Origin: a phage
Length of the DNA: 64,000 nt
Sequence record: PV946933.1
Reading direction: 5' to 3' (one strand)
Shown here: in pieces, positions 1 through 64,000 of the stretch
Position numbering within the stretch: position 1 is the first letter of the stretch
How the letters are laid out: the number at the start of each line of letters is the position of its first letter
Notes under the pieces: model-generated
Databases searched by the model: none
The model's input: only the letters and a program-made list of their open reading frames with translations
What the model was told of the DNA's origin: nothing
Made by a program: the position numbers and the translations under genes

Positions 1-7
1 AGGTTAT

Positions 8-370
8 ATGAAAGCATATCAAATTCTTGAAGGCACGCATAAAGGTACTATTTATTTTGAAGATGGTATTCAAGCACGAATTATTGTCTCTAAAACTTTT
101 AAAGAGGACTCTTTTGTAGACCCAGAAATTTTCTATGGTTTGCATGCCCGTGAAATTGAAATTGAAACACAGCCTACAGTTAAAATTGAGGGTGGTCAAC
201 ACCTGAACGTAAACGTTCTGCGTCGTGAAACTCTGGAAGATGCAGTTAAGCATCCGGAAAAATATCCGCAGCTGACCATCCGTGTATCCGGTTATGCAGT
301 TCGCTTTAACTCTCTGACTCCGGAACAGCAGCGCGACGTTATCGCTCGTACCTTTACTGAGAGTTTGTAA
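8..370 (+). CDS. GrcA/YfiD-like autonomous glycyl radical cofactor (5' end may lie upstream of window)
   Basis: C-terminal glycyl-radical motif RVSGYAVRF and a C-terminal ~60 aa that, as I recall it, matches enterobacterial GrcA; T4 is known to encode such a protein (Y06I). No in-frame stop between window start and the first ATG. Confidence 0.8.
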
Positions 371-591
371 TGGCAAAGATAATTATTGAAGGTTCTGAAG
401 ATGTGCTAAATGCTTTCGCCGAGTGGTTTAGTAATTCAGGCGAACAGCAATTTAATGAAGCGTGGAACATGGGTGATATTAATGGAATTTATCCTACGAC
501 AGAAATTTCTGTTCAAGGATATGGCATTCATGAACCTATTCGTTTAGTTGAATATGATTTGGGAACAGGTGAGGAAGTAAAATATGATTGA
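370..591 (+). CDS. hypothetical small acidic protein (73 aa)
   Basis: ORF start overlaps upstream stop (TAATG coupling); phage codon usage. Confidence 0.45.
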   Translation: MAKIIIEGSEDVLNAFAEWFSNSGEQQFNEAWNMGDINGIYPTTEISVQGYGIHEPIRLVEYDLGTGEEVKYD

Positions 592-850
592 AGACATTAA
601 AGGCTATAAGCCACATACTGACGATAAAATCAGTAAAGTGAATGCTATCAAAGATGCTGAAGTTCGTTTAGGACTTATCTTTGATGCTTTATATGATGAA
701 TTCTGGGAAGCGCTAGATAATTGTGAAGACTGTGAATTCGCGAAGAATTATGCTGAAAGTCTCGATCAGTTAACTATTGCTAAAACGAAACTCAAAGAAG
801 CCAGTATGTGGGCTTGTCGTGCTGTGTTCCAACCAGAGGAAAAATATTAA
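584..850 (+). CDS. hypothetical protein (88 aa)
   Basis: ORF overlapping neighbours by a few nt, typical T-even packing. Confidence 0.45.
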
Positions 851-1128
851 TGGCTCAATTAAGCGCAGGGTTTGGTTATGAGTATTATACTGCCCCTCGT
901 CGTGTATCTGTTGCTCCTAAGAAAATTCAAAGTCTTGATGACTTCCAGGAAGTAGTTCGTAACGCTTTCCAGGACTATGCACGTTATCTTAAAGAAGATT
1001 CACAGGACTGTCTCGAAGAAGATGAAATTGCTTACTATGAGCAGCGTCTTGAACAGCTTAAAAACCTACATGAGGTTCGTGCAGAAGTTACAAAGTCTAT
1101 GAATAAATTGATTAGATTTAAAGAATAA
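850..1128 (+). CDS. hypothetical protein (92 aa; ORF-track start at 808 is probably an upstream extension)
   Basis: ATG at 850 overlaps upstream stop (TAATG). Confidence 0.4.
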
Positions 1129-1130
1129 CT

Positions 1131-1160
1131 GTTTACTTTTCCTCTTGACTGTGGTATAAT
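1131..1160 (+). promoter_or_regulatory. T4-type early promoter
   Basis: GTTTAC-N18-TATAAT; flanked by inverted repeat 1139-1151 / 1169-1181 whose downstream arm contains the RBS. Confidence 0.7.
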
Positions 1161-1187
1161 TTTTCTATCAGTTAAGAGGAGAATAAC

Positions 1188-1649
1188 ATGACTATCAACA
1201 CAGAAGTTTTTATCCGTCGAAATAAACTCCGTCGTCACTTTGAGTCGGAGTTTCGTCAAATTAACAATGAGATTCGTGAGGCATCAAAAGCAGCAGGAGT
1301 CTCATCGTTTCATCTAAAATATTCTCAACATCTTCTTGATCGTGCAATTCAACGGGAGATTGATGAGACATATGTTTTTGAATTATTCCATAAAATAAAA
1401 GACCATGTTTTAGAAGTTAATGAATTCCTGAGTATGCCTCCACGCCCTGACATTGACGAGGATTTTATTGATGGGGTTGAATATCGTCCTGGGCGTTTAG
1501 AAATCACTGATGGAAATCTTTGGCTTGGATTTACAGTTTGTAAACCTAATGCGAAGTTCAAAGACCCGTCACTTCAGTGCAGGATGGCAATTATCAACAG
1601 TCGTCGTTTACCAGGAAAGGCTTCTAAAGCAGTAATTAAAACTCAATGA
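1188..1649 (+). CDS. hypothetical basic protein, 153 aa; length and map position fit RegB endoribonuclease but not verified
   Basis: Early promoter 1131-1160 and RBS AAGAGGAG upstream; basic composition. Confidence 0.5.
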   Translation: MTINTEVFIRRNKLRRHFESEFRQINNEIREASKAAGVSSFHLKYSQHLLDRAIQREIDETYVFELFHKIKDHVLEVNEFLSMPPRPDIDEDFIDGVEYRPGRLEITDGNLWLGFTVCKPNAKFKDPSLQCRMAIINSRRLPGKASKAVIKTQ

Positions 1650-1656
1650 GGTAAGC

Positions 1657-2202
1657 ATGAGAAAAGCACTACTCGCTGGTCTATTGGCCATTTCTATGAT
1701 GGCACATAGCTCCGAGCATACTTTCAGTAATGTCCAACTCGATAACATGCGTTACGCGTATCAATTCGGGGAACAATTTTCTAAGGATGGAAAATATAAA
1801 ACACATAAAAATATCCACAAGAGCGGATTAGGTCATATAATGGCTGCTATTTTATGGCAAGAAAGCTCTGCCGGAGTTAATTTAAAATCTAAACCAAAGC
1901 ATCATGCCTATGGAATGTTCCAAAATTATTTGCCGACCATGCGAGCAAGAGTTAAGGAACTTGGTTATAATATGACCGATGCCGAAATAAAAAGAATGTT
2001 GAATAAACGGTCCAATTCAGCTTCCTGGGCGTACATTGAACTTTCTTATTGGTTAAATATACATAAGGGCGATATAAGAAAGGCAATATCCTCTTATAAT
2101 TCGGGATGGAATGTTAAAGCAGGTTCTAAATATGCTTCTGAAGTCCTAGAAAAGGCTAACTACCTTAAAAATAATAAACTACTGGAAATAGTAAATGACT
2201 AA
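1657..2202 (+). CDS. secreted lytic-transglycosylase-like protein (SLT/lysozyme-like)
   Basis: N-terminal signal peptide MRKALLAGLLAISMMAHS; SLT-like motif AAILWQESS...YGMFQ. Confidence 0.55.
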   Translation: MRKALLAGLLAISMMAHSSEHTFSNVQLDNMRYAYQFGEQFSKDGKYKTHKNIHKSGLGHIMAAILWQESSAGVNLKSKPKHHAYGMFQNYLPTMRARVKELGYNMTDAEIKRMLNKRSNSASWAYIELSYWLNIHKGDIRKAISSYNSGWNVKAGSKYASEVLEKANYLKNNKLLEIVND

Positions 2203-2536
2203 AATTTTGGTTTTATGTGTAGGATTAATTTCATTTTCTGCGTTAGCAGATATATCATATTCTGAAGTTAGAGAGTATGTAAACCGTACTGCCGCGGATT
2301 ATTGCGGGAAAAATAAAGCATGCCAAGCTGAATTTGCGCAGAAATTAATATATGCATATAAAGACGGAGAAAGAGATAAATCAAGCAGATACAAAAATGA
2401 TACTTTATTAAAACGATATGCTAAAAAGTGGAATACCTTAGAATGTTCAGTTGCGGAGGAGAAAGATAAAGCCGCTTGTCATTCAATGGTTGACCGTTTG
2501 GTAGATTCTTATAATCGAGGATTGAGTACTAGATGA
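2195..2536 (+). CDS. secreted/periplasmic small protein with signal peptide and cysteines
   Basis: N-terminal hydrophobic signal MTKILVLCVGLISFSALA; several Cys. Confidence 0.5.
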   Translation: MTKILVLCVGLISFSALADISYSEVREYVNRTAADYCGKNKACQAEFAQKLIYAYKDGERDKSSRYKNDTLLKRYAKKWNTLECSVAEEKDKAACHSMVDRLVDSYNRGLSTR

Positions 2537-3012
2537 TTGTAAAATATATCAAGGGCGATATTGTCGCCCTATTTCTTCAAGGTAATATTATTGCGCACGG
2601 GTGCAATTGCTTCCACACAATGGGCTCTGGCGTAGCAGGTCAATTAGCAAAAGCCTATCCCAAAATTTTAGAAATAGATAAAACCACTACCGAGTACGGT
2701 TCTCGTGATAAATTAGGCGATATGTCTATTGTTTTTAAACACAGTCCTATAGGATTTGGTATATGCTATAACCTTTATACGCAATACGAACCGGGTCCTA
2801 ATCTTGATTATGGTGCTTTAGTAAACTGCATGATAGAATTAAATCTACAGGCAGAGACCCTTTTGTTTAAACCAGTAATTTATATTCCACGCATAGGTTG
2901 CGGTATTGCTGGCGGCGATTGGGATAAGGTTTCTAAATTAATCGACATGTTTACTCCTGATATTGATTTAATAGTGGTGGATTATGAAAGTACATTACCC
3001 GCATCCGTTTGA
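2533..3012 (+). CDS. macrodomain protein (ADP-ribose binding/processing fold)
   Basis: Motifs KGDIV...NIIAHGCNCFHTMGSGVAGQ and IYIPRIGCGIAGGDWDKV match macrodomain signature regions (GDIT...NAAN...GGGV / FPxISTGxYG). Confidence 0.65.
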   Translation: MIVKYIKGDIVALFLQGNIIAHGCNCFHTMGSGVAGQLAKAYPKILEIDKTTTEYGSRDKLGDMSIVFKHSPIGFGICYNLYTQYEPGPNLDYGALVNCMIELNLQAETLLFKPVIYIPRIGCGIAGGDWDKVSKLIDMFTPDIDLIVVDYESTLPASV

Positions 3013-3196
3013 TCCTAAAAACAAAGCAGAAATTATTCGTCAATGGGAACGCATTTGCCGTACTAAATGCCCAATTAATAGTTCTCATGATGTAGATAAA
3101 GACTATATTGGAACATTCGTTGAATATACCTTTATTGATAGGAAAGGTCGTAAACAACATGTAGAAGAATATTGCTTAAAGGTTACATGGTTATGA
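2984..3196 (+). CDS. hypothetical small protein (70 aa)
   Basis: ORF only. Confidence 0.35.
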   Translation: MKVHYPHPFDPKNKAEIIRQWERICRTKCPINSSHDVDKDYIGTFVEYTFIDRKGRKQHVEEYCLKVTWL

Positions 3197-3378
3197 GTCT
3201 GAGTAAAGAACAAAAAGATAAATTGTTTGAGCTTATCCATGAACTTCTAGATGAGCATACAGAAGCAAACACCTTTTATGATGAATACGGCCCGCTATCT
3301 CCCGAACAGCAAGAAGAATTTGCTGATCGGTTTGATAAGAAAGAAAATGAATTAATAGCTTATGTGAATACGCTTTAA
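3172..3378 (+). CDS. hypothetical small acidic protein (68 aa)
   Basis: ORF only. Confidence 0.4.
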   Translation: MLKGYMVMSLSKEQKDKLFELIHELLDEHTEANTFYDEYGPLSPEQQEEFADRFDKKENELIAYVNTL

Positions 3379-3387
3379 GAAGGTGAT

Positions 3388-3969
3388 ATGGCGAGTTTAA
3401 TTTTTACTTATGCAGCAATGAATGCTGGAAAATCTGCTTCTCTTTTGACTGCTGCACATAATTATAAAGAACGCGGAATGAGTGTATTAGTTCTTAAGCC
3501 TGCTATTGATACTCGCGATTCTGTCTGTGAAGTCGTTTCTCGCATTGGAATTAAACAGGAAGCGAATATTATCACGGATGATATGGATATTTTTGAGTTC
3601 TATAAATGGGCTGAAGCACAAAAAGATATTCATTGCGTATTTGTAGATGAAGCCCAGTTTTTAAAAACTGAACAGGTACATCAATTAAGCCGAATTGTCG
3701 ATACATATAATGTTCCTGTTATGGCTTATGGTCTAAGGACTGATTTCGCCGGAAAATTATTTGAAGGTTCTAAAGAACTTTTGGCGATTGCGGATAAACT
3801 TATTGAACTAAAGGCAGTTTGTCATTGCGGTAAAAAAGCGATTATGACAGCTCGATTAATGGAAGATGGAACACCAGTTAAAGAAGGTAATCAAATCTGT
3901 ATTGGTGATGAAATTTATGTTTCTTTGTGTAGAAAACATTGGAACGAATTAACTAAAAAGCTCGGTTAG
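3388..3969 (+). CDS. tk: thymidine kinase
   Basis: 193 aa; P-loop NAGKSAS; C-terminal zinc-binding cysteines CHCGKKA...C; matches T4 Tk length and organisation. Confidence 0.92.
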   Translation: MASLIFTYAAMNAGKSASLLTAAHNYKERGMSVLVLKPAIDTRDSVCEVVSRIGIKQEANIITDDMDIFEFYKWAEAQKDIHCVFVDEAQFLKTEQVHQLSRIVDTYNVPVMAYGLRTDFAGKLFEGSKELLAIADKLIELKAVCHCGKKAIMTARLMEDGTPVKEGNQICIGDEIYVSLCRKHWNELTKKLG

Positions 3970-3978
3970 TGCAAAAGT

Positions 3979-3986
3979 TATAAATA
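3979..3986 (+). promoter_or_regulatory. late promoter candidate
   Basis: TATAAATA consensus. Confidence 0.5.
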
Positions 3987-4011
3987 GGTTTATCTAACTA
4001 AAGGGGTATAT

Positions 4012-4224
4012 ATGCTACAATTAACTGAAAAGCAACTTCGCAATCTTACTGTTCTTCAATTAGATGAAATTCGTAGGGAAGTTGGAAATATCATTTCAGC
4101 TTTGCGTCGAGAAGTATCACTCAACCAATCTCCGGCAGACTATACTAGATTGCGAAATTTTGAAAAATACCTTGATAAAGTTAAGGCCGTGCATCGGCAT
4201 AAAGTAAATACAGGACAAAAATGA
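4012..4224 (+). CDS. hypothetical small protein (70 aa)
   Basis: Preceded by late-promoter-like TATAAATA at 3979-3986 and an RBS. Confidence 0.45.
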
Positions 4225-4236
4225 TAGGAGGCCTTT

Positions 4237-4530
4237 ATGGCCTTAAAAGCAGCGGCACTATTCGCCATGCTAGGATTAGCGTTTGTTTTATCTCCGCCGA
4301 TTGAAGCGAATGTCGATCCTCATTTTGATAAATTTATGGAATCTGGTATTAGGCACGTTTATACACTTTTTGAAAATAAAAGCGTAGAATCGTCTGAACA
4401 ATTCTATAGTTTTATGAGAACGACCTATAAAAATGACCCGTGCTCTTCTGATTTTGAATGTATAGAGCGAGGCGCGGAGATGGCACAATCATACGCTAGA
4501 ATTATGAACATTAAATTGGAGACTGAATGA
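4237..4530 (+). CDS. rI: lysis inhibition regulator rI (membrane anchored)
   Basis: 97 aa; N-terminal signal-anchor; sequence recalled as near-identical to T4 RI. Confidence 0.85.
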   Translation: MALKAAALFAMLGLAFVLSPPIEANVDPHFDKFMESGIRHVYTLFENKSVESSEQFYSFMRTTYKNDPCSSDFECIERGAEMAQSYARIMNIKLETE

Positions 4531-4913
4531 AATTCAGCGACTTTTCACAAAGTGGAAAACCTTCAAAGGCAGATGAATACTTAGGTTTATTAATGGCTGC
4601 ACAAGCTTATTTTCATTCTGCACATTTTGAAACTAAAAGTTATGCTAGACACAAAGCATACGATTTTATTTTTTCCGAGTTGCCAGATTTGATTGATAAA
4701 TTTGGTGAGCAATATTTGGGGTATTCTGGTAGAAAATACACACCTTCAATTCCAGATGCTAGTAAACTTCCTACCGACACAATTAAAATGATTGATCGTA
4801 TACTAGACCAATCTAACAGCATTTACAAAGAAATGCCTCCAGCCATTCAAAGCACGATAGATGATATTACTGGAATGTTTTATCAAAGTAAGTATCTTCT
4901 TTCCCTCGAATAA
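4527..4913 (+). CDS. hypothetical protein (128 aa)
   Basis: ORF start overlaps rI stop; followed by terminator 4918-4941. Confidence 0.5.
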
Positions 4914-4917
4914 CATT

Positions 4918-4941
4918 AGTCTCCTTCGGGAGACTTTTTTC
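4918..4941 (+). terminator. intrinsic terminator
   Basis: AGTCTCC-TTCG-GGAGACT plus T6. Confidence 0.8.
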
Positions 4942-4950
4942 ATTTTACCG

Positions 4951-4980
4951 GTTTACTTTCCATTTGAGCTGTGATACTAT
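4951..4980 (+). promoter_or_regulatory. T4-type early promoter
   Basis: GTTTAC-N18-TACTAT. Confidence 0.65.
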
Positions 4981-5008
4981 ACAACCATCGGATAAAGAGG
5001 AGAACATC

Positions 5009-5197
5009 ATGAAAATTGAAGCACTTAATCAAGAAGGAAATATCTACGTCATCATTAATGGTGATTTTTTCGTCGACATGGATGAAGTTACCAGTGAAGA
5101 ACTTGAAGAACTTCTTAAGAAACGTTATGATATGTGTGATGAAGCTGCAACTCACATGGCGTGTGCAATATTCTCTCTTTCATATGTGGTAGAATAA
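5009..5197 (+). CDS. hypothetical small acidic protein (62 aa; track ORF 4964 trimmed to the ATG with RBS AAGAGGAG)
   Basis: Early promoter 4951-4980; strong RBS. Confidence 0.5.
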
Positions 5198-5400
5198 TGA
5201 TTAGTATCGAACAAGCAGATAAAATTAAAGAATTGGTAGCTTTAATTCGCAAAGCAGACGAGGAACTTAGTGACTTTGCTTGGTTTTCGGCAGGCATTGC
5301 AAATAAAGGCGCTGAAGAACTTGAAGCTAAAGTTGATAATGCTGTAGAAGCTTTAGATATGTTTCTTGATGAAATTATCGATCATAATACGAGAGTTTAA
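5197..5400 (+). CDS. hypothetical small helical protein (67 aa)
   Basis: TAATG overlap with upstream ORF; appears paralogous to the next two small ORFs. Confidence 0.45.
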   Translation: MISIEQADKIKELVALIRKADEELSDFAWFSAGIANKGAEELEAKVDNAVEALDMFLDEIIDHNTRV

Positions 5401-5402
5401 GT

Positions 5403-5597
5403 ATGCTGACATGCGAACAGTTTGAAAAAATCATTAAATTAGTACGTGATGTTGAAATAGATTCATATCAATTAGCAGTTGAGCATTGTGAAGGATATTC
5501 ATACGAAGGTATAGCAGCAGCTAAAAGGGATTTGGATAAATCTAAAGCTAAGTTAGTTCAATATCTTGAAATGATTAGGTGGAATAATGAAAACTGA
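5403..5597 (+). CDS. hypothetical small helical protein (64 aa)
   Basis: ORF; similar composition to neighbours. Confidence 0.45.
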   Translation: MLTCEQFEKIIKLVRDVEIDSYQLAVEHCEGYSYEGIAAAKRDLDKSKAKLVQYLEMIRWNNEN

Positions 5598-5760
5598 AAA
5601 GCAGATGTTTTTAATGAAGCTAATTGAAGAATATGCTAATGCAGTTTCTGACTATGAGTGTTCTTCTCGGGAAAGAGGTACAGCTTTCGCAAAGGAAGAA
5701 ATGAAAATCATGGTTGATGCTCACACAAAGCTTCAGAATTTTATTGAAAACGTCATTTAA
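5587..5760 (+). CDS. hypothetical small protein (57 aa, not in ORF track)
   Basis: ATG 5587 with RBS AGGTGG; overlaps upstream stop. Confidence 0.35.
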   Translation: MKTEKQMFLMKLIEEYANAVSDYECSSRERGTAFAKEEMKIMVDAHTKLQNFIENVI

Positions 5761-5762
5761 TG

Positions 5763-5792
5763 GTTTACAAGTTGGCAAGGTTATGGTATAGT
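5763..5792 (+). promoter_or_regulatory. T4-type early promoter inside 9-bp inverted repeat
   Basis: GTTTACAAG-N-TATAGT; arms GTTGGCAAG 5771-5779 and CTTGCCAAC 5796-5804. Confidence 0.65.
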
Positions 5793-5820
5793 AATCTTGC
5801 CAACTGCCAAGGAGAAGAGA

Positions 5821-5925
5821 ATGAAAGTTTTGTTTGTTGTGTATGTGATGATTCAATATAATTACCCAATGTTTACTTATAATCTGGTGAACAACATTAT
5901 TGATATTATTCAAAGGAGTATGTAA
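5821..5925 (+). CDS. possible hydrophobic micro-ORF (34 aa)
   Basis: Follows early promoter 5763-5792 and RBS AAGGAGAAG. Confidence 0.3.
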   Translation: MKVLFVVYVMIQYNYPMFTYNLVNNIIDIIQRSM

Positions 5926-5927
5926 TT

Positions 5928-6485
5928 GTGAGTGAGTCGAAGAGAATCAATATGAAACGATTAGTATTAGAAGTTAGTTCACTTTTTGGTGAATTGGCTA
6001 TAGAAAAAGTAAATAATATGTATCGTTTGACGCAAGAAGACGATATGCTATATTTTACGCCTAGTGAAATCATTCATTTAACCCAAATTGAAAATCCTTA
6101 TACTGATAAAATTGTAAGCATTAATGATGAGCATAAAATTCATTTTTATTCTTCATGCCCAGGATTTAATATTAAAAGTGAGTCAATGTGTTTATCAGTT
6201 ATTCATTGGGATAGTTTTATAGCTAAGATTAAATATTTTTATTATTCTAATGAAAGAAAACATAGTTTAAAATGGCTTAAAAATTGCAATGCTATTATTA
6301 CTAACGATTGCAATCAGAATGATGAAACTCTTTTAAATGTATCAAAATGTTATGAAGAAGGAGATGTCTTAACTATTCGTCAAATTGACGATTTTCGATC
6401 ACATATTGTCACATTTACCAAAGACGAAGCTATTGCGCTAAAGACTTATCTTGATTCTGTCATTCCAACTATGATTTCAAAGTGA
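5928..6485 (+). CDS. hypothetical protein (185 aa), paralog of 6492-7010
   Basis: Shared C-terminal motif (KDEAIALKTYLDSVIPTM vs KSEAEAMIKYLTTVTPSM); GTG start, or ATG at 5952. Confidence 0.55.
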   Translation: MSESKRINMKRLVLEVSSLFGELAIEKVNNMYRLTQEDDMLYFTPSEIIHLTQIENPYTDKIVSINDEHKIHFYSSCPGFNIKSESMCLSVIHWDSFIAKIKYFYYSNERKHSLKWLKNCNAIITNDCNQNDETLLNVSKCYEEGDVLTIRQIDDFRSHIVTFTKDEAIALKTYLDSVIPTMISK

Positions 6486-6491
6486 GGAAAT

Positions 6492-7010
6492 ATGTTTATT
6501 TCAAGTGAAAGTGGTTTAATTCGTGTTGAATTTAAAAATGACATCTTCCTTATTCAAGGAGATGATATTATTAAAATGAGTTATGACGAAATCAAGAAAA
6601 TTTGCCGTGCTCTTGAAAGTCATGGAAAAGTAAATGCTGTTATTGACATCGGTGATTTATGGGTGACACTTTATGAAGTATCCGAAGGATTTAACATTGA
6701 AGATGAAAATAACATCTTAGCTATTGATAAAAGAAGTGATTTGTTTGATGTATTAAAAGTTTATGAACAGTCAAACGGTGGAAGAAAAGCCGTATTGATT
6801 TATCAAAAACCACATTCATGTGGAACTGCTTCAATTATTTCAAATATTGAAGATGAAACTGATACTTATATGTGTGTTTTGAAAGCGGGCGGTGACCGTC
6901 ATCCGGATTTTATTTCTATTCGTCAAAACAATGGAGAAATTTCATTATCAAAATCAGAAGCTGAAGCTATGATTAAGTATTTAACAACTGTTACACCTTC
7001 AATGAAATGA
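6492..7010 (+). CDS. hypothetical protein (172 aa), paralog of 5928-6485
   Basis: See above. Confidence 0.55.
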   Translation: MFISSESGLIRVEFKNDIFLIQGDDIIKMSYDEIKKICRALESHGKVNAVIDIGDLWVTLYEVSEGFNIEDENNILAIDKRSDLFDVLKVYEQSNGGRKAVLIYQKPHSCGTASIISNIEDETDTYMCVLKAGGDRHPDFISIRQNNGEISLSKSEAEAMIKYLTTVTPSMK

Positions 7011-7477
7011 TAATTATGATTATTAATGAAAACTCTTGGCACTATAAATTATTCAAAATGTTTAATGATGAATGGAAACGACCTAAGACACTGTGTGCAT
7101 ACTTTTGGTCTATTGTCATTCCTACATTCTTCGTTTCTTTTTTCGGATGTACTATACTCGCAGGTCTAACTATCATCTGCGCAGAAATCATGCAGAAATG
7201 GCTTATTTTTGGTAGTTTATGGACTCTTATTCCATCAGCATTTATACTTGCCATTTTGCTTGTTTTACTTATTATCGGTTCATTTGTTATTCCTGCACAT
7301 TTGCGTGAAAAATATAAAGATTATAAATGGAAAAAGGATTATGCTTTACATGTAGAAAATATTGATAGGGCGTATAAAGGTTTACCTCCTATTCAACCCA
7401 AGAAATCTATTATCGTCGAATTTTTAAAAACGCGTAAAGCTAAAGTATGTCCTGTTATTGAATATAAGGCTAAATGA
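7007..7477 (+). CDS. multi-pass membrane protein (156 aa)
   Basis: Three to four hydrophobic helices; ATGA overlap with upstream and downstream ORFs. Confidence 0.55.
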   Translation: MIIMIINENSWHYKLFKMFNDEWKRPKTLCAYFWSIVIPTFFVSFFGCTILAGLTIICAEIMQKWLIFGSLWTLIPSAFILAILLVLLIIGSFVIPAHLREKYKDYKWKKDYALHVENIDRAYKGLPPIQPKKSIIVEFLKTRKAKVCPVIEYKAK

Positions 7478-8487
7478 TGAAAACAGTAATGAAAAGCTAT
7501 TTCGGTAGTCATCTTTATGGAACTTCTACTCCAGAATCTGATGTAGATTTTAAAGAAATCTTTGTTCCTCCTGCTCGTGATATTCTTATCGGAAATGTTA
7601 AAGAGCATATGAGCAAAAACACTAACAACACATCATCTAAAAACACTAAAGATGATATTGACCATGAACTATACAGTCTTAAGTATTTCTTTAAATTAGC
7701 AGCAGATGGTGAAACCGTAGCATTGGATATGCTCCACACTCCACCTGAACTGGTAGTTAAATCTGATTTGCCTGATGTATGGAAGTTTATTCAAGACAAT
7801 CGTTCTCGTTTTTATACGACTAGCATGAAATCCTATTTAGGATATGTCCGCAAGCAAGCTTCTAAATATGGTGTTAAGGGTTCTCGTTTGGCCGCATTAC
7901 GTGATGTATTGAAAGTAGTTAATCAAATCCCCGATCAGTGGGTTGATTACCGAGAAGATGGAACACAAGGACAACGTCGTACTAAAGTTGAAGATATTAA
8001 GCATCGTCTTCCAGAGAACGAATTCTGCGAATGGGTATTCCATAATCATGAGAAAACAGGCCCGCAGACGTTCTATACTGTGTTGGGTCGTAAATATCAG
8101 ACTACACTTTCTCTTATTGAGCTTAAGCAGTCTTTGAATAAACTTGATGCTGAATATGGTGAACGTGCTCGTAAAGCTGAAGCGAATGAGGGTATTGACT
8201 GGAAAGCACTGAGTCATGCTTGCCGCGGTGGACTCCAATTGTTGGAAATTTACAAAACTGGTGACTTAGTCTATCCACTCCAAGACGCTCCATTTATTCT
8301 CGACGTGAAGCTGGGTAAACATCCATTTAAAACGGTTCAAGAGTTTTTGGAAGATGTGGTCGATCAAGTAGAAGCAGCATCAATTGAAGCTTCTAAGAAC
8401 GGTATGCAGCAAAAAGTAGACATGGGTTTCTGGGATGACTTCCTTGAGAGGGTGTATCTCGAAAACCACCGAAGTTATTATAAATGA
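7474..8487 (+). CDS. nucleotidyltransferase-fold protein (Pol-beta superfamily), 337 aa
   Basis: N-terminal motif FGSHLYGTSTPESDVDF (hG[GS]-x10-DxD) with a candidate third acidic residue in VALDMLH about 60 aa later; helical C-terminal domain. Confidence 0.55.
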   Translation: MMKTVMKSYFGSHLYGTSTPESDVDFKEIFVPPARDILIGNVKEHMSKNTNNTSSKNTKDDIDHELYSLKYFFKLAADGETVALDMLHTPPELVVKSDLPDVWKFIQDNRSRFYTTSMKSYLGYVRKQASKYGVKGSRLAALRDVLKVVNQIPDQWVDYREDGTQGQRRTKVEDIKHRLPENEFCEWVFHNHEKTGPQTFYTVLGRKYQTTLSLIELKQSLNKLDAEYGERARKAEANEGIDWKALSHACRGGLQLLEIYKTGDLVYPLQDAPFILDVKLGKHPFKTVQEFLEDVVDQVEAASIEASKNGMQQKVDMGFWDDFLERVYLENHRSYYK

Positions 8488-8489
8488 TA

Positions 8490-8514
8490 GGGAGCCTTCG
8501 GGCTCCCTTTTTTA
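8490..8514 (+). terminator. intrinsic terminator
   Basis: GGGAGCC-TTCG-GGCTCCC plus T6. Confidence 0.85.
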
Positions 8515-8520
8515 TTTCAA

Positions 8521-8604
8521 AAATTTTTCACAAAACGGTTTACAAGCATAAAGCTTTATGGTACTATACAACTATCAACTGATACAGATTTGGAGAATAA
8601 AATG
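8521..8604 (+). repeat. PeSL-like promoter-leader cassette, copy 1
   Basis: AAATTTTTCACAAAACGGTTTACA...TATGGTACTATACAACTATCAACTGATACAGATTTGGAGAATAAAATG; near-identical blocks at 34937-35025 and 63352-63436. Confidence 0.8.
8538..8567 (+). promoter_or_regulatory. T4-type early promoter (in PeSL copy 1)
   Basis: GTTTAC-N18-TACTAT. Confidence 0.7.
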
Positions 8605-9570
8605 AAAACTGTAACTATCAATAAGGGTATCTACTTCGGTAAAGAAATCTCTGGAACTTTTGAGCTCTTAGGCGAATGGTTCCCAGATAATGCTCCAGTA
8701 GATGCACAAGGAGATGGTAAAGTTTTTGTTGAAATTGACGGTAAACGTCGCGGTGTTTGGGTTTACAAATCAGATATTTCATATGATGGTGTAAAAGTTG
8801 AAGAAGTTAAAGAATCATATGAAGATATGAAAACCCGCATTAATAAAAGATTTAATGTTATGGGAATGATGACGAATGGTATTATTAATGGAAATATTCG
8901 TTCATTAATTATCTCTGGCGCAGCAGGTATTGGTAAAACGTATTCTTTAGATAAAGCTTTAAATAAAGCAAATGATAATGGATACATTGAATATAAAAGC
9001 ATTAATGGTAAAATCTCTGGTATTGGTCTTTATGAACAGCTTTGGAATAATCGTGAAGAGAATTCTGTGCTTTTGATTGATGATGTGGATGTTTTCTCTG
9101 ATATGGACATTCTTAATCTTCTGAAAGCTGCTCTGGACACTGGAGAGACCCGTAAAGTTTGCTGGAGCACTGCATCTTCTTACTTAGAAGAAAAAGGCAT
9201 TGACCGTGAGTTTGAATTTAAAGGAACGATTGTTTTTATCACAAACGTTGACATTGACCGCGAATTAGACCGTGGTACTAAACTTGCTCCACATTTACAA
9301 GCATTAGTGTCCCGCTCAGTTTATTTAGATTTGGGTGTTCACACTAATGAAGAAATTATGGTCAGGGTTGAAGATGTTATTCTTTCAACCGACATGATGC
9401 AAAAGCGCGGTCTTTCTGATGAAGAAACTTATAAAGCATTATCATGGATGAAAGTCAATGTTAATCGTTTACGCAATGTTTCACTGCGTACTGCTCTTTA
9501 TCTTGCTGACTTTATTATGACCGACAAAAACGGTTGGGAAGAAATTGCTGAGGTTACTCTTCTGAAATAA
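8602..9570 (+). CDS. AAA+/P-loop ATPase (322 aa from the ATG; track start 8590 is TTG)
   Basis: Walker A SGAAGIGKT, Walker B VLLIDDVD, sensor-like IVFITN; driven by conserved promoter-leader cassette. Confidence 0.6.
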   Translation: MKTVTINKGIYFGKEISGTFELLGEWFPDNAPVDAQGDGKVFVEIDGKRRGVWVYKSDISYDGVKVEEVKESYEDMKTRINKRFNVMGMMTNGIINGNIRSLIISGAAGIGKTYSLDKALNKANDNGYIEYKSINGKISGIGLYEQLWNNREENSVLLIDDVDVFSDMDILNLLKAALDTGETRKVCWSTASSYLEEKGIDREFEFKGTIVFITNVDIDRELDRGTKLAPHLQALVSRSVYLDLGVHTNEEIMVRVEDVILSTDMMQKRGLSDEETYKALSWMKVNVNRLRNVSLRTALYLADFIMTDKNGWEEIAEVTLLK

Positions 9571-9671
9571 TTCATAAGAGGACTTCTATGACAAAAAGGC
9601 AGTTCAGAAATAGATTATATGGACTGCCATCAAAAAGATGACTAGAATTAAACTGGTAAATGGAGGTAGTG

Positions 9672-9974
9672 ATGTTATACTCAAAGGCTCGTGAAATTTA
9701 CGAAACTAAGATTAAAGAAGCTGTATTTCAATTCGCAACGACAATGCGATGGACAAATGACTGGGAGTATTCAAAAAATCATAAGAAGCCCATGGTGACA
9801 AGAAAGGCTCATATGTTAGTGTTAATAGACCGTGAGCAGATTAAAGCCCGAGAAGCCCTCCAGAATCATAAAAAGGCTGCCTTTGAATGGTTTATGGATA
9901 ACACTGCTCCTGAGACTAAGAAAGCGGTAAGCGCATGGTTCAGTGGAAAAAATTGTGAAAGAAGTTTCTTTTAG
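9672..9974 (+). CDS. hypothetical protein (100 aa) downstream of AAA+ ATPase
   Basis: RBS GGAGG 5 nt before ATG 9672. Confidence 0.45.
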   Translation: MLYSKAREIYETKIKEAVFQFATTMRWTNDWEYSKNHKKPMVTRKAHMLVLIDREQIKAREALQNHKKAAFEWFMDNTAPETKKAVSAWFSGKNCERSFF

Positions 9975-10037
9975 TGGTTTACAAGACTGTTCCTCTGTGG
10001 TACTATACAACTATCAACTACGGAGGAACACAAAATG
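9966..10037 (+). repeat. PeSL-like cassette, partial copy 5
   Basis: GTTTACAAG...TGTGGTACTATACAACTATCAACTACGGAGGAAC then ATG. Confidence 0.6.
9976..10005 (+). promoter_or_regulatory. T4-type early promoter
   Basis: GTTTAC-N18-TACTAT; inverted repeat TGTTCCTC 9987-9994 / GAGGAACA 10022-10029 includes RBS. Confidence 0.65.
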
Positions 10038-10562
10038 AACGCTAAAGATATTTTCAACTTGGTAAATTACAACGATGGTAAATTTAAATCTGAAGCACAA
10101 AGTAAGTTCTTTAATGACATCTCAATCGGAGGTGAAATCACAGTTGATGGAGGACAAATTTACAAATCCCGCTGGAATTGGATCGTTATTATTGATGAGA
10201 TCGGTATTGTAGAAATTTACAAGAATACGAATAAAAATCGTACATTACACTGGTCTCGTGATACTAACGAACAGTACAAAAAGGATAAAGCATCTAAATT
10301 ATCTCGTGTAACTCAAGAAGATATTGAGTTCATCAAGAAAGATATTTTAATGTATGATAATTTAATTGCTGAAGAGCAAGCTGTTATTGATAAATTTGAT
10401 GAGATTAAAGCTTCTCGTGAAATTCCTGATTTTATGAAAGAATCAGTAAATGAACGATACACTCTCATTTCAGAGCGTATTGAAACTTACAAAAAGCAAA
10501 GAGCTGAACGCCAAAATACTCTTCGGAAGTTTGAAGAACGGTTAAAGACGGTACTCGCATAA
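10035..10562 (+). CDS. hypothetical protein with C-terminal coiled coil (175 aa)
   Basis: Early promoter 9976-10005 and RBS GGAGG; heptad-like C-terminus. Confidence 0.5.
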   Translation: MNAKDIFNLVNYNDGKFKSEAQSKFFNDISIGGEITVDGGQIYKSRWNWIVIIDEIGIVEIYKNTNKNRTLHWSRDTNEQYKKDKASKLSRVTQEDIEFIKKDILMYDNLIAEEQAVIDKFDEIKASREIPDFMKESVNERYTLISERIETYKKQRAERQNTLRKFEERLKTVLA

Positions 10563-10617
10563 CCGCTTTATACCAAGGATGGTATAATAGTTCTAAGCCC
10601 TTTTAATTGAGATTATT

Positions 10618-11019
10618 ATGAAACGGTTGATAATTAAAAGATTGAATTTATTGATATGTTGTTTATGTGTAGTAGTTGCATACGGTTATTACGCAATTAA
10701 TGATTATATGCATTATAAAGATTATGATGTTACTGTAGTTAATACTATTACAGGAACACAAGGAAAGGGGTCTAGTTTATCGTTTATTGCTGTATATGAA
10801 CTCAAAGACGGTTATAGATTTAGTGAATATATTTCCCCAGAGATGTATTCTTCAATAGAAAAAGGTGATAATATTACTGTAAGTTTACGTCCTTTCGACG
10901 TAAAACAGACATGGTTTGATAATATTGTTTGGTTCTTTGGAATGGCATTAGTTCAATCTATATGTGGTACTTATATAGTCTGTTCAATCTTATTCCACGT
11001 AATTAGTAAAATTGAGTGA
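10618..11019 (+). CDS. membrane protein, two TM helices (133 aa)
   Basis: N- and C-terminal hydrophobic segments. Confidence 0.5.
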   Translation: MKRLIIKRLNLLICCLCVVVAYGYYAINDYMHYKDYDVTVVNTITGTQGKGSSLSFIAVYELKDGYRFSEYISPEMYSSIEKGDNITVSLRPFDVKQTWFDNIVWFFGMALVQSICGTYIVCSILFHVISKIE

Positions 11020-11082
11020 GGAAAATATGTCAGTAGTAATTAATAATGTCAATGCAGTAATTAAATCTTTAGTTAATAAAAA

Positions 11083-11916
11083 ATGATGAATGAATGGACT
11101 GTATTTCGTCGTGGAGAGCCAGATAAATTTTTTCATAGATTTAACCCAACTTTGGATTTGAATGTTATTGACAGAGATGTTCATGCCGAAATTTTAGATA
11201 AGTTTAAAGTTGATATTGGCTTTGGATTAGAAAAACATTTACAGCGAACAAGCGGATCTGGAATGAGTTTATCTAATCGCATTATGAAAGCCCTTAATAA
11301 AATTGGAGCGTTGTCTCGCATTAATGCGAGTGAAATCCTTCGTAATTATAATAAAGGATATGACCTTTATGGTCGACTAATGCCGAAGTTATCATTTGAC
11401 CAAATGATTGCAGATTTGTGGGAAAATCAGCGACGATTATTAGCATTAGGCGCTCGATTAGCTAAAGGTCTAGATAAACAAATGATTTTTAAGACCAATA
11501 ATACAGAAGACCTTAAATGCTTTAAATTTAGTATTCGTGGAGATGATTATTACATCAGAGCTCACTCTACAGATTATGTTAATATGGGGCATCATCTCTG
11601 TTTAGCTTTTGAAGTTTTAAAAGAAGCTGGAACGTTAGAATATTCATCTGGTGCTAAATGCCCGATTGGTTCAAATTGTATTTTGATTTATCGCCCGGAT
11701 GAATCCAGTTCAACTAAATTGCCTACGAAACCTGTACCAGTTCGTAGTAATGAAAAACATTCTGAACAAATTGATTATTTTAATAAGCAAATTGAAGAGC
11801 TGAATATTTCTATTCAACAGTATGACGATGAAATTTTCAGACTATCTGGATTGAGTAGTAAAGCTAAATCTGAGCGTGAAAAGTTAATTAAAATTGTTGA
11901 TTTACTTAAATCTTAA
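11083..11916 (+). CDS. paralog family member 1: variable N-domain plus C-terminal coiled coil (277 aa)
   Basis: C-terminal coiled coil; internal motif ALSRINASEILRNY resembles the motif in the next three ORFs. Confidence 0.5.
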   Translation: MMNEWTVFRRGEPDKFFHRFNPTLDLNVIDRDVHAEILDKFKVDIGFGLEKHLQRTSGSGMSLSNRIMKALNKIGALSRINASEILRNYNKGYDLYGRLMPKLSFDQMIADLWENQRRLLALGARLAKGLDKQMIFKTNNTEDLKCFKFSIRGDDYYIRAHSTDYVNMGHHLCLAFEVLKEAGTLEYSSGAKCPIGSNCILIYRPDESSSTKLPTKPVPVRSNEKHSEQIDYFNKQIEELNISIQQYDDEIFRLSGLSSKAKSEREKLIKIVDLLKS

Positions 11917-11924
11917 GGAACACC

Positions 11925-12953
11925 ATGAAAACTCGTTCTCAAATTGAAGATATGGTTCGTACTGCCAGTGATACTCGTAATGTTATGACATTTTTGTGTG
12001 AAAATAATTTAGACCCTGATAAAGTTAATCGTGCTATTCATCACTTTAAATATCTGAACAGCAGCGAATGGGTGCGTAATTTTAGCGAAGCGGGGTATAT
12101 TACACAAATGACGGCTCGTGAGCAGCTCACCGATTTCTGTAAAACTATTGATTATAAAAATCCTCTATTTGTTCAAGGCGTTGGTCAAAGTAAGGTCGAT
12201 TTATCATCTGGATTTTTCAATCCAAATCATTATCGTATTGAATGGAGATTTATTGCTCTGTTCCGTAGACAATTAAAGCAAATTTTATCAACTGCGAGTC
12301 GATTAAAAGGTTCTGATATTAACTTAAAGAATCTGAAATTTGATGGTTATACTCTTCAGATGGAAGTAAGACCATTAAAAGAAAATAATAGAACTGCACG
12401 AATTAGCTTTAAACCTAATACAAAAAATTCTCTTTCAATTTGCGAATGCCTTAAATCGCAGTTGACAGAAGCATTTAAGTATATGGATGTTGTTGCCGCT
12501 GTTCAGTCTAAGATTTTACCTCGTTTTGAGCGATTTAAATTAGACACAACAACATATGAACTTGATATGATCGTTTCATTTAAATACGATTTTTTGAGAA
12601 AGGACGAAGTCCCGCAAGAGAAAAAGCAGGAAGTGCAAGATAACTTAAATTTAAATTTATCCAATTACTCATCAAACGATCCTAAATTTTGGATGTATAG
12701 CTCAGGTAATGAAGATGCATGGAAATTCAATAAAGTGAATTTTCTTCCTGTTGAAAATCCGAGTCTTAAACCTGTTGAAAAATGGCATGCAGATGCGATT
12801 GAGAAGTCTCTTAAAGCAGTAGATGATGAACTCGTTAAAGCAACTAATGAAATGTTAGAAGTTGAAAAGGCGCTAGAAAAAGCTCAAGAAAAAGTCAAAA
12901 ATCTCACGAAGCAACGTTCTAAACTGAACAATGCACTAAATGCACTGAACTAG
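11925..12953 (+). CDS. paralog family member 2 (342 aa)
   Basis: N-terminus MKTRSQIEDM; motif TAREQLTDFCK; C-terminal coiled coil. Confidence 0.55.
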   Translation: MKTRSQIEDMVRTASDTRNVMTFLCENNLDPDKVNRAIHHFKYLNSSEWVRNFSEAGYITQMTAREQLTDFCKTIDYKNPLFVQGVGQSKVDLSSGFFNPNHYRIEWRFIALFRRQLKQILSTASRLKGSDINLKNLKFDGYTLQMEVRPLKENNRTARISFKPNTKNSLSICECLKSQLTEAFKYMDVVAAVQSKILPRFERFKLDTTTYELDMIVSFKYDFLRKDEVPQEKKQEVQDNLNLNLSNYSSNDPKFWMYSSGNEDAWKFNKVNFLPVENPSLKPVEKWHADAIEKSLKAVDDELVKATNEMLEVEKALEKAQEKVKNLTKQRSKLNNALNALN

Positions 12954-12982
12954 TTTACTTTGCCACAAGGATGTGGTATAAT
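12953..12982 (+). promoter_or_regulatory. T4-type early promoter
   Basis: GTTTACTTTGCCACAAGGATGTGGTATAAT; same core as 59090-59119. Confidence 0.7.
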
Positions 12983-13010
12983 GTTCTTACTTTCTACTGA
13001 GGAGATTAAT

Positions 13011-14012
13011 ATGACTCGTAACGAATATATCAAATCATTCAATAGCGTTATTGATGATAAAGCTATACCGATGTTTGGTCAAAATAGCGTTATTTCTATT
13101 ATCAATCAATGGCTCAATAGTGTTGACGCAAGTATTGTTTCTTCTGTTAAATTTATTCATGAAATTCGTAAAATTTCTAGCCGTGTAGATAAAGATGTTA
13201 TCAAGAAAACCTTTAAAGAGTCTCGTCTTCTTTCATATTTGGTTAATCGGGATATTCTTGGTAATTTTGGGAAAGAAATTAAACGAACCAAAGATGTAGT
13301 AGGATATAATTGGTTCGGTGATGTTAATTCTTATCATCTTAATAATAAAGAAGACCCTGAGAATATTTTTACTCGTCGTTGGATTAGTAATTTCAGGCTT
13401 TTCAAAGGACAGATTCTAAAATCAGCTTCTAAATTATGTTATGGCGATTATCGTCAAATTCATCCTTTGGCTTCTGATATGATCATCATAAAAGAATATG
13501 AACTTGATAAAAATAAAGTAGCTATTTTTGTGAATTATGGATTTTTTACACCAGAAACTAACCAAAAGAACATTAATAAATTTTTCTCAATTGCTAGCAC
13601 TATAACTCGTCAATTAGAAACCGCATTACTTTGTATGGAAACAGTAGAAAATATTCATACGTATCCTTTTAAGAATATATGCGGTTGGGAAGGATATAAA
13701 ATTGTAGTTAGTCTTCGTGAAGTGAAATGTGCTTATTCATTAACTGATAAAGAAATTTATCAACAAAAATGTGAGGAAATTGTGAATACTCCTAAAGAAG
13801 AAACTACACTTGAGGAACTAATGGATAATCTTGACGATTCGCCTGAACCAGTAGAAATTCGTCCAGAAGTTATTGCACTAGAAAAAGCTTATAAAGAAGC
13901 TCTAGAAATTTCTAATAAAGCGCAGAAAGAATATGAGCAGGCTAAAAGGATTTGGGAAGAATCTGTTAATCGTCTGGATCGTCTTGAACAAGCTTTACAG
14001 TTAATTAAGTAA
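13011..14012 (+). CDS. paralog family member 3 (333 aa; track start 12960 overlaps its own promoter)
   Basis: Early promoter 12953-12982; N-terminus MTRNEYIKSF; motif KESRLLSYLVNRDILGNFGK; C-terminal coiled coil. Confidence 0.55.
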   Translation: MTRNEYIKSFNSVIDDKAIPMFGQNSVISIINQWLNSVDASIVSSVKFIHEIRKISSRVDKDVIKKTFKESRLLSYLVNRDILGNFGKEIKRTKDVVGYNWFGDVNSYHLNNKEDPENIFTRRWISNFRLFKGQILKSASKLCYGDYRQIHPLASDMIIIKEYELDKNKVAIFVNYGFFTPETNQKNINKFFSIASTITRQLETALLCMETVENIHTYPFKNICGWEGYKIVVSLREVKCAYSLTDKEIYQQKCEEIVNTPKEETTLEELMDNLDDSPEPVEIRPEVIALEKAYKEALEISNKAQKEYEQAKRIWEESVNRLDRLEQALQLIK

Positions 14013-14064
14013 TTTAAAGCCAAGGATGGCTCGGAGTATAAATCATTAACCAAGTGAGAAGAAC

Positions 14065-14994
14065 ATGAAAACTCGTAAACATTATATTGATTATTTTGAC
14101 AGTCTTATTACTAAACATCGTAATTATCAGATCGGACACAGAGCAGTAATCAATAATATTCTTCGTGATTTCCTTCAATATGTTGGCCAGGAAAATCATA
14201 TCTGTAAAGATACTCAAAACGCCTATTCTCATTCATTAGGCAATTTGCTTCAATGGTTTAAACGTTCTCGTCTGTTATCTTCTACTGTAGCTCGTGATAA
14301 CATTGAAAACTTTATGAAGCCGAGCTTCATTAAATCTACGACATCTATAACCGATTTGGTTGAATTTACTATTGTTAACGATGTTAAAAAGACCCATTTG
14401 GCTGATTGGTTATCTACCATTCCTGAAACTAAATTTGCTGATAAATTCGCCTGTCAATTCAATGACCAAGTGAATATGCTTTTTAAGCATGCTCGCAAAC
14501 TGTTTACCGCGGGTGATGACCGTACAAATACAGTTCATGTTAAGGACTGGGTTATTGCTGATGAAGTAACACACAAGCCAGGTGGTTCATCAGTATTAAT
14601 TAATATCCAGGTTCCTTATTATTACTCACGTAATCTCGGCACCATGACAGCTAGAGAAATTAATAAGCACAACAAAACTATTCGTTCGTTGTCTTATAAA
14701 CTCCGCATGATGCTAAAAATTATGGATGTAGTGGAAATGTATGATGAAACCGAAGATAATGGTTCAATGCTGTACAGTTCACGCATTCTAATTAAACTGA
14801 AGAACCCTAATACGTATAAGCCAGTTGTAAAAGAACCTAAAGTAGAAAAGGTTGATAACTTGAGCGAAGAACGTGAATATCTCAATGCTCGTTTGATTGA
14901 AGTTGAAGCCCAGATTGCCGAACACACTAAATTGTTAAAAGCTCTTAATGCAAAAGCAAATGGTTTACGTAATGCTATTGAGGTATTGAAATGA
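14065..14994 (+). CDS. paralog family member 4 (309 aa)
   Basis: N-terminus MKTRKHYIDY; motif KRSRLLSSTVARDNIENFMK; C-terminal coiled coil. Confidence 0.55.
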   Translation: MKTRKHYIDYFDSLITKHRNYQIGHRAVINNILRDFLQYVGQENHICKDTQNAYSHSLGNLLQWFKRSRLLSSTVARDNIENFMKPSFIKSTTSITDLVEFTIVNDVKKTHLADWLSTIPETKFADKFACQFNDQVNMLFKHARKLFTAGDDRTNTVHVKDWVIADEVTHKPGGSSVLINIQVPYYYSRNLGTMTAREINKHNKTIRSLSYKLRMMLKIMDVVEMYDETEDNGSMLYSSRILIKLKNPNTYKPVVKEPKVEKVDNLSEEREYLNARLIEVEAQIAEHTKLLKALNAKANGLRNAIEVLK

Positions 14995-15308
14995 AAAAGC
15001 GCTTATTAGAAGATATTGCAGCTTCAAGTAATTCCAGTCTAATTAAAATTATTATGGCTGGTGAAGAAGACGATCTAGAAATGCGTGGAAAGATTCATGG
15101 TTGTGACGATCTAGACTTTAAACCTCCTGCTTGGGATGCCATTATGGCTATGGTTGAACGTCGCGAAAGGGCTTCTAAAAACGTTCCTAATTGTCCTGAA
15201 TGCGGTACTGAACAGGTTCAATTAGTCCATTGGCAGACTAGTAATCTTCGTTATAAATGCCGTCATTGCAAACACCGATTTAACCGAGAAGAAAATGACA
15301 AAGCGTAA
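14991..15308 (+). CDS. zinc-ribbon protein (105 aa)
   Basis: CPECG-x17-CRHC four-cysteine ribbon. Confidence 0.5.
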
Positions 15309-15537
15309 AGAATATATGGAGACTGCTGAAAAGGCAGTCCGTGAATTAGCAATAGCGTATTATAATGAACACGGTAAATTTCCTGATAGATATAGCGTGC
15401 TTAAATCTGCTTTAACTCGTTCATATAAAAATATGCTATCAGAAGTAAGTGATATTATATACAAACATAAAGAACAAACGGGCCAAAGTCTTGATTACGA
15501 CGAGACTTTTAAACAAGTACTAGGAATTAAGGAATAA
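15295..15537 (+). CDS. hypothetical protein (80 aa)
   Basis: ORF immediately upstream of nrdC. Confidence 0.4.
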
Positions 15538-15538
15538 C

Positions 15539-15802
15539 ATGTTTAAAGTATATGGTTATGATAGCAACATCCACAAATGCGTGTATTGCGATAATGCAAA
15601 ACGTCTCTTGACTGTGAAGAAACAGCCGTTTGAATTTATCAACATTATGCCAGAAAAAGGTGTTTTTGATGATGAGAAAATCGCTGAGCTTCTGACTAAA
15701 CTGGGTCGTGATACTCAAATTGGTTTGACGATGCCTCAGGTATTTGCTCCTGATGGAAGTCATATTGGTGGATTTGACCAATTGCGGGAATACTTTAAAT
15801 GA
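15539..15802 (+). CDS. nrdC: phage glutaredoxin/thioredoxin NrdC
   Basis: 87 aa; active site CVYC; sequence recalled as T4 NrdC. Confidence 0.9.
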   Translation: MFKVYGYDSNIHKCVYCDNAKRLLTVKKQPFEFINIMPEKGVFDDEKIAELLTKLGRDTQIGLTMPQVFAPDGSHIGGFDQLREYFK

Positions 15803-16014
15803 TGCTTGAAGGAACTGATTATATCCATGACTACCGCGGAAGCGCGGTATATGTAGGTGATGAGGTTGCAGTTTATTACGGGTATGGAACTTTGATGACA
15901 GCAAATGTTATTCAAATTAAAAATGGCCGCGCTAAACTCGAAGTTTATTATTCTAACGGTGAAAAGTCTATTTCTAAATGGAAATATGGCGATTGTATGG
16001 TCAAACTGGGGTAA
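15799..16014 (+). CDS. hypothetical small protein (71 aa)
   Basis: ORF. Confidence 0.4.
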   Translation: MMLEGTDYIHDYRGSAVYVGDEVAVYYGYGTLMTANVIQIKNGRAKLEVYYSNGEKSISKWKYGDCMVKLG

Positions 16015-16016
16015 AT

Positions 16017-16325
16017 ATGATTTACGATGTTGATGCAGTTCTGAGTGAAATCATTGAAGACCATGATGCATTTTCAGAAAACTATGATTTCGATTTTTCC
16101 GATTATCTTAAACCTATCGAAATAGAAGACTGGGTGCAAGACGGCAAATGTCAATATCGGCAGTGTGTTTATTTTAGCCCAAAACATAATGTACATGTTT
16201 CCGTAAATGAATGCCGTTCAGGTTCTTACCATTCTGACTGGTATTATGCAGTTCCGACTGTTGAACTAGTCGAGCCCCGTGAACGTGTAGTAACTCAGAC
16301 AATACGAGAATGGATTACGCTATAA
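16017..16325 (+). CDS. hypothetical acidic protein (102 aa from internal ATG)
   Basis: ORF. Confidence 0.4.
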   Translation: MIYDVDAVLSEIIEDHDAFSENYDFDFSDYLKPIEIEDWVQDGKCQYRQCVYFSPKHNVHVSVNECRSGSYHSDWYYAVPTVELVEPRERVVTQTIREWITL

Positions 16326-16448
16326 AACCTTGGTGGGCGGCTAGATGGGAAACAGTAGAGCCAGAGCCGGAAGAACCGGTTTACACTGATGAAGAAACAG
16401 TATATAATGAACCTACAATAAATGACTTAATTGATATGGAGATGGGAC

Positions 16449-16895
16449 ATGATTACAGTAGATAAGTGGTTTAGAATTAATCGTGCTGATAAAGGGCTGT
16501 GTAATTATTGGTCGGAACTTAGTGCAGGTACTGTCTTTAAAGTTCGTGAACTTGCAAAAGAATGCGAAGATGACATAGAACCTGATACTGGAATTATTGA
16601 AATTGAACTTTCTGACGGAAAGGTTATTAATATCTACGATAAGCCAATTACGTATTGGTGCTTGTGGAATACTGAATCAGTAGAAAATGGCGAAATTGAA
16701 GAAGTTGTAGAACGAGTTGATCAAGCTATTCATAAACCTAAAGCCGCTTTTCAAGGTGAACGCATTTCATATGCATTAGCTAAATTAGCTGCACAAGAAA
16801 ATAACGATGGTTATGAAGGAAATTTGATGCAAGCTGCGGCAGAATATATTGAATGGCTTGAAACTCAAATTTCTTTTTCTGACCGAGCGTTTTAA
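16449..16895 (+). CDS. hypothetical protein (148 aa); position compatible with a pin/49.x-type gene
   Basis: ORF with RBS. Confidence 0.4.
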   Translation: MITVDKWFRINRADKGLCNYWSELSAGTVFKVRELAKECEDDIEPDTGIIEIELSDGKVINIYDKPITYWCLWNTESVENGEIEEVVERVDQAIHKPKAAFQGERISYALAKLAAQENNDGYEGNLMQAAAEYIEWLETQISFSDRAF

Positions 16896-17071
16896 TGAAA
16901 ACTGAATTGGTTTATACTGAAAAGTTAAATGGTGGTAAGGTTTGGAAACTTTTTATTAAAGGAAGTCCTACCGACTCTAATATGACCACTTGTGTAGGAA
17001 CTTGTTCTCGTCCTACTAAAAAGATGATTCGGCAATATAAGCGATTGCATCGAATGTTTTACAATACTTGA
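16895..17071 (+). CDS. hypothetical small basic protein (58 aa, not in track)
   Basis: TAATG-coupled ATG. Confidence 0.3.
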   Translation: MKTELVYTEKLNGGKVWKLFIKGSPTDSNMTTCVGTCSRPTKKMIRQYKRLHRMFYNT

Positions 17072-17112
17072 AAATAATAAATACCCTTATCTATTTAAGG
17101 TAAGGGTTTATT

Positions 17113-17586
17113 ATGTTATTGACTGGCAAATTATACAAAGAAGAAAAACAAAAATTTTATAATGCACAAAACGGTAAATGCTTAATTTGCCAACGAGAAC
17201 TAAATCCTGATGTTCAAGCTAATCACCTTGACCATGACCATGAATTAAATGGACCGAAAGCTGGAAAGGTACGTGGGTTGCTTTGTAATCTCTGCAATGC
17301 TGCAGAAGGTCAAATGAAACATAAATTTAATCGTTCTGGTTTAAAGGGACAAGGTGTTGATTATCTTGAATGGTTAGAAAATTTACTTACTTATTTAAAA
17401 TCCGATTACACCCAAAATAATATTCACCCTAACTTTGTTGGAGATAAATCAAAGGAATTTTCTCGTTTGGGAAAAGAGGAAATGATGGCTGAGATGCTTC
17501 AAAGAGGATTTGAATATAATGAATCTGACACCAAAACACAATTAATAGCTTCATTTAAGAAGCAGCTTAGAAAGAGTTTAAAATGA
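17113..17586 (+). CDS. 49: endonuclease VII (Holliday junction resolvase)
   Basis: 157 aa; zinc-binding cysteines (CLICQ...CNLC) and HNH-like His-x-Asp core, matching T4 gp49 length. Confidence 0.88.
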   Translation: MLLTGKLYKEEKQKFYNAQNGKCLICQRELNPDVQANHLDHDHELNGPKAGKVRGLLCNLCNAAEGQMKHKFNRSGLKGQGVDYLEWLENLLTYLKSDYTQNNIHPNFVGDKSKEFSRLGKEEMMAEMLQRGFEYNESDTKTQLIASFKKQLRKSLK

Positions 17587-19400
17587 CAATTGAAAAAGAA
17601 ATTGAAGGATTGATTCATAAAACTAATAAAGACCTTTTAAACGAGAATGCTAATAAAGATTCTCGTGTTTTTCCAACTCAACGGGACCTTATGGCTGGTA
17701 TTGTGTCTAAACACATTGCCAAAAATATGGTCCCGTCTTTTATTATGAAAGCGCATGAAAGCGGAATTATCCATTTCCACGATATTGATTATTCCCCTGC
17801 TCTTCCATTTACTAATTGTTGTTTAGTAGATTTAAAAGGAATGCTTGAGAACGGATTTAAGCTCGGTAATGCACAGATTGAAACTCCTAAATCAATCGGC
17901 GTTGCTACTGCAATTATGGCACAAATTACTGCGCAGGTTGCTTCTCATCAATATGGTGGAACGACTTTTGCGAATGTAGATAAAGTACTTTCTCCTTATG
18001 TTAAACGCACCTATGCAAAACATATTGAGGATGCAGAAAAATGGCAAATCGCTGATGCGTTGAATTATGCCCAATCTAAAACAGAAAAAGACGTATACGA
18101 TGCATTCCAAGCTTATGAATATGAAGTAAATACTCTCTTTAGTTCAAACGGACAAACGCCTTTTGTAACAATTACATTTGGTACGGGAACTGACTGGACT
18201 GAACGGATGATTCAGAAAGCAATTCTGAAAAATCGTATTAAAGGTCTCGGTCGTGATGGGATAACTCCTATTTTCCCTAAACTTGTTATGTTCGTTGAAG
18301 AAGGTGTTAATCTTTATAAAGACGATCCGAACTATGATATTAAGCAGCTTGCTCTAGAGTGTGCAAGCAAAAGAATGTATCCTGACATCATTTCGGCTAA
18401 GAACAATAAAGCTATCACAGGTTCATCTATTCCTGTTTCTCCAATGGGTTGCCGTAGTTTCTTGAGCGTATGGAAAGATTCGACTGGTAATGAAATTCTT
18501 GATGGACGTAATAATCTTGGCGTTGTAACACTGAATCTTCCTCGCATTGCGTTAGATTCTTATATTGGAACACAATTCAATGAACAGAAATTTGCCGAAT
18601 TGTTCAATGAACGAATGGATTTATGTTTTGAAGCATTGATGTGTAGAATAAGTTCCTTAAAAGGAGTTAAAGCGACTGTTGCTCCTATTCTTTATCAAGA
18701 AGGTGCATTCGGGGTTCGTCTTAAACCTGATGACGATATAATTGAGTTATTTAAAAACGGTAGAAGTTCAGTGTCCCTAGGATACATTGGTATTCACGAA
18801 TTGAATATTCTTGTCGGTCGTGATATTGGACAAGAAATTTTAACTAAAATGAATGCTCGTCTTAAGCAGTGGACTGAAAGAACCGGATTTGCTTTTAGTT
18901 TGTATTCTACTCCTGCTGAAAACCTGTGCTATCGCTTCTGTAAACTTGATACCGAAAAATATGGAAGTGTAAAGGATGTTACTGATAAAGGCTGGTACAC
19001 TAACAGTTTCCACGTTTCAGTAGAAGAAAATATTACTCCGTTTGAAAAGATTTCTCGCGAAGCCCCGTATCATTTCATTGCAACAGGTGGTCACATTTCT
19101 TATGTTGAACTTCCTGATATGAAAAATAACCTAAAAGGTCTTGAGGCTGTATGGGATTATGCTGCACAACATTTAGATTATTTTGGTGTTAATATGCCAG
19201 TAGATAAATGTTTTACATGCGGAAGTACCCATGAAATGACTCCTACTGAAAACGGATTTGTTTGTTCTATTTGTGGAGAAACTGATCCTAAAAAGATGAA
19301 CACCATAAGAAGAACTTGCGGTTATTTGGGAAATCCGAACGAGCGCGGATTTAATCTTGGCAAAAATAAAGAAATCATGCATAGGGTTAAACACCAATGA
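17583..19400 (+). CDS. nrdD: anaerobic ribonucleoside-triphosphate reductase, uninterrupted
   Basis: 605 aa; C-terminal zinc ribbon CFTCGS...CSICG and a C-terminal glycyl-radical region; continuous ORF with no intron. Confidence 0.92.
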   Translation: MTIEKEIEGLIHKTNKDLLNENANKDSRVFPTQRDLMAGIVSKHIAKNMVPSFIMKAHESGIIHFHDIDYSPALPFTNCCLVDLKGMLENGFKLGNAQIETPKSIGVATAIMAQITAQVASHQYGGTTFANVDKVLSPYVKRTYAKHIEDAEKWQIADALNYAQSKTEKDVYDAFQAYEYEVNTLFSSNGQTPFVTITFGTGTDWTERMIQKAILKNRIKGLGRDGITPIFPKLVMFVEEGVNLYKDDPNYDIKQLALECASKRMYPDIISAKNNKAITGSSIPVSPMGCRSFLSVWKDSTGNEILDGRNNLGVVTLNLPRIALDSYIGTQFNEQKFAELFNERMDLCFEALMCRISSLKGVKATVAPILYQEGAFGVRLKPDDDIIELFKNGRSSVSLGYIGIHELNILVGRDIGQEILTKMNARLKQWTERTGFAFSLYSTPAENLCYRFCKLDTEKYGSVKDVTDKGWYTNSFHVSVEENITPFEKISREAPYHFIATGGHISYVELPDMKNNLKGLEAVWDYAAQHLDYFGVNMPVDKCFTCGSTHEMTPTENGFVCSICGETDPKKMNTIRRTCGYLGNPNERGFNLGKNKEIMHRVKHQ

Positions 19401-19867
19401 ATTACGATAGATTTTATCCCTGCGATTTTGTAAATGGCCCTGGATGCAGGGTCGTTCTTTTCGTTACGGGGTGTTTGCATAAATGTGAAGGGTGTTATAA
19501 TAAATCAACATGGAATGCTAGAAATGGCGTTCCATTCACTGGTGAAACACTAGAACAATTAATTGAATGTTTGAATAATGATTATATAGAAGGATTAACT
19601 ATAACTGGAGGAGACCCTCTTTATCCTGATAACCGAGATGCTGTTCATTGCATTGTTCAAACGGTAAAAAATCTTTATCCAAATAAAAGCATTTGGTTGT
19701 GGACAGGGTACAAGTTTGAAGATATTAAACAACTAGAAATGCTTAAATATGTTGATGTTATTATTGATGGGAAGTATGAGAAAAATCTTCCGACCAAAAA
19801 GCTGTGGCGAGGTTCAGATAATCAGCGACTTTGGTCAAATACCGATGGGGTGTGGAAACATGATTAA
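19397..19867 (+). CDS. nrdG: anaerobic RNR activating enzyme (radical SAM)
   Basis: 156 aa; Cys-rich FeS region near N-terminus; ATGA overlap with nrdD. Confidence 0.88.
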   Translation: MNYDRFYPCDFVNGPGCRVVLFVTGCLHKCEGCYNKSTWNARNGVPFTGETLEQLIECLNNDYIEGLTITGGDPLYPDNRDAVHCIVQTVKNLYPNKSIWLWTGYKFEDIKQLEMLKYVDVIIDGKYEKNLPTKKLWRGSDNQRLWSNTDGVWKHD

Positions 19868-19981
19868 ACTGAATTATATTATTGATACTATAAATGATAT
19901 GATTTTTCATTTTGGTCCAGAATTTTATTCGCAGTATAGTTTAGTACTTATCAATGCTTGGTTAATCAATTAAGGGTAAAT

Positions 19982-20197
19982 ATGTATAAATTTCGTAAAG
20001 GTTTAGCTGATTTTCTTACAACTGTAACGTTCTTTTTGTTTATGGCAGTTGGAGCTATTTTCCTTATTCCTTTTATTGCTATATTTTTCGTGATTAGCTT
20101 AATTTCTCCAGAAAAAGGCTTATCTTCTAGTGAGTTCAATGAGCGTCTGGATAAAATTACTAACAAACTGAATGCTGTTCTTGATAAAAAGGCTTAA
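19982..20197 (+). CDS. small membrane protein (71 aa from internal ATG)
   Basis: Single long hydrophobic helix. Confidence 0.45.
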   Translation: MYKFRKGLADFLTTVTFFLFMAVGAIFLIPFIAIFFVISLISPEKGLSSSEFNERLDKITNKLNAVLDKKA

Positions 20198-20199
20198 TT

Positions 20200-20511
20200 G
20201 TGATTAGTTTTGAGCGGTATGTGGTAGAGAGTTGGAAGGGTTTTGATATGTTCGGTAATGACTATTATTTCTATGAATGTAGTCTAAATCCTAGTTTTTG
20301 GGCTGGACGAGAACGAGAACTTGAAGAAATTAATAACCGTGCTGAATTGTTAGGTGAATTACCTACGGTTTATTTTACCTTTGATGCATCTGGATTTGTT
20401 ATCCAGGTTTATTTTCCTGAAGAAAATTCTGGCGATGATTCTGTTAACCCGCCATACTGGGCTTATCAAGGAATTATTTCTCGTGGAACAAAACTCGAAC
20501 TTAAAGAATAA
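20200..20511 (+). CDS. hypothetical protein (103 aa)
   Basis: ORF. Confidence 0.45.
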   Translation: MISFERYVVESWKGFDMFGNDYYFYECSLNPSFWAGRERELEEINNRAELLGELPTVYFTFDASGFVIQVYFPEENSGDDSVNPPYWAYQGIISRGTKLELKE

Positions 20512-20806
20512 GATTGAAGTCTATGGAATTCCAGATGAAGTAGGTCGTTGTCCTGGATGTCAATCAGTTACAAAACTTCTAAAGGAGCTCAATGCTCCTT
20601 TTACTTTCTATAAAGTTCTTACAAATAATGGTAAGATTGAGTATGATCGCCCACTGATTGTATCTCTTGCTAAACGTGCTGGATTCACATCTCTTAACAT
20701 TCGTTATCCAGTCATTTTCATCAATGATTCTAGACAAAAGAACATTAAACACTTCAAAGAAACTCTCATTTCACTTGGATATGATAGAGATATCATAGAA
20801 GACTAA
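20483..20806 (+). CDS. NrdH-like glutaredoxin (thioredoxin fold, CPGC); start uncertain, likely GTG
   Basis: KIEVYGIPDEVGRCPGCQ redox motif; no in-frame ATG upstream of the domain. Confidence 0.6.
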   Translation: MEQNSNLKNKIEVYGIPDEVGRCPGCQSVTKLLKELNAPFTFYKVLTNNGKIEYDRPLIVSLAKRAGFTSLNIRYPVIFINDSRQKNIKHFKETLISLGYDRDIIED

Positions 20807-20808
20807 GA

Positions 20809-20830
20809 CGGGCCCTCTGGGCCTTTCTTT
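20809..20830 (+). terminator. intrinsic terminator (short stem)
   Basis: GC-rich hairpin GGCCC-TCT-GGGCC then TTTCTTTCT. Confidence 0.5.
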
Positions 20831-20904
20831 CTCATATTCTGTATATTACCATTCTAAGCTATCGTTCCCTTCTTATCATTCCCTAAAATAATTTTCACAA
20901 AGTT

Positions 20905-20934
20905 GTTTACAAGAAGTTTAAACTGTGGTATTAT
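20905..20934 (+). promoter_or_regulatory. T4-type early promoter
   Basis: GTTTAC-N18-TATTAT with conserved upstream TTTTCACAAAG block. Confidence 0.65.
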
Positions 20935-20964
20935 TAACATATAAATTGCCTTTGAGGATTTAAT

Positions 20965-21147
20965 ATGGTTGTGGTTGATAAAGAAATTAAAAAGGGACAA
21001 TATTATTTTATTAATGGTAATGTTGTTCGTGTTACTTATGTAAACGGTTTTGAAGTTTATTATCTTATACTCAAGTTACATAAACAGATGATTTGTGACC
21101 GTGCTGTATTTAGTTCAGTTGCTAAGGAAATTAAACTCCATGGGTAA
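20965..21147 (+). CDS. hypothetical small protein (60 aa)
   Basis: Early promoter 20905-20934 upstream. Confidence 0.45.
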   Translation: MVVVDKEIKKGQYYFINGNVVRVTYVNGFEVYYLILKLHKQMICDRAVFSSVAKEIKLHG

Positions 21148-21433
21148 AACGTATCGTCGTAAAGATTTAAAAGTGCGTGATTATGACTATTTCGGAAAGC
21201 GTAAAGCTCCTGATGGTGTAAGTCATAAAGATATGGTTGAAAACATTTTTCGCTCAGATAAATGGCGTAGAATGAAAGGCATTGATTCAGAAGTTAAAGA
21301 TGAGTTAAATCGTCAATTACGTGGTGAAGTAAGAAAGTTGAAAAAATCAGTTTACATTGACGATGATTTTGATTACAATACTTCTCAACGAGTTGCTAAG
21401 CGTAAATCAAACGAGTGCTATCGTTACAGCTGA
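21140..21433 (+). CDS. hypothetical basic protein (97 aa)
   Basis: ORF. Confidence 0.4.
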   Translation: MGKTYRRKDLKVRDYDYFGKRKAPDGVSHKDMVENIFRSDKWRRMKGIDSEVKDELNRQLRGEVRKLKKSVYIDDDFDYNTSQRVAKRKSNECYRYS

Positions 21434-21572
21434 GGAAAATATGAATATCAAACGCATGCTTTTTAAACAAGGATTATACACTTTAAATGTTGCTCCAAAA
21501 GGCGATACGACCAAGTGGTTAGTAAATGACTGGATTAAATTCATTGATGAAAACGGTAACTGGAAAATTTAA

Positions 21573-21773
21573 ATGAATCCTGAATCTAAATTATCGCAAC
21601 GAATTGCCGAAGCTCGTCGTCAGTTCTTTGAAAATATGATAGCCCAAGGTATTGATGACGAAGTTTTTCTGAACTGGTTTTGGAATCACAAATATTCAAG
21701 CTGTTCAGGGGCAATATTAATATCAGCCGCAATGATGTATGAAGGCTGGAAAGGTGCCAAACAGTTTAGCTAA
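21573..21773 (+). CDS. hypothetical small protein (66 aa)
   Basis: Followed by terminator 21773-21791. Confidence 0.45.
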   Translation: MNPESKLSQRIAEARRQFFENMIAQGIDDEVFLNWFWNHKYSSCSGAILISAAMMYEGWKGAKQFS

Positions 21774-21791
21774 GGGCTTCGGCCCTTTTTG
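21773..21791 (+). terminator. intrinsic terminator
   Basis: AGGGC-TTCG-GCCCT plus T5. Confidence 0.8.
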
Positions 21792-21825
21792 GATAATAAA
21801 ATTTTAACGCAATTGAGGATAATGT

Positions 21826-22152
21826 ATGACTATTCAAATTAAAAACGCCATCAATTCTTATGCATATGATAAAGTAGTTTCTCTGCTAGAAAAAGGCGAT
21901 ATTGTAACTCCTCAAATTTTGGATAAATGGGAAAAAGAGCTTCATCAGACGATGAAACAGAATGATCAGAAGATTGGACGAAATACTGTCCGTGAATTGA
22001 TGGTTCAATATATCTTGTCAGAATTTGATGTTAAAGCTTTTGGTGTAGAATCTAAAGCTTATCAAAAGCATGAAATTTCTGATAAAACTATTCGTCGTAT
22101 GAAAAATCAACGCAAGAAAAAATTTGCTGACCTGAAAATTACTAAGGTATAA
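21826..22152 (+). CDS. hypothetical protein (108 aa)
   Basis: RBS GAGGATAA. Confidence 0.45.
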   Translation: MTIQIKNAINSYAYDKVVSLLEKGDIVTPQILDKWEKELHQTMKQNDQKIGRNTVRELMVQYILSEFDVKAFGVESKAYQKHEISDKTIRRMKNQRKKKFADLKITKV

Positions 22153-22154
22153 TT

Positions 22155-22370
22155 ATGAACGAAGCTCTTATTAACGATTTACGTCTTGCCGGATATGAAG
22201 TAAATACAAACGGCATTGGTTTAACTCAAATTGAAGGAAACGGATTCATCCTTGAGTATGAATTTAGCCAATGGTGGTTATATGCCAATTACGGTAAACT
22301 GATTGAATATGTTGACCAATTTGATTCACTAGATGCAGCTCTTGAAGCGGCTAAGTTGATGAATGTATGA
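22155..22370 (+). CDS. hypothetical small protein (71 aa)
   Basis: ORF. Confidence 0.4.
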   Translation: MNEALINDLRLAGYEVNTNGIGLTQIEGNGFILEYEFSQWWLYANYGKLIEYVDQFDSLDAALEAAKLMNV

Positions 22371-22636
22371 AATTTATTAATATTTCTATTACTATTGAAA
22401 ATTATGGAATTTTCTATGTTGACCAATATATGAAAATTTCATTTTTCCCAAATAAGACTGGTGTTGGATATTGGGAAAGCCATGTTTCTGAATTAAATGA
22501 AAGCGAATATGTTAGCACACATGAAAAGTTTTTAGACTTTTTATATCATGCTGATTTAACTAGTCATTACATAGATATTCATGAATTTAAAAAGATGATG
22601 GAGAAAGTGTTCCAAGCATACTGTTTACTTAGATAA
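22367..22636 (+). CDS. hypothetical protein (89 aa)
   Basis: ORF. Confidence 0.4.
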   Translation: MKFINISITIENYGIFYVDQYMKISFFPNKTGVGYWESHVSELNESEYVSTHEKFLDFLYHADLTSHYIDIHEFKKMMEKVFQAYCLLR

Positions 22637-22648
22637 CTGATATCCTCT

Positions 22649-22694
22649 ATGCTTTAAGATAGATCTTCAAATATTATGATATAATAGATCTATG
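22649..22694 (+). promoter_or_regulatory. regulatory region upstream of gene 55 with MotA-box-like element and inverted repeat
   Basis: ATGCTTTA at 22649-22656; inverted repeat GATAGATCT 22658-22666 / AGATCTATG 22686-22694 around an AT-rich -10-like stretch. Confidence 0.35.
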
Positions 22695-22714
22695 AATTGA
22701 GCTAAGAGGTGAAA

Positions 22715-23272
22715 ATGTCAGAAACTAAGCCTAAATATAATTACGTAAACAATAAAGAGCTTTTACAAGCTATTATTGATTGGAAAACAGAATTAGCAAA
22801 TAATAAAGACCCAAATAAAGTAGTTCGTCAGAATGATACTATCGGATTAGCCATTATGCTTATTGCAGAAGGCTTATCTAAACGTTTCAACTTTTCAGGA
22901 TACACCCAGTCTTGGAAACAAGAAATGATTGCAGATGGTATAGAAGCTTCTATTAAGGGGCTTCATAATTTTGACGAAACGAAATATAAAAACCCACATG
23001 CATATATAACTCAAGCTTGTTTTAATGCATTCGTCCAACGTATTAAAAAAGAGCGTAAGGAAGTTGCAAAGAAATATAGTTACTTCGTTCACAATGTCTA
23101 TGACAGTCGTGACGACGATATGGTTGCGTTAGTAGATGAAACTTTTATTCAAGACATCTACGATAAAATGACGCATTACGAAGAATCAACCTATAGAACA
23201 CCGGGGGCTGAAAAGAAAAGTGTTGTAGACGATTCTCCTAGTTTGGATTTTTTATATGAGGCTAACGATTAA
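22715..23272 (+). CDS. 55: late-transcription sigma factor gp55
   Basis: 185 aa from ATG 22715 (track start 22709 is GTG); matches T4 gp55 length and recalled sequence. Confidence 0.88.
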
Positions 23273-23474
23273 CCTCTCCGGATTCTTGGAAGAAATACCT
23301 GAAGTTGAAGCTATTCCCTATTTACTTAAAATGTATCTCAGGGAAGTTTTAGCTCTTGACATTGATATTGATCCAGAAAATCCGTATGATACCGCTTTTA
23401 AATCTAATGGTGTAGAATTAAACTATCGGTATCATTTAACAGATGATGATTTTTATTTTATATTAGAGAAATAA
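23256..23474 (+). CDS. hypothetical small protein (72 aa)
   Basis: ORF. Confidence 0.35.
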
Positions 23475-23475
23475 T

Positions 23476-23793
23476 ATGACTGATAAACCCGAAATTAATG
23501 ATGAAGTGGAAAAGCTTATTTCTTCTATTGAAGAAAAGAACCGTCTTGAAGCAGAAAGAAAAGCAAATAAGTTATTGTCTAAAAATAAACGCGAACTGAA
23601 CCGTCTTTATAAGCACGCTCAGATTGCAGCTGAAAACAATAATTTTGCTCAATACGAATATGCTATCAAGAAAAGTCGGGATATTCTAAAACAGCCATAT
23701 AACGATGAACTCATTAGTATTCTTTGGAAGACTACTAGATCGCAGATTGAGGATATGATTGATGCTTACACACGTAAAATTCAAGCGTCTTAA
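23476..23793 (+). CDS. hypothetical helical protein (105 aa)
   Basis: ORF. Confidence 0.45.
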   Translation: MTDKPEINDEVEKLISSIEEKNRLEAERKANKLLSKNKRELNRLYKHAQIAAENNNFAQYEYAIKKSRDILKQPYNDELISILWKTTRSQIEDMIDAYTRKIQAS

Positions 23794-23965
23794 AATTAAT
23801 GCAGGATTTACTGAATCTTTGAACGGTCATCTTTGTGTGAAAATTTCTGAAAAAGAATACCATGATAGTTCAATTAAAGAAGTTAATCCTCCTATTGTAA
23901 GAGCAGACCCTAATATGAAAGTGTGGGTTGATTCTTATCAAGTCAAAAAATGGTGGCAATTGTGA
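23759..23965 (+). CDS. hypothetical small protein (68 aa)
   Basis: ORF. Confidence 0.35.
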   Translation: MMLTHVKFKRLKINAGFTESLNGHLCVKISEKEYHDSSIKEVNPPIVRADPNMKVWVDSYQVKKWWQL

Positions 23966-23967
23966 AA

Positions 23968-24141
23968 GATGAACACCCAGACTTCCGAAATAGATTATAA
24001 TAAAATTCGTTCCTCTAAAGTAGAAATGATGAGACGCTTTAAAGAGGCTCACGATAAAGCTAAAGCAGAAGGAACTATAACATATAAGCGCATAAAATTT
24101 AGAAGCTCTAACGAGCCTTTGTATGGCGTATTATGCGGATA
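23968..24141 (+). CDS. hypothetical small basic protein (57 aa, not in track)
   Basis: ORF followed by hairpin 24141-24156. Confidence 0.3.
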
Positions 24142-24208
24142 GGAGCTTCGGCTCCTATATTGCTTTATAAATTTTTGGTAAAATAAACCAAAACAATGAG
24201 GATATTAA

Positions 24209-25411
24209 ATGAAAGTATGTATTTTTATGGCTCGAGGTCTTGAAGGTTGCGGTGTAACTAAATTTTCTCTTGAGCAGCGTGATTGGTTTATTAAAAATGG
24301 TCATGAAGTAACTTTGGTTTATGCTAAAGATAAATCATTTACTCGTAATTGCGCGCATGATTATAAATCATTTTCAATTCCGGTTTTATTGGCAAAAGAA
24401 TACGATAAAACGCTTAAGCTGGTAAATGATTGTGATATTCTAGTTATCAATTCAGTTCCTGCTACTTCAGTCGAAGAAGACACAATTAATAACTATAAAA
24501 AAATTATTGATAACATTAAACCTTCGGTTCGTGTTGTAGTTTATCAGCATGACCATTCTTCTCTTTCTTTGCGTCGAAATTTGGGATTAGAAGAAACTGT
24601 TCGTCGAGCTGATGTTATTTTTAGCCATTCTGATAATGGTGACTTTAATAAAGTTTTGATGAAAGAATGGTATCCGGAAACTGTTTCTCTGTTTGATGAT
24701 ATTGAAGAAGCACCGACCGTATATAACTTTCAGCCTCCTATGGATATTGCGAAGGTTCGATCAACCTACTGGAAAGATGTTTCTGAAATTAACATGAATA
24801 TCAACCGTTGGATTGGTCGTACTACTACATGGAAAGGCTTTTATCAGATGTTTGATTTTCATGAAAAACATCTTAAACCTGCAGGACTAAGTACTATTAT
24901 GGAAGGTCTGGAACGTTCTCCAGCGTTCATTCCTATTAAAGAAAAAGGAATTCCATACGAGTATTATCGTCTTCATCAAGTAGACCAAATTAAAATTGCT
25001 CCTAATTTGCCGACGCAAATTCTTGACCGTTATGTAAATAGCGAAATGCTTGAACGCATGAGTAAATCCGGATTTGGTTATCAGCTGAGTAAGTTGGACA
25101 AAAAATATCTACAGCGTTCTTTAGAATACACTCATCTCGAGCTTGGTGCATGTGGAACAATTCCAGTATTTTGGAAATCTACTGGCGAAAATTTAAAATT
25201 CCGTGTTGATAATACTCCATTAATTTCACACGATAGCGGTATCGTTTGGTTTGATGAAAATGACATGGAATCAACATTTGAACGTATTAAAGAACTGTCA
25301 TCTGACCGAGCTCTTTATGATCGCGAACGCGAAAAAGCTTATGAATTTTTGTATCAGCATCAAGATTCAAGCTTCTGCTTTAAAGAACAGTTTGACATTA
25401 TTACAAAATAA
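24209..25411 (+). CDS. agt: DNA alpha-glucosyltransferase
   Basis: 400 aa; sequence recalled as near-identical to T4 alpha-gt. Confidence 0.9.
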   Translation: MKVCIFMARGLEGCGVTKFSLEQRDWFIKNGHEVTLVYAKDKSFTRNCAHDYKSFSIPVLLAKEYDKTLKLVNDCDILVINSVPATSVEEDTINNYKKIIDNIKPSVRVVVYQHDHSSLSLRRNLGLEETVRRADVIFSHSDNGDFNKVLMKEWYPETVSLFDDIEEAPTVYNFQPPMDIAKVRSTYWKDVSEINMNINRWIGRTTTWKGFYQMFDFHEKHLKPAGLSTIMEGLERSPAFIPIKEKGIPYEYYRLHQVDQIKIAPNLPTQILDRYVNSEMLERMSKSGFGYQLSKLDKKYLQRSLEYTHLELGACGTIPVFWKSTGENLKFRVDNTPLISHDSGIVWFDENDMESTFERIKELSSDRALYDREREKAYEFLYQHQDSSFCFKEQFDIITK

Positions 25412-25434
25412 AGGGCTTCGGCCCTTTAGCTTTA
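25412..25434 (+). terminator. intrinsic terminator
   Basis: AGGGC-TTCG-GCCCT then TTAGCTTTA. Confidence 0.7.
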
Positions 25435-25452
25435 TACGGAGTTTGATATAAT
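25428..25452 (+). promoter_or_regulatory. middle promoter candidate immediately after terminator
   Basis: AGCTTTA box, 12-nt spacer, TATAAT. Confidence 0.4.
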
Positions 25453-25591
25453 GATATTTCTTGGATATGTGATACTTTTTCTAGCGTTTTATCTATTCAC
25501 TAGAGCATGTTGGATTGGGTTCTTTAGCACTCCAGATGGATTTATTTCAATAATTTTATTTTGCATTTCAATGACGGTTCTTGATATATGA
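25451..25591 (+). CDS. small hydrophobic membrane peptide (46 aa, not in track)
   Basis: ATGA-coupled to gene 47 start. Confidence 0.3.
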   Translation: MIFLGYVILFLAFYLFTRACWIGFFSTPDGFISIILFCISMTVLDI

Positions 25592-26607
25592 AAATTTTAA
25601 ATTTAGGTGATTGGCATTTAGGCGTTAAAGCTGATGATGAGTGGGTTCAATCAATCCAGTTGGATGGAATTAAACAGGCGATAGAATATTCTAAGAAAAA
25701 TGGAATTACTACATGGATTCAATACGGCGATATTTTTGATGTGCGAAAAGCAATCACGCATAAAACTATGGAGTTCGCCCGTGAAATAGTTCAAATGCTT
25801 GATGATGCTGGTATTACCCTGCATACTGTTGTAGGAAACCATGATATGCACTTTAAAAATACTTTAACTCCAAATGCTTCTACTGAGCTTTTGGCTAAAT
25901 ATCCTAATGTTAAAGTATATGATAAGCCTACTACAGTAGATTTTGACGGGTGCTTAATTGATTTAATTCCTTGGATGTGTGAAGAAAATACCGGTGAAAT
26001 TCTTGAACATATTAAAACTTCATCTGCTTCTTTTTGTGTTGGTCACTGGGAACTGAATGGATTTTATTTTTATAAAGGAATGAAATCTCACGGCCTTGAA
26101 CCTGATTTCCTTAAGACTTATAAAGAAGTGTGGTCTGGTCACTTCCATACTATCTCTGAGGCTGCTAACGTCAGATATATTGGGACACCATGGACACTAA
26201 CTGCAGGTGACGAGAATGACCCTCGTGGGTTTTGGATGTTTGATACAGAAACAGAACGAATGGAATTTATTCCAAACAACACTACCTGGCATCGTCGAAT
26301 TCAATATCCATTTAAGGGAAAAATTGACTATAAAGATTTTACAAATCTGTCAGTACGTGTTATAGTAACTGAGGTAGACAAAAATCTAACGAAGTTCGAA
26401 TCTGAACTAGAAAAAGTTGTGCATTCATTACGAGTTGTGTCAAAGATTGATAACTCTGTCGAGTCAGATGATAGTGAAGAAGTTGAAGTTCAATCTCTTC
26501 AGACATTGATGGAAGAATACATTAATGCAATTCCAGACATCACTGATTCTGATCGCGAAGCACTTATTCAATATGCAAATCAGCTATATGTAGAGGCAAC
26601 ACAATGA
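25588..26607 (+). CDS. 47: recombination nuclease subunit gp47 (Mre11-like)
   Basis: 339 aa; phosphoesterase motifs (DWHLG, GDIFD, GNHD, GHWE/GHFH). Confidence 0.9.
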   Translation: MKILNLGDWHLGVKADDEWVQSIQLDGIKQAIEYSKKNGITTWIQYGDIFDVRKAITHKTMEFAREIVQMLDDAGITLHTVVGNHDMHFKNTLTPNASTELLAKYPNVKVYDKPTTVDFDGCLIDLIPWMCEENTGEILEHIKTSSASFCVGHWELNGFYFYKGMKSHGLEPDFLKTYKEVWSGHFHTISEAANVRYIGTPWTLTAGDENDPRGFWMFDTETERMEFIPNNTTWHRRIQYPFKGKIDYKDFTNLSVRVIVTEVDKNLTKFESELEKVVHSLRVVSKIDNSVESDDSEEVEVQSLQTLMEEYINAIPDITDSDREALIQYANQLYVEATQ

Positions 26608-26867
26608 CTTTTGATGAATTTAAAAATGATATGATGAGTCAGCATTTTGAATGCGAAGTAAAAGATGATATTGGTCATAAAGAAATTATTGAATACTGGT
26701 TTGAACCACTAGAGGTTGAAGATAATTGTATTAAAAAGGTCACGGTCTGCACTGACTGGGCTGTATCTTTTAACTTCAACATTTTAGATAATGACACACC
26801 TAAATCATTACAAGATATGGCTGTATCTTGTATTAAGGATGCATACTGTGAAGTTTTCGACATTTGA
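26604..26867 (+). CDS. hypothetical acidic protein (87 aa)
   Basis: ORF. Confidence 0.4.
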   Translation: MTFDEFKNDMMSQHFECEVKDDIGHKEIIEYWFEPLEVEDNCIKKVTVCTDWAVSFNFNILDNDTPKSLQDMAVSCIKDAYCEVFDI

Positions 26868-27054
26868 CATTAACGATGAATTCATAGCAAATATTGAATA
26901 CACCGAAGAAGATTCTAGATATGTTGGAATAATTTATATCACATCAAAAGCAGCACAAGGTGTTGTTTGCATGGCTGAATTTGATGAATACTTTTTAGAT
27001 TATGATGATATGATAGAATGGTCTAAAAGATACGTTAAAAGGAATCTTTTGTGA
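26839..27054 (+). CDS. hypothetical protein (about 70 aa, start uncertain)
   Basis: ORF. Confidence 0.3.
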   Translation: MHTVKFSTFDINDEFIANIEYTEEDSRYVGIIYITSKAAQGVVCMAEFDEYFLDYDDMIEWSKRYVKRNLL

Positions 27055-28733
27055 AGAATTTTAAACTAAACCGAGTTAGGTATCAAAATATAATGTCAGT
27101 AGGCGGAAATCCTATTGACATTCAACTAGATAAGGTTCAAAAAACTCTTATTACTGGACGAAATGGCGGTGGTAAGTCTACTATGTTAGAAGCCATCACA
27201 TTTGGGCTTTTTGGCAAGCCATTTCGTGATGTAAAGAAAGGTCAATTAATAAACAGCACAAATAAGAAAGAACTTTTAGTTGAACTGTGGATGGAATATG
27301 ATGAGAAAAAGTACTATATCAAAAGAGGACAAAAACCAAACGTTTTCGAAATCACCGTTAACGGTACACGTCTTAATGAATCTGCCAGCAGTAAAGATTT
27401 CCAAGCAGAATTTGAACAGCTTATCGGAATGTCATATGCCAGTTTCAAGCAGATTGTTGTCCTTGGTACAGCAGGGTATACCCCTTTCATGGGTTTGTCG
27501 ACCCCTGCGCGAAGAAAGCTTGTGGAAGACCTGCTTGAGGTAGGAACATTAGCTGAAATGGATAAGCTTAATAAAGCACTAATACGTGAATTAAATTCAC
27601 AAAACCAAGTGCTTGATGTTAAAAAAGATAGTATTATCCAACAAATTAAAATATATAATGATAACGTTGAACGCCAGAAAAAATTAACTGGTGATAACCT
27701 TACTCGTCTGCAGAATATGTATGATGATTTGGCGAAAGAAGCTAGAACGTTAAAATCGGAAATAGAAGAAGCTAATGAAAGATTAGTTAATATTGTTTTG
27801 GATGAAGACCCGACTGATGCATTTAATAAAATCGGTCAAGAAGCATTTTTAATTAAATCAAAAATTGACTCGTATAATAAAGTCATTAATATGTATCACG
27901 AAGGTGGATTATGTCCAACCTGTTTGTCACAATTAAGTTCCGGTGATAAAGTTGTTTCTAAAATTAAAGATAAAGTTTCTGAATGTACGCATTCATTTGA
28001 ACAGCTTTCAACGCATCGTGATAATTTAAAAGTTCTTGTTGATGAATACCGAGATAATATTAAAACCCAGCAGACGTTGGCGAATGATATTCGCAATAAA
28101 AAGCAATCCTTAATCACGACGGTAGATAAAGCTAAAAAAGTTAAAGCAGCTATAGAAAAAGCATCATCCGAGTTTATTGACCATGCTGATGAAATAGCAC
28201 TGCTTCAAGAAGAACTTGATAAAATTGTTAAGACAAAAACTAATTTAGTAATGGAAAAATACCATAGAGGAATTTTGACTGACATGCTCAAAGATTCTGG
28301 TATTAAAGGTGCTATTATTAAAAAGTACATTCCATTATTTAATAAGCAGATTAACCATTATCTTAAAATAATGGAAGCGGATTATGTGTTTACATTAGAT
28401 GAAGAATTTAATGAGACAATTAAATCCCGTGGTCGTGAAGATTTTAGTTATGCTTCATTTAGTGAAGGTGAAAAAGCACGAATCGATATTGCTCTTTTAT
28501 TTACTTGGCGTGATATTGCTTCTATCGTATCTGGTGTTAGTATTAGTACATTAATTCTTGATGAAGTGTTTGATGGGTCATTTGATGCCGAAGGTATTAA
28601 AGGTGTAGCGAATATTATAAATTCAATGAAAAATACTAATGTTTTTATAATTTCGCATAAAGACCATGACCCGCAAGAATATGGTCAGCATCTTCAAATG
28701 AAGAAAGTTGGTCGATTTACTGTAATGGTTTAA
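27051..28733 (+). CDS. 46: recombination ATPase subunit gp46 (Rad50/SbcC-like)
   Basis: 560 aa; Walker A GRNGGGKST; long coiled-coil middle with CPTC zinc hook; signature and Walker B near C-terminus; GTG start. Confidence 0.9.
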   Translation: MKNFKLNRVRYQNIMSVGGNPIDIQLDKVQKTLITGRNGGGKSTMLEAITFGLFGKPFRDVKKGQLINSTNKKELLVELWMEYDEKKYYIKRGQKPNVFEITVNGTRLNESASSKDFQAEFEQLIGMSYASFKQIVVLGTAGYTPFMGLSTPARRKLVEDLLEVGTLAEMDKLNKALIRELNSQNQVLDVKKDSIIQQIKIYNDNVERQKKLTGDNLTRLQNMYDDLAKEARTLKSEIEEANERLVNIVLDEDPTDAFNKIGQEAFLIKSKIDSYNKVINMYHEGGLCPTCLSQLSSGDKVVSKIKDKVSECTHSFEQLSTHRDNLKVLVDEYRDNIKTQQTLANDIRNKKQSLITTVDKAKKVKAAIEKASSEFIDHADEIALLQEELDKIVKTKTNLVMEKYHRGILTDMLKDSGIKGAIIKKYIPLFNKQINHYLKIMEADYVFTLDEEFNETIKSRGREDFSYASFSEGEKARIDIALLFTWRDIASIVSGVSISTLILDEVFDGSFDAEGIKGVANIINSMKNTNVFIISHKDHDPQEYGQHLQMKKVGRFTVMV

Positions 28734-28747
28734 TTTATAAGAGATTA

Positions 28748-28771
28748 TGCTTTAATTTATTAGAGTATAAT
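28748..28771 (+). promoter_or_regulatory. MotA-dependent middle promoter candidate
   Basis: MotA-box-like TGCTTTA, 11-nt spacer, TATAAT; flanked by inverted repeat 28740-28748 / 28767-28775. Confidence 0.5.
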
Positions 28772-28788
28772 CTCTATGGAGGAAAAAC

Positions 28789-28977
28789 ATGGAATATTCA
28801 ACTGGACAGCATCTATTAACTATTCCTGAAATAAAACGATATATTCTGAGAAATAATTTTTCTAATGAAGAGCATATAGTTACTGAATCTATGCTTAAGA
28901 ATGCATTTAAAGCAGAATATACGAAAATAATGTCCAACAGAAATGAAGCTTGGACTGTTATTGATTATTATGACTAA
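28789..28977 (+). CDS. hypothetical small protein (62 aa)
   Basis: Middle-promoter-like element upstream (28748-28771). Confidence 0.4.
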   Translation: MEYSTGQHLLTIPEIKRYILRNNFSNEEHIVTESMLKNAFKAEYTKIMSNRNEAWTVIDYYD

Positions 28978-28986
28978 AGGTGTATT

Positions 28987-29376
28987 ATGACTAAAATTAC
29001 TGTGAATTATACTGTTGATGTAAAAGATATTCAGCCAAAACACGTGCGTTCTGAATCAAATCCACAAAACCAAAATAAAATTCGTCGAGCATGGGTTTTG
29101 TCTCTTTCTGATAATGCGATGGAAGTTATTCAGAGCAAAATTAAATCTGCACCTGCTCGTCATGCGTATTATGAAGCTATCGATCGTGAAGTGAGTGATA
29201 AATGGATTGAACTGATGCGCAAACATACGGCAGAATCTCTAAATGCTGGTGCTAAATTTATTATGACTTCATGCGGTGAACGCCTTGAAGATAATTATTG
29301 CGGTAATGCAGATGAACGTCTAATTGTTGCTGCTCAAATTGTTGCGGAAACAATTGCTGCTGATTTTAATCGTTAA
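28987..29376 (+). CDS. rpbA: RNA polymerase binding protein RpbA
   Basis: 129 aa; position between 46 and 45 as in T4. Confidence 0.7.
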
Positions 29377-29402
29377 TTGCTTTATTAAATTAGTTATAAA
29401 AT
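29377..29402 (+). promoter_or_regulatory. MotA-dependent middle promoter candidate upstream of gene 45
   Basis: TTGCTTTA then TATAAAAT about 11 nt downstream. Confidence 0.55.
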
Positions 29403-29431
29403 TAAATCTCATTTGAATTGAAGGAAATTAC

Positions 29432-30118
29432 ATGAAACTGTCTAAAGATACTACTGCTCTGCTCAAAAATTTCGCTACTATTAACTCCGGTATTATGCTT
29501 AAATCCGGTCAATTTATTATGACTCGCGCGGTTAATGGTACAACTTATGCAGAAGCAAATATTTCTGACACTATTGATTTTGATGTAGCAATTTACGATT
29601 TGAACGGTTTTCTCGGTATTCTGTCTCTAGTTAATGATGATGCAGAAATTTCCCAGTCAGAAGATGGTAATATTAAAATTGCTGATGCCCGTTCAACAAT
29701 TTTTTGGCCAGCAGCCGATCCGAGTACAGTAGTTGCTCCTAATAAACCAATTCCATTCCCGGTAGCATCTGTTGTTACTGAAATTAAAGCTGAAGACCTT
29801 CAACAGCTGTTGCGTGTATCTCGTGGTCTGCAGATTGATACAATCGCTATCACAGTAAAAGAAGGTAAAATCGTAATTAACGGTTTTAATAAAGTAGAAG
29901 ATTCTGCTTTGACCCGTGTTAAATATTCTTTGACTCTTGGTGATTATGATGGTGAAAATACATTTAATTTCATTATCAATATGGCAAATATGAAAATGCA
30001 ACCAGGAAATTATAAACTTCTGCTCTGGGCAAAAGGTAAACAAGGCGCTGCTAAATTTGAAGGTGAACACGCGAATTATGTAGTAGCTCTTGAAGCTGAT
30101 TCTACCCACGACTTTTAA
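29432..30118 (+). CDS. 45: sliding clamp gp45
   Basis: 228 aa; recalled T4 gp45; MotA-box middle promoter upstream. Confidence 0.92.
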   Translation: MKLSKDTTALLKNFATINSGIMLKSGQFIMTRAVNGTTYAEANISDTIDFDVAIYDLNGFLGILSLVNDDAEISQSEDGNIKIADARSTIFWPAADPSTVVAPNKPIPFPVASVVTEIKAEDLQQLLRVSRGLQIDTIAITVKEGKIVINGFNKVEDSALTRVKYSLTLGDYDGENTFNFIINMANMKMQPGNYKLLLWAKGKQGAAKFEGEHANYVVALEADSTHDF

Positions 30119-30121
30119 TAG

Positions 30122-30140
30122 AGGGCTTCGGCCCTTTATA
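30122..30140 (+). terminator. intrinsic terminator after gene 45
   Basis: AGGGC-TTCG-GCCCT then TTTATAATTT. Confidence 0.7.
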
Positions 30141-30169
30141 ATTTACACTAAAACTTGAATGAGGAAATT

Positions 30170-31129
30170 ATGATTACTGTAAATGAAAAAGAACACATTC
30201 TTGAACAGAAATATCGTCCATCTACTATCGATGAATGTATTCTTCCCGCCTTTGATAAAGAAACCTTTAAATCTATTACAAGTAAAGGTAAGATTCCACA
30301 TATTATTCTTCATTCTCCTTCTCCAGGAACAGGTAAAACAACCGTAGCAAAAGCATTGTGTCATGACGTAAATGCTGATATGATGTTTGTGAATGGGTCA
30401 GATTGTAAAATTGATTTCGTTCGCGGTCCTTTGACCAATTTTGCTAGTGCAGCTTCATTTGATGGTCGTCAAAAAGTAATCGTCATTGATGAATTTGACC
30501 GTTCAGGATTAGCAGAGTCTCAGCGACATCTTCGTTCCTTTATGGAAGCTTATAGTTCAAACTGCAGTATTATTATTACTGCTAACAATATTGATGGTAT
30601 TATTAAACCGCTTCAGTCACGCTGCCGAGTTATTACATTCGGTCAACCGACCGATGAAGATAAAATTGAAATGATGAAGCAGATGATTCGTCGATTGACT
30701 GAAATCTGTAAGCATGAAGGAATTGCTATAGCTGATATGAAAGTTGTAGCAGCTTTGGTTAAAAAGAATTTTCCTGATTTTCGTAAAACTATTGGCGAGC
30801 TTGATAGTTATTCATCTAAAGGTGTTTTGGATGCTGGTATTTTATCACTGGTTACTAACGATCGTGGTGCTATTGATGATGTTCTTGAATCTCTCAAAAA
30901 TAAAGATGTTAAACAGCTCAGAGCTTTAGCGCCAAAATATGCAGCTGATTATTCGTGGTTCGTAGGTAAACTTGCCGAAGAAATTTATTCACGTGTAACT
31001 CCGCAAAGTATTATTCGTATGTATGAAATTGTTGGTGAAAATAACCAGTATCATGGAATTGCGGCTAATACTGAATTACATTTAGCATATCTTTTCATTC
31101 AATTAGCGTGTGAAATGCAGTGGAAGTGA
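30170..31129 (+). CDS. 44: clamp loader large subunit gp44 (AAA+)
   Basis: 319 aa from ATG 30170; Walker [11 protein letters not shown]; SRC motif. Confidence 0.92.
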
Positions 31130-31130
31130 T

Positions 31131-31694
31131 ATGAGCTTATTTGAAGATGATATTCAATTAAACGAGCATCAAGTTGCTTGGTATTCAAAAGATTGGACAG
31201 CTGTCCAATCTGCTGCTGATTCTTTTAAAGAAAAAGCTGAAAATGAATTTTTTGAAATAATTGGAGCTATTAATAATAAAACTAAATGCTCTATTGCTCA
31301 AAAAGATTATTCAAAATACATGGTTGAGAATGCATTATCACAATTTCCGGAGTGCATGCCAGCTGTATATGCTATGAATTTAATTGGATCAGGTTTAAGC
31401 GATGAAGCCCATTTTAATTATCTGATGGCTGCTGTTCCTCGGGGTAAAAGATATGGTAAATGGGCAAAACTGGTTGAAGATTCTACTGAAGTATTGATTA
31501 TTAAGTTACTTGCTAAGCGGTATCAAGTTAATACAAATGATGCAATTAACTATAAATCAATTCTTACTAAAAATGGAAAACTTCCTTTAGTATTAAAAGA
31601 ACTAAAAGGTTTAGTCACGGATGATTTTTTGAAAGAAGTGACTAAGAATGTAAAAGAACAGAAACAACTTAAAAAACTAGCATTGGAATGGTAA
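31131..31694 (+). CDS. 62: clamp loader small subunit gp62
   Basis: 187 aa from ATG 31131; overlaps the end of gene 44. Confidence 0.88.
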
Positions 31695-31695
31695 A

Positions 31696-32064
31696 ATGAT
31701 TGAAATTACTCTTAAAAAACCTGAAGATTTTCTGAAAGTTAAAGAAACTTTGACTCGTATGGGAATTGCTAATAATAAAGATAAAGTTCTGTATCAGTCC
31801 TGTCATATTCTTCAGAAAAAAGGACTATACTATATCGTTCATTTTAAAGAAATGCTTCGTATGGATGGTCGTCAAGTTGAAATGACAGAAGAAGATGAAG
31901 TTCGTCGTGATTCGATTGCATGGCTGTTAGAAGATTGGGGACTGATTGAAATCGCTCCAGGTCAAAGAACTTTTATGAAAGATTTAACTAATAACTTCCG
32001 AGTTATTTCTTTTAAGCAAAAACATGAATGGAAACTCGTTCCCAAATATACGATTGGTAATTAA
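31696..32064 (+). CDS. regA: translational repressor RegA
   Basis: 122 aa; position after 62 as in T4. Confidence 0.88.
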   Translation: MIEITLKKPEDFLKVKETLTRMGIANNKDKVLYQSCHILQKKGLYYIVHFKEMLRMDGRQVEMTEEDEVRRDSIAWLLEDWGLIEIAPGQRTFMKDLTNNFRVISFKQKHEWKLVPKYTIGN

Positions 32065-32066
32065 GC

Positions 32067-32090
32067 AAGGGGCTTCGGCCCCTTATTTGG
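32067..32090 (+). terminator. intrinsic terminator after regA
   Basis: AAGGGGC-TTCG-GCCCCTT then ATTT. Confidence 0.7.
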
Positions 32091-32142
32091 AGTATAATAT
32101 ATCAAGAGCCTAATAACTCGGGCTATAAACTAAGGAATATCT

Positions 32143-34839
32143 ATGAAAGAATTTTATATCTCTATCGAAACAGTCGGAAATAATATTGTTGAACGTTATA
32201 TTGATGAAAATGGAAAGGAACGTACTCGTGAAGTAGAATATCTTCCGACTATGTTTAGGCATTGTAAGGAAGAGTCAAAATACAAAGACATTTATGGTAA
32301 AAATTGTGCTCCTCAAAAATTTCCATCAATGAAAGATGCCCGAGATTGGATGAAACGAATGGAAGACATCGGTCTCGAAGCTCTCGGTATGAACGATTTT
32401 AAACTCGCTTATATCAGTGATACATATGGTTCAGAAATTGTTTATGACCGAAAATTTGTTCGTGTAGCTAACTGTGACATTGAGGTTACTGGTGATAAAT
32501 TTCCTGACCCAATGAAAGCAGAATATGAAATTGATGCTATCACCCATTATGATTCAATTGACGACCGTTTTTACGTCTTTGATTTGTTGAATTCAATGTA
32601 CGGTTCAGTATCAAAATGGGATGCAAAGTTAGCTGCTAAGCTTGACTGTGAAGGTGGTGATGAAGTTCCTCAGGAAATTCTTGACCGAGTAATTTATATG
32701 CCATTTGATAATGAGCGTGATATGCTCATGGAATATATTAATCTCTGGGAACAGAAACGACCTGCTATTTTTACTGGTTGGAATATTGAGGGATTTGACG
32801 TTCCGTATATCATGAATCGTGTTAAAATGGTTCTCGGTGAACGTAGTATGAAACGTTTCTCTCCAATCGGTCGAGTAAAATCTAAACTAATTCAAAATAT
32901 GTACGGTAGCAAAGAAATTTATTCTATTGATGGCGTATCTATTCTTGATTATTTAGATTTATACAAGAAGTTCGCATTTACTAATTTGCCATCGTTCTCT
33001 TTGGAATCAGTTGCTCAACATGAAACCAAAAAAGGTAAATTGCCGTACGATGGTCCTATTAATAAACTTCGTGAGACTAATCATCAACGATACATTAGTT
33101 ATAACATCATTGACGTAGAATCAGTTCAAGCAATTGATAAAATTCGTGGGTTTATCGATCTAGTTTTAAGTATGTCTTATTATGCTAAAATGCCTTTTTC
33201 TGGCGTAATGAGTCCTATTAAAACTTGGGATGCTATTATTTTTAACTCATTGAAAGGTGAACATAAGGTTATTCCTCAACAAGGTTCGCACGTTAAACAA
33301 AGTTTTCCAGGTGCATTTGTATTTGAACCTAAAGCGATTGCTCGTCGATACATTATGAGTTTTGACTTGACGTCTCTATATCCTAGCATTATTCGTCAGG
33401 TTAACATTAGTCCTGAAACTATTCGTGGTCAGTTTAAAGTTCATCCAATTCATGAATATATCGCAGGAACAGCTCCTAAACCGAGTGATGAATATTCTTG
33501 TTCTCCGAATGGATGGATGTATGATAAGCATCAAGAAGGTATCATTCCAAAGGAAATCGCTAAAGTATTTTTCCAGCGTAAAGATTGGAAAAAGAAAATG
33601 TTCGCCGAAGAAATGAATGCCGAAGCTATTAAAAAGATTATTATGAAAGGTGCAGGGTCTTGTTCAACTAAACCAGAAGTTGAACGATATGTTAAGTTCA
33701 ATGATGATTTCTTAAATGAATTATCGAATTACACCGAATCTGTTCTTAATAGTCTGATCGAAGAATGTGAAAAAGCAGCTACACTTGCTAACACAAATCA
33801 GCTGAACCGTAAAATTCTTATTAACAGTCTTTATGGTGCTCTTGGTAACATTCATTTCCGCTATTATGATTTGCGAAATGCTACTGCTATCACAATTTTC
33901 GGTCAAGTTGGTATTCAGTGGATTGCTCGTAAAATTAATGAATATCTGAATAAAGTATGTGGAACTGATGGTGAAGATTTCATCGCAGCAGGTGATACTG
34001 ATTCGGTATATGTTTGTGTAGATAAAGTTATTGAAAAAGTAGGTCTTGACCGCTTTAAAGAACAAAATGATTTAGTTGAATTCATGAATCAGTTTGGTAA
34101 GAAAAAGATGGAACCTATGATTGATGTTGCATATCGTGAGTTATGTGATTATATGAATAACCGCGAGCATCTGATGCATATGGACCGTGAAGCTATTTCT
34201 TGCCCTCCACTTGGTTCAAAGGGTGTTGGTGGATTTTGGAAAGCGAAAAAACGTTATGCTCTAAACGTTTATGATATGGAAGATAAGCGATTTGCTGAAC
34301 CACATCTAAAAATCATGGGTATGGAAACTCAGCAGAGTTCAACACCAAAAGCAGTACAAGAAGCTCTCGAAGAAAGTATTCGTCGTATTCTTCAGGAAGG
34401 CGAAGAGTCTGTCCAAGAATACTACAAGAACTTTGAGAAAGAATATCGTCAACTTGACTATAAAGTTATTGCTGAAGTAAAAACTGCGAACGATATAGCG
34501 AAATATGATGATAAAGGTTGGCCAGGATTTAAATGCCCGTTCCACATTCGTGGGGTGCTAACTTATCGTCGAGCTGTTAGTGGTTTAGGTGTAGCTCCAA
34601 TTTTGGATGGAAATAAGGTAATGGTTCTTCCATTACGTGAGGGAAATCCATTTGGTGACAAGTGCATTGCTTGGCCGTCGGGTACGGAACTTCCAAAAGA
34701 AATTCGTTCTGATGTACTGTCTTGGATTGACTACTCAACTTTGTTCCAAAAATCGTTTGTTAAACCGCTTGCGGGTATGTGTGAATCGGCAGGTATGGAC
34801 TATGAAGAAAAAGCTTCGTTAGACTTCCTGTTTGGCTGA
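32143..34839 (+). CDS. 43: DNA polymerase gp43 (family B)
   Basis: 898 aa; exonuclease and polymerase motifs (DIE, YGDTDS). Confidence 0.95.
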   Translation: MKEFYISIETVGNNIVERYIDENGKERTREVEYLPTMFRHCKEESKYKDIYGKNCAPQKFPSMKDARDWMKRMEDIGLEALGMNDFKLAYISDTYGSEIVYDRKFVRVANCDIEVTGDKFPDPMKAEYEIDAITHYDSIDDRFYVFDLLNSMYGSVSKWDAKLAAKLDCEGGDEVPQEILDRVIYMPFDNERDMLMEYINLWEQKRPAIFTGWNIEGFDVPYIMNRVKMVLGERSMKRFSPIGRVKSKLIQNMYGSKEIYSIDGVSILDYLDLYKKFAFTNLPSFSLESVAQHETKKGKLPYDGPINKLRETNHQRYISYNIIDVESVQAIDKIRGFIDLVLSMSYYAKMPFSGVMSPIKTWDAIIFNSLKGEHKVIPQQGSHVKQSFPGAFVFEPKAIARRYIMSFDLTSLYPSIIRQVNISPETIRGQFKVHPIHEYIAGTAPKPSDEYSCSPNGWMYDKHQEGIIPKEIAKVFFQRKDWKKKMFAEEMNAEAIKKIIMKGAGSCSTKPEVERYVKFNDDFLNELSNYTESVLNSLIEECEKAATLANTNQLNRKILINSLYGALGNIHFRYYDLRNATAITIFGQVGIQWIARKINEYLNKVCGTDGEDFIAAGDTDSVYVCVDKVIEKVGLDRFKEQNDLVEFMNQFGKKKMEPMIDVAYRELCDYMNNREHLMHMDREAISCPPLGSKGVGGFWKAKKRYALNVYDMEDKRFAEPHLKIMGMETQQSSTPKAVQEALEESIRRILQEGEESVQEYYKNFEKEYRQLDYKVIAEVKTANDIAKYDDKGWPGFKCPFHIRGVLTYRRAVSGLGVAPILDGNKVMVLPLREGNPFGDKCIAWPSGTELPKEIRSDVLSWIDYSTLFQKSFVKPLAGMCESAGMDYEEKASLDFLFG

Positions 34840-34851
34840 TAGAATAAATCT

Positions 34852-34874
34852 AGGGACCTCCAGGTCCCTTTTTC
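34852..34874 (+). terminator. intrinsic terminator after gene 43
   Basis: AGGGACC-TCCA-GGTCCCT plus T5. Confidence 0.85.
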
Positions 34875-34936
34875 ATACAAGTAATATAAATCTATACTTA
34901 TGAAAAAGAGATGATTCTGGACCCTTTGGATTCCCT

Positions 34937-35025
34937 AAAATTTTTTCACAAAACTGTTTACATCCCTGTTCTTCCATGGTACTATACAACTATCAACTAC
35001 TGATACGGATTTGGAGAATGAAATG
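34937..35025 (+). repeat. PeSL-like promoter-leader cassette, copy 2
   Basis: Same conserved upstream block, GTTTAC, GGTACTATACAACTATCAACT, GATACGGATTTGGAGAAT and ATG. Confidence 0.8.
34956..34985 (+). promoter_or_regulatory. T4-type early promoter (in PeSL copy 2)
   Basis: GTTTAC-N18-TACTAT. Confidence 0.7.
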
Positions 35026-35403
35026 AAAATCGCTATTTTGGTTATTGCATTGGGTCTTACTGGTTGTGTAGCTCAAGGACCGGTAGTAAATCAGTCTGAT
35101 GTAGGAAAAATTGTAAACTGTTCAAGCAAATTTTATAATCCTAATGTCAAGTGTTATAAAGAAGCTCCAAAACAGACAGTAGAACAAATGCAGGCGAATT
35201 TTGACGAAGCTATTCGTCCAGATGAATCTGCACAAGCATATCGTAATTCAGATGTGATTACGCGTGAAGAAAAAATTGAAAACTACTGCGCCATGCTTTG
35301 GGCAAATTGGGCTAATAATTACCAATGGCGTACAGGTAAAAACGCTCCGATGGAGTATGTAGTGAATTCTTATAATTCATGTGTAAAAAATTTGACTAAG
35401 TGA
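35023..35403 (+). CDS. lipoprotein (126 aa) driven by PeSL-like cassette
   Basis: Signal peptide with lipobox LTGC; Cys-containing mature part. Confidence 0.55.
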   Translation: MKIAILVIALGLTGCVAQGPVVNQSDVGKIVNCSSKFYNPNVKCYKEAPKQTVEQMQANFDEAIRPDESAQAYRNSDVITREEKIENYCAMLWANWANNYQWRTGKNAPMEYVVNSYNSCVKNLTK

Positions 35404-35410
35404 GGAAAAC

Positions 35411-35662
35411 ATGGAAACTTTAGTAGCAGGTTCAATTTTTATGGTTTTAGTTTCAGGCGTGTTGGCTATTATTATATACATGCTTCCGTGGTTCATCGCC
35501 TTGATGCGTGGGTCAAAATCGACAGTAGGAATCTTTTTCACATCTTTACTGTTTAACTGGTCAATTATCGGTTGGTTTATTACATTTATTTGGTCAATTG
35601 CCGGTGAAACTAAAAAATCTGCACAGCAAAACCAAGTAATTATCATCAGAGAGAAGGAATGA
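35411..35662 (+). CDS. imm: superinfection immunity protein Imm
   Basis: 83 aa two-TM membrane protein; position between 43 and 42. Confidence 0.85.
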   Translation: METLVAGSIFMVLVSGVLAIIIYMLPWFIALMRGSKSTVGIFFTSLLFNWSIIGWFITFIWSIAGETKKSAQQNQVIIIREKE

Positions 35663-35808
35663 AAAGCAAAATTATAGCAGTGCTGCTTTTAATCTTGATG
35701 ATTATAATAAGTATATACTATAGTGTAACGGTTCCTCTTATGATTCCAACGCTTATTATAGGGTGGAGTTTATTACTGTTACAAGTTAAATATGAATGTA
35801 TCAATTGA
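35659..35808 (+). CDS. small membrane peptide (49 aa, not in track)
   Basis: ATGA coupling to imm stop; hydrophobic. Confidence 0.3.
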   Translation: MKSKIIAVLLLILMIIISIYYSVTVPLMIPTLIIGWSLLLLQVKYECIN

Positions 35809-35815
35809 GGTTTAA

Positions 35816-36556
35816 ATGATTAATGACTCTATGACAGTTGAAGAAATCCGTCTTCATTTAGGAATTGCATTAAAGGAAAAAGATTTCGTAGTTGATAAAA
35901 CTGGTGTTAAAACTATTGAAATTATTGGTGCATCATTTGTAGCAGATGAACCTTTTATTTTTGGTGCTCTTAATGATGAATACATTCAGCGTGAACTTGA
36001 ATGGTATAAATCTAAAAGTTTGTTTGTTAAAGATATTCCGGGTGAAACACCGAAGATTTGGCAGCAGGTAGCATCTTCTAAAGGCGAAATTAATTCGAAT
36101 TACGGTTGGGCCATCTGGTCAGAAGATAACTATGCTCAGTATGATATGTGTTTAGCTGAACTTGGTCAAAATCCTGATTCTCGCCGCGGTATCATGATTT
36201 ATACTCGTCCATCCATGCAGTTTGACTACAACAAAGATGGTATGTCAGATTTCATGTGTACGAATACAGTACAGTACCTGATTCGTGATAAGAAAATTAA
36301 TGCAGTGGTTAACATGAGAAGTAATGATTGCTGGGCAGGCTATCGTAATGATTATGCATGGCAAAAATACGTACTAGATAAATTAGTATCTGATTTGAAT
36401 GCAGGCGACCCATCGCGGCAATATAAAGCAGGTTCTATTATATGGAACGTTGGAAGTCTTCATGTTTACGAAAATCAGTTTTATTTAGTTGACCATTGGT
36501 GGAACACCGGTGAAACTCATATTGCTAAAAAGGATTATACTGGAAAATGGAAGTAA
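35816..36556 (+). CDS. 42: dCMP hydroxymethylase gp42
   Basis: 246 aa; thymidylate-synthase-like fold motifs. Confidence 0.9.
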   Translation: MINDSMTVEEIRLHLGIALKEKDFVVDKTGVKTIEIIGASFVADEPFIFGALNDEYIQRELEWYKSKSLFVKDIPGETPKIWQQVASSKGEINSNYGWAIWSEDNYAQYDMCLAELGQNPDSRRGIMIYTRPSMQFDYNKDGMSDFMCTNTVQYLIRDKKINAVVNMRSNDCWAGYRNDYAWQKYVLDKLVSDLNAGDPSRQYKAGSIIWNVGSLHVYENQFYLVDHWWNTGETHIAKKDYTGKWK

Positions 36557-37188
36557 ATGTGCCACATGTTTATAAGTATAAACATCCTAAAACTAAAAAG
36601 TGGTATATAGGAAGTCACGATGGTCACAACCCGAATTATGATGGTTCGGGTGTAGTTTGGCAACATGCTAAAAAGAAATATGGAATAAAATCCTTTAATA
36701 AAGAAATATTATATGAAGGACCGATGTTTAGACAAGTTGAAGAAATTATTTTAACTTGTTTAGATGCTGCTAATTGCCCGGATTCATATAATTTAAAGAA
36801 TGAAGCGTGGGGAGGAAGTTTTCCAGGTAAATTAAATGGAATGTACGGTAAGAAACTATCTCCAGAAGAAAGATATAAATGTGGAAATGCCTTTCGTGGA
36901 ATCAAGCGTCCTGATCATTCTAAAAGAATGAAAGGCGAAGGTAATCCAATGTATGGTAAAAATGAACAGGCATATGGAATTATAAATCGAGCAAAGGAAA
37001 ATTCTGGTAAAACTTATGAAGAAATTTTTGGCGCAGAAAAAGCTAAAATAATTAAAGAAACGATGTCTAAAAATCGTAAAGGAAAACCTCATAATTTGAT
37101 AGAAAAAATATGTCCGCATTGCGGACTAAAAGGACGTGGGCCAAATATGACAAGATACCATTTTGACAAATGTAAGGCACTTAAATGA
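36547..37188 (+). CDS. GIY-YIG-type homing-endonuclease-like protein with NUMOD3 repeats and C-terminal zinc finger
   Basis: VYKY...KWYIGS (GIY-YIG-like), NLKNE, repeated G-x-K/R-x-S/P-x-E/H motifs, CPHCG...C; start overlaps gene 42 stop. Confidence 0.55.
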   Translation: MEVNVPHVYKYKHPKTKKWYIGSHDGHNPNYDGSGVVWQHAKKKYGIKSFNKEILYEGPMFRQVEEIILTCLDAANCPDSYNLKNEAWGGSFPGKLNGMYGKKLSPEERYKCGNAFRGIKRPDHSKRMKGEGNPMYGKNEQAYGIINRAKENSGKTYEEIFGAEKAKIIKETMSKNRKGKPHNLIEKICPHCGLKGRGPNMTRYHFDKCKALK

Positions 37189-38027
37189 TTCAATTCGTAA
37201 TTCCAAGTTATCAACGCGTAGGGGCAGTTTCTGCCCTTGATATGTTTCCATCTGATTATGAACCACATATTGTAGTACGTAAACACGAAGAAAAAGCTTA
37301 TTATGACGCTTATGGGTCTAGAGCTAAAATTATAACTATTCCTGATGATGTTAATGGAATTGCTGGTACTCGTAAAGCAATTACTGATATGTATGCAGGT
37401 CAACGAATTTGGATGATTGATGATGATACTACTATTCGTATGAGTTCAATGCGAAAGAAAGATGATCGTCGCTGCGTAGATAAAATTAATCAATTAACCC
37501 GTGAACAGTTCTATGAATTGATTCAATACGTTGAAGATGCCATGGATTGCGGGTATTATCATGGCCATGCTCGTCTACCTATTTTTAAAATTACTTCATC
37601 TTGGGGTAATTATCGTGAAAATTCATATGGATTCACGAATACTTGGTATGACCTCGGGAAACTTACTACAGAACAAATTGGGTATGGAAAAATTGATTTA
37701 TGCGAAGATATGTATGCATTTCTCAATTTAATTAATCAAGGTTATCCGCATTTGGCCTTGTTCAAATATCTGGTTGTATCTGGAAAAGCACAAGCTCCTG
37801 GCGGATGTAGTTCAATTCGTAGTAATTCAAAACATAATAGAGCGCTCGAGCAAATCAATAGAGAGTTTCCAGAGCAAGCTCGTTGGAAAACTTCTAATAT
37901 TGAAAAACGAAAATCATTAGGTGAAGAAGACGAGCCATTAAAGGTTCTTCGTATGTGTGTTTCGCGCAAAGAAAAATCAGAAGCGTTTCATAAGTTTAGT
38001 GCTATTCATCCAATAGCAGTTGATTAA
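37185..38027 (+). CDS. GT-A fold glycosyltransferase; candidate beta-glucosyl-HMC-alpha-glucosyltransferase (T2/T6 type)
   Basis: VIPSYQR N-terminal motif and DDD (DxD) motif; occupies the beta-gt slot between 42 and uvsX. Confidence 0.55.
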   Translation: MIQFVIPSYQRVGAVSALDMFPSDYEPHIVVRKHEEKAYYDAYGSRAKIITIPDDVNGIAGTRKAITDMYAGQRIWMIDDDTTIRMSSMRKKDDRRCVDKINQLTREQFYELIQYVEDAMDCGYYHGHARLPIFKITSSWGNYRENSYGFTNTWYDLGKLTTEQIGYGKIDLCEDMYAFLNLINQGYPHLALFKYLVVSGKAQAPGGCSSIRSNSKHNRALEQINREFPEQARWKTSNIEKRKSLGEEDEPLKVLRMCVSRKEKSEAFHKFSAIHPIAVD

Positions 38028-38051
38028 TGCCTAAATTTATTGTGTTATAAT
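38026..38051 (+). promoter_or_regulatory. middle promoter candidate upstream of uvsX
   Basis: Degenerate MotA box AATGCCTAA, 11-nt spacer, TATAAT. Confidence 0.4.
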
Positions 38052-38104
38052 TACTTTATCTTTAACCAGTGAGGAAAATATAATGATGCCTATGGAAAAA
38101 ATGA

Positions 38105-39286
38105 ATGTCTATTGCAGATTTAAAATCCCGTTTGATTAAAGCTTCCACTTCTAAAATGACTGCTGAACTGACTACATCTAAATTCTTTAATGAAAAGGAT
38201 GTAATCCGTACGAAAATCCCAATGCTTAATATCGCTATTTCTGGCGCGATTGATGGTGGTATGCAGTCTGGTTTAACTATTTTTGCAGGTCCTTCTAAAC
38301 ACTTTAAATCAAATATGTCTTTGACTATGGTTGCGGCGTATTTGAACAAATATCCTGATGCGGTTTGTTTATTCTATGATAGCGAATTTGGTATCACTCC
38401 AGCTTATTTGCGATCCATGGGAGTTGACCCGGAACGAGTAATTCATACACCAATCCAGTCAGTTGAACAACTGAAAATTGATATGGTGAATCAGCTTGAA
38501 GCTATCGAGCGCGGTGAAAAAGTTATTGTATTCATCGACTCAATCGGTAATATGGCTTCTAAGAAAGAAACGGAAGATGCCTTGAATGAAAAATCTGTGG
38601 CAGATATGACTCGTGCTAAATCACTGAAGTCATTATTCCGTATTGTTACTCCTTATTTTAGTATTAAAAACATTCCATGTGTTGCGGTTAACCATACAAT
38701 TGAAACAATTGAAATGTTTAGTAAAACCGTGATGACAGGTGGTACAGGCGTAATGTATTCGGCTGATACTGTATTCATTATCGGTAAGCGCCAGATTAAA
38801 GATGGTTCCGATCTTCAGGGATATCAATTTGTTCTAAATGTAGAAAAATCTCGTACTGTCAAAGAAAAAAGTAAATTCTTTATTGATGTTAAATTTGACG
38901 GTGGTATCGATCCTTATTCTGGATTGTTAGATATGGCTCTTGAATTAGGATTTGTAGTAAAACCTAAAAATGGCTGGTATGCTCGTGAATTTCTTGATGA
39001 AGAAACCGGCGAGATGATTCGCGAAGAAAAATCTTGGCGTGCAAAAGATACCAATTGCACTACATTCTGGGGTCCTTTATTTAAGCATCAACCATTCCGA
39101 GATGCTATTAAACGTGCTTATCAGTTAGGTGCTATTGATAGTAATGAAATTGTTGAAGCTGAAGTCGACGAATTGATTAACTCAAAGGTTGAAAAATTTA
39201 AATCTCCAGAAAGTAAAAGTAAATCAGCTGCTGATTTAGAAACTGACCTAGAACAGTTAAGTGATATGGAAGAATTTAATGAATAA
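38105..39286 (+). CDS. uvsX: RecA-like recombinase UvsX
   Basis: 393 aa; Walker A GPSKHFKS; near-identical to recalled T4 UvsX. Confidence 0.93.
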   Translation: MSIADLKSRLIKASTSKMTAELTTSKFFNEKDVIRTKIPMLNIAISGAIDGGMQSGLTIFAGPSKHFKSNMSLTMVAAYLNKYPDAVCLFYDSEFGITPAYLRSMGVDPERVIHTPIQSVEQLKIDMVNQLEAIERGEKVIVFIDSIGNMASKKETEDALNEKSVADMTRAKSLKSLFRIVTPYFSIKNIPCVAVNHTIETIEMFSKTVMTGGTGVMYSADTVFIIGKRQIKDGSDLQGYQFVLNVEKSRTVKEKSKFFIDVKFDGGIDPYSGLLDMALELGFVVKPKNGWYAREFLDEETGEMIREEKSWRAKDTNCTTFWGPLFKHQPFRDAIKRAYQLGAIDSNEIVEAEVDELINSKVEKFKSPESKSKSAADLETDLEQLSDMEEFNE

Positions 39287-39623
39287 AGATGATTTAGATT
39301 TAGATCTAGAAATTATCGACGAATCCCCCTCTTCAGAGGGGGAAGAAGAAAGAAAAGAACGCCTTTTTAATGAATCTCTTAAGATAATTAAATCTGCCAT
39401 GGAAAATGTTATCCAGGAGATTGTCATTAAACTAGAAGACGGTTCTACACACATTGTGTATGTGACAAAATTAGATTGGGTTGATGGAAAAGTCGTAATG
39501 GACTTTGCTGTTCTTGACCAAGAAAGAAAAGCTGAGTTAGCTCCTCATGTAGAAAAATGTATTACAATGCAACTACAAGATGCATTTAATAAAAGGTCAA
39601 AGAAAAAATTTAAATTCTTTTAA
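39279..39623 (+). CDS. 40: head vertex assembly chaperone gp40 (about 114 aa)
   Basis: Acidic N-terminus; position between uvsX and 41. Confidence 0.6.
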   Translation: MNKDDLDLDLEIIDESPSSEGEEERKERLFNESLKIIKSAMENVIQEIVIKLEDGSTHIVYVTKLDWVDGKVVMDFAVLDQERKAELAPHVEKCITMQLQDAFNKRSKKKFKFF

Positions 39624-39632
39624 GGAGTAAGT

Positions 39633-41060
39633 GTGGTAGAAATTATTCTTTCTCATCTCATATTTGATCAAGCTTATTTTTCAAAAGTTTGGCCATATAT
39701 GGATTCAGAATATTTTGAAAGTGGTCCAGCTAAAAATACGTTCAAATTAATTAAATCTCATGTTAATGAGTACCATAGCGTTCCATCTATTAATGCGTTA
39801 AATGTTGCATTAGAAAATAGTTCATTTACTGAAACAGAATATTCTGGTGTAAAAACACTTATTTCAAAACTGGCTGATTCTCCGGAAGACCACAGTTGGT
39901 TAGTAAAAGAAACGGAAAAATATGTTCAGCAAAGGGCGATGTTTAATGCTACGTCTAAAATAATTGAAATTCAAACTAATGCTGAACTTCCTCCGGAAAA
40001 ACGAAATAAGAAAATGCCGGATGTTGGTGCTATTCCTGACATCATGCGCCAAGCATTATCAATTTCATTTGATAGTTACGTTGGTCATGATTGGATGGAT
40101 GACTATGAAGCACGTTGGCTATCTTATATGAATAAAGCCCGTAAGGTTCCATTTAAACTCAAAATTCTAAATAAAATTACTAAAGGCGGAGCTGAGACTG
40201 GAACACTGAACGTTTTAATGGCTGGTGTTAACGTTGGTAAGTCATTAGGATTATGTTCATTAGCAGCAGATTATTTACAGCTCGGACATAATGTTCTTTA
40301 CATTTCCATGGAAATGGCAGAAGAAGTCTGTGCTAAGCGTATTGATGCTAATATGCTTGATGTTTCTCTTGATGACATTGATGATGGACATATTTCTTAC
40401 GCTGAATATAAAGGAAAAATGGAAAAATGGCGTGAGAAATCTACTCTCGGTCGTTTAATCGTTAAACAGTATCCTACTGGTGGAGCAGACGCTAATACAT
40501 TTCGTTCTCTTTTGAACGAATTGAAGCTCAAGAAGAATTTTGTTCCAACAATCATTATTGTCGACTATCTAGGTATTTGTAAATCTTGCCGCATCAGAGT
40601 TTACTCAGAAAATAGTTACACAACTGTTAAAGCTATCGCAGAGGAATTGCGTGCTCTGGCTGTTGAAACCGAAACTGTTCTTTGGACTGCAGCGCAGGTT
40701 GGTAAGCAAGCTTGGGATTCTTCTGATGTTAACATGAGCGATATTGCAGAATCCGCCGGTCTTCCAGCAACAGCTGATTTTATGCTTGCGGTCATTGAAA
40801 CCGAGGAGTTAGCAGCTGCTGAACAACAACTCATTAAGCAAATCAAATCACGATATGGTGATAAGAATAAATGGAATAAGTTTTTGATGGGTGTTCAAAA
40901 AGGAAATCAAAAATGGGTAGAAATTGAGCAAGATTCTACTCCAACTGAAGTGAACGAAGTAGCAGGTTCACAGCAGATTCAGGCTGAACAGAACCGCTAT
41001 CAAAGAAATGAATCGGCTCGAGCTCAGTTAGATGCTTTGGCAAATGAATTAAAATTTTAG
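39633..41060 (+). CDS. 41: replicative helicase gp41 (DnaB-like)
   Basis: 475 aa; GTG start; Walker A GVNVGKS. Confidence 0.93.
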   Translation: MVEIILSHLIFDQAYFSKVWPYMDSEYFESGPAKNTFKLIKSHVNEYHSVPSINALNVALENSSFTETEYSGVKTLISKLADSPEDHSWLVKETEKYVQQRAMFNATSKIIEIQTNAELPPEKRNKKMPDVGAIPDIMRQALSISFDSYVGHDWMDDYEARWLSYMNKARKVPFKLKILNKITKGGAETGTLNVLMAGVNVGKSLGLCSLAADYLQLGHNVLYISMEMAEEVCAKRIDANMLDVSLDDIDDGHISYAEYKGKMEKWREKSTLGRLIVKQYPTGGADANTFRSLLNELKLKKNFVPTIIIVDYLGICKSCRIRVYSENSYTTVKAIAEELRALAVETETVLWTAAQVGKQAWDSSDVNMSDIAESAGLPATADFMLAVIETEELAAAEQQLIKQIKSRYGDKNKWNKFLMGVQKGNQKWVEIEQDSTPTEVNEVAGSQQIQAEQNRYQRNESARAQLDALANELKF

Positions 41061-41089
41061 TTTACAAGCTGACAAGACTATGGTATAGT
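41060..41089 (+). promoter_or_regulatory. T4-type early promoter inside 9-bp inverted repeat
   Basis: GTTTACAAG; arms ACAAGACTA 41072-41080 / TAGTCTTGT 41089-41097. Confidence 0.65.
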
Positions 41090-41118
41090 AGTCTTGTTGG
41101 TTAAATGAGGAGATTTTT

Positions 41119-41301
41119 ATGGAATTGGTAAAAGTAGTTTTTATGGGGTGGTTTAAGAATGAAAGCATGTTTACTAAAGAAATCACAATGATGAAAGATG
41201 ACGTTCAATGGGCTACTACTCAATATGCTGAAGTTAATAAAGCATTAGTTAAAGCTTTCATTGATGACAAGAAAGTATGTGAAGTGGATTGCCGAGGATA
41301 A
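41119..41301 (+). CDS. dmd: Dmd, antitoxin against RnlA/LsoA
   Basis: 60 aa ORF directly after gene 41, preceded by early promoter; length and position match T4 Dmd. Confidence 0.6.
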   Translation: MELVKVVFMGWFKNESMFTKEITMMKDDVQWATTQYAEVNKALVKAFIDDKKVCEVDCRG

Positions 41302-41302
41302 T

Positions 41303-41524
41303 ATGCATATTGTTTTATTTAAACCTACTCCGTATAATGTCAGGAAAAATACTCAATTCAAAGCACTTGTTGCAGATACGTGGGAATTGGTGTTAGATAT
41401 TCCAGCAGAAGAAAGTCCTCCATTTGGTCGAGTGGAATTTATTAAATTTGCTGTGCGCCCTACAAAGCGGCAGATTCGCCAATGCAAAAGATACTTTCGT
41501 AAAATCGTCAAGTTAGAGAAATAG
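41303..41524 (+). CDS. hypothetical basic protein (73 aa)
   Basis: RBS GAGGATAA. Confidence 0.45.
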   Translation: MHIVLFKPTPYNVRKNTQFKALVADTWELVLDIPAEESPPFGRVEFIKFAVRPTKRQIRQCKRYFRKIVKLEK

Positions 41525-41547
41525 TTATTGATGCTAGTAAAATAGTA

Positions 41548-41577
41548 GTTTACAAGCTGATAGAGTTGTGTTATAGT
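41548..41577 (+). promoter_or_regulatory. T4-type early promoter inside 9-bp inverted repeat
   Basis: GTTTACAAG; arms GCTGATAGA 41556-41564 / TCTATCAGC 41581-41589. Confidence 0.65.
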
Positions 41578-41609
41578 AATTCTATCAGCTAATCGCGGAG
41601 AAAAGAAAA

Positions 41610-41864
41610 ATGATGCTAGTTAATAGAGAATATCAGTTTAAATCAGAAGAAGATTTGGAAAAATTCGCAAGTGGTTGTGAACTGAATAGACGCACAGCTA
41701 AAGTCATAGGATTAAAACCCTTTACAGTTCTAGATTGTGAAGTTTCTAAATTCCGCAGAGGGTGTTCTATTAGCGGTCATGCTCTGGTTGATGGGAACAC
41801 ATTTTTCTTTGTTTTTAGCGTCAGAGAACTTTTATTGATTAACGAACTTGAGGAAATAAAATAG
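41610..41864 (+). CDS. hypothetical protein (84 aa)
   Basis: Early promoter 41548-41577 upstream. Confidence 0.45.
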   Translation: MMLVNREYQFKSEEDLEKFASGCELNRRTAKVIGLKPFTVLDCEVSKFRRGCSISGHALVDGNTFFFVFSVRELLLINELEEIK

Positions 41865-41893
41865 TTTACTTTTGTTGGAAATTGAGATACTAT
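41864..41893 (+). promoter_or_regulatory. T4-type early promoter
   Basis: GTTTAC-N18-TACTAT upstream of sp. Confidence 0.6.
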
Positions 41894-41921
41894 ATAAACA
41901 TAAACTACTGAGGAGATTATC

Positions 41922-42218
41922 ATGAAAAAATTTGTTTTTGCTGCAATTTTTGCTTTGGCTTCTTGTGCTGCTCAGCCTGCTATGGCGGGTTATGATAAAG
42001 ATTTGTGCGAATGGTCTATGACTGCAGATCAGACTGAGGTTGAAACTCAAATTGAAGCAGATATTATGAATATCGTTGAGCGTGATCGCCCTGAAATGAA
42101 AGCTGAAGTACAAAAACAGCTTAAGTCTGGTGGTGGTGTAATGCAGTATAATTATGTTTTGTATTGCGATAAAAACTTCAATAATAAAAATATCATCGCT
42201 GAAGTGGTAGGTGAATAA
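41922..42218 (+). CDS. sp: periplasmic Spackle protein
   Basis: 98 aa with signal peptide MKKFVFAAIFALASCAAQPAMA; recalled T4 Sp. Confidence 0.7.
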   Translation: MKKFVFAAIFALASCAAQPAMAGYDKDLCEWSMTADQTEVETQIEADIMNIVERDRPEMKAEVQKQLKSGGGVMQYNYVLYCDKNFNNKNIIAEVVGE

Positions 42219-42230
42219 TTAGAGGTTAAT

Positions 42231-42587
42231 ATGTATAGTTCTGAATTTTCATATTTAAAAATGGAAAAAATTTCATACGATTTTATAGATGAAAAGGTTT
42301 ATTACAGCTTCCATGAACCGCGTTTTAATAGTGAGGTTGGGTTTATTGTAGTAAAAGACAATTTCATTTTAAAAATATATTCGGCATTAAAGGATTTTCA
42401 CTACGAAAATATTAACCTAAAATTTGATAAAGAAAACGTTCGTAATTGCGCAGTAACAATTACAGGAAATAAAGATACATGCGTTATGCTATCTGATGAA
42501 ATTAATGATTTGCTAAATAATGCAGAAAAGATTACCGTTCCATCGATTGATGACCAAATTTTTAACGCTTTTATGAATAGAGGTTAA
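42231..42587 (+). CDS. 61.2-type protein (position of the anti-DarT factor AdfA in T-even phages)
   Basis: 118 aa ORF between sp and 61; assignment by position only. Confidence 0.4.
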   Translation: MYSSEFSYLKMEKISYDFIDEKVYYSFHEPRFNSEVGFIVVKDNFILKIYSALKDFHYENINLKFDKENVRNCAVTITGNKDTCVMLSDEINDLLNNAEKITVPSIDDQIFNAFMNRG

Positions 42588-42588
42588 T

Positions 42589-42753
42589 ATGAAAACATAT
42601 AAAGAATTTATTAAAGAAGATATGGTAGCTGGAGATTCAGGTGGTAATCCTGAAAATATCTCTACTGGAACAACGTCAGGTGCTGTAGTAAATAAAGGTC
42701 CTGAACAGATTCCTAAAAAGAAAAAAGAGGAATCTAAAGAAAAAGAAGAGTAA
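42589..42753 (+). CDS. hypothetical small Lys/Glu-rich protein (54 aa, not in track)
   Basis: ATG with RBS GAGG. Confidence 0.3.
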   Translation: MKTYKEFIKEDMVAGDSGGNPENISTGTTSGAVVNKGPEQIPKKKKEESKEKEE

Positions 42754-42755
42754 AA

Positions 42756-43784
42756 ATGTCATCGATACCTTGGATTGATAATGAGTTTGCATACCGTGCA
42801 TTAGCTCATTTACCTAAATTCACACAAGTAAATAATAGTTCAACTTTTAAATTACGGTTTAGATGCCCTGTTTGTGGAGATTCAAAAACCGACCAAAATA
42901 AAGCCCGTGGATGGTATTACGGTGATAATAATGAAGGAAATATTCATTGCTATAACTGTAACTATCATGCACCAATCGGAATATATTTAAAGGAGTTTGA
43001 ACCTGATTTATATCGTGAGTATATCTTTGAAATAAGAAAAGAAAAAGGTAAAAGTCGTCCAGTAGAAAAACCTAAAGAACTTCCTAAACAACCCGAGAAA
43101 AAAATAATTAAATCTCTTCCGTCATGCATTAGATTAGATAAACTGGCGGAAGACCATCCAATTATAAAATACGTAAAAGCTCGTTGTATTCCAAAGGATA
43201 AATGGAAATATCTTTGGTTTACAACCGAATGGCCTAAATTAGTTAATAGCATAGCGCCAGGAACATATAAAAAGGAAATACCTGAGCCTCGTCTTGTTAT
43301 TCCAATTTATAATGCTAATGGAAAAGCTGAGTCTTTTCAAGGACGCGCATTAAAGAAAGATGCTCCCCAAAAATATATCACCATCAAAGCTTATCCTGAG
43401 GCAACAAAAATTTATGGTGTTGAACGAGTTAAAGATGGTGATGTATATGTTCTAGAAGGACCTATAGATTCACTTTTTATTGAAAATGGTATAGCTATTA
43501 CGGGTGGTCAATTAGACCTAGAAATTGTTCCATTTAAAGATAGACGTGTATGGGTTTTAGATAATGAACCTCGTCATCCTGATACTATTAAACGAATGAC
43601 TAAATTAGTTGACGCAGGAGAAAGGGTTATGTTTTGGGATAAATCTCCCTGGAAATCAAAAGATGTTAATGATATGATTAGAAAGGAAGGTGCAACCCCT
43701 GAACAAATTATGGAATATATGAAAAATAATATTGCCCAAGGGTTGATGGCTAAAATGCGGCTATCTAAATATGCTAAGATTTAA
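42756..43784 (+). CDS. 61: DNA primase gp61
   Basis: 342 aa; N-terminal zinc ribbon CPVCGDS...CYNC; TOPRIM-like core. Confidence 0.92.
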   Translation: MSSIPWIDNEFAYRALAHLPKFTQVNNSSTFKLRFRCPVCGDSKTDQNKARGWYYGDNNEGNIHCYNCNYHAPIGIYLKEFEPDLYREYIFEIRKEKGKSRPVEKPKELPKQPEKKIIKSLPSCIRLDKLAEDHPIIKYVKARCIPKDKWKYLWFTTEWPKLVNSIAPGTYKKEIPEPRLVIPIYNANGKAESFQGRALKKDAPQKYITIKAYPEATKIYGVERVKDGDVYVLEGPIDSLFIENGIAITGGQLDLEIVPFKDRRVWVLDNEPRHPDTIKRMTKLVDAGERVMFWDKSPWKSKDVNDMIRKEGATPEQIMEYMKNNIAQGLMAKMRLSKYAKI

Positions 43785-43981
43785 ATTAATCCAACTAAAG
43801 CAAATGCTAAATCTACGAATGTATCGAGAGTAATTACTGGAATACTAACGCCATGAGCAATAGCAATTGGCGATAAAATAAAGTTCCATAGTAAAATTCC
43901 TATCATAGCAGAAATAGTAAAAGCTATACGTTTTTTATTACCTTTTATGGCATTAACAAGTGCCATTAATTTTTGTACCAT
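43781..43981 (-). CDS. small membrane protein (66 aa), only convincing minus-strand gene
   Basis: Two hydrophobic helices; RBS AGGAGG and late-promoter-like ATAAATAT upstream on minus strand; lies in an otherwise non-coding gap. Confidence 0.5.
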   Translation of the reverse strand: MVQKLMALVNAIKGNKKRIAFTISAMIGILLWNFILSPIAIAHGVSIPVITLDTFVDLAFALVGLI

Positions 43982-44002
43982 GCGTCGTCCTCCTTTAAAT
44001 TA

Positions 44003-44012
44003 AATATTTATC
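44003..44012 (-). promoter_or_regulatory. late-promoter-like element for minus-strand membrane ORF
   Basis: ATAAATAT on minus strand (7/8 of TATAAATA) followed by AGGAGG. Confidence 0.35.
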
Positions 44013-44030
44013 GCAAATTTTACAAAATTT

Positions 44031-44060
44031 GTTTACTTTCTCAGCTTGCTGTGGTATTAT
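44031..44060 (+). promoter_or_regulatory. T4-type early promoter
   Basis: GTTTAC-N18-TATTAT; inverted repeat CTCAGC 44040-44045 / GCTGAG 44071-44076 includes RBS. Confidence 0.65.
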
Positions 44061-44085
44061 AAAATAAACTGCTGAGGATAATATA

Positions 44086-44523
44086 ATGATTAATAAAATT
44101 GTACATGAAATGGCTTTAAACGGAGATTCATATAAAATATCTGCCGTAGTTGAAAATTTCATACTTAATAAAGTAAAAGAATATTTCACTGATTGTTCAG
44201 TTAGTTATCAAGAAAAAATGGTTTTAATCGACGATACTGAAAAATCAAATAATTTGTTTTGTTCGAATTTTACAACTAAGAAGCGTACTAGAAGATTTGA
44301 TATTGTCATTTCTCGCAATGGTAAAAAGCATATAATTGAAATCAAACACCAAGTTGGTGGAGGTACAGCCATTGATTCGGTTGGAATATATCTGGAAGAT
44401 AAAGATAAATTAAAAGAATACACAAAAACTGAAAATCCTGTGTCATTGATGATATTAGATTTTTTGCCATGCGGATATTATCCGCGTAATAAGTGGACAA
44501 AAAGAGAATCATTTACTGATTGA
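44086..44523 (+). CDS. hypothetical protein with PD-(D/E)xK-like motif (145 aa)
   Basis: RFDIVI...HIIEIKHQ resembles the D...E-x-K nuclease core; early promoter upstream. Confidence 0.45.
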   Translation: MINKIVHEMALNGDSYKISAVVENFILNKVKEYFTDCSVSYQEKMVLIDDTEKSNNLFCSNFTTKKRTRRFDIVISRNGKKHIIEIKHQVGGGTAIDSVGIYLEDKDKLKEYTKTENPVSLMILDFLPCGYYPRNKWTKRESFTD

Positions 44524-44640
44524 TAATCCAACCATCCAAGCAAGGTTTAATGAATATGCTAAATCACAAAACGTGTTAGTATTACTATCAAATACATATG
44601 ATGAAGAATTATATAATTCGTTTTTTGCTGCAATAAATGA

Positions 44641-45429
<789 letters not shown>

Positions 45430-45489
45430 CTGCTTATATATTCAAATGATATAATTATTTAACTTATTAATGAATTGAAAGGAAAAATA

Positions 45490-46008
45490 ATGGCTTACTT
45501 TAACGAATGTTCACAATTGATCGAAGGCGCTGATAAAGCTCAAAATGAATACTGGGATATTCTCGGTGATGAAAAAGACCCTCTGCAGGTTATGCTTGAT
45601 ATGCAGAAATCTCTGCAAGTTCGTTTAGCTAAAGATAAACCTGAATATAACCGTCATCCTGATGATTTGGCTACCGCAGGTGAAGTTGTTGATTGGCTGC
45701 GTAATCAGAAAGATTATATTGACGATGAATTCCGTGAACTTCTAACTTCTCTTGGCGGTATGAGCAATGGCGAAAAAGATGCATCTGCTGTATGGAAGCC
45801 TTGGAAAGCTCAACATGGTGAACGCCGTGAAACTCTAATTACTGATTTGTCTCCACAAGACCAGTTGGAAATTAAATTCGAAATGATCGATATTCTTCAT
45901 TTCGTTCTGAACATGTTCCAAGGTCTTGGTCTTACGGCTGAAGAAATCTTTAAACTTTATTATCTGAAAAATGCTGAAAACTTCGCTCGTCAAGACCGAG
46001 GTTATTAA
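45490..46008 (+). CDS. 56: dCTPase/dUTPase gp56
   Basis: 172 aa from ATG 45490; MazG-like; recalled T4 gp56. Confidence 0.85.
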   Translation: MAYFNECSQLIEGADKAQNEYWDILGDEKDPLQVMLDMQKSLQVRLAKDKPEYNRHPDDLATAGEVVDWLRNQKDYIDDEFRELLTSLGGMSNGEKDASAVWKPWKAQHGERRETLITDLSPQDQLEIKFEMIDILHFVLNMFQGLGLTAEEIFKLYYLKNAENFARQDRGY

Positions 46009-46053
46009 TAGCTCGTTTATTTAAACGACGACTTAAAAGCCGCGAGAATTTAT

Positions 46054-46061
46054 TATAAATA
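46054..46061 (+). promoter_or_regulatory. late promoter of soc
   Basis: TATAAATA about 30 nt upstream of soc ATG. Confidence 0.65.
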
Positions 46062-46091
46062 ATCATGTAATTTAAATAAAAGGAGAATTAC

Positions 46092-46337
46092 ATGGCTAGT
46101 ACTCGCGGTTATGTTAATATCAAAACGTTTGAGCAGAAATTAGATGGAAATAAGAAAATTGAAGGAAAGGAAATTTCTGTAGCTTTCCCTCTTTATTCTG
46201 ACGTTCACAAAATTTCTGGCGCTCATTACCAGACATTCCCTTCAGAAAAAGCAGCATATACTACTGTATATGAAGAAAATCAACGTGCTGCGTGGATTGC
46301 TGCAAACGAAGATTTGTGGAAAGTAACTGGCGGTTAA
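46092..46337 (+). CDS. soc: small outer capsid protein Soc
   Basis: 81 aa, recalled as near-identical to T4 Soc; late promoter TATAAATA at 46054-46061. Confidence 0.88.
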   Translation: MASTRGYVNIKTFEQKLDGNKKIEGKEISVAFPLYSDVHKISGAHYQTFPSEKAAYTTVYEENQRAAWIAANEDLWKVTGG

Positions 46338-46344
46338 TAATTCA

Positions 46345-46370
46345 AGGACTCCTTCGGGAGTCCTTTTTTC
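46345..46370 (+). terminator. intrinsic terminator after soc
   Basis: GGACTCC-TTCG-GGAGTCC plus T6. Confidence 0.85.
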
Positions 46371-46379
46371 ATTTAAACG

Positions 46380-46409
46380 GTTTACTTTCCAAAATGAGTA
46401 TGGTATAAT
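46380..46409 (+). promoter_or_regulatory. T4-type early promoter
   Basis: GTTTAC-N18-TATAAT. Confidence 0.65.
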
Positions 46410-46435
46410 AGAATTATCTTATAGAGGAGAGCGCT

Positions 46436-46642
46436 ATGTTAAATCGTTGGATTAAACCAAATGAAGATTTAGATATTATCATTTCACGACATGTAATGAA
46501 GAAATATGAACTACAGCCATGGTCTACAGAAGTTGTTGTACATTCATTTATGATGTACGCAGATGGTTCTGTCGAATTTAATGCAGAGATTCGATATGAT
46601 TATGGTGAGAAGCAAGTTGAATTCAAGAGAGGCTTTTTGTAA
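46436..46642 (+). CDS. hypothetical small protein (68 aa)
   Basis: Early promoter 46380-46409. Confidence 0.45.
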   Translation: MLNRWIKPNEDLDIIISRHVMKKYELQPWSTEVVVHSFMMYADGSVEFNAEIRYDYGEKQVEFKRGFL

Positions 46643-46983
46643 TGTTTATCTTTAACTGGTTTAAAAATTTCTTTACGGATTTTTTCTTTACAGCTCCTGG
46701 AGAAGGTGTAGTTCCTATTTCAAATGACTACCTTCCTTTAACTGTAGTTGAATATGTTTATATGGGAGATGGAACAGTAGAAGCGGTTACTATGACTTAT
46801 GAAGAAGCCCAGGAATATTATAAAAATCCTTGGCGCTGGTCAACACCTACTGTATCATCTAACGCACAGAATACACAGTCTAGTTCTGATTCATATGATA
46901 CTAATGTTCCTGTTCATGTATGGGCGGGCGATTCATGTGGAAGTTCTTGTGATTCTAGTTGTTCATCTACATCTTGTGATTGA
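46642..46983 (+). CDS. hypothetical protein with Cys/Ser-rich C-terminal tail (113 aa)
   Basis: C-terminus [18 protein letters not shown]. Confidence 0.45.
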
Positions 46984-46991
46984 GGAAAATT

Positions 46992-47477
46992 ATGGAAGCG
47001 ATTTTGTTTGAAATGTATATTAGCAGTAATAGTATGTCGTTTGCTAAAGACGTTCCAATTACTGTAGCAGTAATGATTGATAAGGGTTATTGTGACCCAA
47101 TGTATCTCGTAGAAAATTTCGTTTCAATGCCAGTTCCAGAAGATGCTGAAATAAAACTTAAAAAGATTGGTATCATTGAAACTGTACCAAATATTCCATT
47201 TAGAGCAATTGAAGCATTTACTAAATCCGAATACATTAATGTTAGCGCAGAACAATATAATGATAAGCCTTTATCTTTTTATTCGTACGATTCACTATAT
47301 AGTTGGAAAATAGATAAAGGAAATAAATTTATAATTGCAAGTGAAGATGCGTTATCATACTTTATTTCTTCTGTATGGAATAGTTTACATCCAAATTTGC
47401 TAAAAATTCATGAATTTGATGATGCTCCTACTGTTGTTTTGGGTAAAGTAAATGAAAGTTCTGAAGAAAATGCTTGA
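46992..47477 (+). CDS. hypothetical protein, 161 aa (size and position compatible with Mrh)
   Basis: RBS GAGG before ATG 46992; track start is TTG. Confidence 0.45.
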
Positions 47478-47655
47478 ATGGTTCAGTAGACCAAACTCAA
47501 TGTATATTGACGATGGTTGGGTTGAACAGGCAAATAAAGAAATGCAGAATGAATCAGAAGAATGGATGAAATCAATGATTAGTGCTGAGAAAGAAAAGAA
47601 ATTAGAACGCTCAGCGCTTAAATTGATGAGAGACATCTATGGGGATAAATCATGA
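47452..47655 (+). CDS. hypothetical small protein (67 aa)
   Basis: ORF. Confidence 0.4.
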
Positions 47656-47808
47656 ACAGAGATATAACGTTAGAAGAGGCCAAGGCTAAAGCAAATGAAG
47701 CATTGGATTTGCTTCTTAAAATTGGCAGTAAAATGATGGAAGAAAATGAGAAATATATCCAGGAAAACAAAATTCCTGACGGTCCATTAGTAGGCAAGAG
47801 GAAATCGA

Positions 47809-48291
47809 ATGATTGAAGTAGCAAAACATTATTCAATAGAATTTATGTCTAAAGAAGGTAAATCAGTAAATACACTTGATAAAAAATGCTCATTAATTAT
47901 TCCTTTAGCAGAAAATCCGGATATTTTAATTAAAGATATAAAAGAAAGAAAATATCCAGAAAATGTTATTCTAATTATAAAGCATACTGAAGATATTTTG
48001 CAGAATACTGATTCACCATTTTCTTCTTCTGAAGCTTTAACTATCAAAGGCTATAAAAGAGCTCATGAATATGGTCTTTTTAGCCTGTTTGAAGATGATA
48101 ACGTTAAATTAGCACTTAATTTAGCAGGTCAACCTTCTAAAAGTAAAACATTCATTATTGAAGATATTAAAGATATAAATGCATTTGTTAAGATGGTCTG
48201 GGCTCATTTTGATGTTGGACTACGCTGGAGAATGTCCGAAGAAGAAAGAAAAATTATTGAAGCTAATCGTTATTTTGGTTTTTATCGCTAG
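47809..48291 (+). CDS. hypothetical protein (160 aa)
   Basis: ORF. Confidence 0.45.
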
Positions 48292-48299
48292 GAATTAAT

Positions 48300-48482
48300 A
48301 TGGATTTATTTGAGATGTTAGAAGATAATCATTCTACGAATATCCAGAATGATTCTAGTGATTATAAGAAAGAGTACCGTATAGTATTACAGAATTATGG
48401 AATTGAAGCCCCAGATGCTCTTCTAGAAGAACTAGCTTCATACCATCTTGACCCTCCGCCCTGGGCTCCCTGGGCAAAATAA
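48300..48482 (+). CDS. hypothetical small acidic protein (60 aa)
   Basis: ORF. Confidence 0.4.
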   Translation: MDLFEMLEDNHSTNIQNDSSDYKKEYRIVLQNYGIEAPDALLEELASYHLDPPPWAPWAK

Positions 48483-48493
48483 TTCAAAAAGTT

Positions 48494-48523
48494 GTTTACT
48501 TTCCTTCCTAACAATGATATGAT
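48494..48523 (+). promoter_or_regulatory. T4-type early promoter upstream of modB
   Basis: GTTTAC-N18-TATGAT. Confidence 0.55.
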
Positions 48524-48549
48524 AGCTTCTGAAGTATATGGAGGCTATC

Positions 48550-49173
48550 ATGATTATTAATCTTGCAGATGTTGAACAGTTATCTATAAAAGCTGAAAGT
48601 GTTGATTTTCAATATGATATGTATAAAAAGGTCTGTGAAAAATTTACTGACTTTGAACAGTCAGTTCTTTGGCAATGTATGGAAGCCAAAAAGAATGAAG
48701 CTCTTCATCGGCAGTTGAATAAAATCGTTAAAAAGCATTTAACTGAATCACCTTATCAGTTATATCGTGGTATATCAAAATCGACAAAAGAACTCATTAA
48801 AGATTTACAAGTTGGAGAAGTGTTTTCAACGAACAGAGTAGATTCATTTACTACTAGTTTGCACACAGCATGCGGTTTTTCTTATGCTGAATATTTCACT
48901 GAAATAATATTTCGCTTAAAAACTGATAAAGCTTTTAATTACTCTGACCATATCAGCGATATTATACTTTCTTCTCCTAATACTGAGTTTAAGTATACAT
49001 ATGAAGATACTGATGGATTAGATTCAGAACGTACTGATAACTTAATGATGATTGTGCGTGAACAAGAATGGATGATTCCAATTGGAAAGTATAAAATAAC
49101 TTCTATTTCAAAAGAAAAATTACACGATTCATTTGGAACATTTAAAGTGTATGATATTGAGGTAGTTGAATGA
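48550..49173 (+). CDS. modB: ADP-ribosyltransferase ModB
   Basis: 207 aa from ATG 48550; ART motifs R (YRGIS), S-T-S-like, E-x-E (EQEWMIP). Confidence 0.8.
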   Translation: MIINLADVEQLSIKAESVDFQYDMYKKVCEKFTDFEQSVLWQCMEAKKNEALHRQLNKIVKKHLTESPYQLYRGISKSTKELIKDLQVGEVFSTNRVDSFTTSLHTACGFSYAEYFTEIIFRLKTDKAFNYSDHISDIILSSPNTEFKYTYEDTDGLDSERTDNLMMIVREQEWMIPIGKYKITSISKEKLHDSFGTFKVYDIEVVE

Positions 49174-49772
49174 AATATTCAGCAATGCAATTAAAAGATT
49201 TTAAAATCAAATCAATGGATGCATCGGTGCGTGCTTCTATTCGTGAAGAATTACTTTCTGAAGGATTTAATTTATCTGAAATTGAACTTTTAATTCATTG
49301 TATTACTAATAAGCCAGACGATCATTCTTGGTTAAATGAAATAATCAAATCTCGTTTGGAACCAAACGATAAACCTCTTTGGAGAGGTATTCCAGTTGAG
49401 ACTAAGCAGGCGTTAAATCAAGGAATTGATATTATTACATTTGATAAAGTAGTATCAGCTTCATATGATAAAAATATAGCTCTACATTTTGCTTCTGGAT
49501 TAGAATACAATACACAAGTTATTTTTGAATTCAAAGCTCCTATGGTATTTAATTTTCAGGAGTATGCTATAAAAGCTCTACGTTGTAAAGAATATAGCCC
49601 AAGTTTTAAGTTTCCGGATAGCCATCGTTATCGTAATATGGAATTAGTTTCAGATGAACAGGAAGTAATGATACCAGCTGGAAGTGTATTTAGAATTGCA
49701 GATAGATATGAGTATAAAAAGTATTCAACATACACTATCTATACTCTTGACTTTGAAGGATTTAATCTATAA
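49170..49772 (+). CDS. modA: ADP-ribosyltransferase ModA
   Basis: 200 aa; ART motifs R (WRGI) and E-x-E (EQEVMIP). Confidence 0.8.
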   Translation: MKYSAMQLKDFKIKSMDASVRASIREELLSEGFNLSEIELLIHCITNKPDDHSWLNEIIKSRLEPNDKPLWRGIPVETKQALNQGIDIITFDKVVSASYDKNIALHFASGLEYNTQVIFEFKAPMVFNFQEYAIKALRCKEYSPSFKFPDSHRYRNMELVSDEQEVMIPAGSVFRIADRYEYKKYSTYTIYTLDFEGFNL

Positions 49773-49828
49773 TGGAAGGACTTAGATTCATTATACCATG
49801 AAAGTTTTAAAGCATTTTTCATAAAGTT

Positions 49829-49858
49829 GTTTACAAGCTGAAGTAAAAATGATATAGT
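49829..49858 (+). promoter_or_regulatory. T4-type early promoter
   Basis: GTTTACAAG-N-TATAGT. Confidence 0.6.
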
Positions 49859-49895
49859 ATATAATATAAGTAGTTAACCCGTCCGTGAGAAAAAT

Positions 49896-50642
49896 ATGAA
49901 ACTGTCTAAAAATCAAATTCGTAAAATTACACGTCGTTTAGAGCATACTCAGGCATCTGCTAAAAGACGTTCTAAAGATTTTAACTTAGACTTCAATTAC
50001 ATTAAGAACATTTTAGATCAGAAAGTTTGCGCTTACTCGGGAGAACCTTTTGATAATCGTATTGAAGGAGAGAAATTATCATTAGAACGTTTTGATAATA
50101 ACGTTGGATACATTAAAGGGAATGTTATTGCAGTAAAGAAAAAGTATAATACATTTCGTTCTGATTATACTTTAGAAGAGTTGATTGAAAAGCGTGATTT
50201 GTTTGCTTTACGAATTGGTCGTTCATCTGCGAAAAAAGTTCATAAACTAAATTTAGATGAAAAGAAATGGGCTAAAATCAAAAAGACTTATAATCAAATT
50301 AAAGCTATACAGAAAAAACGCGAAAACCGAATTGAGCACATTTCTCAGCTTTCTAAATCAAAACAAACTTCTGACGTTAAGCTAACGATTATAGCACTTA
50401 AAGCTCGTATTGATGGTTCTCGTATAGCAGAAGGCGCTGAAGTTGTTAAATTGAACGTTCTTCTTAAAGGCTCGGATTGGAAAACCGTGAAAAAGTTGTC
50501 AGAAGCAGAAATGCAATATGATATGTGTGATAAAATTATTCAAGGTGTAGAGCGGTATCAAAACTTGTCTTTTATTGATAAACTTAAACTGAAAAGAGGA
50601 TACCCGCTAAATTGTTCAATTTTTAAACTTATCCGAGGATAA
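49896..50642 (+). CDS. hypothetical basic protein (248 aa) with HNH-like segment; position compatible with srd
   Basis: LSLERFDNNVGYIKGNVIAV resembles an HNH-type motif. Confidence 0.4.
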   Translation: MKLSKNQIRKITRRLEHTQASAKRRSKDFNLDFNYIKNILDQKVCAYSGEPFDNRIEGEKLSLERFDNNVGYIKGNVIAVKKKYNTFRSDYTLEELIEKRDLFALRIGRSSAKKVHKLNLDEKKWAKIKKTYNQIKAIQKKRENRIEHISQLSKSKQTSDVKLTIIALKARIDGSRIAEGAEVVKLNVLLKGSDWKTVKKLSEAEMQYDMCDKIIQGVERYQNLSFIDKLKLKRGYPLNCSIFKLIRG

Positions 50643-50643
50643 T

Positions 50644-50955
50644 ATGTTTTATGTATATGCGATAGTGTATAGAGATAAAGATGGATTTGCGGTGCCTGTT
50701 CCTCTTGATGAACACCGCCCTGCTGTATTTTTTGAAAGGGAGATTGCTGATAAAGTATTTACAACTCTTAAAGAGCAGTATCGACTAGCTTTAGGTATGG
50801 GAATTCCGAGATTAGTTGAGACTCCACGCAAGTTTTGGTTTAATAAAATAGAAGTTAAACATGTTAAGCCTGATGTAGACACACAAAGATTATATCGGCG
50901 AATTTTAGATACTGGGCGTATTGTTAGTATACCAATTGCAGGGAATTTACGATGA
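50644..50955 (+). CDS. hypothetical protein (103 aa)
   Basis: ORF immediately upstream of dda. Confidence 0.45.
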   Translation: MFYVYAIVYRDKDGFAVPVPLDEHRPAVFFEREIADKVFTTLKEQYRLALGMGIPRLVETPRKFWFNKIEVKHVKPDVDTQRLYRRILDTGRIVSIPIAGNLR

Positions 50956-52271
50956 CATTTGATGATTTGACTGAAGGCCAGAAAAATGCCTTTAACATCG
51001 TTATGAGGGCTATCAAAGAAAAGAAACATCATGTAACTATTAATGGACCTGCTGGTACTGGTAAGACTACTCTTACTAAGTTCATCATTGAAGCCTTAAT
51101 ATCTACGGGCGAAACTGGCATTATTTTAGCAGCTCCTACTCATGCAGCTAAAAAGATTCTTTCAAAACTGTCAGGGAAAGAAGCGAGTACTATTCACAGT
51201 ATTCTTAAAATTAACCCAGTAACATACGAAGAAAACGTTCTTTTTGAGCAAAAAGAAGTACCGGATTTGGCTAAATGCAGAGTATTAATCTGCGACGAAG
51301 TATCAATGTATGATAGAAAGCTATTTAAAATTCTGCTTTCAACTATTCCACCTTGGTGTACTATAATTGGAATAGGCGATAATAAGCAAATTAGACCTGT
51401 TGACCCAGGAGAAAACACTGCTTATATCAGTCCATTCTTTACGCACAAAGATTTTTATCAGTGTGAACTCACTGAAGTTAAACGCAGTAATGCTCCTATT
51501 ATTGATGTAGCTACTGATGTTCGCAACGGTAAGTGGATTTATGATAAAGTTGTTGACGGGCATGGAGTACGTGGATTTACTGGTGATACCGCTTTACGCG
51601 ATTTTATGGTAAATTATTTTTCAATCGTAAAATCACTAGATGATTTGTTTGAAAATCGTGTAATGGCATTTACGAATAAATCTGTTGACAAGTTAAATAG
51701 CATTATTCGTAAAAAGATTTTTGAAACTGATAAAGATTTTATTGTCGGTGAAATTATTGTAATGCAGGAACCATTAATTAAAACATATAAAATTGATGGA
51801 AAGCCTGTGTCAGAAATTATTTTTAATAACGGACAATTAGTTCGTATTATAGAAGCAGAATATACATCGACGTTTGTTAAAGCTCGTGGTGTTTCTGGGG
51901 AATATCTAATTCGTCATTGGGATTTAACAGTAGAAACTTACGGCGATGATGAATATTATCGTGAAAAGATTAAAATAATTTCATCTGATGAAGAGCTGTA
52001 TAAGTTTAACTTATTTTTAGGTAAAACGGCAGAAACTTATAAAAATTGGAATAAAGGTGGAAAAGCTCCGTGGAGCGATTTTTGGGATGCTAAATCACAG
52101 TTTAGTAAAGTGAAAGCACTTCCCGCATCAACATTCCATAAAGCTCAGGGTATGTCTGTAGACCGTGCTTTTATCTATACACCTTGCATTCATTATGCAG
52201 ATGCTGAACTAGCTCAGCAGCTTCTTTATGTTGGTGTCACTCGTGGTCGTTATGATGTGTTTTATGTGTGA
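50952..52271 (+). CDS. dda: SF1 DNA helicase Dda
   Basis: 439 aa; Walker A GPAGTGKTT; Walker B LICDEVSM. Confidence 0.92.
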   Translation: MTFDDLTEGQKNAFNIVMRAIKEKKHHVTINGPAGTGKTTLTKFIIEALISTGETGIILAAPTHAAKKILSKLSGKEASTIHSILKINPVTYEENVLFEQKEVPDLAKCRVLICDEVSMYDRKLFKILLSTIPPWCTIIGIGDNKQIRPVDPGENTAYISPFFTHKDFYQCELTEVKRSNAPIIDVATDVRNGKWIYDKVVDGHGVRGFTGDTALRDFMVNYFSIVKSLDDLFENRVMAFTNKSVDKLNSIIRKKIFETDKDFIVGEIIVMQEPLIKTYKIDGKPVSEIIFNNGQLVRIIEAEYTSTFVKARGVSGEYLIRHWDLTVETYGDDEYYREKIKIISSDEELYKFNLFLGKTAETYKNWNKGGKAPWSDFWDAKSQFSKVKALPASTFHKAQGMSVDRAFIYTPCIHYADAELAQQLLYVGVTRGRYDVFYV

Positions 52272-52277
52272 GGATAT

Positions 52278-52538
52278 ATGATTAACATCAATTCAAAATA
52301 TTTAAATCGTCTAATAGATGGTATAAAGAAGCATACTGATAAGCAAGATAATCTCAGTGTTATGGTAACAGGAGCTGAGCTCCTTTATAAGCTTAATCTT
52401 ATAAGTGATACTATACTAGCAATTAAACGAATTGAAAAACAATCATATCACAGTAATACAGATACGGTAATTACGCTAGATGAAAGTGTCTGTAAGCTGC
52501 TGATTAAATTTGAGGAAGCTATTTGTGGAAATAACTAA
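52278..52538 (+). CDS. hypothetical small protein (86 aa)
   Basis: ORF. Confidence 0.4.
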   Translation: MININSKYLNRLIDGIKKHTDKQDNLSVMVTGAELLYKLNLISDTILAIKRIEKQSYHSNTDTVITLDESVCKLLIKFEEAICGNN

Positions 52539-52770
52539 AGACCAGTTTTATCTGCTTCAAGATAAAGTGAGTGAAATTTATGAAATAGCTTATAGTAAAA
52601 ATCGCAAAAACGTGAAAATTGAATCGGGAAAGTTAATGCTTCAATTGGAAGAAATTGAACGAGATTTGATTGCATTAGAATTCTTTTGCGGTGAAGTGAA
52701 AACTGTTACAATCAGTGATTATGTTTTAGGTGAAATTAGCCATCTTTATAAGGCGGTTATTAATGATTGA
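52510..52770 (+). CDS. hypothetical small protein (86 aa), paralog of the next ORF
   Basis: Shared pattern around EEIERDLIALEFF / EEIQKDIESMAKF and DY-x-GxI. Confidence 0.4.
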   Translation: MRKLFVEITKDQFYLLQDKVSEIYEIAYSKNRKNVKIESGKLMLQLEEIERDLIALEFFCGEVKTVTISDYVLGEISHLYKAVIND

Positions 52771-53005
52771 ATTAAGTTTGCATCAGTTTAAATCTCTTAT
52801 GGCAAATGTTAAAGCTGTCATTCAAGAAAATCCAGGACCTGATAATGTTACTATTCGCGAAAAAGCTTTAAAGATAGTATACAGTCTTGAAGAGATACAA
52901 AAAGATATTGAATCTATGGCAAAATTTATTGATGAGCCCATTAATAAAGTTTATATCCAAGATTATACTGTAGGTCAAATTCGCGATTTAGCGAGGAAAA
53001 TTTAA
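52730..53005 (+). CDS. hypothetical small protein (about 80-91 aa)
   Basis: See above. Confidence 0.4.
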   Translation: MKLAIFIRRLLMIELSLHQFKSLMANVKAVIQENPGPDNVTIREKALKIVYSLEEIQKDIESMAKFIDEPINKVYIQDYTVGQIRDLARKI

Positions 53006-53688
53006 TGTTTGATTTTATTATAGATTTTGAAACAATGGGAAGCGGTGAAAAGGCAGCTGTTATTGATTTGGCTGTTATTGCCTTTGACCCTAATCCAGAA
53101 GTAGTTGAATCATTTGATGAATTAGTTTCACGCGGCATTAAAATCAAGTTTGATTTAAAAAGTCAAAAAGGACATCGTCTTTTTACTAAAAGCACTATCG
53201 AATGGTGGAAAAATCAGTCTCCTGAAGCTCGAAAAAATATTGCACCGTCGGATGAAGATGTAAGCACTATCGATGGTATTGTAAAATTTAATGATTACAT
53301 CAATGCACATAACATCGATCCTTGGAAATCTCAAGGATGGTGCCGTGGGATGTCGTTTGATTTTCCAATTTTAGTCGATCTCATTCGCGATATTCAACGT
53401 TTTAACGGCGTTTCTGAGAATGAACTTGACACATTTAAGTTAGAACCATGTAAATTCTGGAATCAGCGTGATATTCGTACCAGAATTGAAGCACTTCTGC
53501 TTGTTCGTGATATGACCACGTGTCCTCTTCCAAAGGGAACTTTAGATGGATTCGTTGCGCATGATTCTATTCATGACTGTGCGAAAGACATCCTGATGAT
53601 GAAGTATGCTTTGCGATATGCTATGGGTCTTGAAGATGCTCCGTCAGAGGAAGAGTGCGATCCTCTATCTCTTCCAACAAAACGATAA
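53005..53688 (+). CDS. dexA: exonuclease A (DEDD family)
   Basis: 227 aa; N-terminal DFET motif. Confidence 0.85.
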   Translation: MFDFIIDFETMGSGEKAAVIDLAVIAFDPNPEVVESFDELVSRGIKIKFDLKSQKGHRLFTKSTIEWWKNQSPEARKNIAPSDEDVSTIDGIVKFNDYINAHNIDPWKSQGWCRGMSFDFPILVDLIRDIQRFNGVSENELDTFKLEPCKFWNQRDIRTRIEALLLVRDMTTCPLPKGTLDGFVAHDSIHDCAKDILMMKYALRYAMGLEDAPSEEECDPLSLPTKR

Positions 53689-53694
53689 AAAGTT

Positions 53695-53724
53695 GTTTAC
53701 TTCCTCGGTTAGTTGTGGTATTAT
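53695..53724 (+). promoter_or_regulatory. T4-type early promoter
   Basis: GTTTAC-N18-TATTAT. Confidence 0.65.
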
Positions 53725-53751
53725 AACACCATAGCTACTGAGGATAATAAA

Positions 53752-54252
53752 ATGAAAATTTATCGTGTTGAATCATCGTTTAGTATTCTTGATTATGAAG
53801 ATGCTATAACAATACGTCGAAATCTTTGTGTTCAAATAACACCGTACAGGAGTATAATAGATTCATGGAGCGAAGAGTGGCTATTACACGTAGGTTATGA
53901 CAGACCTAATTTTATGCATCATAGCGATAATAATAAAAGAATTCCTTTACCACACGAAGATAAACTATTAGTTAAAAACGCTAATATAGTAATTAATACT
54001 AAGTTCAAGAAAGATTATGTTGGAGTAGAATATCATATTCCAGGATGGTTTATAGCTCTTTATCATTTTGCTTTCGCTAGTGAATATGATATGATGAGAT
54101 GGTTCACACGAGAAGAGCGGGAAGAATTATCTTCTAAAGGATTTTATCTCGCTGTATACGAAGTTCCTGAAGATGAAGTTATCATTGGCGGGCACCAAGT
54201 AATGTTCCGCAAATCGCATGCTGAACTCATAGATTTTATTGAAATGAGATAA
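53752..54252 (+). CDS. hypothetical protein (166 aa from internal ATG)
   Basis: Early promoter 53695-53724 and RBS GAGGATAA. Confidence 0.45.
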   Translation: MKIYRVESSFSILDYEDAITIRRNLCVQITPYRSIIDSWSEEWLLHVGYDRPNFMHHSDNNKRIPLPHEDKLLVKNANIVINTKFKKDYVGVEYHIPGWFIALYHFAFASEYDMMRWFTREEREELSSKGFYLAVYEVPEDEVIIGGHQVMFRKSHAELIDFIEMR

Positions 54253-54254
54253 TT

Positions 54255-54797
54255 ATGAAATTTAATTATACTCCTGAATACATACCAAATCCGGTAGCTA
54301 AACTGATTGATTTTGATGTTGTAAGCACTTATGTATGCCCTGTTAAACCACTGGAAATTAAGGAACCTACTATGACTACCGCTATTGAAATCGGCAAAAC
54401 CTACAAACTGGTTGAAACTGAAATTAAAACCAATGCCTTGATTTCCGGCTATAAAACTTTGACTGATGTTTTTGGCGAAGGCGAATTTACTGTTGAAGAC
54501 TTTGAAAAAAGTAAATGGTTTACTAAATCTTATATTGTCCACGGTCGTCGTTTAGACAATAACAAAATAGAGAAAATCCTGGTTTATGAAGCAGAGTTCA
54601 TCCTGTTCCAAGAAGTTGAAGAACAAGACCCTACTGACCTTCTAACTCATGCTGTAGCTATCAAGACTCCATTTATTTCGGTCTGTGGCTGGGTAACAGA
54701 CCAGTGGATTGAAGATGGTGTTGAACTTCTGAACGTTGTTCATGCAGGTGATTTTAGTGTAGTACCTCGTAGTGCGGTGGTAGCTATTTTAAATTAA
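54255..54797 (+). CDS. hypothetical protein (180 aa), paralog of 54873-55370
   Basis: Shared C-terminal motif ITDQW(I/V)EDGV(E/K)L(L/Y)N(V/A)V. Confidence 0.5.
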   Translation: MKFNYTPEYIPNPVAKLIDFDVVSTYVCPVKPLEIKEPTMTTAIEIGKTYKLVETEIKTNALISGYKTLTDVFGEGEFTVEDFEKSKWFTKSYIVHGRRLDNNKIEKILVYEAEFILFQEVEEQDPTDLLTHAVAIKTPFISVCGWVTDQWIEDGVELLNVVHAGDFSVVPRSAVVAILN

Positions 54798-54799
54798 TA

Positions 54800-54829
54800 G
54801 TTTACAAACTCTTGGGACCAGAGTATAAT
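54800..54829 (+). promoter_or_regulatory. T4-type early promoter inside inverted repeat
   Basis: GTTTAC-N18-TATAAT; arms GGGACC 54814-54819 / GGTCCC 54830-54835. Confidence 0.65.
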
Positions 54830-54872
54830 GGTCCCTGGAGTATAAAATCTTTTTAACAAGTGAGAGATAACT

Positions 54873-55370
54873 ATGATTATTAATATTGGTGAAATTGCTC
54901 GTGTATCTGATAAATCCCGTTCTAAAGCAGCAGGAAAATTGGTTGAAATTGTAAGCATTCAGCTTAAACGTGGTGTTAAAGACGAAGATTCTGAAGTAAA
55001 AGTGCGTATCATTCCTAAAGATGGAAAGTCTAAACCTCAGTTTGGCTATGTTCGTGCGAAATTTCTTGAATCTGCGTTTTTGAAAGCTGTTCCTGCTAAA
55101 GGAATTGAAACGATTGATACTTCGCATGTAGGTGTAGACTTTAAGTGGAAACTCGGTCAGGCTATTAAGTTCATTGCTCCTTATGAATTCGAATTTACTG
55201 AAGATGAGGAAGGGGTTGTTCAAAAACACCGTACTCGTGCTATGTGCGCATACATTACCGATCAGTGGGTAGAAGATGGCGTTAAGTTGTACAACGCAGT
55301 ATTTTTAGGAACATACAAAGTCATTCCCGAAAGTTGGATTAAACACTATAGCAAAGCCCGCTATGCATAA
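54873..55370 (+). CDS. hypothetical protein (165 aa), paralog of 54255-54797; position compatible with motB
   Basis: See above; early promoter 54800-54829. Confidence 0.5.
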   Translation: MIINIGEIARVSDKSRSKAAGKLVEIVSIQLKRGVKDEDSEVKVRIIPKDGKSKPQFGYVRAKFLESAFLKAVPAKGIETIDTSHVGVDFKWKLGQAIKFIAPYEFEFTEDEEGVVQKHRTRAMCAYITDQWVEDGVKLYNAVFLGTYKVIPESWIKHYSKARYA

Positions 55371-55371
55371 A

Positions 55372-55470
55372 ATTTAAAATTTTTCATAAAACTATATACA
55401 TCAGTAGTTGATTATGGTACTATATCAATATCAACTACTGATACAGAAAAACAACTTGGAGAATAAAATG
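55372..55470 (+). repeat. PeSL-like cassette, divergent copy 4
   Basis: TATGGTACTATATCAATATCAACTACTGATACAG...CTTGGAGAATAAAATG; -35 diverged. Confidence 0.6.
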
Positions 55471-55737
55471 GAAAACTTAATTATCATCGAACAATCTTTC
55501 AACGATTATGGTACGGCTTATGGTTATCGTGCGATAATGGAAGATTCTCGTGGATGTGTTATCGATATTGCTGAATGTAAAGATTTACTGCAGCTTTTGA
55601 AGATTGTTCGTAAAAATTGGGATTGTGAAAACATTAAAGTTCGTGTTGTAACGGAAGAAGAAACTGTTTTTCATGATGTAAAATTTGCCAAAGGTGCTGC
55701 TACTCTTCTGAAACGCATCACTCCAATGTTCAATTAA
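55468..55737 (+). CDS. hypothetical protein (89 aa) driven by PeSL-like cassette
   Basis: Conserved leader ...TTGGAGAATAAAATG. Confidence 0.5.
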   Translation: MENLIIIEQSFNDYGTAYGYRAIMEDSRGCVIDIAECKDLLQLLKIVRKNWDCENIKVRVVTEEETVFHDVKFAKGAATLLKRITPMFN

Positions 55738-55750
55738 TGAGGAAATTGTA

Positions 55751-55966
55751 ATGAAACGTAAAATTGTTCAGAACTGCACTAATGACGAATTTGAAGATGT
55801 ATTATTCGATCCAGATTTGGTAGTAGTTCAAAAGGAACACACCATTAAGTTTACCCACTTGACTTCGGTTTATGTGTATGAAAAGGTTGGTGATAAACAA
55901 CCAATTTATGGTGTATTTCGTGAAATTACTGAAGATGGCACAACTTACTGGAAGGAAATTTATTAA
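55751..55966 (+). CDS. hypothetical small protein (71 aa)
   Basis: ORF. Confidence 0.4.
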
Positions 55967-56385
55967 TGGCTATTAAATTTGAAGTTAATAAATGGTATCA
56001 ATTTAAAAATAAACAAGCTCAAGAAAATTTTATTAAAGACCATACTGATAACGGAATCTATGCACGACGTTTAGGTATAGAACCTTTTAAAATTTTAGAT
56101 GTTGACTATTACGGGCGTCCTACTAAAATTGTGACATCTACTGGCACAATTGGATATTCAACATGTGGTACAGTCATTGACGAAAACTTTATCTGGCTTT
56201 CTACTAACGAAGCTGAGTTCTTTGATGAAGTGGAAAATCCATATCAGGCATCTGAAGAGCAAGAGCAGGAAGAGCAAGAACAAATAGAAGATTTCACAGA
56301 ATTCCCTGTCATGAAAGTTACTATTGAAAATAATGAACAGGCATGGTCTTTGTATCAGATGTTGAAAGCACATTTTAAGGAATAA
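55966..56385 (+). CDS. hypothetical protein with acidic EQ-rich linker (139 aa)
   Basis: ORF. Confidence 0.45.
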
Positions 56386-56387
56386 TT

Positions 56388-56564
56388 ATGCCAATGTATG
56401 ATTATAAATGCCAATCCGAAGATTGCGGGCATGAATATGAAAAAATTAAAAAGATTTCTGAACGAGAAAATGATGTTTGCCCTAAATGTCATCGTTTGTC
56501 TACTCGTCGGCCTTCTGCTCCTAAGCATGTGAATGGTGGATTTTACGACTTACTTAAAGAGTGA
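56388..56564 (+). CDS. FmdB-like zinc-ribbon protein (58 aa, not in track)
   Basis: CQSEDCGH-x19-CPKC. Confidence 0.4.
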   Translation: MPMYDYKCQSEDCGHEYEKIKKISERENDVCPKCHRLSTRRPSAPKHVNGGFYDLLKE

Positions 56565-56566
56565 TT

Positions 56567-56938
56567 ATGTTTAAAATTGGTAAGAAATATCGTGTTCGCG
56601 AAGGTGAAGAAAAGAAATATCTACTTTCTTCTATTTATAGGAATGGTTCTATTAATGCCGTAATATCTACAAGCGAATTTATCGTTGAAGATATGAAAGG
56701 CCATAATGTTACAATGATTAGTACAGCATCTGGAAATGATGGAAAAATTCTTCACAGTTTTCAGAGTAATGTTCTAATTTATGATGAAGAATTTGACTTC
56801 TTCGAAGAAGTTCCTGAAGATTTTGATTTTGAATGCACTATCACTATGAAATCTGGCGACCCTCTTTCTTTTACAGTTAAAGATGAAAGAAGTCGCTTGA
56901 GAATTATTAGTCTCCTTCAAGCCATTAAATTTGAGTGA
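56567..56938 (+). CDS. hypothetical protein (123 aa)
   Basis: ORF. Confidence 0.45.
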   Translation: MFKIGKKYRVREGEEKKYLLSSIYRNGSINAVISTSEFIVEDMKGHNVTMISTASGNDGKILHSFQSNVLIYDEEFDFFEEVPEDFDFECTITMKSGDPLSFTVKDERSRLRIISLLQAIKFE

Positions 56939-56942
56939 AATT

Positions 56943-57203
56943 ATGAAATATGTTAATCGTTCTATCGCGGCATTAGTATTAGCAGTATCTTTAGTAGGAT
57001 GTACTGATGCTGATAATGCAACCAAAGTTTTGTCTTCAAGCGGTTTTACTAATATTGAAATCACTGGATATAATTGGTTCGGTTGCTCTGAAAATGATTT
57101 CCAACATACTGGATTTCGTGCTATTGGACCTACCGGGCAGAAAGTAGAAGGAACAGTATGTTCTGGGCTGTTCTTTAAGGATTCAACTATCCGTTTTAAA
57201 TAA
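56943..57203 (+). CDS. small lipoprotein (86 aa)
   Basis: Signal peptide with lipobox LVGC. Confidence 0.5.
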   Translation: MKYVNRSIAALVLAVSLVGCTDADNATKVLSSSGFTNIEITGYNWFGCSENDFQHTGFRAIGPTGQKVEGTVCSGLFFKDSTIRFK

Positions 57204-57228
57204 AAGGCCTTCGGGCCTTTAGCTTTAT
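57204..57228 (+). terminator. intrinsic terminator
   Basis: AAGGCC-TTCG-GGCCTT then TAGCTTTA. Confidence 0.7.
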
Positions 57229-57245
57229 GATTACCGGAGTATAAT
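57221..57245 (+). promoter_or_regulatory. middle promoter candidate upstream of gene 39
   Basis: AGCTTTA box, 12-nt spacer, TATAAT; same architecture as 25428-25452. Confidence 0.45.
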
Positions 57246-57272
57246 ATTCCCGAAACCAAACGAGGATAAGTG

Positions 57273-59090
57273 ATGATTAAGAATGAAATTAAAATTCTGA
57301 GCGATATTGAACATATCAAAAAGCGTAGTGGCATGTATATTGGCTCTTCTGCTAATGAAATGCATGAGCGCTTTCTGTTTGGTAAATGGGAAAGTGTTCA
57401 GTATGTACCTGGTCTTGTTAAGCTTATTGATGAAATTATCGATAACTCAGTAGATGAAGGTATTCGTACTAAGTTTAAATTCGCAAATAAAATTAATGTT
57501 ACCATTAAAAATAATCAGGTAACAGTTGAAGATAACGGTCGTGGTATTCCACAAGCGATGGTTAAAACACCTACGGGTGAAGAAATTCCTGGTCCTGTTG
57601 CTGCCTGGACTATTCCAAAAGCAGGCGGTAACTTTGGTGATGATAAAGAACGCGTCACTGGCGGTATGAACGGTGTTGGTTCTAGTTTAACTAACATTTT
57701 TTCTGTGATGTTTGTCGGTGAAACTGGTGATGGCCAAAATAATATTGTAGTTCGTTGTTCAAACGGCATGGAAAATAAATCATGGGAAACTATTCCTGGA
57801 AAATGGAAAGGAACTCGTGTTACTTTCATTCCCGATTTTATGTCATTTGAAACTAATGAGCTGTCTCAAGTTTATCTTGACATTACACTGGACCGTCTCC
57901 AGACACTTGCAGTAGTTTATCCTGATATTCAATTTACCTTTAATGGTAAAAAGGTTCAGGGTAATTTTAAGAAATATGCACGTCAATATGATGAGCATGC
58001 TATCGTTCAAGAACAAGAAAACTGTTCTATTGCGGTCGGTCGTTCACCGGATGGTTTTCGTCAATTAACATACGTCAATAACATTCATACTAAGAATGGT
58101 GGCCATCACATTGACTGCGTTATGGATGATATTTGTGAAGACCTTATTCCACAAATCAAACGTAAGTTCAAAATTGATGTAACTAAAGCACGTGTTAAAG
58201 AATGTTTGACTATCGTTATGTTTGTTCGTGATATGAAAAACATGCGATTTGACTCTCAAACTAAAGAGCGTCTGACTTCTCCATTTGGTGAAATTCGTAG
58301 TCATATTCAGCTTGATGCCAAAAAGATTTCACGTGCTATTTTAAATAATGAAGCAATTTTAATGCCAATCATTGAAGCTGCCCTTGCTCGTAAATTGGCG
58401 GCAGAAAAAGCAGCAGAAACTAAAGCAGCTAAAAAGGCTTCTAAAGCTAAGGTTCATAAACATATTAAAGCGAATCTTTGTGGTAAAGATGCTGATACTA
58501 CTCTTTTCTTGACTGAGGGTGATTCTGCTATTGGATATCTTATTGATGTTCGTGATAAAGAACTTCATGGTGGTTATCCATTGCGTGGTAAAGTTCTCAA
58601 CAGTTGGGGTATGTCATATGCTGATATGCTTAAAAACAAAGAACTGTTTGATATTTGCGCAATCACTGGATTAGTTCTTGGTGAAAAAGCTGAAAACTTG
58701 AATTATCATAATATTGCTATTATGACTGATGCTGACCATGATGGTCTAGGAAGCATTTATCCTTCTCTGCTCGGATTTTTTAGTAATTGGCCAGAATTGT
58801 TTGAACAAGGAAGAATTCGCTTTGTCAAAACTCCTGTAATCATCGCTCAGGTCGGTAAAAAACAAGAATGGTTTTATACAGTCGCTGAATATGAGAGTGC
58901 TAAAGATGCTCTACCTAAACATAGCATCCGTTATATTAAGGGACTTGGCTCTTTGGAAAAATCTGAGTATCGTGAGATGATTCAAAATCCAGTATATGAT
59001 GTTGTTAAACTTCCTGAGAATTGGAAGGAGCTTTTTGAAATGCTCATGGGAGATAATGCTGACCTTCGTAAAGAATGGATGAGCCAATAG
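57273..59090 (+). CDS. 39: DNA topoisomerase II large subunit, unsplit (GyrB-like ATPase plus TOPRIM)
   Basis: 605 aa; GHKL ATPase motifs and TOPRIM region (LTEGDSA...DADHDG) in one continuous ORF. Confidence 0.9.
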   Translation: MIKNEIKILSDIEHIKKRSGMYIGSSANEMHERFLFGKWESVQYVPGLVKLIDEIIDNSVDEGIRTKFKFANKINVTIKNNQVTVEDNGRGIPQAMVKTPTGEEIPGPVAAWTIPKAGGNFGDDKERVTGGMNGVGSSLTNIFSVMFVGETGDGQNNIVVRCSNGMENKSWETIPGKWKGTRVTFIPDFMSFETNELSQVYLDITLDRLQTLAVVYPDIQFTFNGKKVQGNFKKYARQYDEHAIVQEQENCSIAVGRSPDGFRQLTYVNNIHTKNGGHHIDCVMDDICEDLIPQIKRKFKIDVTKARVKECLTIVMFVRDMKNMRFDSQTKERLTSPFGEIRSHIQLDAKKISRAILNNEAILMPIIEAALARKLAAEKAAETKAAKKASKAKVHKHIKANLCGKDADTTLFLTEGDSAIGYLIDVRDKELHGGYPLRGKVLNSWGMSYADMLKNKELFDICAITGLVLGEKAENLNYHNIAIMTDADHDGLGSIYPSLLGFFSNWPELFEQGRIRFVKTPVIIAQVGKKQEWFYTVAEYESAKDALPKHSIRYIKGLGSLEKSEYREMIQNPVYDVVKLPENWKELFEMLMGDNADLRKEWMSQ

Positions 59091-59119
59091 TTTACTTTAC
59101 CACAAGGATGTGGTATAAT
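59090..59119 (+). promoter_or_regulatory. T4-type early promoter
   Basis: GTTTACTTTACCACAAGGATGTGGTATAAT. Confidence 0.7.
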
Positions 59120-59144
59120 TAATTGGGCAAATGAGGATATTGAA

Positions 59145-59348
59145 ATGAAATCATATAAAGTAAATTTAGAACTTTTTGATAAAGCAGTTCACCGAGAATA
59201 TAGAATCATTCAACGCTTTTTCGATATGGGAGAAGCCGAAGAGTTTAAAAACCGCTTTAAGGATATTAGAGATAAAATTCAATCCGACACCGCAACTAAA
59301 GATGAACTACTAGAAGTTGCTGAAGTTATTAAACGCAATATGAATTAA
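59145..59348 (+). CDS. hypothetical small protein (67 aa)
   Basis: Early promoter 59090-59119. Confidence 0.45.
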
Positions 59349-59358
59349 TGAGGAAATT

Positions 59359-61536
59359 ATGATTATCACCACTGAAAAAGAAACAATTCTTGGTAATGGT
59401 TCTAAATCAAAAGCATTTAGCATCACAGCATCTCCTAAAGTATTTAAAATTCTATCATCTGATTTGTATACAAACAAGATTCGCGCAGTAGTCCGTGAAT
59501 TGATTACCAACATGATTGATGCCCATGCTCTTAATGGAAATCCTGAAAAATTTATCATTCAAGTTCCAGGACGATTAGACCCACGATTTGTTTGTCGAGA
59601 CTTTGGTCCAGGTATGAGTGATTTTGATATTCAAGGTGATGATAATTCTCCTGGGCTGTATAATTCATACTTTAGTTCATCTAAGGCTGAATCTAACGAT
59701 TTCATTGGTGGATTTGGTTTAGGTTCTAAATCTCCGTTTAGTTATACTGATACGTTTAGTATTACTTCGTACCATAAAGGTGAAATTCGCGGTTATGTAG
59801 CTTACATGGATGGTGACGGTCCGCAGATTAAACCTACATTCGTAAAAGAAATGGGTCCAAACGATAAAACTGGTATTGAAATCGTAGTTCCAGTTGAAGA
59901 AAAAGACTTTAGAAACTTTGCTTATGAAGTTTCTTATATCATGCGACCATTCAAAGATTTAGCTATCATTAACGGTCTTGACCGCGAAATTGATTATTTT
60001 CCGGATTTTGATGACTATTACGGTGTAAATCCAGAAAGATACTGGCCAGATCGTGGTGGATTGTATGCTATCTATGGCGGCATTGTTTATCCTATCGAAG
60101 GTGTTATTAGAGATCGTAACTGGTTAAGCATCCGCAATGAAGTGAATTATATTAAGTTTCCAATGGGTTCACTTGATATTGCTCCATCGCGTGAGGCTCT
60201 TTCACTAGATGATCGTACTCGTAAAAATATTATTGAGCGTGTTAAAGAGCTCAGTGAGAAGGCATTTAATGAAGATGTAAAACGATTTAAAGAATCTACA
60301 TCTCCTCGTCATACATACCGTGAATTGATGAAGATGGGGTATTCTGCTCGAGATTATATGATTAGTAATTCGGTCAAATTCACGACTAAAAATCTGTCAT
60401 ATAAGAAGATGCAGAGCATGTTTGAACCTGACAGTAAGTTATGCAATGCAGGGGTTGTGTATGAAGTAAATCTTTACCCTCGACTGAAACGCATTAAGCA
60501 AAGTCATGAAACTTCAGCCGTTGCGTCAAGCTATCGTTTGTTTGGTATTAACACAACAAAAATTAATATCGTCATTGATAATATTAAAAATCGTGTTAAT
60601 ATTATCCGTGGATTAGCACGTGCATTAGATGATAGTGAATTTAATAACACTTTAAATATTCATCACAATGAGCGTCTTCTGTTTATTAATCCGGAAGTAG
60701 AATCACAGATTGATTTACTCCCTGATATTATGGCAATGTTTGAAAGTGATGAAGTTAACATTCATTATTTGTCAGAAATTGAAGCTTTAGTTAAAAGTTA
60801 TATTCCAAAGGCAGTAAAAAGTACAGCTCCTCGTCCTAAAACTGCCACTGCATTTAAGTTTGAAATTAAAGACGGGCGCTGGGAAAAAGAGGAATTGTTT
60901 ACGCTCACATCAGAAGCAGATGAAATTACTGGTTATGTAGCATACATGCATCGTTCTGATATTTTCTCTATGGATGGTACTACATCGCTTTGTCATCCAT
61001 CTACGAATATTTTGATTCGTATGGCTAATCTTATTGGCATTAATGAATTTTATGTTATTCGTCCACTTTTACAGAAAAAGGTAAAAGAACTCGGTCAGTG
61101 TCAATGTATTTTTGAAACTCTGCGTGATTTATATGTAGATGCTTTTGATGATGTAGATTATGATAAGTATGTAGGTTATTCAAGTTCAGCTAAACGATAT
61201 ATTGATAAAATTATCAAGTATCCTGAGTTAGATTTTATGATGAAGTACTTCAGTGTAGATGAAGTTTCCGAAGAATATACTCGCCTTGGTAATATGGTTA
61301 GTTCATTGCAGGGTATATATTTCAACGGTGGAAAAGGTACCATCGGTCATGACATCTGGACAGTAACTAATCTTTTTGAAACACTATCATATAATGCTTC
61401 AAAAAACAGTGATAAAATGGTTGCTGAGTTTACCAAGAAATTCCGTATTGTTTCCGATTTCATCGGTTATCGCAACTCTTTAAGTGATGATGAAGTTTCC
61501 CAAATCGCTAAAACTATGAAGGCCCTTGCGGCCTAA
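59359..61536 (+). CDS. rIIA: rIIA
   Basis: 725 aa; GHKL-like ATPase N-terminus; length matches T4 rIIA. Confidence 0.88.
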
Positions 61537-61547
61537 TAAGGAAAATT

Positions 61548-62486
61548 ATGTACAATATTAAATGCCTGACCAAAAACGAACAAGCTGAAATTGTCAAACT
61601 GTATTCAAGCGGTAATTATACCCAACAGGAATTGGCTGATTGGCAAGGTGTATCGGTTGACACAATCCGTCGTGTTTTGAAAAATGCTGAAGAAGCTGAA
61701 CGCTCCAAAGTTACCATTAGCGGTGACATTACAGTTGAAGTTAAGAGTGATGTAGCTATTGCTCCAGTTGCTAAATCTGACATTATTTGGAATGCATCTA
61801 AAAAATTCATTTCAATTACTGTTGACGGTGTAACTTATAACGCAACTCCTAATACTCATTCAAACTTCCAAGAAATTCTTAATCTGCTTGTAGCGGATAA
61901 GTTGGAAGAAGCAGCGCAAAAAATTAACGTTCGTCGCGCTGTTGAAAAATATATTTCTGGTGATGTTCGAATTGAAGGTGGAAGCTTGTTCTATCAAAAC
62001 ATTGAATTGCGGTCTGGTTTAGTTGATCGTATTCTTGATTCGATGGAAAAAGGCGAAAACTTTGAATTTTATTTTCCGTTCTTGGAAAATCTGCTGGAAA
62101 ATCCAAGCCAAAAAGCGGTGTCTCGACTCTTTGATTTCTTGGTAGCAAACGATATTGAAATTACAGAAGACGGCTACTTCTATGCTTGGAAAGTAGTTCG
62201 TAGCAATTACTTTGACTGTCACTCAAATACCTTTGATAACAGTCCTGGTAAAGTAGTTAAAATGCCACGTACTCGTGTGAATGACGATGATACACAAACT
62301 TGTTCTCGTGGTCTGCATGTGTGTTCTAAATCTTATATTCGTCACTTTGGCAGTTCAACCAGCCGAGTTGTAAAAGTTAAAGTACATCCTCGCGATGTAG
62401 TATCAATTCCGATTGATTACAACGATGCTAAAATGCGTACCTGCCAATACGAAGTAGTTGAAGACGTTACTGAACAATTTAAATAA
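61548..62486 (+). CDS. rIIB: rIIB
   Basis: 312 aa directly after rIIA. Confidence 0.85.
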   Translation: MYNIKCLTKNEQAEIVKLYSSGNYTQQELADWQGVSVDTIRRVLKNAEEAERSKVTISGDITVEVKSDVAIAPVAKSDIIWNASKKFISITVDGVTYNATPNTHSNFQEILNLLVADKLEEAAQKINVRRAVEKYISGDVRIEGGSLFYQNIELRSGLVDRILDSMEKGENFEFYFPFLENLLENPSQKAVSRLFDFLVANDIEITEDGYFYAWKVVRSNYFDCHSNTFDNSPGKVVKMPRTRVNDDDTQTCSRGLHVCSKSYIRHFGSSTSRVVKVKVHPRDVVSIPIDYNDAKMRTCQYEVVEDVTEQFK

Positions 62487-62500
62487 GGGCTTCGGCCCTT
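62485..62500 (+). terminator. GC-rich UUCG hairpin without T-run (stability element or weak terminator)
   Basis: AAGGGC-TTCG-GCCCTT followed by AACTAAGG. Confidence 0.4.
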
Positions 62501-62514
62501 AACTAAGGAAAATT

Positions 62515-62709
62515 ATGTTAGGTTATCAAGCACGAGTAAAAGAAGAATACGATCAATTAATGCTCAAAATTAATGCGCTGAGCAAATTTTTAGAAAGCAC
62601 AAAGTTTATAACGATTAATGAAGTTGAGCAAGAATTACTGCTTTCACAATTCATCTCAATGAAATCTTACGCAGATTGTTTAGAGAAAAGAATTGCACAA
62701 TTCAAATAA
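62515..62709 (+). CDS. hypothetical small helical protein (64 aa)
   Basis: Flanked by hairpins 62485-62500 and 62713-62737. Confidence 0.45.
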   Translation: MLGYQARVKEEYDQLMLKINALSKFLESTKFITINEVEQELLLSQFISMKSYADCLEKRIAQFK

Positions 62710-62712
62710 AAT

Positions 62713-62737
62713 AAAGGGCTTCGGCCCTTTTGTTTTA
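62713..62737 (+). terminator. intrinsic terminator
   Basis: AAGGGC-TTCG-GCCCTT then TTGTTTT. Confidence 0.8.
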
Positions 62738-62795
62738 AGGGAAACTATGATTTATTATATTAACATCAGTGATTCCGACGTAAAAGGAAAGTTTA

Positions 62796-63353
62796 ATGCA
62801 GAAAACGAATCCGGGTTTACAGAGACTATTTCAGATTCCGACATTTACCCTATCGAACAATGACTTGACTAGTGAAATGAAGGTCAAAATTGCTGATACA
62901 GCAAGATATTCTTTAAAACAAAATCCTAATCAGGATAAAGCAGAAGTTATTGAAAGATGTCGTATCGCTGTGTACGCAGAGTTTTTTGTAGCAGATTGGC
63001 TAAGCGGGTATGTTAACAAAGGCCAAGAGGATGTTAATGACCCGTATACATACGCATGGGATGTATTGGCGCATCCAAAATACTGTGGGCTTCGTGTAGA
63101 AGTCAAAACACATCAAACTGACTCACGTTGGATTTCGGTAACAACCGGATGCAGCGGAGAGTATCCATACGGTTCTGGAATAAATCTAGGGCCCATTCTA
63201 AATCATCAAGTCGCTGACTGTATAATTATATTCAACACTAAAGAAATTCATCCAGGTGTCATCCAGTACACTCCGAAGTTCATCGGTGATAGAGAAGACC
63301 TTCGTAAGGTTGTAAGAAAAAGCAACTACAACGGATGGTATCTTTCCATTTAA
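62796..63353 (+). CDS. endonuclease IV (DenB)-like protein, 185 aa
   Basis: Length and position next to rIIB match T4 denB; sequence not verified. Confidence 0.5.
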   Translation: MQKTNPGLQRLFQIPTFTLSNNDLTSEMKVKIADTARYSLKQNPNQDKAEVIERCRIAVYAEFFVADWLSGYVNKGQEDVNDPYTYAWDVLAHPKYCGLRVEVKTHQTDSRWISVTTGCSGEYPYGSGINLGPILNHQVADCIIIFNTKEIHPGVIQYTPKFIGDREDLRKVVRKSNYNGWYLSI

Positions 63354-63436
63354 AAATTTTCACAAAACGGTTTACATACCACAAGGACTGTGGTACTATA
63401 CAACTATCAACTGATACGGATTTGGAGAATAAAATG
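63352..63436 (+). repeat. PeSL-like promoter-leader cassette, copy 3
   Basis: Same as copies 1 and 2. Confidence 0.8.
63370..63399 (+). promoter_or_regulatory. T4-type early promoter (in PeSL copy 3)
   Basis: GTTTAC-N18-TACTAT. Confidence 0.7.
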
Positions 63437-63640
63437 TTTACTACAGCTGAATTAAAACGAGCAAAAGCTAAGAAAGGGAAAGGAAAATATAAAGCTGAAT
63501 TAGTTAAAGAACTTCAGTTTGCTGAGGCTGAATTGAATTCAATGATTATTCAAAATGCTCCAGAAACTGAAATTGCTCTTAAACGTATTGCGAATAAGTG
63601 TCTTCGTGATGCAATTGTCGATCTTTTAGCGGATTATTGA
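63434..63640 (+). CDS. hypothetical small basic protein (68 aa) driven by PeSL-like cassette
   Basis: Conserved leader; track start 63335 runs through the promoter. Confidence 0.5.
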   Translation: MFTTAELKRAKAKKGKGKYKAELVKELQFAEAELNSMIIQNAPETEIALKRIANKCLRDAIVDLLADY

Positions 63641-63909
63641 GTAAAATGAAATTTAAATTTTATTACGCTAAACATAAAATAACTGATGAGTTTGTGTCAG
63701 TTGAATATTCTAGCGATGATGAAGGAATGATTTATACTCGCTTGGGACTATCGCACTGGGAGTCTGACACGCCTTATTTTTCAACTCCCGAAGAAATTAC
63801 ACGCTTAGTTAATGGTCATATGAATGACCACTGGAATGTAATTCTTTCAGATAGTCTTAAAGCGGCTATTAATAGTAATGAAATGAAAATCGCTGAGATT
63901 GAACTATGA
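63637..63909 (+). CDS. hypothetical protein (90 aa)
   Basis: ORF. Confidence 0.4.
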   Translation: MSKMKFKFYYAKHKITDEFVSVEYSSDDEGMIYTRLGLSHWESDTPYFSTPEEITRLVNGHMNDHWNVILSDSLKAAINSNEMKIAEIEL

Positions 63910-64000
63910 GTTCATTGTGGTGGTGTTTTATTTGGTTAATTAGTATTCCATTAATTTGTTTAACATTTACTTTTGTGATGAGGTTATTATGAAAATTTTG

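Follow-up and report, generated by a model that had tools for sequence, protein, structure and literature searches.

Results

The vs.6 orthologue and its product

The window analysed here is a stretch of 64,000 nt from sequence record PV946933.1, the source of which is a Tequatrovirus (T4-like phage); over its first 3 kb, the identity is 98.6% to Salmonella phage GRNsp7 and ~98% to a large number of coliphages. The gene considered in this study (Table 1) is the orthologue of T4 vs.6, to which it has 97–98% nucleotide identity. The comparison with the T4 homologue, which the initial annotation of this stretch had called for, gave 118 identical residues out of 120, the differences being solely T54P and R73H. 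Downstream, the order vs.5, vs.4, vs.3, regB, vs.1, vs and tk.4 is that of T4, and the stop codon TAA of the vs.6 orthologue shares bases with the ATG that starts the following gene (TAATG); synteny with T4 was compared on the downstream side only, the upstream neighbour, vs.7, falling outside the window.

As the initial annotation had described, the protein ends in the glycyl-radical module of GrcA/YfiD. The Pfam domain Gly_radical (PF01228) is found at residues 60–101 (E = 2.2e-18), and the motif RVSGYAV lies at residues 92–98 of what is a stand-alone protein of the ~14 kDa class. The predicted radical site within this motif, Gly95, is equivalent to Gly102 of GrcA and Gly734 of PflB according to established knowledge of PFL and GrcA (PMC8683613). 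The C-terminal 60 residues, radical motif included, are those of E. coli GrcA and are almost invariant as protein across all of the phage and host copies compared, and the N-terminal half has 37% amino acid identity to GrcA over 41 residues (E = 5e-7). It is because this N-terminal half has diverged that the protein, with a match spanning residues 20–120, reaches 154.6 bits against the NCBIfam GrcA equivalog model TIGR04365, below the cutoff of 170 (compared with 233.9 for E. coli GrcA). We therefore class it as a GrcA-like protein and Y06I orthologue, and not as a strict GrcA equivalog (TIGR04365, IPR011140).

That T4 Y06I and E. coli YfiD (GrcA) act as a “spare part” for oxygen-cleaved pyruvate formate-lyase (PFL) is documented in PMC8683613, which cites Wagner et al. 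(2001), and the initial annotation was correct in treating this role as established for T4. Given its orthology and 98% identity to Y06I, the product of the window gene would be expected to have the same function, i.e., to receive a radical from PFL-activating enzyme and to rescue oxygen-cleaved PFL. The radical form, made by the activating enzyme of the host, would replace the C-terminal fragment of the cleaved enzyme, and would thereby presumably sustain the fermentative energy metabolism of the host in microaerobic infection. The same genome also carries nrdD and nrdG, at the positions at which they had initially been annotated (Table 1).

Table 1. Features discussed in the text, with their positions in the window.
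Feature	Position	Strand	Remarks
vs.6/Y06I orthologue gene	8..370	+	120 aa; GrcA-like autonomous glycyl-radical cofactor
Phage-lineage 5' half, codons 1–60	8..187	+	AT-rich, diverged homologue of GrcA N-terminal region
5' recombination junction	184..193	+	Start of conserved EGGQHLNV block
Host-derived tract, 170 nt	191..360	+	Encodes glycyl-radical module; 100% identical to E. coli grcA allele
Predicted glycyl-radical site	290..292	+	GGT codon of Gly95 in RVSGYAV; computed position
Residual phage-type 3' end	361..370	+	GAG AGT TTG TAA vs host GAA AGC CTG TAA
nrdD	17583..19400		
nrdG	19397..19867		

A host-identical tract in the 3' half of the gene

In pairwise alignment the tract in the 3' half of the gene is identical at 170 of 170 nt to the E. 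coli grcA allele with GTA at gene nt 225, and the phage-lineage 5' half has ~50% nucleotide identity to host grcA. Window positions 186–370 match grcA at 97.8% by BLASTN in every one of 5,426 complete E. coli genomes, and the allele of the tract is common in the species, 3,009 of 5,432 records having matches of at least 99% identity, with the 100% matches among these. Identity to E. coli grcA (97.8–100%) is far higher than that to the phage homologues of other genera (72–85%), which supports the proposal of the initial annotation that the 3' half came from host grcA by recombination. The final three codons hold three synonymous differences between phage and host and are of the phage type, which places the 3' crossover inside the gene; the terminal codons of Mosigvirus, GAG AGT CTA, are those of the unconverted Slopekvirus and Pseudotevenvirus copies. 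Homology between phage and host stops at the stop codon.

Composition is not uniform along the ORF. GC rises from 0.32 at nt 1–120 to 0.52 at nt 271–360, and GC3 is 0.18 in codons 1–60 and 0.44 in the tract, a value reached by just 0.08% of 1,206 segments, each 57 codons long, taken from the remaining ORFs of the window (background 0.243 ± 0.063). All five leucine codons of the tract are CTG and all three proline codons are CCG, against 10% and 16%, respectively, in phage usage; E. coli-style codons had already been noted in this half of the gene from the letters alone. Together with CGT, these codons are typical of highly expressed E. coli genes, and convergent codon optimisation for high expression might thus be considered as their cause, as might an artefact such as host read contamination or chimeric assembly. 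The chance that either is the explanation is negligible, both being contradicted by the data: the identity also covers the non-optimal host codons CAA, GTA, AAG, CAT, TAT, and TTT, the tract recurs in ~645 phage genomes that were sequenced independently, and the Klebsiella phages described below copy synonymous choices that are specific to Klebsiella.

Where phage and E. coli encode the same residue, 56 of the 57 codons in the tract are identical (binomial P = 1.6e-12 against the rate in unconverted phages, at most 58%), the corresponding sharing with E. coli being 40–58% in the homologues from Slopek-, Pseudoteven-, Karam-, Krisch-, Tequinta-, Epseptima-, and Biquartavirus. Chance is excluded as the source of the identity. 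The same figures bear on the idea that the whole of grcA was captured once, its 5' half then diverging very fast whilst its 3' half was frozen by purifying selection. Both halves are indeed homologous to GrcA and the C-terminal 60 residues are extremely conserved in all copies, but purifying selection at the protein level leaves synonymous sites free, as the unconverted modules demonstrate, and it is this contrast at synonymous sites which contradicts capture followed by differential decay. With the last three codons being phage-type, and the 5' half being common to genera whose 3' modules differ in host affinity, such a history is highly improbable.

The breakpoint was located using a triplet informative-site test with host grcA and an unconverted Karamvirus copy as the parents. 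Up to gene nt 177 there are 65 phage-type and 6 host-type informative sites, and from gene nt 186 onwards there are 42 host-type sites and 1 phage-type site (Fisher p = 1.6e-23, uncorrected for the ~6,500 partitions examined). The breakpoint therefore lies between the last phage-type site at nt 177 and the first host-type site at nt 186 (window 184–193), in good agreement with the switch in composition near nt 190 that had been proposed initially. Outside the gene, a megablast comparison of window positions 371–25370 with the E. coli genomes was negative, except for one 52-nt intergenic hit in one strain; this region includes nrdD and nrdG, which are without host-identical DNA despite having host homologues of their own.

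Direction of transfer and the resident phage homologue

Host grcA is uniform in composition, with a GC3 of 0.43 in both halves, and the two halves diverge congruently between host species (0.92/0.89 for the halves of E. coli and Citrobacter, and 0.88/0.84 for those of E. coli and K. pneumoniae). The phage-type 5' half has no match in 5,426 E. coli genomes, in which no place covers 80% or more of the ORF. As the host gene is uniform, the phage 5' half is absent from E. coli and it is in the phage only that the tract stands out in composition, the direction of transfer is unambiguously from host to phage. The reverse, i.e., a phage origin for the 3' part of grcA in E. coli and Klebsiella, merits next to no credence: identity alone gives no direction, nothing specific speaks for such a transfer, and it is at odds not only with the uniform host gene, both halves of which follow host phylogeny, but also with the restriction of the GC3 and codon-usage outlier to the phage and with the lack of any match to the phage-type 5' half in those genomes.

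The 5' half is phage-derived, as the initial annotation had it, with a nucleotide identity of 90% to Mosigvirus, 74% to Jiaodavirus, and 76% to Karamvirus. Between Tequatrovirus and Karamvirus, the identity of same-residue codons is 0.71 in the 5' half and 0.47 in the module, and a lower value in the module is what would be expected if the module had been replaced. Full-length unconverted homologues exist in Karam-, Slopek-, Pseudoteven-, and Krischvirus, and since a GrcA-homologous 5' half and phage-type 3' codons are common to the unconverted genera, a grcA homologue that was full-length, diverged, and AT-rich must already have been present in the ancestral phage. A resident gene was thus converted and there was no de novo capture; where the initial annotation had left it that the 3' half was either acquired or refreshed from the host, “refreshed” is the better fit.

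Distribution among phages and a parallel event from Klebsiella

The E. coli tract, at an identity of at least 95%, is carried by ~645 records of the Tequatrovirus/Mosigvirus type, including several T4 isolates and RB phages. In addition, the K. pneumoniae module is matched at 90% identity or more by 134 records (the reference grcA was taken from a chromosome record filed in the plasmid collection), and those high-identity matches which were sampled belong to Klebsiella and Raoultella phages.

Jiaodavirus copies have a phage-type 5' half with a GC3 of 0.23 and a module with a GC3 of 0.59, and this module is 96–97% identical to grcA of K. pneumoniae, 92% to that of K. aerogenes, and 87.9% to that of E. 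coli. From GAA GGC GGT to GTT ATC, 51/52 and 49/52 codons are identical to those of K. pneumoniae. The E. coli and K. pneumoniae modules differ in just two residues, and the Jiaodavirus module has the two Klebsiella-specific ones (LLDAVE, not LEDAVK). The position of the 5' junction is the same as in the E. coli-type event. The 3' junction is distinct, as Jiaodavirus reverts to the phage type for the last eight codons, which puts its junction ~27 nt before the stop codon, compared with ~10 nt in the E. coli-type event. The distinct 3' junction and the K. pneumoniae-type tract mark the Jiaodavirus event as independent, and at least two independent events are thus shown, one from E. coli into Tequatrovirus/Mosigvirus and one from K. 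pneumoniae into Jiaodavirus.

No phage copy of 90% identity or more was found in the phage collection when the grcA modules of Salmonella enterica and Enterobacter asburiae were used as queries, and the copies from Karam-, Slopek-, Pseudoteven-, Krisch-, T5-like, and Aeromonas phages have no recent host tract. In JS98 (Dhakavirus) and VR7 (Gaprivervirus), which represent further T-even genera of E. coli, there is no vs.6 between vs.5 and vs.7 and no glycyl-radical motif in the regions examined. Conversion is therefore real but sporadic, and not universal. IMG/VR yielded six dereplicated Tequatrovirus/Mosigvirus copies, which are too few for a population-genetic test.

Age of the tract and host alleles found in phages

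Between Tequatrovirus and Mosigvirus the tract is 97–100% identical (of three pairs compared, one reaches exactly 100%), and the flanks of this island are 85–90% identical in the 5' half and 70–75% in the downstream gene. In one such pair, the codons for shared residues agree in 43 of 55 cases in the 5' half, compared with 56 of 57 cases within the tract (Fisher p = 0.00085). An island of identity inside diverged flanks means that the tract is much younger than the split between the two genera, and there were either separate conversions in the two genera or a very local transfer of the tract from one to the other.

E. coli grcA is itself polymorphic within the tract, with GTA or GTT at gene nt 225 and CGT or CGC at nt 240. 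Counted as BLAST identity bands, the GTA allele is present at 100% in 9 phage records, which include the window and five other named phages, and the GTT allele at 100% in 60 phage genomes or more, with several T4 isolates, RB14, RB51, and the Mosigvirus L098 among them. A further phage, L093, has GTT together with CGC, as in E. coli ECONIH6, plus two private changes. The matching of phage variants to host alleles suggests repeated exchange. However, this falls short of proof because nt 225 is four-fold degenerate and also varies in other enterobacteria, and the shared GTA/GTT polymorphism could be homoplasy instead.

It is also conceivable that there was a single E. coli-type conversion, which then spread between Tequatrovirus and Mosigvirus by phage–phage recombination in co-infection, with no repeated or ongoing conversion from the host. 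T-even phages recombine freely with each other, the two genera agree in their 5' junction and, in essence, also in their 3' junction, and the variants within the tract mostly resemble ordinary point changes, largely towards A/T. Phage–phage exchange would normally bring flanking sequence along, though, and here the island of identity coincides exactly with the host-homologous tract whilst both flanks are at 70–90%. Considering also that the phages match three segregating E. coli alleles (GTA; GTT; and GTT with CGC, the last in L093 with its two private changes) and that the independent Klebsiella event shows that the process can recur, we regard a single event as unlikely, albeit a reading to be kept in mind.

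Three of the observations made here had not been foreseen by the initial annotation, namely the exact match to host alleles, the parallel tract from Klebsiella, and the age of the tract relative to the split between the genera.

Discussion

The mosaic structure of this gene was very probably created by short-patch homologous (homeologous) gene conversion, in which host grcA was copied into a pre-existing phage homologue and the patch was bounded by the glycyl-radical module. During infection, DNA of the host grcA gene would have served as the donor or template, and ~170 nt of the phage copy would have been replaced. The patch is confined to the module, the sole region with enough nucleotide similarity for pairing; it begins at the EGGQHLNV block and ends within a few codons of the stop codon, past which the phage and host sequences are unrelated. 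T-even infection fragments the host DNA and is accompanied by very active recombination-dependent replication involving UvsX, UvsY, gp46/47, and gp32, and T4 genetics makes routine use of marker rescue from plasmids that contain cytosine. As regards the enzymology, the most likely route would be copy-choice or SDSA by the UvsX/UvsY/gp46-47 recombination-replication machinery of the phage acting on host DNA fragments: a phage 3' end would copy host grcA across the homologous block and then return to the phage template, which would also avoid the incorporation of unmodified host strands.

Counting against conversion is the breakdown of cytosine-containing host DNA by T-even phages, since this should leave little room for exchange. 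In copies outside Tequatrovirus and Mosigvirus the longest exact matches to host genes are 20–44 nt, and the ancestral phage module probably shared perfect blocks of just 14–29 nt with host grcA; with blocks this short, the first event must have been rare. Once it had occurred, the host-identical tract would offer 170 nt of perfect homology, which should ease further conversion and keep the phage and host copies alike. Extending the conversion model in this way, it may be, although we would put it at somewhat less than an even chance, that the 3' module of vs.6 and host grcA form one gene pool, in which conversion is recurrent and, because each conversion restores perfect homology, self-reinforcing. 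Conversion would then track the host species, and perhaps also the segregating alleles (GTA, GTT, and GTT with CGC), and may be favoured as it would supply a spare part matched to the PFL and PFL-activase of the host. If this were true, the locus would be a natural and measurable reporter of recombination from host to lytic phage. The host-matched module may be selected, or it may be hitch-hiking.

T4 and its relatives are textbook lytic phages with modified DNA, by which the chromosome of the host is destroyed, and their gene exchange with hosts has usually been thought of as rare and ancient. A tract identical to present-day host alleles, and a parallel in the phages of Klebsiella, show that host-to-phage gene conversion in the T-even group has been recent and repeated, such that strictly lytic phages, too, exchange short pieces of genes with their hosts. 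The locus also provides an example of how a phage “auxiliary metabolic gene” can stay matched to the partner proteins of its host. There is a practical side to this finding, as grcA has recently been proposed as a marker for the Straboviridae (PMC12845203) and the most conserved part of this phage marker is identical to bacterial chromosomal DNA, a point of importance when reads are classified or filtered for host contamination, in qPCR and primer design, and when hosts are predicted from nucleotide matches. In the published Straboviridae grcA primers, the forward primer lies within the phage-specific half, and the primer pair should therefore not amplify host DNA. The system is open to experiment: following host grcA against phage vs.6 could gauge how often host DNA is copied by lytic phages and which recombination functions are needed for this.

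At the level of protein function, no difference from T4 Vs.6/Y06I and E. coli GrcA/YfiD is predicted, even though the N-terminal half of the phage protein is just ~37% identical to that of E. coli GrcA. The function of the gene is already known. For vs.6, Nolan et al. (2006) record just a Pfam match, and no mention of the nucleotide identity between vs.6 and grcA, or of the Klebsiella parallel, was found in the literature, including PMC1524935, PMC12845203, and PMC8683613; the mosaic nucleotide origin is therefore without a published report that we could find, and may have been noticed earlier.

The photosynthesis genes psbA and psbD of cyanophages resemble the present case in that a host-derived metabolic gene in T4-like lytic phages has a patchy GC content and contains host segments. 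Intragenic recombination between the photosynthesis genes of cyanophages and their hosts was reportedly described by Zeidner and colleagues in 2005. In cyanophage psbA and psbD, patchy %G+C, an exchange of segments between host and phage, and a clustering of the phage copies by host have been found (Sullivan et al., 2006; PMC1484495). The psbA signals, however, are statistical, older, and reported in both directions, whereas here there is a single, sharply bounded tract of 150–170 nt which is 100% identical to extant host alleles, the direction is unambiguous, with the host as the donor, and this role was taken by two host species, each for its own phage genus. In addition, the phages involved are the classic enterobacterial T-even phages, which have modified DNA and degrade that of their host. 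The copying of short, homologous, cytosine-containing intracellular DNA into the phage genome by the T4 recombination machinery is familiar from T4 marker rescue and from plasmid–phage recombination, as in the insertion/substitution vector systems. Those exchanges are engineered and rely on perfect, phage-derived homology, whilst the donor at this locus is a natural chromosomal gene and the product has become fixed in natural phages.

Copies of vs.6 in other T-even phages

The vs.6 of the T4 reference genome (NC_000866) differs inside the host tract by a CGT to CAT change (Arg73His). The E. coli GTT allele is matched at 100% by other T4 records (T4T, KJ477684-6, MT984581, OL964735 and others), which makes the substitution either a mutation specific to that strain or a sequencing difference in the reference. 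Two further copies have peculiarities of their own: a Karamvirus-like copy (IMGVR_UViG_2700989062_000001) stops three codons early (…RTFT*, 117 aa) and lacks the final residues of the module, whilst the deposited record of Klebsiella phage ValerieMcCarty01 contains several ambiguous bases (N) in vs.6, which lower its apparent identity to K. pneumoniae grcA.

Positions of vs.6 copies, GrcA-like genes and other features
Feature	Record	Position
T4 reference vs.6	L082 (NC_000866)	5558-5920
ValerieMcCarty01 vs.6	L085	301-663
Tequintavirus APCEc03 GrcA-like gene	L089	320-688
Epseptimavirus S133 GrcA-like gene	L090	315-683
Further T5-like GrcA-like copies	L134-L160	
Forward Straboviridae qPCR primer	window	60-81
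Reverse Straboviridae qPCR primer	window	351-370
Intergenic match to E. coli BE104	window	8505-8556

Other GrcA-like genes

The T5-like phages (Demerecviridae) also encode a GrcA-like protein, of 122 aa, the N-terminal half of which aligns poorly with the T-even copies and the C-terminus of which more closely resembles PflB (…NALTREQQNDVISRTFTQAM). With no more than 72-73% identity between their module and E. coli grcA, these copies show no recent host tract. GrcA-like genes of 130-137 aa were found in seven T4-like IMG/VR contigs from human-associated metagenomes (L111-L116 and L123), with N-terminal halves nearer to bacterial GrcA (…SIWLIEDNKARCLVAKE…YEYREVEI…). For their modules the closest host gene in the panel, mostly one from Pasteurellaceae such as Haemophilus parainfluenzae, has 79-84% identity; their true hosts are absent from that panel, and they may thus carry a host-matched tract. 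In another contig of the viral collection, of 19 kb (IMGVR_UViG_2706794630_000006), grcA is full-length and of host type, with the N-terminus MITGIQITKA… and a module that shares 91% identity with Yersinia artesiana, and looks like host or prophage-flanking DNA and not a phage copy.

Among the host records, a 5.37-Mb K. pneumoniae chromosome (CP125156.1) is labelled 'plasmid unnamed2' in the plasmid collection, and the annotation of K. aerogenes NCTC10006 (LR134122.1) gives a truncated grcA, the result of a 1-nt insertion within an A-run that is probably an assembly error.

Elsewhere in the window, a 52-nt intergenic stretch, containing a GC hairpin plus T-run ahead of a promoter-like GTTTACA...TACTATAC, matches E. 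coli strain BE104 at 96% in two places and has no match in the remaining 5,425 E. coli genomes searched; the BE104 match may reflect an engineered or laboratory-derived insert in BE104.

vs.6 as a marker gene

The qPCR primers published for Straboviridae (PMC12845203) fall within vs.6, the forward primer in its phage-specific half and the reverse, with two mismatches to the window, spanning the tail of the host tract together with the final phage-type codons. This primer pair is not expected to amplify host grcA; an assay located entirely in the conserved 3' part of vs.6 would do so. In JS98 (Dhakavirus) and VR7 (Gaprivervirus), both T-even phages of E. coli, vs.6 is missing exactly at its place between vs.5 (or its equivalent) and vs.7. 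It is thus an accessory gene of the Tevenvirinae, whereas the same 2026 paper (PMC12845203) gives grcA as a core marker of the Straboviridae.

Follow-up and report, generated by a model that had tools for sequence, protein, structure and literature searches.

The DNA analysed here, hereafter the window, is a 64,000-nucleotide stretch of a phage genome (sequence record PV946933.1) and represents the early region of a Tequatrovirus, a T4-like phage. Many T4-like phages of Escherichia and Shigella match, at 98% identity, the 3.1 kb that surround the ORF at positions 2533–3012 on the forward strand, and the gene order is that of T4: vs.6(grcA-like)-...-regB-vs.1-vs-[ORF]-tk.3-tk.2-like-tk-rI.1-rI. 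In the window, this ORF lies between vs and tk.3, where T4 has tk.4; its start codon and the stop codon of the preceding ORF overlap (ATGA). The two preceding genes are vs.1 (1657–2202) and vs (2195–2536). A scan for the consensus only identified a sigma-70-like promoter match upstream of regB (TTTACT-17-TATAAT with TG; 1132–1160, forward strand), among promoter-like sites whose total is no higher than in shuffled sequences. The genes downstream of this match lie on the same strand and overlap or abut, and the match is a candidate start of a regB-vs.1-vs-tk.4-tk.3-tk.2-tk transcript. At the left end of the window, T4 vs.6 (Y06I) has its ortholog in the ORF at 8–370, which encodes a GrcA/YfiD-like autonomous glycyl-radical cofactor with a Pfam Gly_radical match (E 2.2e-18) and an RVSGY motif.

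In the preliminary description, the two ORFs preceding the gene of interest (1657–2536) were thought to encode secreted proteins, one of them with lytic-transglycosylase-like motifs, and to indicate an envelope-directed module. Signal-like N-termini are indeed present in both, and Vs.1 has a weak match to the SLT (lytic-transglycosylase) family (23.4 bits). However, these ORFs are the T4 early genes vs.1 and vs, no functional tie between them and the macrodomain was found, and the proposed link to an envelope module is not supported. By eye, the N-terminus of Vs resembles a cleavable signal peptide (MTKILVLCVGLISFSALA/D), as does that of T4 Vs. Vs is a modifier of the cytoplasmic valyl-tRNA synthetase, and a secreted Vs is hard to square with this textbook role.

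Other parts of the window also differ from T4 and its relatives. Approximately 373 bp that are present in most close relatives, comprising two small ORFs including tk.1, are missing between the tk.2-like ORF and tk, giving a compact spacing (3191–3388 in the window versus 3188–3762 in one relative) that is shared with Shigella phage SH-2; tk.2 of the window is just 54% identical to T4 tk.2. In a comparison with positions 1–64 kb of T4, the genes without a counterpart in the window were b-gt, segF, mobB, mobC, mobD, I-TevII, 60.1, 49.3 and tk.1. Five of these (segF, mobB, mobC, mobD and I-TevII) are homing endonucleases, and the absence of b-gt (beta-glucosyltransferase) suggests glucosylation of the T2/T6 type. 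Strong divergence from T4 was also observed for nrdC.3 (61%), 55.3 (72%), the dCTPase gene 56 (74%) and mrh (77%).

The ORF at 2533–3012 encodes a free-standing protein of 159 amino acids that is a real macrodomain and more than a chance motif match. The Pfam Macro profile (PF01661) matches it with 31.1 bits, above its gathering cut-off of 22 bits, over profile positions 2–117 of 118, and PHROG 335 matches with E 6.6e-72. An AlphaFold2 model built from a 65-sequence alignment (mean pLDDT 94.3, pTM 0.89) has the three-layer alpha/beta/alpha macro fold, including the glycine-rich ADP-ribose-binding loops 1 and 2 (MGSGVAG at residues 30–36 and GCGIAGG at 122–128). The macrodomain call made earlier from two motifs, which are present at residues 8–37 and 116–133, is thus borne out by profile searches and structure prediction alike, and the predicted structure contains both the fold and the loops on which that call was to be judged. 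For the structural classification that had been proposed as a check, the nearest structural neighbours place the protein in the ALC1-like/TARG1/DarG/Poa1p class, rather than among MacroD, PARG or viral-type macrodomains.

The preliminary description had missed the identity of this ORF with the known T4 gene tk.4. The window protein and T4 Tk.4 are 58% identical over 155 amino acids (BLASTP E 4e-70), and the ORF is a member of the T-even AdfM (T4 tk.4) orthologous group. The two proteins share the locus between vs and tk.3, the length class, the fold family and the invariant pocket residues, including a glutamine discussed below; they differ in length (155 amino acids in T4, 159 in the window) and in loop 2 (RIGAGIGKGNW in T4 versus RIGCGIAGGDW). 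The T4 gene has long been annotated in RefSeq as 'phosphatase; contains A1pp phosphatase motif', and in other records the gene at 2533–3012 is named 'macro domain-containing protein', 'Poa1p-like family protein' or 'RNase III inhibitor'.

The putative ADP-ribose pocket was delimited from alignments and from conservation among 121 family members. Loop 1, H22-G-C-N25-C-F-H-T-M-G-S-G-V-A-G-Q37, is encoded at 2596–2643 (forward strand); H22, G23, N25, C26, G33 and A35 are kept in 119–121 of the 121 members, H22 and N25 align with H24 and N27 of Streptomyces coelicolor SCO6735, and N25 also aligns with N23 of the AdfM protein of phage PhiKZ. Loop 2, the diphosphate-binding glycine-rich motif P119-R-I-G-C-G-I-A-G-G-D-W130 (2887–2922, forward strand), has P119, G122, G124 and W130 invariant or nearly so, and equals the 'PRIGCGLAGGxW' of SCO6735 and Bacteroides BT1257 but for one I/L change. 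N80 and Y82 are likewise invariant across the 121 members, and so are the loop-1 and loop-2 glycines.

Between the two loops, a CAA codon (2782–2784, forward strand) encodes Gln84, which falls in the catalytic-lysine column both in the sequence alignment and in a profile alignment against PDB structures. Gln84 aligns with the catalytic lysines of DarG (K80, in 'PTK') and TARG1 (K84), and with Gln85 of SCO6735. All 121 relatives have glutamine in this column and none has lysine; glutamine is common to the window protein, T4 Tk.4, BT1257 and SCO6735, while DarG, TARG1 and PhiKZ gp104 carry a T-K motif there. The column of the TARG1 catalytic D125 is A126 in the window protein. By its aligned residues, T-even AdfM is a Gln-type, lysine-less macrodomain like SCO6735, and not of the DarG type implied by the comparison in the preprint that named it.

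SCO6735, an ALC1-like macrodomain without the catalytic lysine, is more efficient than DarG or TARG1 at removing the thymidine-ADP-ribose made by DarT, and it protects cells from DarT; its Q85A and Q85E mutations abolish thymidine-ADPr hydrolysis, and a water-mediated mechanism of substrate positioning was proposed (PMC9411070). Its activity has been confirmed on synthetic substrates (PMC12879935). The window protein resembles SCO6735 (PDB entry 5E3B; BLASTP E 2e-13, 26% identity) in the glutamine at the DarG K80 position, the loop-1 histidine and asparagine, the PRIGCG(I/L)AGGxW loop 2 and its free-standing state with no adjacent DarT. However, K34 of SCO6735 corresponds to S32 in the window protein (alanine in 95 of the 121 relatives), and the loop after Q84 is 6–7 residues shorter than the mobile loop of SCO6735 and has no equivalent of K89. 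K34, K89 and the extended mobile loop have been linked to the high DNA activity of SCO6735 and are said to define a subclass (PMC9411070), so that the window protein has the glutamine, loop-1 and loop-2 features of the SCO6735 type but not these three. A further difference is that SCO6735 is a bacterial chromosomal protein, whereas the window protein is the product of a phage early gene. BT1257 (2AFC/2FG1), which shares the glutamine and loop 2, is an uncharacterized relative.

The remaining members of the structural class are further removed. DarG (Thermus aquaticus 5M31/5M3E and Mycobacterium tuberculosis 5M3I) is 19–21% identical to the window protein; it has the catalytic Lys80, a C-terminal DarT-binding domain and a darT neighbour, whereas the window protein has none of these, with Gln84 in the lysine position and its C-terminus at residue 159. 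The DarG equivalog model NF048014 of NCBIfam gives 28.1 bits, far short of its cut-off of 250 (model positions 2–142 of 338), and the PADLOC DarG model gives 27.5 bits (positions 3–144 of 329). By analogy, T-even AdfM would work like DarG, yet it is not DarG. In human TARG1/OARD1, the catalytic dyad K84/D125 corresponds to Q84/A126 of the window protein, and yeast Poa1p has been characterized as a small-molecule phosphatase. No darT was found next to the ORF at 2533–3012, the neighbours of which are vs and tk.3, and no DarT neighbour was found for homologs in one bacterial chromosome (Pelagimonas) and two phage contigs. For the idea that the gene was captured as an antitoxin from a DarTG operon, these contexts are too few to be conclusive: the Pelagimonas homolog stands alone, and the other two are phage contigs. 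Separately, a metagenomic phage contig encodes a distant Tk.4-family macrodomain at 1541–1888 and an Acb5-family (anti-CBASS) protein a few kilobases away, a hint that anti-defence genes are clustered in that phage.

The gene in the window is a divergent allele relative to T4. The DNA is 100% identical to T4 up to position 2570; divergence starts at 2571, identity is 49–64% over 2622–3003 and returns to 87–94% from 3004, and the wider flanks are 96–100% identical, so that sliding identity delimits an allele cassette at 2571–3003 (forward strand). The median protein identity between the window and T4 is 96.7% (101 T4 genes with good coverage in the 64 kb), and Tk.4 falls within the four retained genes that diverge most. 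Two classes can be distinguished. Class A, with 159 amino acids and loop 2 RIGCGIAGGDW, includes the window, GADU22, L14, SH-2, Kelasse, Nami, Bas38 of the BASEL collection and JoYop. Class B, with 155 amino acids and loop 2 RIGAGIG[K/G]GNW, includes T4, T2 and Mosigvirus PNJ-6. The classes are 57–58% identical at the amino-acid level. Roughly 359 phage records contain class-A-like DNA (at least 80% identity) and roughly 397 class-B-like DNA; the second class, A, is present in about half of the sequenced T4-like phages.

Class membership does not follow the flanking genes. Tk.4 of Gaprivervirus VR25 is 90% identical to the window protein and belongs to class A, whereas its flanking proteins are only 66% (Vs.1), 42% (Vs) and 71% (Tk.3) identical to those of the window; Tk.4 proteins of T4 and Mosigvirus PNJ-6, both of class B, are 85% identical. 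Within class A, tk.4 is under strong purifying selection (dN/dS 0.03–0.18), its dS is above that of its neighbours and most of the DNA polymorphism is synonymous. Because dN/dS within the class is low and the classes are shared across genera against the flanking genes, the sequences point to old alleles that moved as cassettes between genera and not to rapid diversification. Diversifying selection as the source of the 58% identity was ruled out by the dN/dS values, the mostly synonymous polymorphism and the inter-genus cassette pattern. At the left cassette junction, a terminator-like scan found an 8-bp GC-rich hairpin (AGGGCGAT-ATT-GTCGCCCT) in codons 7–13 of tk.4 (2552–2570, forward strand), identical in T4 and GADU22 and followed by a T-rich run. 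It ends exactly where the classes begin to diverge and may mark a recombination junction or lie there by coincidence; a regulatory role was discarded, as the fold of the 76 nt around it is not significant (z of just −1.73).

The function of tk.4 has already been described for the T4 ortholog. In the HIDEN-SEQ preprint of November 2025, growth of a T4 transposon library on DarTG2-expressing E. coli gave tk.4 as the sole significant hit, and a clean knockout sensitized T4 to DarTG2. T4 can do without the gene on plain K-12 and requires it only when DarTG2 is present; it was named adfM (anti-DarT factor Macrodomain), and hydrolysis of DNA ADP-ribose by its product 'seems likely' according to the authors (bioRxiv 10.1101/2025.11.20.689424). 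T4 lacking both adfA and adfN stays resistant to DarTG2 (PMC11825919), and the tk.4/adfM result fills the gap left by that observation. T2, which carries class B, is also DarTG2-resistant (PMC11825919). The DarTG2 evidence, namely the T4 knockout and the resistant T2, covers class B only; DarTG2 data for Bas35–47, sought for phages bearing class A, were not found in the literature. Furthermore, no biochemical assay of a Tk.4 protein was found in the literature searched.

The ORF at 2533–3012 is probably a divergent-class ortholog of T4 tk.4/AdfM that acts as an 'orphan antitoxin'-type enzyme and hydrolyses the thymidine-ADP-ribose adduct made by DarT2. During infection, host DarTG2 would release DarT2, an enzyme that ADP-ribosylates the thymidine of TNTC motifs in single-stranded DNA of the phage and blocks replication. 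The early-expressed, free-standing macrodomain would bind the ADP-ribose adduct and hydrolyse the N-glycosidic bond to the base, thereby restoring replicable DNA. Gln84 would replace the catalytic lysine of DarG and TARG1, as Gln85 does in SCO6735; because it holds that position, the chemistry is most likely of the SCO6735 type, through water-mediated substrate positioning. This reading combines results of the present analysis, namely the macrodomain fold, the family assignment, the gene position shared with T4 tk.4 and the conserved pocket residues, with the published knockout phenotype of T4 tk.4 on DarTG2 and thymidine-ADPr hydrolysis by a Gln-type relative. The window allele, at 58% identity, would be expected to share the activity of T4 AdfM, its action is presumed by analogy to be hydrolysis rather than binding, and its expression is presumably early as well. 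Counting against the proposal, the genetic evidence concerns class B and comes from one preprint, whereas the window allele is of class A; the SCO6735 features reported to be important for DNA activity are absent; and the DarG equivalog score is far below its cut-off in a protein that has no DarT-binding C-terminal domain. Among the functions offered in the preliminary description, the countermeasure to DarT-like DNA ADP-ribosylation is supported by the genetics of the syntenic T4 gene, and the remaining options are not supported.

Other phage proteins counter DarT as well. PhiKZ gp104, also named AdfM, removes DarT2-made ADP-ribose from DNA in vitro, and its N23A mutation cuts activity (PMC13309987, Cell Rep 2026). 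Like the window protein, it is phage-encoded and free-standing and has a conserved asparagine (N23 in gp104, N25 in the window), and it counters DarTG2, as the window protein presumably does. However, gp104 keeps the 'PTK' catalytic lysine of DarG, matches DarG at E 9e-25 and is imported into the phage nucleus. BLASTP aligned just 23 residues of the window protein with gp104 (E 0.001), and a profile comparison confirmed remote homology (95.8% probability). Judged from these alignments, the two 'AdfM' proteins belong to different macrodomain subfamilies, and a single name covers two independent acquisitions that converge on one counter-defence. ICP1 AdfB and RB69/T4 AdfA bind the toxin (PMC11825919 for AdfA). 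T4 AdfN (gp30.3) likewise exemplifies the 'orphan antitoxin hydrolase' principle (PMC11825919) but has a NADAR fold, is guanine-specific, counters DarTG1 and not DarTG2, and is encoded outside the window. T4 AdfA (gp61.2), a T-even anti-DarT factor, binds DarT1; its locus in the window holds a 118-amino-acid ORF (42231–42587), 32% identical to the 208-amino-acid T4 protein, between sp (41922–42218) and the primase gene 61 (42756–43784), and this ORF is the most divergent retained gene of the 113 compared with T4.

Removal of the DarT2 adduct was weighed against other explanations. DarT2 could instead be neutralized mainly without catalysis, through 'interaction-inhibition', in which the toxin is bound, or because ADP-ribosylated DNA is shielded or read, with the allele classes tracking DarT2 variants. 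Although catalytically dead, the Q85A mutant of SCO6735 retains an inhibition of DarT in vitro that exceeds that of the DarG and TARG1 mutants (PMC9411070), and AdfA and AdfB set a precedent for countering DarT by binding. The window protein lacks the catalytic lysine, and two deep allele classes exchanged between genera would be unexpected for a toxin-agnostic enzyme. Nevertheless, we regard such a mechanism as improbable: the SCO6735-type catalytic pocket (H, N, Q and the glycine loops) is invariant across the 121 relatives, which argues for retained enzymology, strong purifying selection within the class leaves no sign of surface diversification and the 159 residues include no DarT-binding domain. 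It is similarly unlikely, though slightly less so, that the main substrate is an ADP-ribose conjugate of another host system, such as uracil-ADP-ribose in RNA or Glu/Asp-linked ADP-ribose on protein; DarTG2 protection would then be one activity among several or a property of the T4 class only. Uracil-ADPr on RNA is a further substrate of TARG1, DarG and SCO6735 (PMC13036486), SCO6735 and TARG1 cleave Glu/Asp-ADPr on proteins (PMC9411070), and the window carries the class to which the DarTG2 evidence does not extend. However, a bacterial defence that ADP-ribosylates uracil in RNA was not found in the literature searched, the modification of adenine by CmdT is irreversible and T-even phages are still CmdTAC-sensitive (PMC11618068), and the sole recorded phenotype of tk.4 concerns DarTG2 (bioRxiv 10.1101/2025.11.20.689424).

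The phage might also use the macrodomain to erase or read its own Alt, ModA and ModB marks, as had been suggested from the presence of ModB- and ModA-like genes. These genes are confirmed at 48538–49173 and 49170–49772 by PHROG 832 and synteny (a Pfam search of the two ORFs gave no match), and hence the phage makes ADP-ribosylated host proteins. Alt and the Mod enzymes modify arginine, however, and cleavage of Arg-ADPr is unreported for the ALC1-like, TARG1, DarG and SCO6735 relatives in the literature searched; the substrates of the closest characterized relatives are ADP-ribose N-linked to thymidine or uracil and Glu/Asp-linked ADP-ribose (PMC9411070, PMC12879935, PMC13036486). Together with the distance of about 46 kb between the unlinked genes and the need for T4 tk.4 only in the presence of DarTG2, this chemistry makes a role in Mod-directed erasure or reading extremely unlikely, and that part of the preliminary description is not upheld. 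Scarcely more credible is a small-molecule enzyme, that is, an ADP-ribose-1''-phosphate phosphatase ('A1pp phosphatase') or O-acetyl-ADP-ribose deacetylase that clears by-products of RNA repair or sirtuins; these names derive from homology, and the DarTG2-specific phenotype would be left unexplained. Moreover, we know of no source of Appr-1''-p in T4 infection, because repair by T4 Pnkp/Rnl leaves no 2'-phosphate.

Returning to the DarT2 adduct as the probable substrate, a doubtful but possible extension is that the two allele classes, each taken to be maintained by purifying selection and exchanged as a precise cassette among Tevenvirinae genera, are functionally non-equivalent, with class A tuned to another DarT2 variant or ADP-ribosylated substrate (for example, uracil-ADPr RNA) or adding toxin binding. 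If so, counter-defence specificities would be kept as a balanced polymorphism at the tk.4 locus, on the basis of a lysine-less mechanism that would be new for phage enzymes.

DarTG systems stop phages by ADP-ribosylating phage DNA, and the gene at 2533–3012 is an already known counter-defence gene against them. As the T4 role has been published, the present finding mainly confirms good annotation; what it adds to the T4 literature is the proposed lysine-less chemistry at Gln84, the second allele class with its inter-genus cassette exchange and the extension of the name AdfM over two subfamilies. The layered T-even countermeasures AdfA, AdfN and AdfM are relevant to host range in phage therapy, and the T-even anti-DarT factors are relevant to ADP-ribose 'eraser' chemistry.

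Follow-up and report, generated by a model that had tools for sequence, protein, structure and literature searches.

T4 is a reference system for the timed expression of phage genes. In T4-type phages, stem-loops that accompany early promoters have been described as PeSL (promoter-early stem-loop) elements (Arbiol et al, 2010, PMC2839356; Comeau et al, 2014, PMC4122927). They begin with upstream sequence rich in A and T, followed by a strong early promoter of sigma-70-like type, a stem-loop that is drawn with G-T pairs, a Shine-Dalgarno (SD) sequence and a start codon; in RB49 and phi1 the stem most commonly lies between the -35 and -10 elements or overlaps the -10 box, and such elements were described later for PST/T4 and nt-1/KVP40 (PMC2839356, PMC4122927). 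A related arrangement is known for e, soc, 49 and I-TevI of T4, each of which has a promoter inside a hairpin that sequesters the ribosome binding site (reviewed in PMC3014915). In bacteria, promoter-coupled terminators have been reported (Fletcher et al, 2026, preprint, 10.64898/2026.08.19.745784) in which the stem supplies the -35 element and is followed by a T-tract spacer and then the -10 element; their 3' ends map ~10 bp upstream of the start.

The DNA analysed here, referred to as the window, is a stretch of 64,000 nucleotides from a phage (sequence record PV946933.1). More than 500 Tequatrovirus (T4-like) genomes matched window positions 5000-7000 at 93-98% identity (megablast), identifying the window as part of a Tequatrovirus genome; it runs antiparallel to the T4 coordinates, from ~63.9 kb of T4 and descending past the end of rIIA, with the early genes on the + strand. 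On this strand there are ~20-21 strong sigma-70-type early promoters (pattern GTTTAC-N18-TAnnnT) with A/T-rich upstream sequence, and at every early-promoter site an SD and an ATG follow 20-50 nt past the -10 box. At nine of the ~21 promoters the spacer between the -35 and -10 elements is complementary to sequence 3' of the -10 box, such that an inverted repeat is built around the promoter. The corresponding RNA helices are 12-15 bp long including G.U pairs, with energies of -15 to -24 kcal/mol and z-scores of -2.8 to -6.2.

A sigma-70-like early promoter with AT-rich upstream sequence, an overlapping stable stem-loop and an SD and start codon on its 3' side are all shared with PeSL elements. 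The two also share small-ORF indels between relatives, of which the window offers two cases (a promoter cassette at 41548 and the end of T4 homology at 44031, both considered below). The promoter/stem-loop architecture has thus already been published, and the observation itself is not new. The window nevertheless differs from the published examples in the placement and composition of its stems, which are centred on the -10 box whereas those of PST/T4 are placed just upstream of the promoter, and which are AT-rich and variable whereas those of RB49 are G/C tracts. It differs also in how the stems are read here: the PeSL papers assign them a role in termination or attenuation and in recombination, and mention neither translation nor the SD as an arm of the stem (PMC2839356, PMC4122927). 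With promoter-coupled terminators the hairpins share a stem-loop sequence that overlaps the promoter of the next unit, one DNA serving two purposes; however, in the window the stem does not include the -35 element, the loop holds the -10 box and a T-tract is absent.

Inverted repeats around nine early promoters

The hairpins fall into two geometries. In both, the 5' arm occupies the spacer, at about -18 to -3 relative to the start of the -10 box. In class a, the 3' arm begins within or just past the -10 box (+4 to +18) and stops before the SD; this class comprises P mobD.2, P dmd and the promoter of an 84-aa ORF (ORF84) and, more loosely, P motB and the cef-like site at 55400. Class b has its 3' arm further downstream, at +14 to +29, where it includes the SD (P regB, P nrdC.8 and P motB.2); the loops of this class are 15-17 nt. 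The window stems in general are AT-rich with G.U pairs. P modB was grouped with class b, its 3' arm covering both the SD and the AUG. The features are as follows.

1131..1190, + strand: P regB (window 1131, mapped onto T4) with class-b hairpin, arms 1137-1151 (spacer)/1169-1183, z = -6.2
5763..5792, + strand: P mobD.2 promoter (window 5763, mapped onto T4), -35 GTTTAC 5763-5768, -10 TATAGT 5787-5792
5770..5805, + strand: class-a hairpin of P mobD.2, arms 5770-5784/5791-5805, loop GGTATA, z = -5.6
9977..10037, + strand: P nrdC.8 (window 9977, mapped onto T4) with class-b hairpin, arms 9988-10001/10017-10030, z = -6.0
41060..41121, + strand: P dmd (window 41060, mapped onto T4) with class-a hairpin, arms 41067-41081/41088-41102, z = -5.0
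41548..41612, + strand: promoter of the 84-aa ORF with class-a hairpin, arms 41555-41569/41576-41590, z = -4.3
44040..44076, + strand: weak SD-pairing repeat at promoter 44031, 6 bp Watson-Crick (44040-44045/44071-44076), 8 bp with G.U
48494..48552, + strand: P modB (window 48494, mapped onto T4) with hairpin, arms 48518-48531/48539-48552, -15.4 kcal/mol, z = -2.8
53695..53754, + strand: P motB.2 (window 53695, mapped onto T4) with bulged class-b hairpin, 53702-53719/53728-53744, -23.7 kcal/mol, z = -5.8
54800..54841, + strand: P motB (window 54800, mapped onto T4) with two-part hairpin, 54808-54812 and 54814-54820 paired with 54829-54835 and 54837-54841, z = -4.5
55394..55442, + strand: promoter of a cef-like gene with degenerate -35 (ATATAC), 13-bp perfect repeat, z = -4.7

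The T4 orthologue of P mobD.2 lies at 57990, and its -35 and -10 signals are annotated in the T4 record U76612. The P mobD.2 stem consists of 15 bp with 2 G.U pairs (-21.7 kcal/mol) and contains a Watson-Crick core of 10 bp (5770-5779/5796-5805), while both the SD (5810-5814) and the ATG (5821) lie outside the hairpin. The stem of P dmd is likewise 15 bp, with 4 G.U pairs and a 9-bp Watson-Crick core (41072-41080/41089-41097); here the SD follows 5 nt past the hairpin and the ATG is at 41119. The ORF84 promoter again has a 15-bp stem with G.U pairing and a 10-bp core (41555-41564/41581-41590). When G.U pairs are allowed, these three GTTTACAAG-type hairpins all have 15-bp stems and a 6-nt loop in one common register. 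P motB combines a 7-bp helix (54814-54820/54829-54835) with an outer 5-bp helix, holding the -10 box TATAAT in the loop and leaving the SD far 3' of the hairpin, and the repeat at the cef-like gene (arms 55400-55412/55430-55442) encloses the -10 box TACTAT (55418-55423).

The class-b stems reach the ribosome binding site. At P regB, 15 bp including 2 G.U pairs place the -10 box TATAAT (1155-1160) in the loop and the SD GAGGAG in the 3' arm, with the ATG at 1188. P nrdC.8 has a 14-bp stem with G.U pairing, of which 8 bp are Watson-Crick (9988-9995/10023-10030), its 3' arm including the SD GGAGG, followed by the ATG at 10035. The bulged 17-bp hairpin of P motB.2 also holds the -10 box in its loop and includes the SD GAGGA in its 3' arm (ATG at 53752). 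P modB is arranged differently in that the 5' arm consists of the -10 hexamer and the start region, and the 3' arm of the SD and AUG; the leader of its own transcript is predicted to be unstructured.

An initial annotation of this DNA had named inverted repeats at several of these promoters, and all of the arms that it named are present, although some of the details required adjustment. It described the repeats as perfect over 9 bp, which is correct for 41072-41097, but those within 5770-5805 and 41555-41590 extend to 10 bp. The 6-bp arms GGGACC/GGTCCC that it gave for P motB are found within the longer two-part structure, and the P nrdC.8 arms that it placed at 9987-9994/10022-10029 were one base off (correctly 9988-9995/10023-10030). 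It further proposed that the SD is the downstream arm at three promoters, and this was borne out at 1137-1183 and 9988-10030, but the pairing of 44040 with 44071 was not significant by itself (dinucleotide shuffles, z = -1.6). The hairpins at 55400-55442, at motB.2 (53702-53744) and at modB (48518-48552) had not been listed.

Enrichment, position and covariation of the paired arms

The number of strong hairpins was compared with several controls. In the arm-swap control the spacer of one promoter was combined with the downstream region of another, so that positional composition was kept. Helices of at least 14 bp enclosing the -10 box occurred at 5/20 promoters, against 0.05 expected from arm swapping and 0.02 from random positions, and an RNA duplex energy of -16 kcal/mol or lower was reached at 7/20 promoters against 0.6-0.8 expected. 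Dinucleotide shuffles gave z-scores of -4.3 to -6.2 for seven sites and of -4.7 and -2.8 for two further sites, while promoters lacking a repeat had z-scores of ~0. The sense strand was more stable than the antisense strand at 7/7 window sites. The initial annotation had cautioned that 9-bp inverted repeats are expected a handful of times by chance and had called for a window-wide count. The caution was fair, simulated sequences containing 12.1 +/- 3.1 perfect inverted repeats of at least 9 bp (loop of at most 30 nt), but 25 were observed in the window and 3 of these fall in the early-promoter core, which makes up ~1% of it. Taken together, the swap, random-position, shuffle and window-wide controls rule out a chance origin of the hairpins. 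The middle promoters in the window, recognised by their MotA box, showed no comparable hairpins, and no Rfam family matched within the window.

The analysis was extended to a set of 63 early promoters from four genera (Tequatrovirus, Mosigvirus, Dhakavirus and Karamvirus), with comparison material taken from the phage GenBank collection and a further 5 loci for Dmd supplied by IMG/VR. Energies of -14 kcal/mol or lower were found 5, 3 and 3 times in the other genera, against 1.0, 0.73 and 0.67 expected from swap controls. In an unbiased scan of all helices of at least 8 bp within +/-100 nt of the 63 promoters, the helix midpoints peaked at the -10 box: 22 of 85 lay within 0 to +10 of its start, compared with 2-5 per 10-nt bin elsewhere. 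An anti-SD motif was present in the first 12 nt of the spacer at 19/63 promoters against a background of 4.6% (p = 3e-11), and within this subset swapping of the arms reduced their stability from -16.0 to -11.1 kcal/mol (permutation p < 2e-4), indicating that complementarity reaches beyond a generic SD/anti-SD match. The motif sits at a fixed position right after the -35 hexamer and could also serve the promoter itself.

It had also been claimed that the arm sequences vary while complementarity is kept, and this was upheld at each level of comparison, that is between copies, between orthologues and between genera, consistent with selection on the paired structure. Register varies between subfamilies, which rules out a single consensus structure for all 63 promoters and confined the pair counts to the class-a subfamily. 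When 11 class-a promoters were aligned without gaps, 95.8% of cells were paired, versus 84.4% after shuffling and 23-65% when the partner was slid, and 8/15 pairs had changed on both sides; this subset was picked for having a hairpin, and the counts are therefore supporting rather than independent evidence. Among orthologues of P mobD.2, T4-type records have A-T at pair 6 (n = 18), the majority T2-type has G.T (n = 293) and the window type has G-C (n = 25), and the pair-breaking A.C was absent among 492 records. At pair 5-11 of P dmd the window has G.U, T4 has G-C and the IMG/VR contig L009 has A-U; in this contig a second change converts A-U to G.U.

Mosigvirus, Dhakavirus and Karamvirus have the same architecture with unrelated arm sequences (TTGGTAGGACTAT/GTAGTCCTACCAA, ATGGGCTCAT/ATGAGCCCAT, TTCCTCCAAG/CTTGGAGGAA and ATCTCCGTTTG/CAAACGGAGAT). 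The Dhakavirus orthologue of P nrdC.8, for example, has arms CTCCGGTAG/CTACTGGAG, and the P motB-type arms are GGGACCA/TGGTCCC in T4, GAGAGC/GCTCTC in Mosigvirus and GAGGAC/GTCCTC in Dhakavirus. At P regB the SD-pairing hairpin is kept in 7/10 lineages, with arms that covary beside the SD core (CUUGACUG/CAGUUAAG, CUAGUUG/CAACUAG, UGUAG/CUACA). Across the 10 lineages the matched arms averaged -15.7 kcal/mol, compared with -10.7 kcal/mol for arms combined between lineages (permutation p < 5e-5). A lack of complementarity at orthologous promoters had been offered as grounds for rejecting the idea of selection on structure; the hairpin is indeed absent from three of the ten regB lineages, but it persists in the other seven.

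Imperfect palindromes are known to be corrected by a templated mutational mechanism, first described in T4 rII, and such quasi-palindrome mutation can mimic compensatory change. The repeats could on this account be a functionless by-product of cassette duplication followed by template-switch correction, and many of the promoters do clearly sit in paralogous cassettes. We regard this explanation as very improbable: it does not account for the sharp peak of midpoints on the -10 box across four genera, for the enrichment of the anti-SD motif, or for orthologous regB promoters that keep the hairpin across 7 lineages although the non-SD arm sequence is unrelated. Moreover, the dominant P mobD.2 haplotype is imperfect as DNA (G.T), which argues against a drive towards the perfect palindrome.

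A different possibility is that the inverted repeats act as DNA, either as cruciform- or hairpin-prone recombination sites or as a supercoil-sensitive switch of the -10 box. Outside Tequatrovirus the stems are mostly perfect palindromes (10-14 bp in Mosigvirus, Dhakavirus and Karamvirus), and class-a symmetry is centred on the upstream edge of the -10 box. There are also signs of cassette exchange: the promoter at 41548 and ORF84 form a cassette that is present in the window and in the comparison sequence L008 but absent from T4, homology to T4 ends exactly at promoter 44031, and in one Shigella phage record the loop of the P mobD.2 hairpin is inverted. The balance of G.T over A.C mismatches was 7:0 in the window, where it is significant, and 13:6 overall, which is not significant against a background G.T fraction of 0.55, and it is therefore not decisive between action as RNA and as DNA. 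Nonetheless, a role as DNA appears unlikely to us. It leaves unexplained the frequent use of the SD, an RNA signal, as the 3' arm; P dmd has 4 G.T in 15 pairs, and the commonest P mobD.2 haplotype carries G.T while A.C was never seen; the arms vary from site to site and hence offer no common protein site; and recombination would require only the conserved promoter core, not a palindrome.

Predicted structures of read-through and promoter-proximal RNA

On balance we favour, as somewhat the better bet, a model in which the hairpins are composite promoter/stem-loop (PeSL) elements that act in read-through RNA in two ways according to class. A strong early promoter of sigma-70 type has its spacer taken up by the 5' arm of the inverted repeat, with the -10 box in the loop. 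Transcription from sigma-70 promoters starts ~7 nt 3' of the -10 hexamer, and with a start at this position the promoter's own transcript would lack the 5' arm and begin with an unstructured leader. RNA initiated at an upstream promoter, where it is made, would alone hold both arms and fold into the hairpin. The initial annotation had proposed that only read-through RNA contains the complete structure, and given such a start the geometry is sound. Own leaders were predicted to fold at 0 to -1.4 kcal/mol.

Folding of read-through RNA and own leaders, which the initial annotation had suggested as a check, distinguished the two classes. In the own leaders of class b, unpaired fractions of 0.71, 0.87 and 0.68 were predicted for the SD-AUG region, whereas the values for read-through RNA were 0.18, 0.31 and 0.30 (0.68-0.87 versus 0.18-0.31). 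For class a, the predicted accessibility was unchanged at four sites (0.47/0.51, 0.39/0.39, 0.86/0.86 and 0.42/0.49), indicating that no single RNA mechanism fits all sites. The idea that the hairpin occludes the start region in read-through RNA thus holds, as a prediction, for class b but not for class a. It fails in particular at the four sites for which it was first put forward, 5770-5805 among them, as the hairpins of these four stop 4-30 nt before the SD; the SD lies outside the helix at 5770-5805, 41067-41102, 41555-41590, 54808-54841 and 55400-55442.

Since the 3' arm of class b is the SD, or the SD and AUG, read-through RNA across P regB, P nrdC.8, P motB.2 and P modB is predicted to carry a masked ribosome binding site. 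A class-b gene would then be translated essentially only from its own early promoter, tying its synthesis to the immediate-early period and making its dosage independent of upstream transcription. By analogy, this resembles the logic of T4 e, soc, 49 and I-TevI, except that the hairpin encloses an early promoter. In both systems, as established for the T4 genes and as predicted for the early promoters, the SD and/or AUG is paired in the long RNA, while the transcript of the internal promoter lacks the 5' arm and can be translated. The two differ in that the promoters of e, soc, 49 and I-TevI are late (gp55, TATAAATA) or middle/late, whereas those described here are sigma-70 early promoters. 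Furthermore, the T4 hairpins delay the translation of genes located in early units, whereas the class-b hairpins would confine it to the earliest transcripts. The soc hairpin, at 46054-46094, is the sole late-promoter case in the window.

The synthesis of regB has been described as tightly limited, in a review that does not mention a hairpin at this gene (PMC3014915), and confinement to its own immediate-early transcripts fits this description. Our literature search found no paper proposing that the ribosome binding site is masked at regB or at other early promoters.

An intrinsic terminator was found within 70 nt upstream of 0/19 hairpin promoters and of 7/44 other promoters (Fisher p = 0.09, a trend). 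As a trend, the missing terminators are consistent with read-through RNA reaching the hairpin promoters. They would also suit a hairpin that replaces a separate terminator. The stem-loops would then act, as was originally proposed for PeSL elements, as terminators or attenuators for polymerase arriving from upstream and would keep transcription from accumulating across successive early promoters. In line with this function, the stem-loop of an RB49 PeSL lowered expression about as much as rrnB T1 when it was inserted between a promoter and lacZ (PMC2839356). In the window, however, the hairpins look unlike terminators. Intrinsic (Rho-independent) terminators combine a GC-rich stem with a directly following U-tract; a U-tract follows 0/9 of the window hairpins, whose 3' arms are instead succeeded by A/G-rich sequence (GCCAAGGAG, AAATGAGG, AATCGCGG, TAACATG and others), and the AT-rich, G.U-bearing stems and long class-b loops fit the description poorly. 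The true terminators of the window are of another kind, their GC-rich stem carrying a UUCG loop and being followed by a T-run, and a scan detected 6 terminator-like sites on the + strand, none of them at a hairpin. Termination would in addition leave unexplained why the SD systematically forms the 3' arm with covarying flanks. For these hairpins we therefore think it an improbable function.

Within the two-class model, the part played by class a is the more speculative. On read-through RNA the hairpin would most probably form an intercistronic boundary, such as a barrier to 3' exonucleases or to scanning by RNase E, or a signal for pausing or attenuation, although we propose this boundary function only tentatively. 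As DNA, it might supply a short homology or palindrome for the shuffling of cassettes.

Implications for early gene expression in Tevenvirinae

For class b, the model amounts to a testable and, if its folding predictions hold, fairly general functional proposal for phage specialists. About one-third of the early promoters in the four genera carry an anti-SD motif in the spacer and, although we put it forward tentatively and with more doubt than the model itself, translation of the downstream gene may in such Tevenvirinae promoters be set by which promoter made the mRNA. Genes of this kind, that of the RegB endoribonuclease in seven genera among them, would yield protein from immediate-early transcripts of their own promoter alone and would be silent on read-through RNA, whether delayed-early or middle. 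For regB this would add a third control, beside promoter shut-off and self-cleavage of the regB SD. If SD-pairing spacers work as predicted, they would also explain why strong early promoters are repeated before small genes within long transcription units.

PeSL elements could then be reread as devices that sense where a transcript started, beyond their interpretation as terminators or recombination sites, and the hairpins that leave the SD free would represent a second device sensing origin at the RNA level. In practical terms, the elements might be reused as compact insulators in synthetic operons and would have to be respected when T4-like phages are engineered. To our knowledge, the abrupt stop in the synthesis of many T4 early proteins is only partly explained. 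Masking of the ribosome binding site in read-through RNA would constitute a general and formerly unrecognised layer both of the distinction between immediate-early and delayed-early expression and of the rapid shut-off of early protein synthesis.

Inverted repeats in the window and at promoters

Perfect inverted repeats of at least 9 bp with a loop of 3-30 nt were about twice as frequent across the whole window as in first-order Markov simulations (25 observed versus 12.1 ± 3.1 simulated). Several of the perfect repeats are intragenic, for example those at 28330-28376, 51669-51713 and 60577-60606 (each 11 bp). The known arrangement at soc was used as a positive control of the concept; here the repeat pairs the soc start codon and is nested in a longer outer helix. 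The longest perfect repeat in the whole window is associated with a promoter.

46054-46094: soc arrangement, with the 9-bp repeat CATGTAATT/AATTACATG downstream of a late promoter, TATAAATA
55394-55442: 13-bp perfect inverted repeat ATCAGTAGTTGAT/ATCAACTACTGAT with a promoter

The loop of the 13-bp repeat holds the -10 box TACTAT of a promoter whose -35 box is degenerate (ATATAC), with an ATG downstream at 55468. The repeat has as its 3' arm the motif 'ATCAACTAC', which several other promoters carry 3' of their -10 box. This further case of a promoter-embedded repeat was absent from the list in the initial annotation.

Motifs, spacer hairpins and terminators at or near promoters

Many promoters share a conserved motif 3' of the -10 box, which reads ACAACTATCAACT in the window and has the counterpart AGACCTATCAAC in Mosigvirus, Dhakavirus and Karamvirus. 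In both forms it takes in the start site together with the first bases of the transcript, and it frequently constitutes a 3' arm.

8565-8585: ACAACTATCAACT motif
10004-10020: ACAACTATCAACT motif
34983-35003: ACAACTATCAACT motif
63397-63415: ACAACTATCAACT motif

Three promoters carry a small predicted hairpin, CCACA-AGGA(C)-TGTGG, that would lie entirely within the -35/-10 spacer, and a Dhakavirus promoter has ATCCA-AGGA-TGGAT in the equivalent spacer position. This arrangement matches the 'between -35 and -10' subclass of the promoter-early stem-loop (PeSL), a published element of T4-type phages.

12953-12982: promoter with spacer hairpin
59090-59119: promoter with spacer hairpin
63370-63399: promoter with spacer hairpin

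Canonical intrinsic terminators, each with a GC-rich stem, a UUCG tetraloop and a T-run, are located immediately 5' of the promoters at 4951, 8538 and 46380, respectively, and a strong embedded hairpin was found at none of these three terminator-preceded promoters.

~4915-4945: intrinsic terminator
~8500-8530: intrinsic terminator
~46344-46372: intrinsic terminator

Variation among related phages

The hairpin at the early promoter P mobD.2 differs in Shigella phage vb_GEC_SH_GT: its loop and inner stem, orthologous to 5781-5796, are inverted (TATGGTATAGTA to TACTATACCATA), which abolishes the -10 box. The record is labelled 'partial genome', and the change reflects either a true inversion of the segment between the arms or an artefact of assembly.

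41527-41864: cassette of an early promoter and an 84-aa ORF, between gene 61.4 and sp

The cassette is present in one IMG/VR contig and absent from T4 and four other IMG/VR contigs; its ORF matches phrog_2980 ('goF mRNA metabolism modulator'). The junctions fall in the upstream/-35 portions of two promoters, resembling PeSL-type shuffling. At promoter 44031 (region 44018-44523), T4 homology stops ~13 nt upstream of the promoter, and the 145-aa ORF 3' of it is absent from the matching T4 region. This ORF matches phrog_8706, and its Pfam matches to restriction-endonuclease families (DpnII, BanI, HSDR_N) are all sub-threshold.

Outside the window, at T4 65799, a 13-bp perfect repeat (CCTAGAATTGTGA/TCACAATTCTAGG) flanks the -10 box TATATT of the promoter upstream of ipII. 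Thus, the association of promoters with inverted repeats extends past the window into the internal-protein locus.

Follow-up and report, generated by a model that had tools for sequence, protein, structure and literature searches.

Among the closest described systems are phage proteins that disarm sirtuin-type immunity. DSAD1 of SPbeta-like phages binds and inhibits DSR2, a sirtuin defence protein, and so neutralises a SIR2-type NADase. In T4, the reference lytic phage, nrdC.5 overcomes Dsr1, a SIR2-TPR immune protein, and restores infection of a Dsr1-carrying host (Srikant, Guegler and Laub, eLife 2022, PMC9391042). The same study describes nrdC.5 as an early gene; in the literature searched, we found no account of its mechanism, whether by direct binding or indirect. 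The neighbour genes nrdC.1 (anti-Septu) and 49.2 (anti-OLD) are anti-defence genes of T4/T6, and the nrdC region, with nrdC.1, 49.2 and nrdC.5 directed against Septu, OLD and Dsr1, is emerging as an anti-defence island. The nrdC.1-6 block can be deleted in a laboratory host.

We analysed a stretch of 64,000 nt of phage DNA (the window), which comes from a Tequatrovirus (T4-like phage). Four consecutive ORFs of 277, 342, 333 and 309 aa, already listed in a preliminary description of the sequence, are present on its + strand:

11083..11916, + strand: gene A, orthologue of T4 nrdC.6, 277 aa as it stands; PF26899, phrog_2257
11925..12953, + strand: gene B, orthologue of T4 nrdC.5, 342 aa; DUF7235 (PF23882), phrog_2351
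13011..14012, + strand: gene C, orthologue of T4 nrdC.4, 333 aa; PF26897 on close relatives, phrog_1435
14065..14994, + strand: gene D, orthologue of nrdC.3, 309 aa; PF26897 on close relatives, phrog_1435

The suggestion that these ORFs might correspond to uncharacterised nrdC.x genes of T4 proved right: judged by identity and gene order, A, B, C and D are the orthologues of nrdC.6, nrdC.5, nrdC.4 and nrdC.3. Identity to the T4 reference proteins (BLASTP) is 98% for A, 94% for B and 96% for C; gene D is of the allele class of RB14 and Mosigvirus and is just 61% identical to T4 nrdC.3. The order of the window ORFs between nrdC.7 and nrdC.2/nrdC.1/nrdC matches the annotation of T4, RB32 and RB14. 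Gene B matches Pfam DUF7235 (PF23882) over its full length (414 bits, E=5e-124), while A, C and D individually stay below the gathering threshold of 30 bits. PF26897 (C, D) and PF26899 (A) are assignments by proxy, precomputed on all close relatives, which are up to 98% identical.

The starts of two genes required attention. The ORF as listed for gene C opens at TTG 12960; the ATG at 13011, with GAGGAG upstream, yields 333 aa as in T4 nrdC.4. The gap between B and C also holds a putative promoter, which would supply gene C's own transcription start:

12954..12982, + strand: promoter-like site of T4-early type (TTTACT, 17 nt, TG-TATAAT), a consensus match only

Upstream of gene A, a further short ORF belongs to nrdC.6:

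11028..11087, + strand: true first 19 codons of nrdC.6 (MSVVINNVNAVIKSLVNKK), with a GAGG Shine-Dalgarno upstream

The TGA that closes this ORF shares nucleotides with the ATG at 11083. The A-run at 11079-11084 is A6 in the window and A7 in T4, RB32, P922 and T2, and it is because this run is 1 nt shorter, separating the first 19 codons from the gene, that A appears to start with MMNEW. Relatives of nrdC.6 mostly read through and have 296 aa. The T4 reference copy of nrdC.6 carries a frameshift too, different from that of the window copy. The shared N-terminus M(K)TR claimed for all four proteins holds for B, C and D but not for A.

In databases these genes fall into three families without an assigned function that are regarded as unrelated: Pfam and PHROGs separate A (PF26899, 2257), B (PF23882, 2351) and C with D (PF26897, 1435). 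We find instead a single superfamily with a common architecture, nrdC.6, nrdC.5, nrdC.4 and nrdC.3 being ancient, very divergent tandem paralogues of one protein family. Pairwise BLASTP among the four proteins detects similarity for C-D only (E=3e-7) and gives no match of A or B to the others; it is insufficiently sensitive, and profile comparison was therefore needed. Using hhalign, C-D gave P=1.4e-14 and B against C+D gave P=1.9e-8 over the core (B45-197), outside the coiled coil. With wider profiles the values were P=6e-14 for B against C+D+others, P=9e-9 for A against C+D+others and P=5e-7 for A against all on core columns 46-150; the A family aligned to B+C+D with a probability of 82% (E=1e-5). 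Reversed-profile controls were not significant (P of at least 0.07). Alignment of A to B using each family alone was negative (P=0.2), owing to the Neff of 1.7 of the B alignment; the A-B link was obtained once the profiles had been widened with distant B-like sequences, with C and D and with single-copy members. Two sequences bridge the families: CIP9_194, a single-copy Kanagawavirus protein, is matched by the A HMM (1e-8) and by the B/C/D HMM (7e-14), and P0270 matches B, C and D. Gene A is the superfamily's most divergent member. The preliminary description had proposed four divergent paralogues and profile-profile comparison as the check; significant similarity in the core was found, and the profile-profile, structural-topology (A and B models) and bridging-sequence evidence all agree.

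The internal motifs quoted in that proposal, TAREQLTDFCK being one version, are indeed present and lie in register in the profile alignments. Two further motifs, [FW]xxxxxxhLxxAxxLxxGD and QLxxALxxMDVV, share this collinearity. AF2 models of A and B, the two proteins modelled, are of moderate confidence (pLDDT 68 and 75.5) and have an identical order of elements: a helical N-domain, two helices, a hairpin, a helix, a hairpin, a disordered linker and a C-terminal helix of ~50 aa. In Foldseek searches of BFVD the two models share the target A0A0A0PZG4 (TM-scores 0.35-0.48), and their matches are uncharacterised proteins of about 220-375 aa from other T4-like phages. The heptad-rich C-terminus of about 50 aa noted earlier was found in all four by heptad analysis, with long helices in the A and B models:

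11764..11913, + strand: C-terminal coiled coil of A, last 50 aa; a/d hydrophobic 0.86, p<0.0005; modelled helices 227-253 and 258-276
12783..12950, + strand: C-terminal coiled coil of B, last 56 aa; a/d hydrophobic 0.94; modelled helix 286-341
13863..14009, + strand: C-terminal coiled coil of C, last 49 aa; heptad register
14845..14991, + strand: C-terminal coiled coil of D, last 49 aa; heptad register

Across these last 49-56 residues the heptad register is unbroken and 79-94% of the a/d positions are hydrophobic (shuffle p 0 to 0.011); the coiled coils end at the same heptad positions in all four, in phase with the C-terminus. All four would share one build: helices at the N-terminus, then a conserved pair of helices, a two-layer alpha/beta module (hairpin-helix-hairpin), a disordered linker whose length varies and a coiled coil of ~50 residues terminating in L..A[LI]..LK. 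The helices bearing the three shared motifs form the conserved scaffold. Paralogues and alleles differ in their N-terminal helices, their loops and hairpins and the linker, and sequence variation is concentrated outside the motif helices.

The nrdC.3-6 family occurs in T4-like (Straboviridae-type) phages alone, with only 18 matches among 1.84 billion representative proteins, and its locus invariably lies upstream of nrdC.2/nrdC. There is one copy in distant genera, three in Mosig-, Gapriver- and Dhakavirus and four in Tequatrovirus, gene order being kept across genera. The A, B and C/D lineages were already separate before Tequatro-, Mosig-, Gapriver- and Dhakavirus diverged; the duplications go far back in time. 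Within Tequatrovirus (7 genomes; the T2 record, which has many split genes, was excluded) dN/dS is 0.08-0.30, indicating purifying selection, and none of the sliding 30-codon windows exceeds 1. Gene A, at 0.08, evolves as slowly as its housekeeping neighbours. The positive-selection signature of an arms race was therefore seen neither gene-wide nor in sliding windows in these 7 genomes, and the family had been overstated as rapidly diversifying: recent rapid diversification or positive selection finds no support in either dN/dS measure, and the lineages predate the genus split.

What, then, might the array do? For gene B, which is the orthologue of T4 NrdC.5 by its 94% amino-acid identity, equal genome position and DUF7235 match, we infer the same anti-Dsr1 role. 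The preliminary description knew of no assigned function for such a family, which is outdated in the case of nrdC.5 (PMC9391042); its guess at anti-defence factors, offered alongside host-takeover and exclusion factors, is borne out for this one member against Dsr1. A, C and D have the coiled coil and probably the fold plan in common with NrdC.5 at an identity of just about 15-25%. Since one copy is known to disarm Dsr1, the other three are good candidate inhibitors of other defences. The best explanation, which we think is probably correct, is that all members of the family are expressed early, have no enzymatic activity and act as coiled-coil inhibitors of the host's immune proteins. Indeed, no enzyme-family match was found for the family in Pfam, NCBIfam, PADLOC or PDB. 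The proteins would oligomerise via the coiled coil, and the variable globular part would bind host immune proteins directly and block them. Each paralogue, A, C and D included, may be tuned to a separate target, the array thereby widening host range. For nrdC.5, binding of a SIR2-type defence protein in the manner of DSAD1 may serve as a working model by analogy of mode; no sequence or fold similarity to DSAD1 was found.

A bolder version, which we hold only tentatively, is that the array is an 'anti-sensor' toolkit on one coiled-coil-oligomer scaffold, in which duplication from one to four copies gave inhibitors of several host pattern-recognition proteins. Members of the Dsr1/Avs7 group, with a common capsid-sensing TPR domain and differing effectors, may be the targets. 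If so, nrdC.3, nrdC.4 and nrdC.6 would be three new anti-defence proteins, each directed at a target of its own.

The proven neighbours nrdC.1 and 49.2 resemble the four genes in lying in the early, dispensable and plastic stretch around nrdC and in encoding phage-specific proteins without known domains. They differ in being single-copy and unrelated in sequence, and their products are far smaller (80-106 aa); BLASTP of NrdC.1 (80 aa, 15295-15537) against the four gave no match. The one-family result provides three concrete candidate counter-defence proteins that can be tested, points to the scaffold parts and the likely specificity surfaces of nrdC.5 and documents a copy-number expansion (1, 3, 4) that tracks coliphage lineages. 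It is a useful lead rather than a surprise: the genes were known, one function was published and no positive selection was found.

The strongest competing explanation, which we regard as rather unlikely, accepts that the four are paralogous but reserves counter-defence for nrdC.5, the others having different early roles (for example host take-over via RNA polymerase or another host complex) or being partly redundant or decaying copies. It draws on the dN/dS of A, similar to that of conserved neighbours, the two different frameshifts of nrdC.6, the splitting of nrdC.6 and nrdC.4 in the T2 record and the dispensability of the nrdC.1-6 block in a laboratory host. However, the T2 frameshifts may be assembly errors, because nrdC.7 and 49.2 are also split in that record. 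Moreover, in hundreds of genomes all four have retained intact reading frames, along with the conserved scaffold motifs and the coiled coil; purifying selection speaks against decay, and the locus is crowded with proven anti-defence genes.

It is less likely still that the family hides the trigger, binding or chaperoning a phage structural protein away from sensors; for Dsr1 this would be the major capsid protein seen by the TPR sensor. The Dsr1 sensor is indeed reported to recognise major capsid proteins. The T4 capsid protein, however, is made late in infection. By contrast, nrdC.5 is early (PMC9391042). Furthermore, the structural matches include no capsid-protein fold, which leaves the idea of a capsid mimic unsupported, and the likeness to neck and tail proteins does not rise above noise. 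Finally, that these are four unrelated proteins with a coiled-coil tail and chance motifs in common, as the blindness of BLASTP to A and B and the three separate PHROGs and Pfam families might suggest, is refuted by significant profile alignments in the non-coiled-coil core, reversed-profile controls without significance, the bridging P0270 (B, C, D) and CIP9_194 (A and B/C/D), the identical secondary-structure order and common Foldseek targets of the A and B models, and gene order conserved between genera.

Several candidate matches were examined and set aside. Pfam, NCBIfam and PADLOC searches gave no functional domain, weak matches being coiled-coil families or sub-threshold, and a PDB sequence search gave no match. 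A tyrosine recombinase SAM-like domain (Phage_int_SAM_1/XerD) in residues 30-86 of D scored 14-18 bits where the models' thresholds lie at 22 to 330, appeared in only 4 of 51 family members (best E 0.058) and was rejected. The array is preceded by a fifth ORF, which had also been described as ending in a coiled coil:

10035-10562: nrdC.8, with a heptad-rich tail

The tail is there, but nrdC.8 is not a family member: it has no family HMM match at E<=1 and no BLASTP similarity. Lastly, the P0161 chimera, which joins nrdC.5 (residues ~146-271) to nrdC.3 (from residue ~137), was considered as an in-register recombination between paralogues and rejected; its junction is out of register and is that of a microhomology deletion.

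The window is from a T4-like phage of the genus Tequatrovirus. Its 3.9-kb stretch with four consecutive genes, here called A to D, shares 96.9% identity with phage vB_EcoM_SA20RB and matched 657 phage records, T-even coliphages nearly throughout. The array had been thought in the preliminary description to correspond possibly to the nrdC.x genes of T4; this guess was correct, since A-D are orthologues of T4 nrdC.6, nrdC.5, nrdC.4 and nrdC.3 (61-98% identity) and lie, as in T4, in the order A-B-C-D upstream of nrdC.2, nrdC.1 and nrdC. The genes and the promoter-like sites between them are:

11083-11916, + strand: A, nrdC.6 orthologue, 277 aa, 98% identity to T4
11925-12953, + strand: B, nrdC.5 orthologue, 342 aa, 94% identity to T4
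12954-12982, B-C gap: promoter-like site of the T4-early type (TTTACT, 17 nt, TG-TATAAT)
13011-14012, + strand: C, nrdC.4 orthologue, 333 aa from an ATG behind GAGGAG, 96% identity to T4
14013-14050, C-D gap: weaker promoter-like TTTAAA...TATAAA pair
14065-14994, + strand: D, nrdC.3 orthologue, 309 aa, 61% identity to T4

Judging from these promoter-like sites, C and D may have their own transcription starts.

PHROGs and Pfam split A-D over three families (A, phrog_2257 and PF26899; B, phrog_2351 and DUF7235; C and D, phrog_1435 and PF26897), and BLASTP among the four related no pair except C and D (26% identity over 231 residues, E=3e-7). For each family we aligned the relatives found in databases, and we compared the profiles built from these alignments, with reversed profiles as controls (P at least 0.07). 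C matched D at P=1.4e-14 over 205 columns, and B matched the merged C+D profile at P=1.9e-8 (probability 95%), the aligned region (B45-197/C60-219) lying wholly outside the C-terminal coiled coil. Searched against 1.84 billion representative proteins, a B+C+D profile of the core, that is, the region outside the coiled coil, gave only 18 matches, among them new distant members of 315-340 aa in which the N-terminal M(x)TR, the three motifs and the C-terminal ending are all as in B, C and D. When the profiles were widened with these distant members and with divergent copies from other genera, B matched C+D+others at P=6e-14 and A did so at P=9e-9; over core columns 46-150 alone, A matched all others at P=5e-7, and hhalign, run with the A alignment against that of B+C+D, gave a probability of 82% (E=1e-5, 101 core columns). 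The case for paralogy is completed by two proteins that bridge the families: P0270, encoded by Marfa-type Klebsiella phages, is matched by the HMMs of B, C and D, and CIP9_194, the single copy of a Kanagawavirus, is matched by the A HMM (1e-8) and the B/C/D HMM (7e-14).

The AlphaFold2 models of A (mean pLDDT 75.5) and B (mean pLDDT 68) run through the same elements in the same order. Several helices at the N-terminus are followed by a loop with little order and by two paired helices at about 105-128; a helix at about 168-185 then stands between two hairpins, the first of them a beta hairpin, and a disordered linker, of 60 residues in B and about 20 in A, leads to the long helix at the C-terminus. 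In BFVD, both models matched uncharacterised proteins of about 220-375 aa from other T4-like phages, whose host genera are Pectobacterium, Erwinia, Klebsiella, Acinetobacter, Aeromonas, Enterobacter and Yersinia; A0A0A0PZG4 was a target common to A (E=3e-7) and B (E=3e-5). Moderate TM-scores (0.35-0.48) are what flexible models of several parts would be expected to give. Across the paralogues, conservation is highest in the three motif-bearing helical regions and lowest in the hairpins, loop and linker. Chance similarity is thus excluded by the profile, bridging-protein and structural data, which show that A, B, C and D are one family with one architecture. Both the four divergent paralogs of the preliminary description and their C-terminal coiled coils of about 50 aa are upheld, all four proteins being joined in the core (P=1.4e-14 to 5e-7) and each ending in 49-56 residues whose heptad register is unbroken and in phase with the C-terminus, 79-94% of the a/d positions being hydrophobic. 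The four genes themselves and the function of nrdC.5 are already known. Uniting nrdC.6, nrdC.5 and nrdC.4/.3 as one superfamily appears to be new, and our literature and database search found no paper or entry that joins them.

The family locus is constant, upstream of nrdC.2/nrdC, in all genera examined. Marfavirus, Kanagawavirus and Jiaodavirus have a single member; Gaprivervirus and Dhakavirus have three copies (A, B-like and C), as does Mosigvirus (A, B-like and D), and Tequatrovirus has all four. By this phyletic pattern the duplications are old, with the C/D split the most recent. The family HMMs match no other ORF in the 64-kb window; nrdC.8 (10035-10562), the fifth ORF of the preliminary description, which has a heptad-rich C-terminal tail, was rejected as a member on this ground.

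In seven Tequatrovirus genomes, dN/dS rose from A (0.08) through B (0.17) and C (0.22) to D (0.30); among flanking genes it was 0.01-0.09 for nrdC.10,.9,.8,.1 and nrdC, 0.24 for nrdC.7 and 0.19 for nrdC.2. In sliding windows the motif helices were near 0, and the N-terminal helices, second hairpin and parts of D reached 0.4-0.9; no window in A-D exceeded 1 in these genomes, and positive selection is not demonstrated. The pattern is one of a conserved scaffold with looser surfaces. Within Tequatrovirus, the alleles of nrdC.3 fall into two classes with about 60% identity between them, and the window's class also occurs in Mosigvirus (about 85% nucleotide identity). Compared with T4 nrdC.3, D diverges only beyond about 60 conserved N-terminal residues, which suggests a recombination boundary within the gene. 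Unusual variability is seen in the adjoining nrdC.2 as well, where identity falls to a minimum of 67%.

Published work has shown one family member, nrdC.5, to be a counter-defence factor: when expressed from a plasmid, T4 nrdC.5 let a T4 deletion clone grow again on cells with the Dsr1 of E. coli ECOR17 (PMC9391042). Among the array's neighbours, nrdC.1 inhibits Septu and 49.2 inhibits OLD, and loss of the nrdC.1-6 block is tolerated in the laboratory host. Searches of Pfam, NCBIfam, PADLOC and the PDB matched A-D to no enzyme and to no characterised family. In what we propose as the most likely mechanism, A-D would act early, as binding proteins and not as enzymes; they would form oligomers by way of the coiled coil, and their variable globular surfaces may bind and block host immune proteins, perhaps with one target for each paralogue. 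Alternatively, the counter-defence role could be confined to nrdC.5. The proteins might also act on the phage trigger, masking it, and not on the sensor; Dsr1, a SIR2 NADase, has a TPR sensor that reportedly recognises the phage major capsid protein (bioRxiv 2026.01.04.697583). Unification makes three further genes, nrdC.6, nrdC.4 and nrdC.3, counter-defence candidates, a candidacy that is apparently new, and the nrdC.3-6 superfamily is a solid, testable lead.

In the window, the A-run at 11079-11084 of nrdC.6 is A6, against A7 in T4, RB32, P922 and T2; this 5'-end frameshift places codons 1-19 in a separate small ORF (11028-11087), the TGA of which overlaps the ATG at 11083. Possible causes are an error in sequencing, a genuine mutation and a slippery homopolymer. 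In the T4 reference, nrdC.6 (NC_000866, 10067-10894, minus strand, 275 aa) has its frameshift elsewhere, close to the 3' end, with 'IFLFNNMMMKFSDYLD' in place of the coiled coil, the intact coiled-coil frame persisting downstream in another frame. In T2 record PV958097, nrdC.6, nrdC.4, nrdC.7 and 49.2 are each in two ORFs, probably through homopolymer assembly error and not as real pseudogenes. Inside P0001, an nrdC.6 homologue of Shigella phage Sf25 (378 aa), a stretch of about 82 residues (IRAHSTDYVN...QIEEL) occurs twice in tandem, so that the globular module has its second half in two copies. P0161 (299 aa; on three contigs, the longest of 167 kb) is the product of a natural deletion that joins mid-nrdC.5 to nrdC.3 and removes nrdC.4, at a KVN/QVN microhomology out of register with the family alignment.

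Directly 3' of the array, nrdC.2 (14991-15308) encodes a small protein, translationally overlapping D, with a C-terminal zinc-ribbon signature (CPxC...CxxC) and many sub-threshold zinc-ribbon Pfam matches. The 326-aa nrdC.10 (8590-9570) has weak P-loop/STAND-like NTPase matches (nSTAND3, AAA_16, AAA_22), every one sub-threshold. Between nrdC.10 and nrdC.9, RB32 (1781-2500) and RB14 (1779-2498) carry a seg-like homing endonuclease gene that is absent there from the window, T4, P922 and teqskov.
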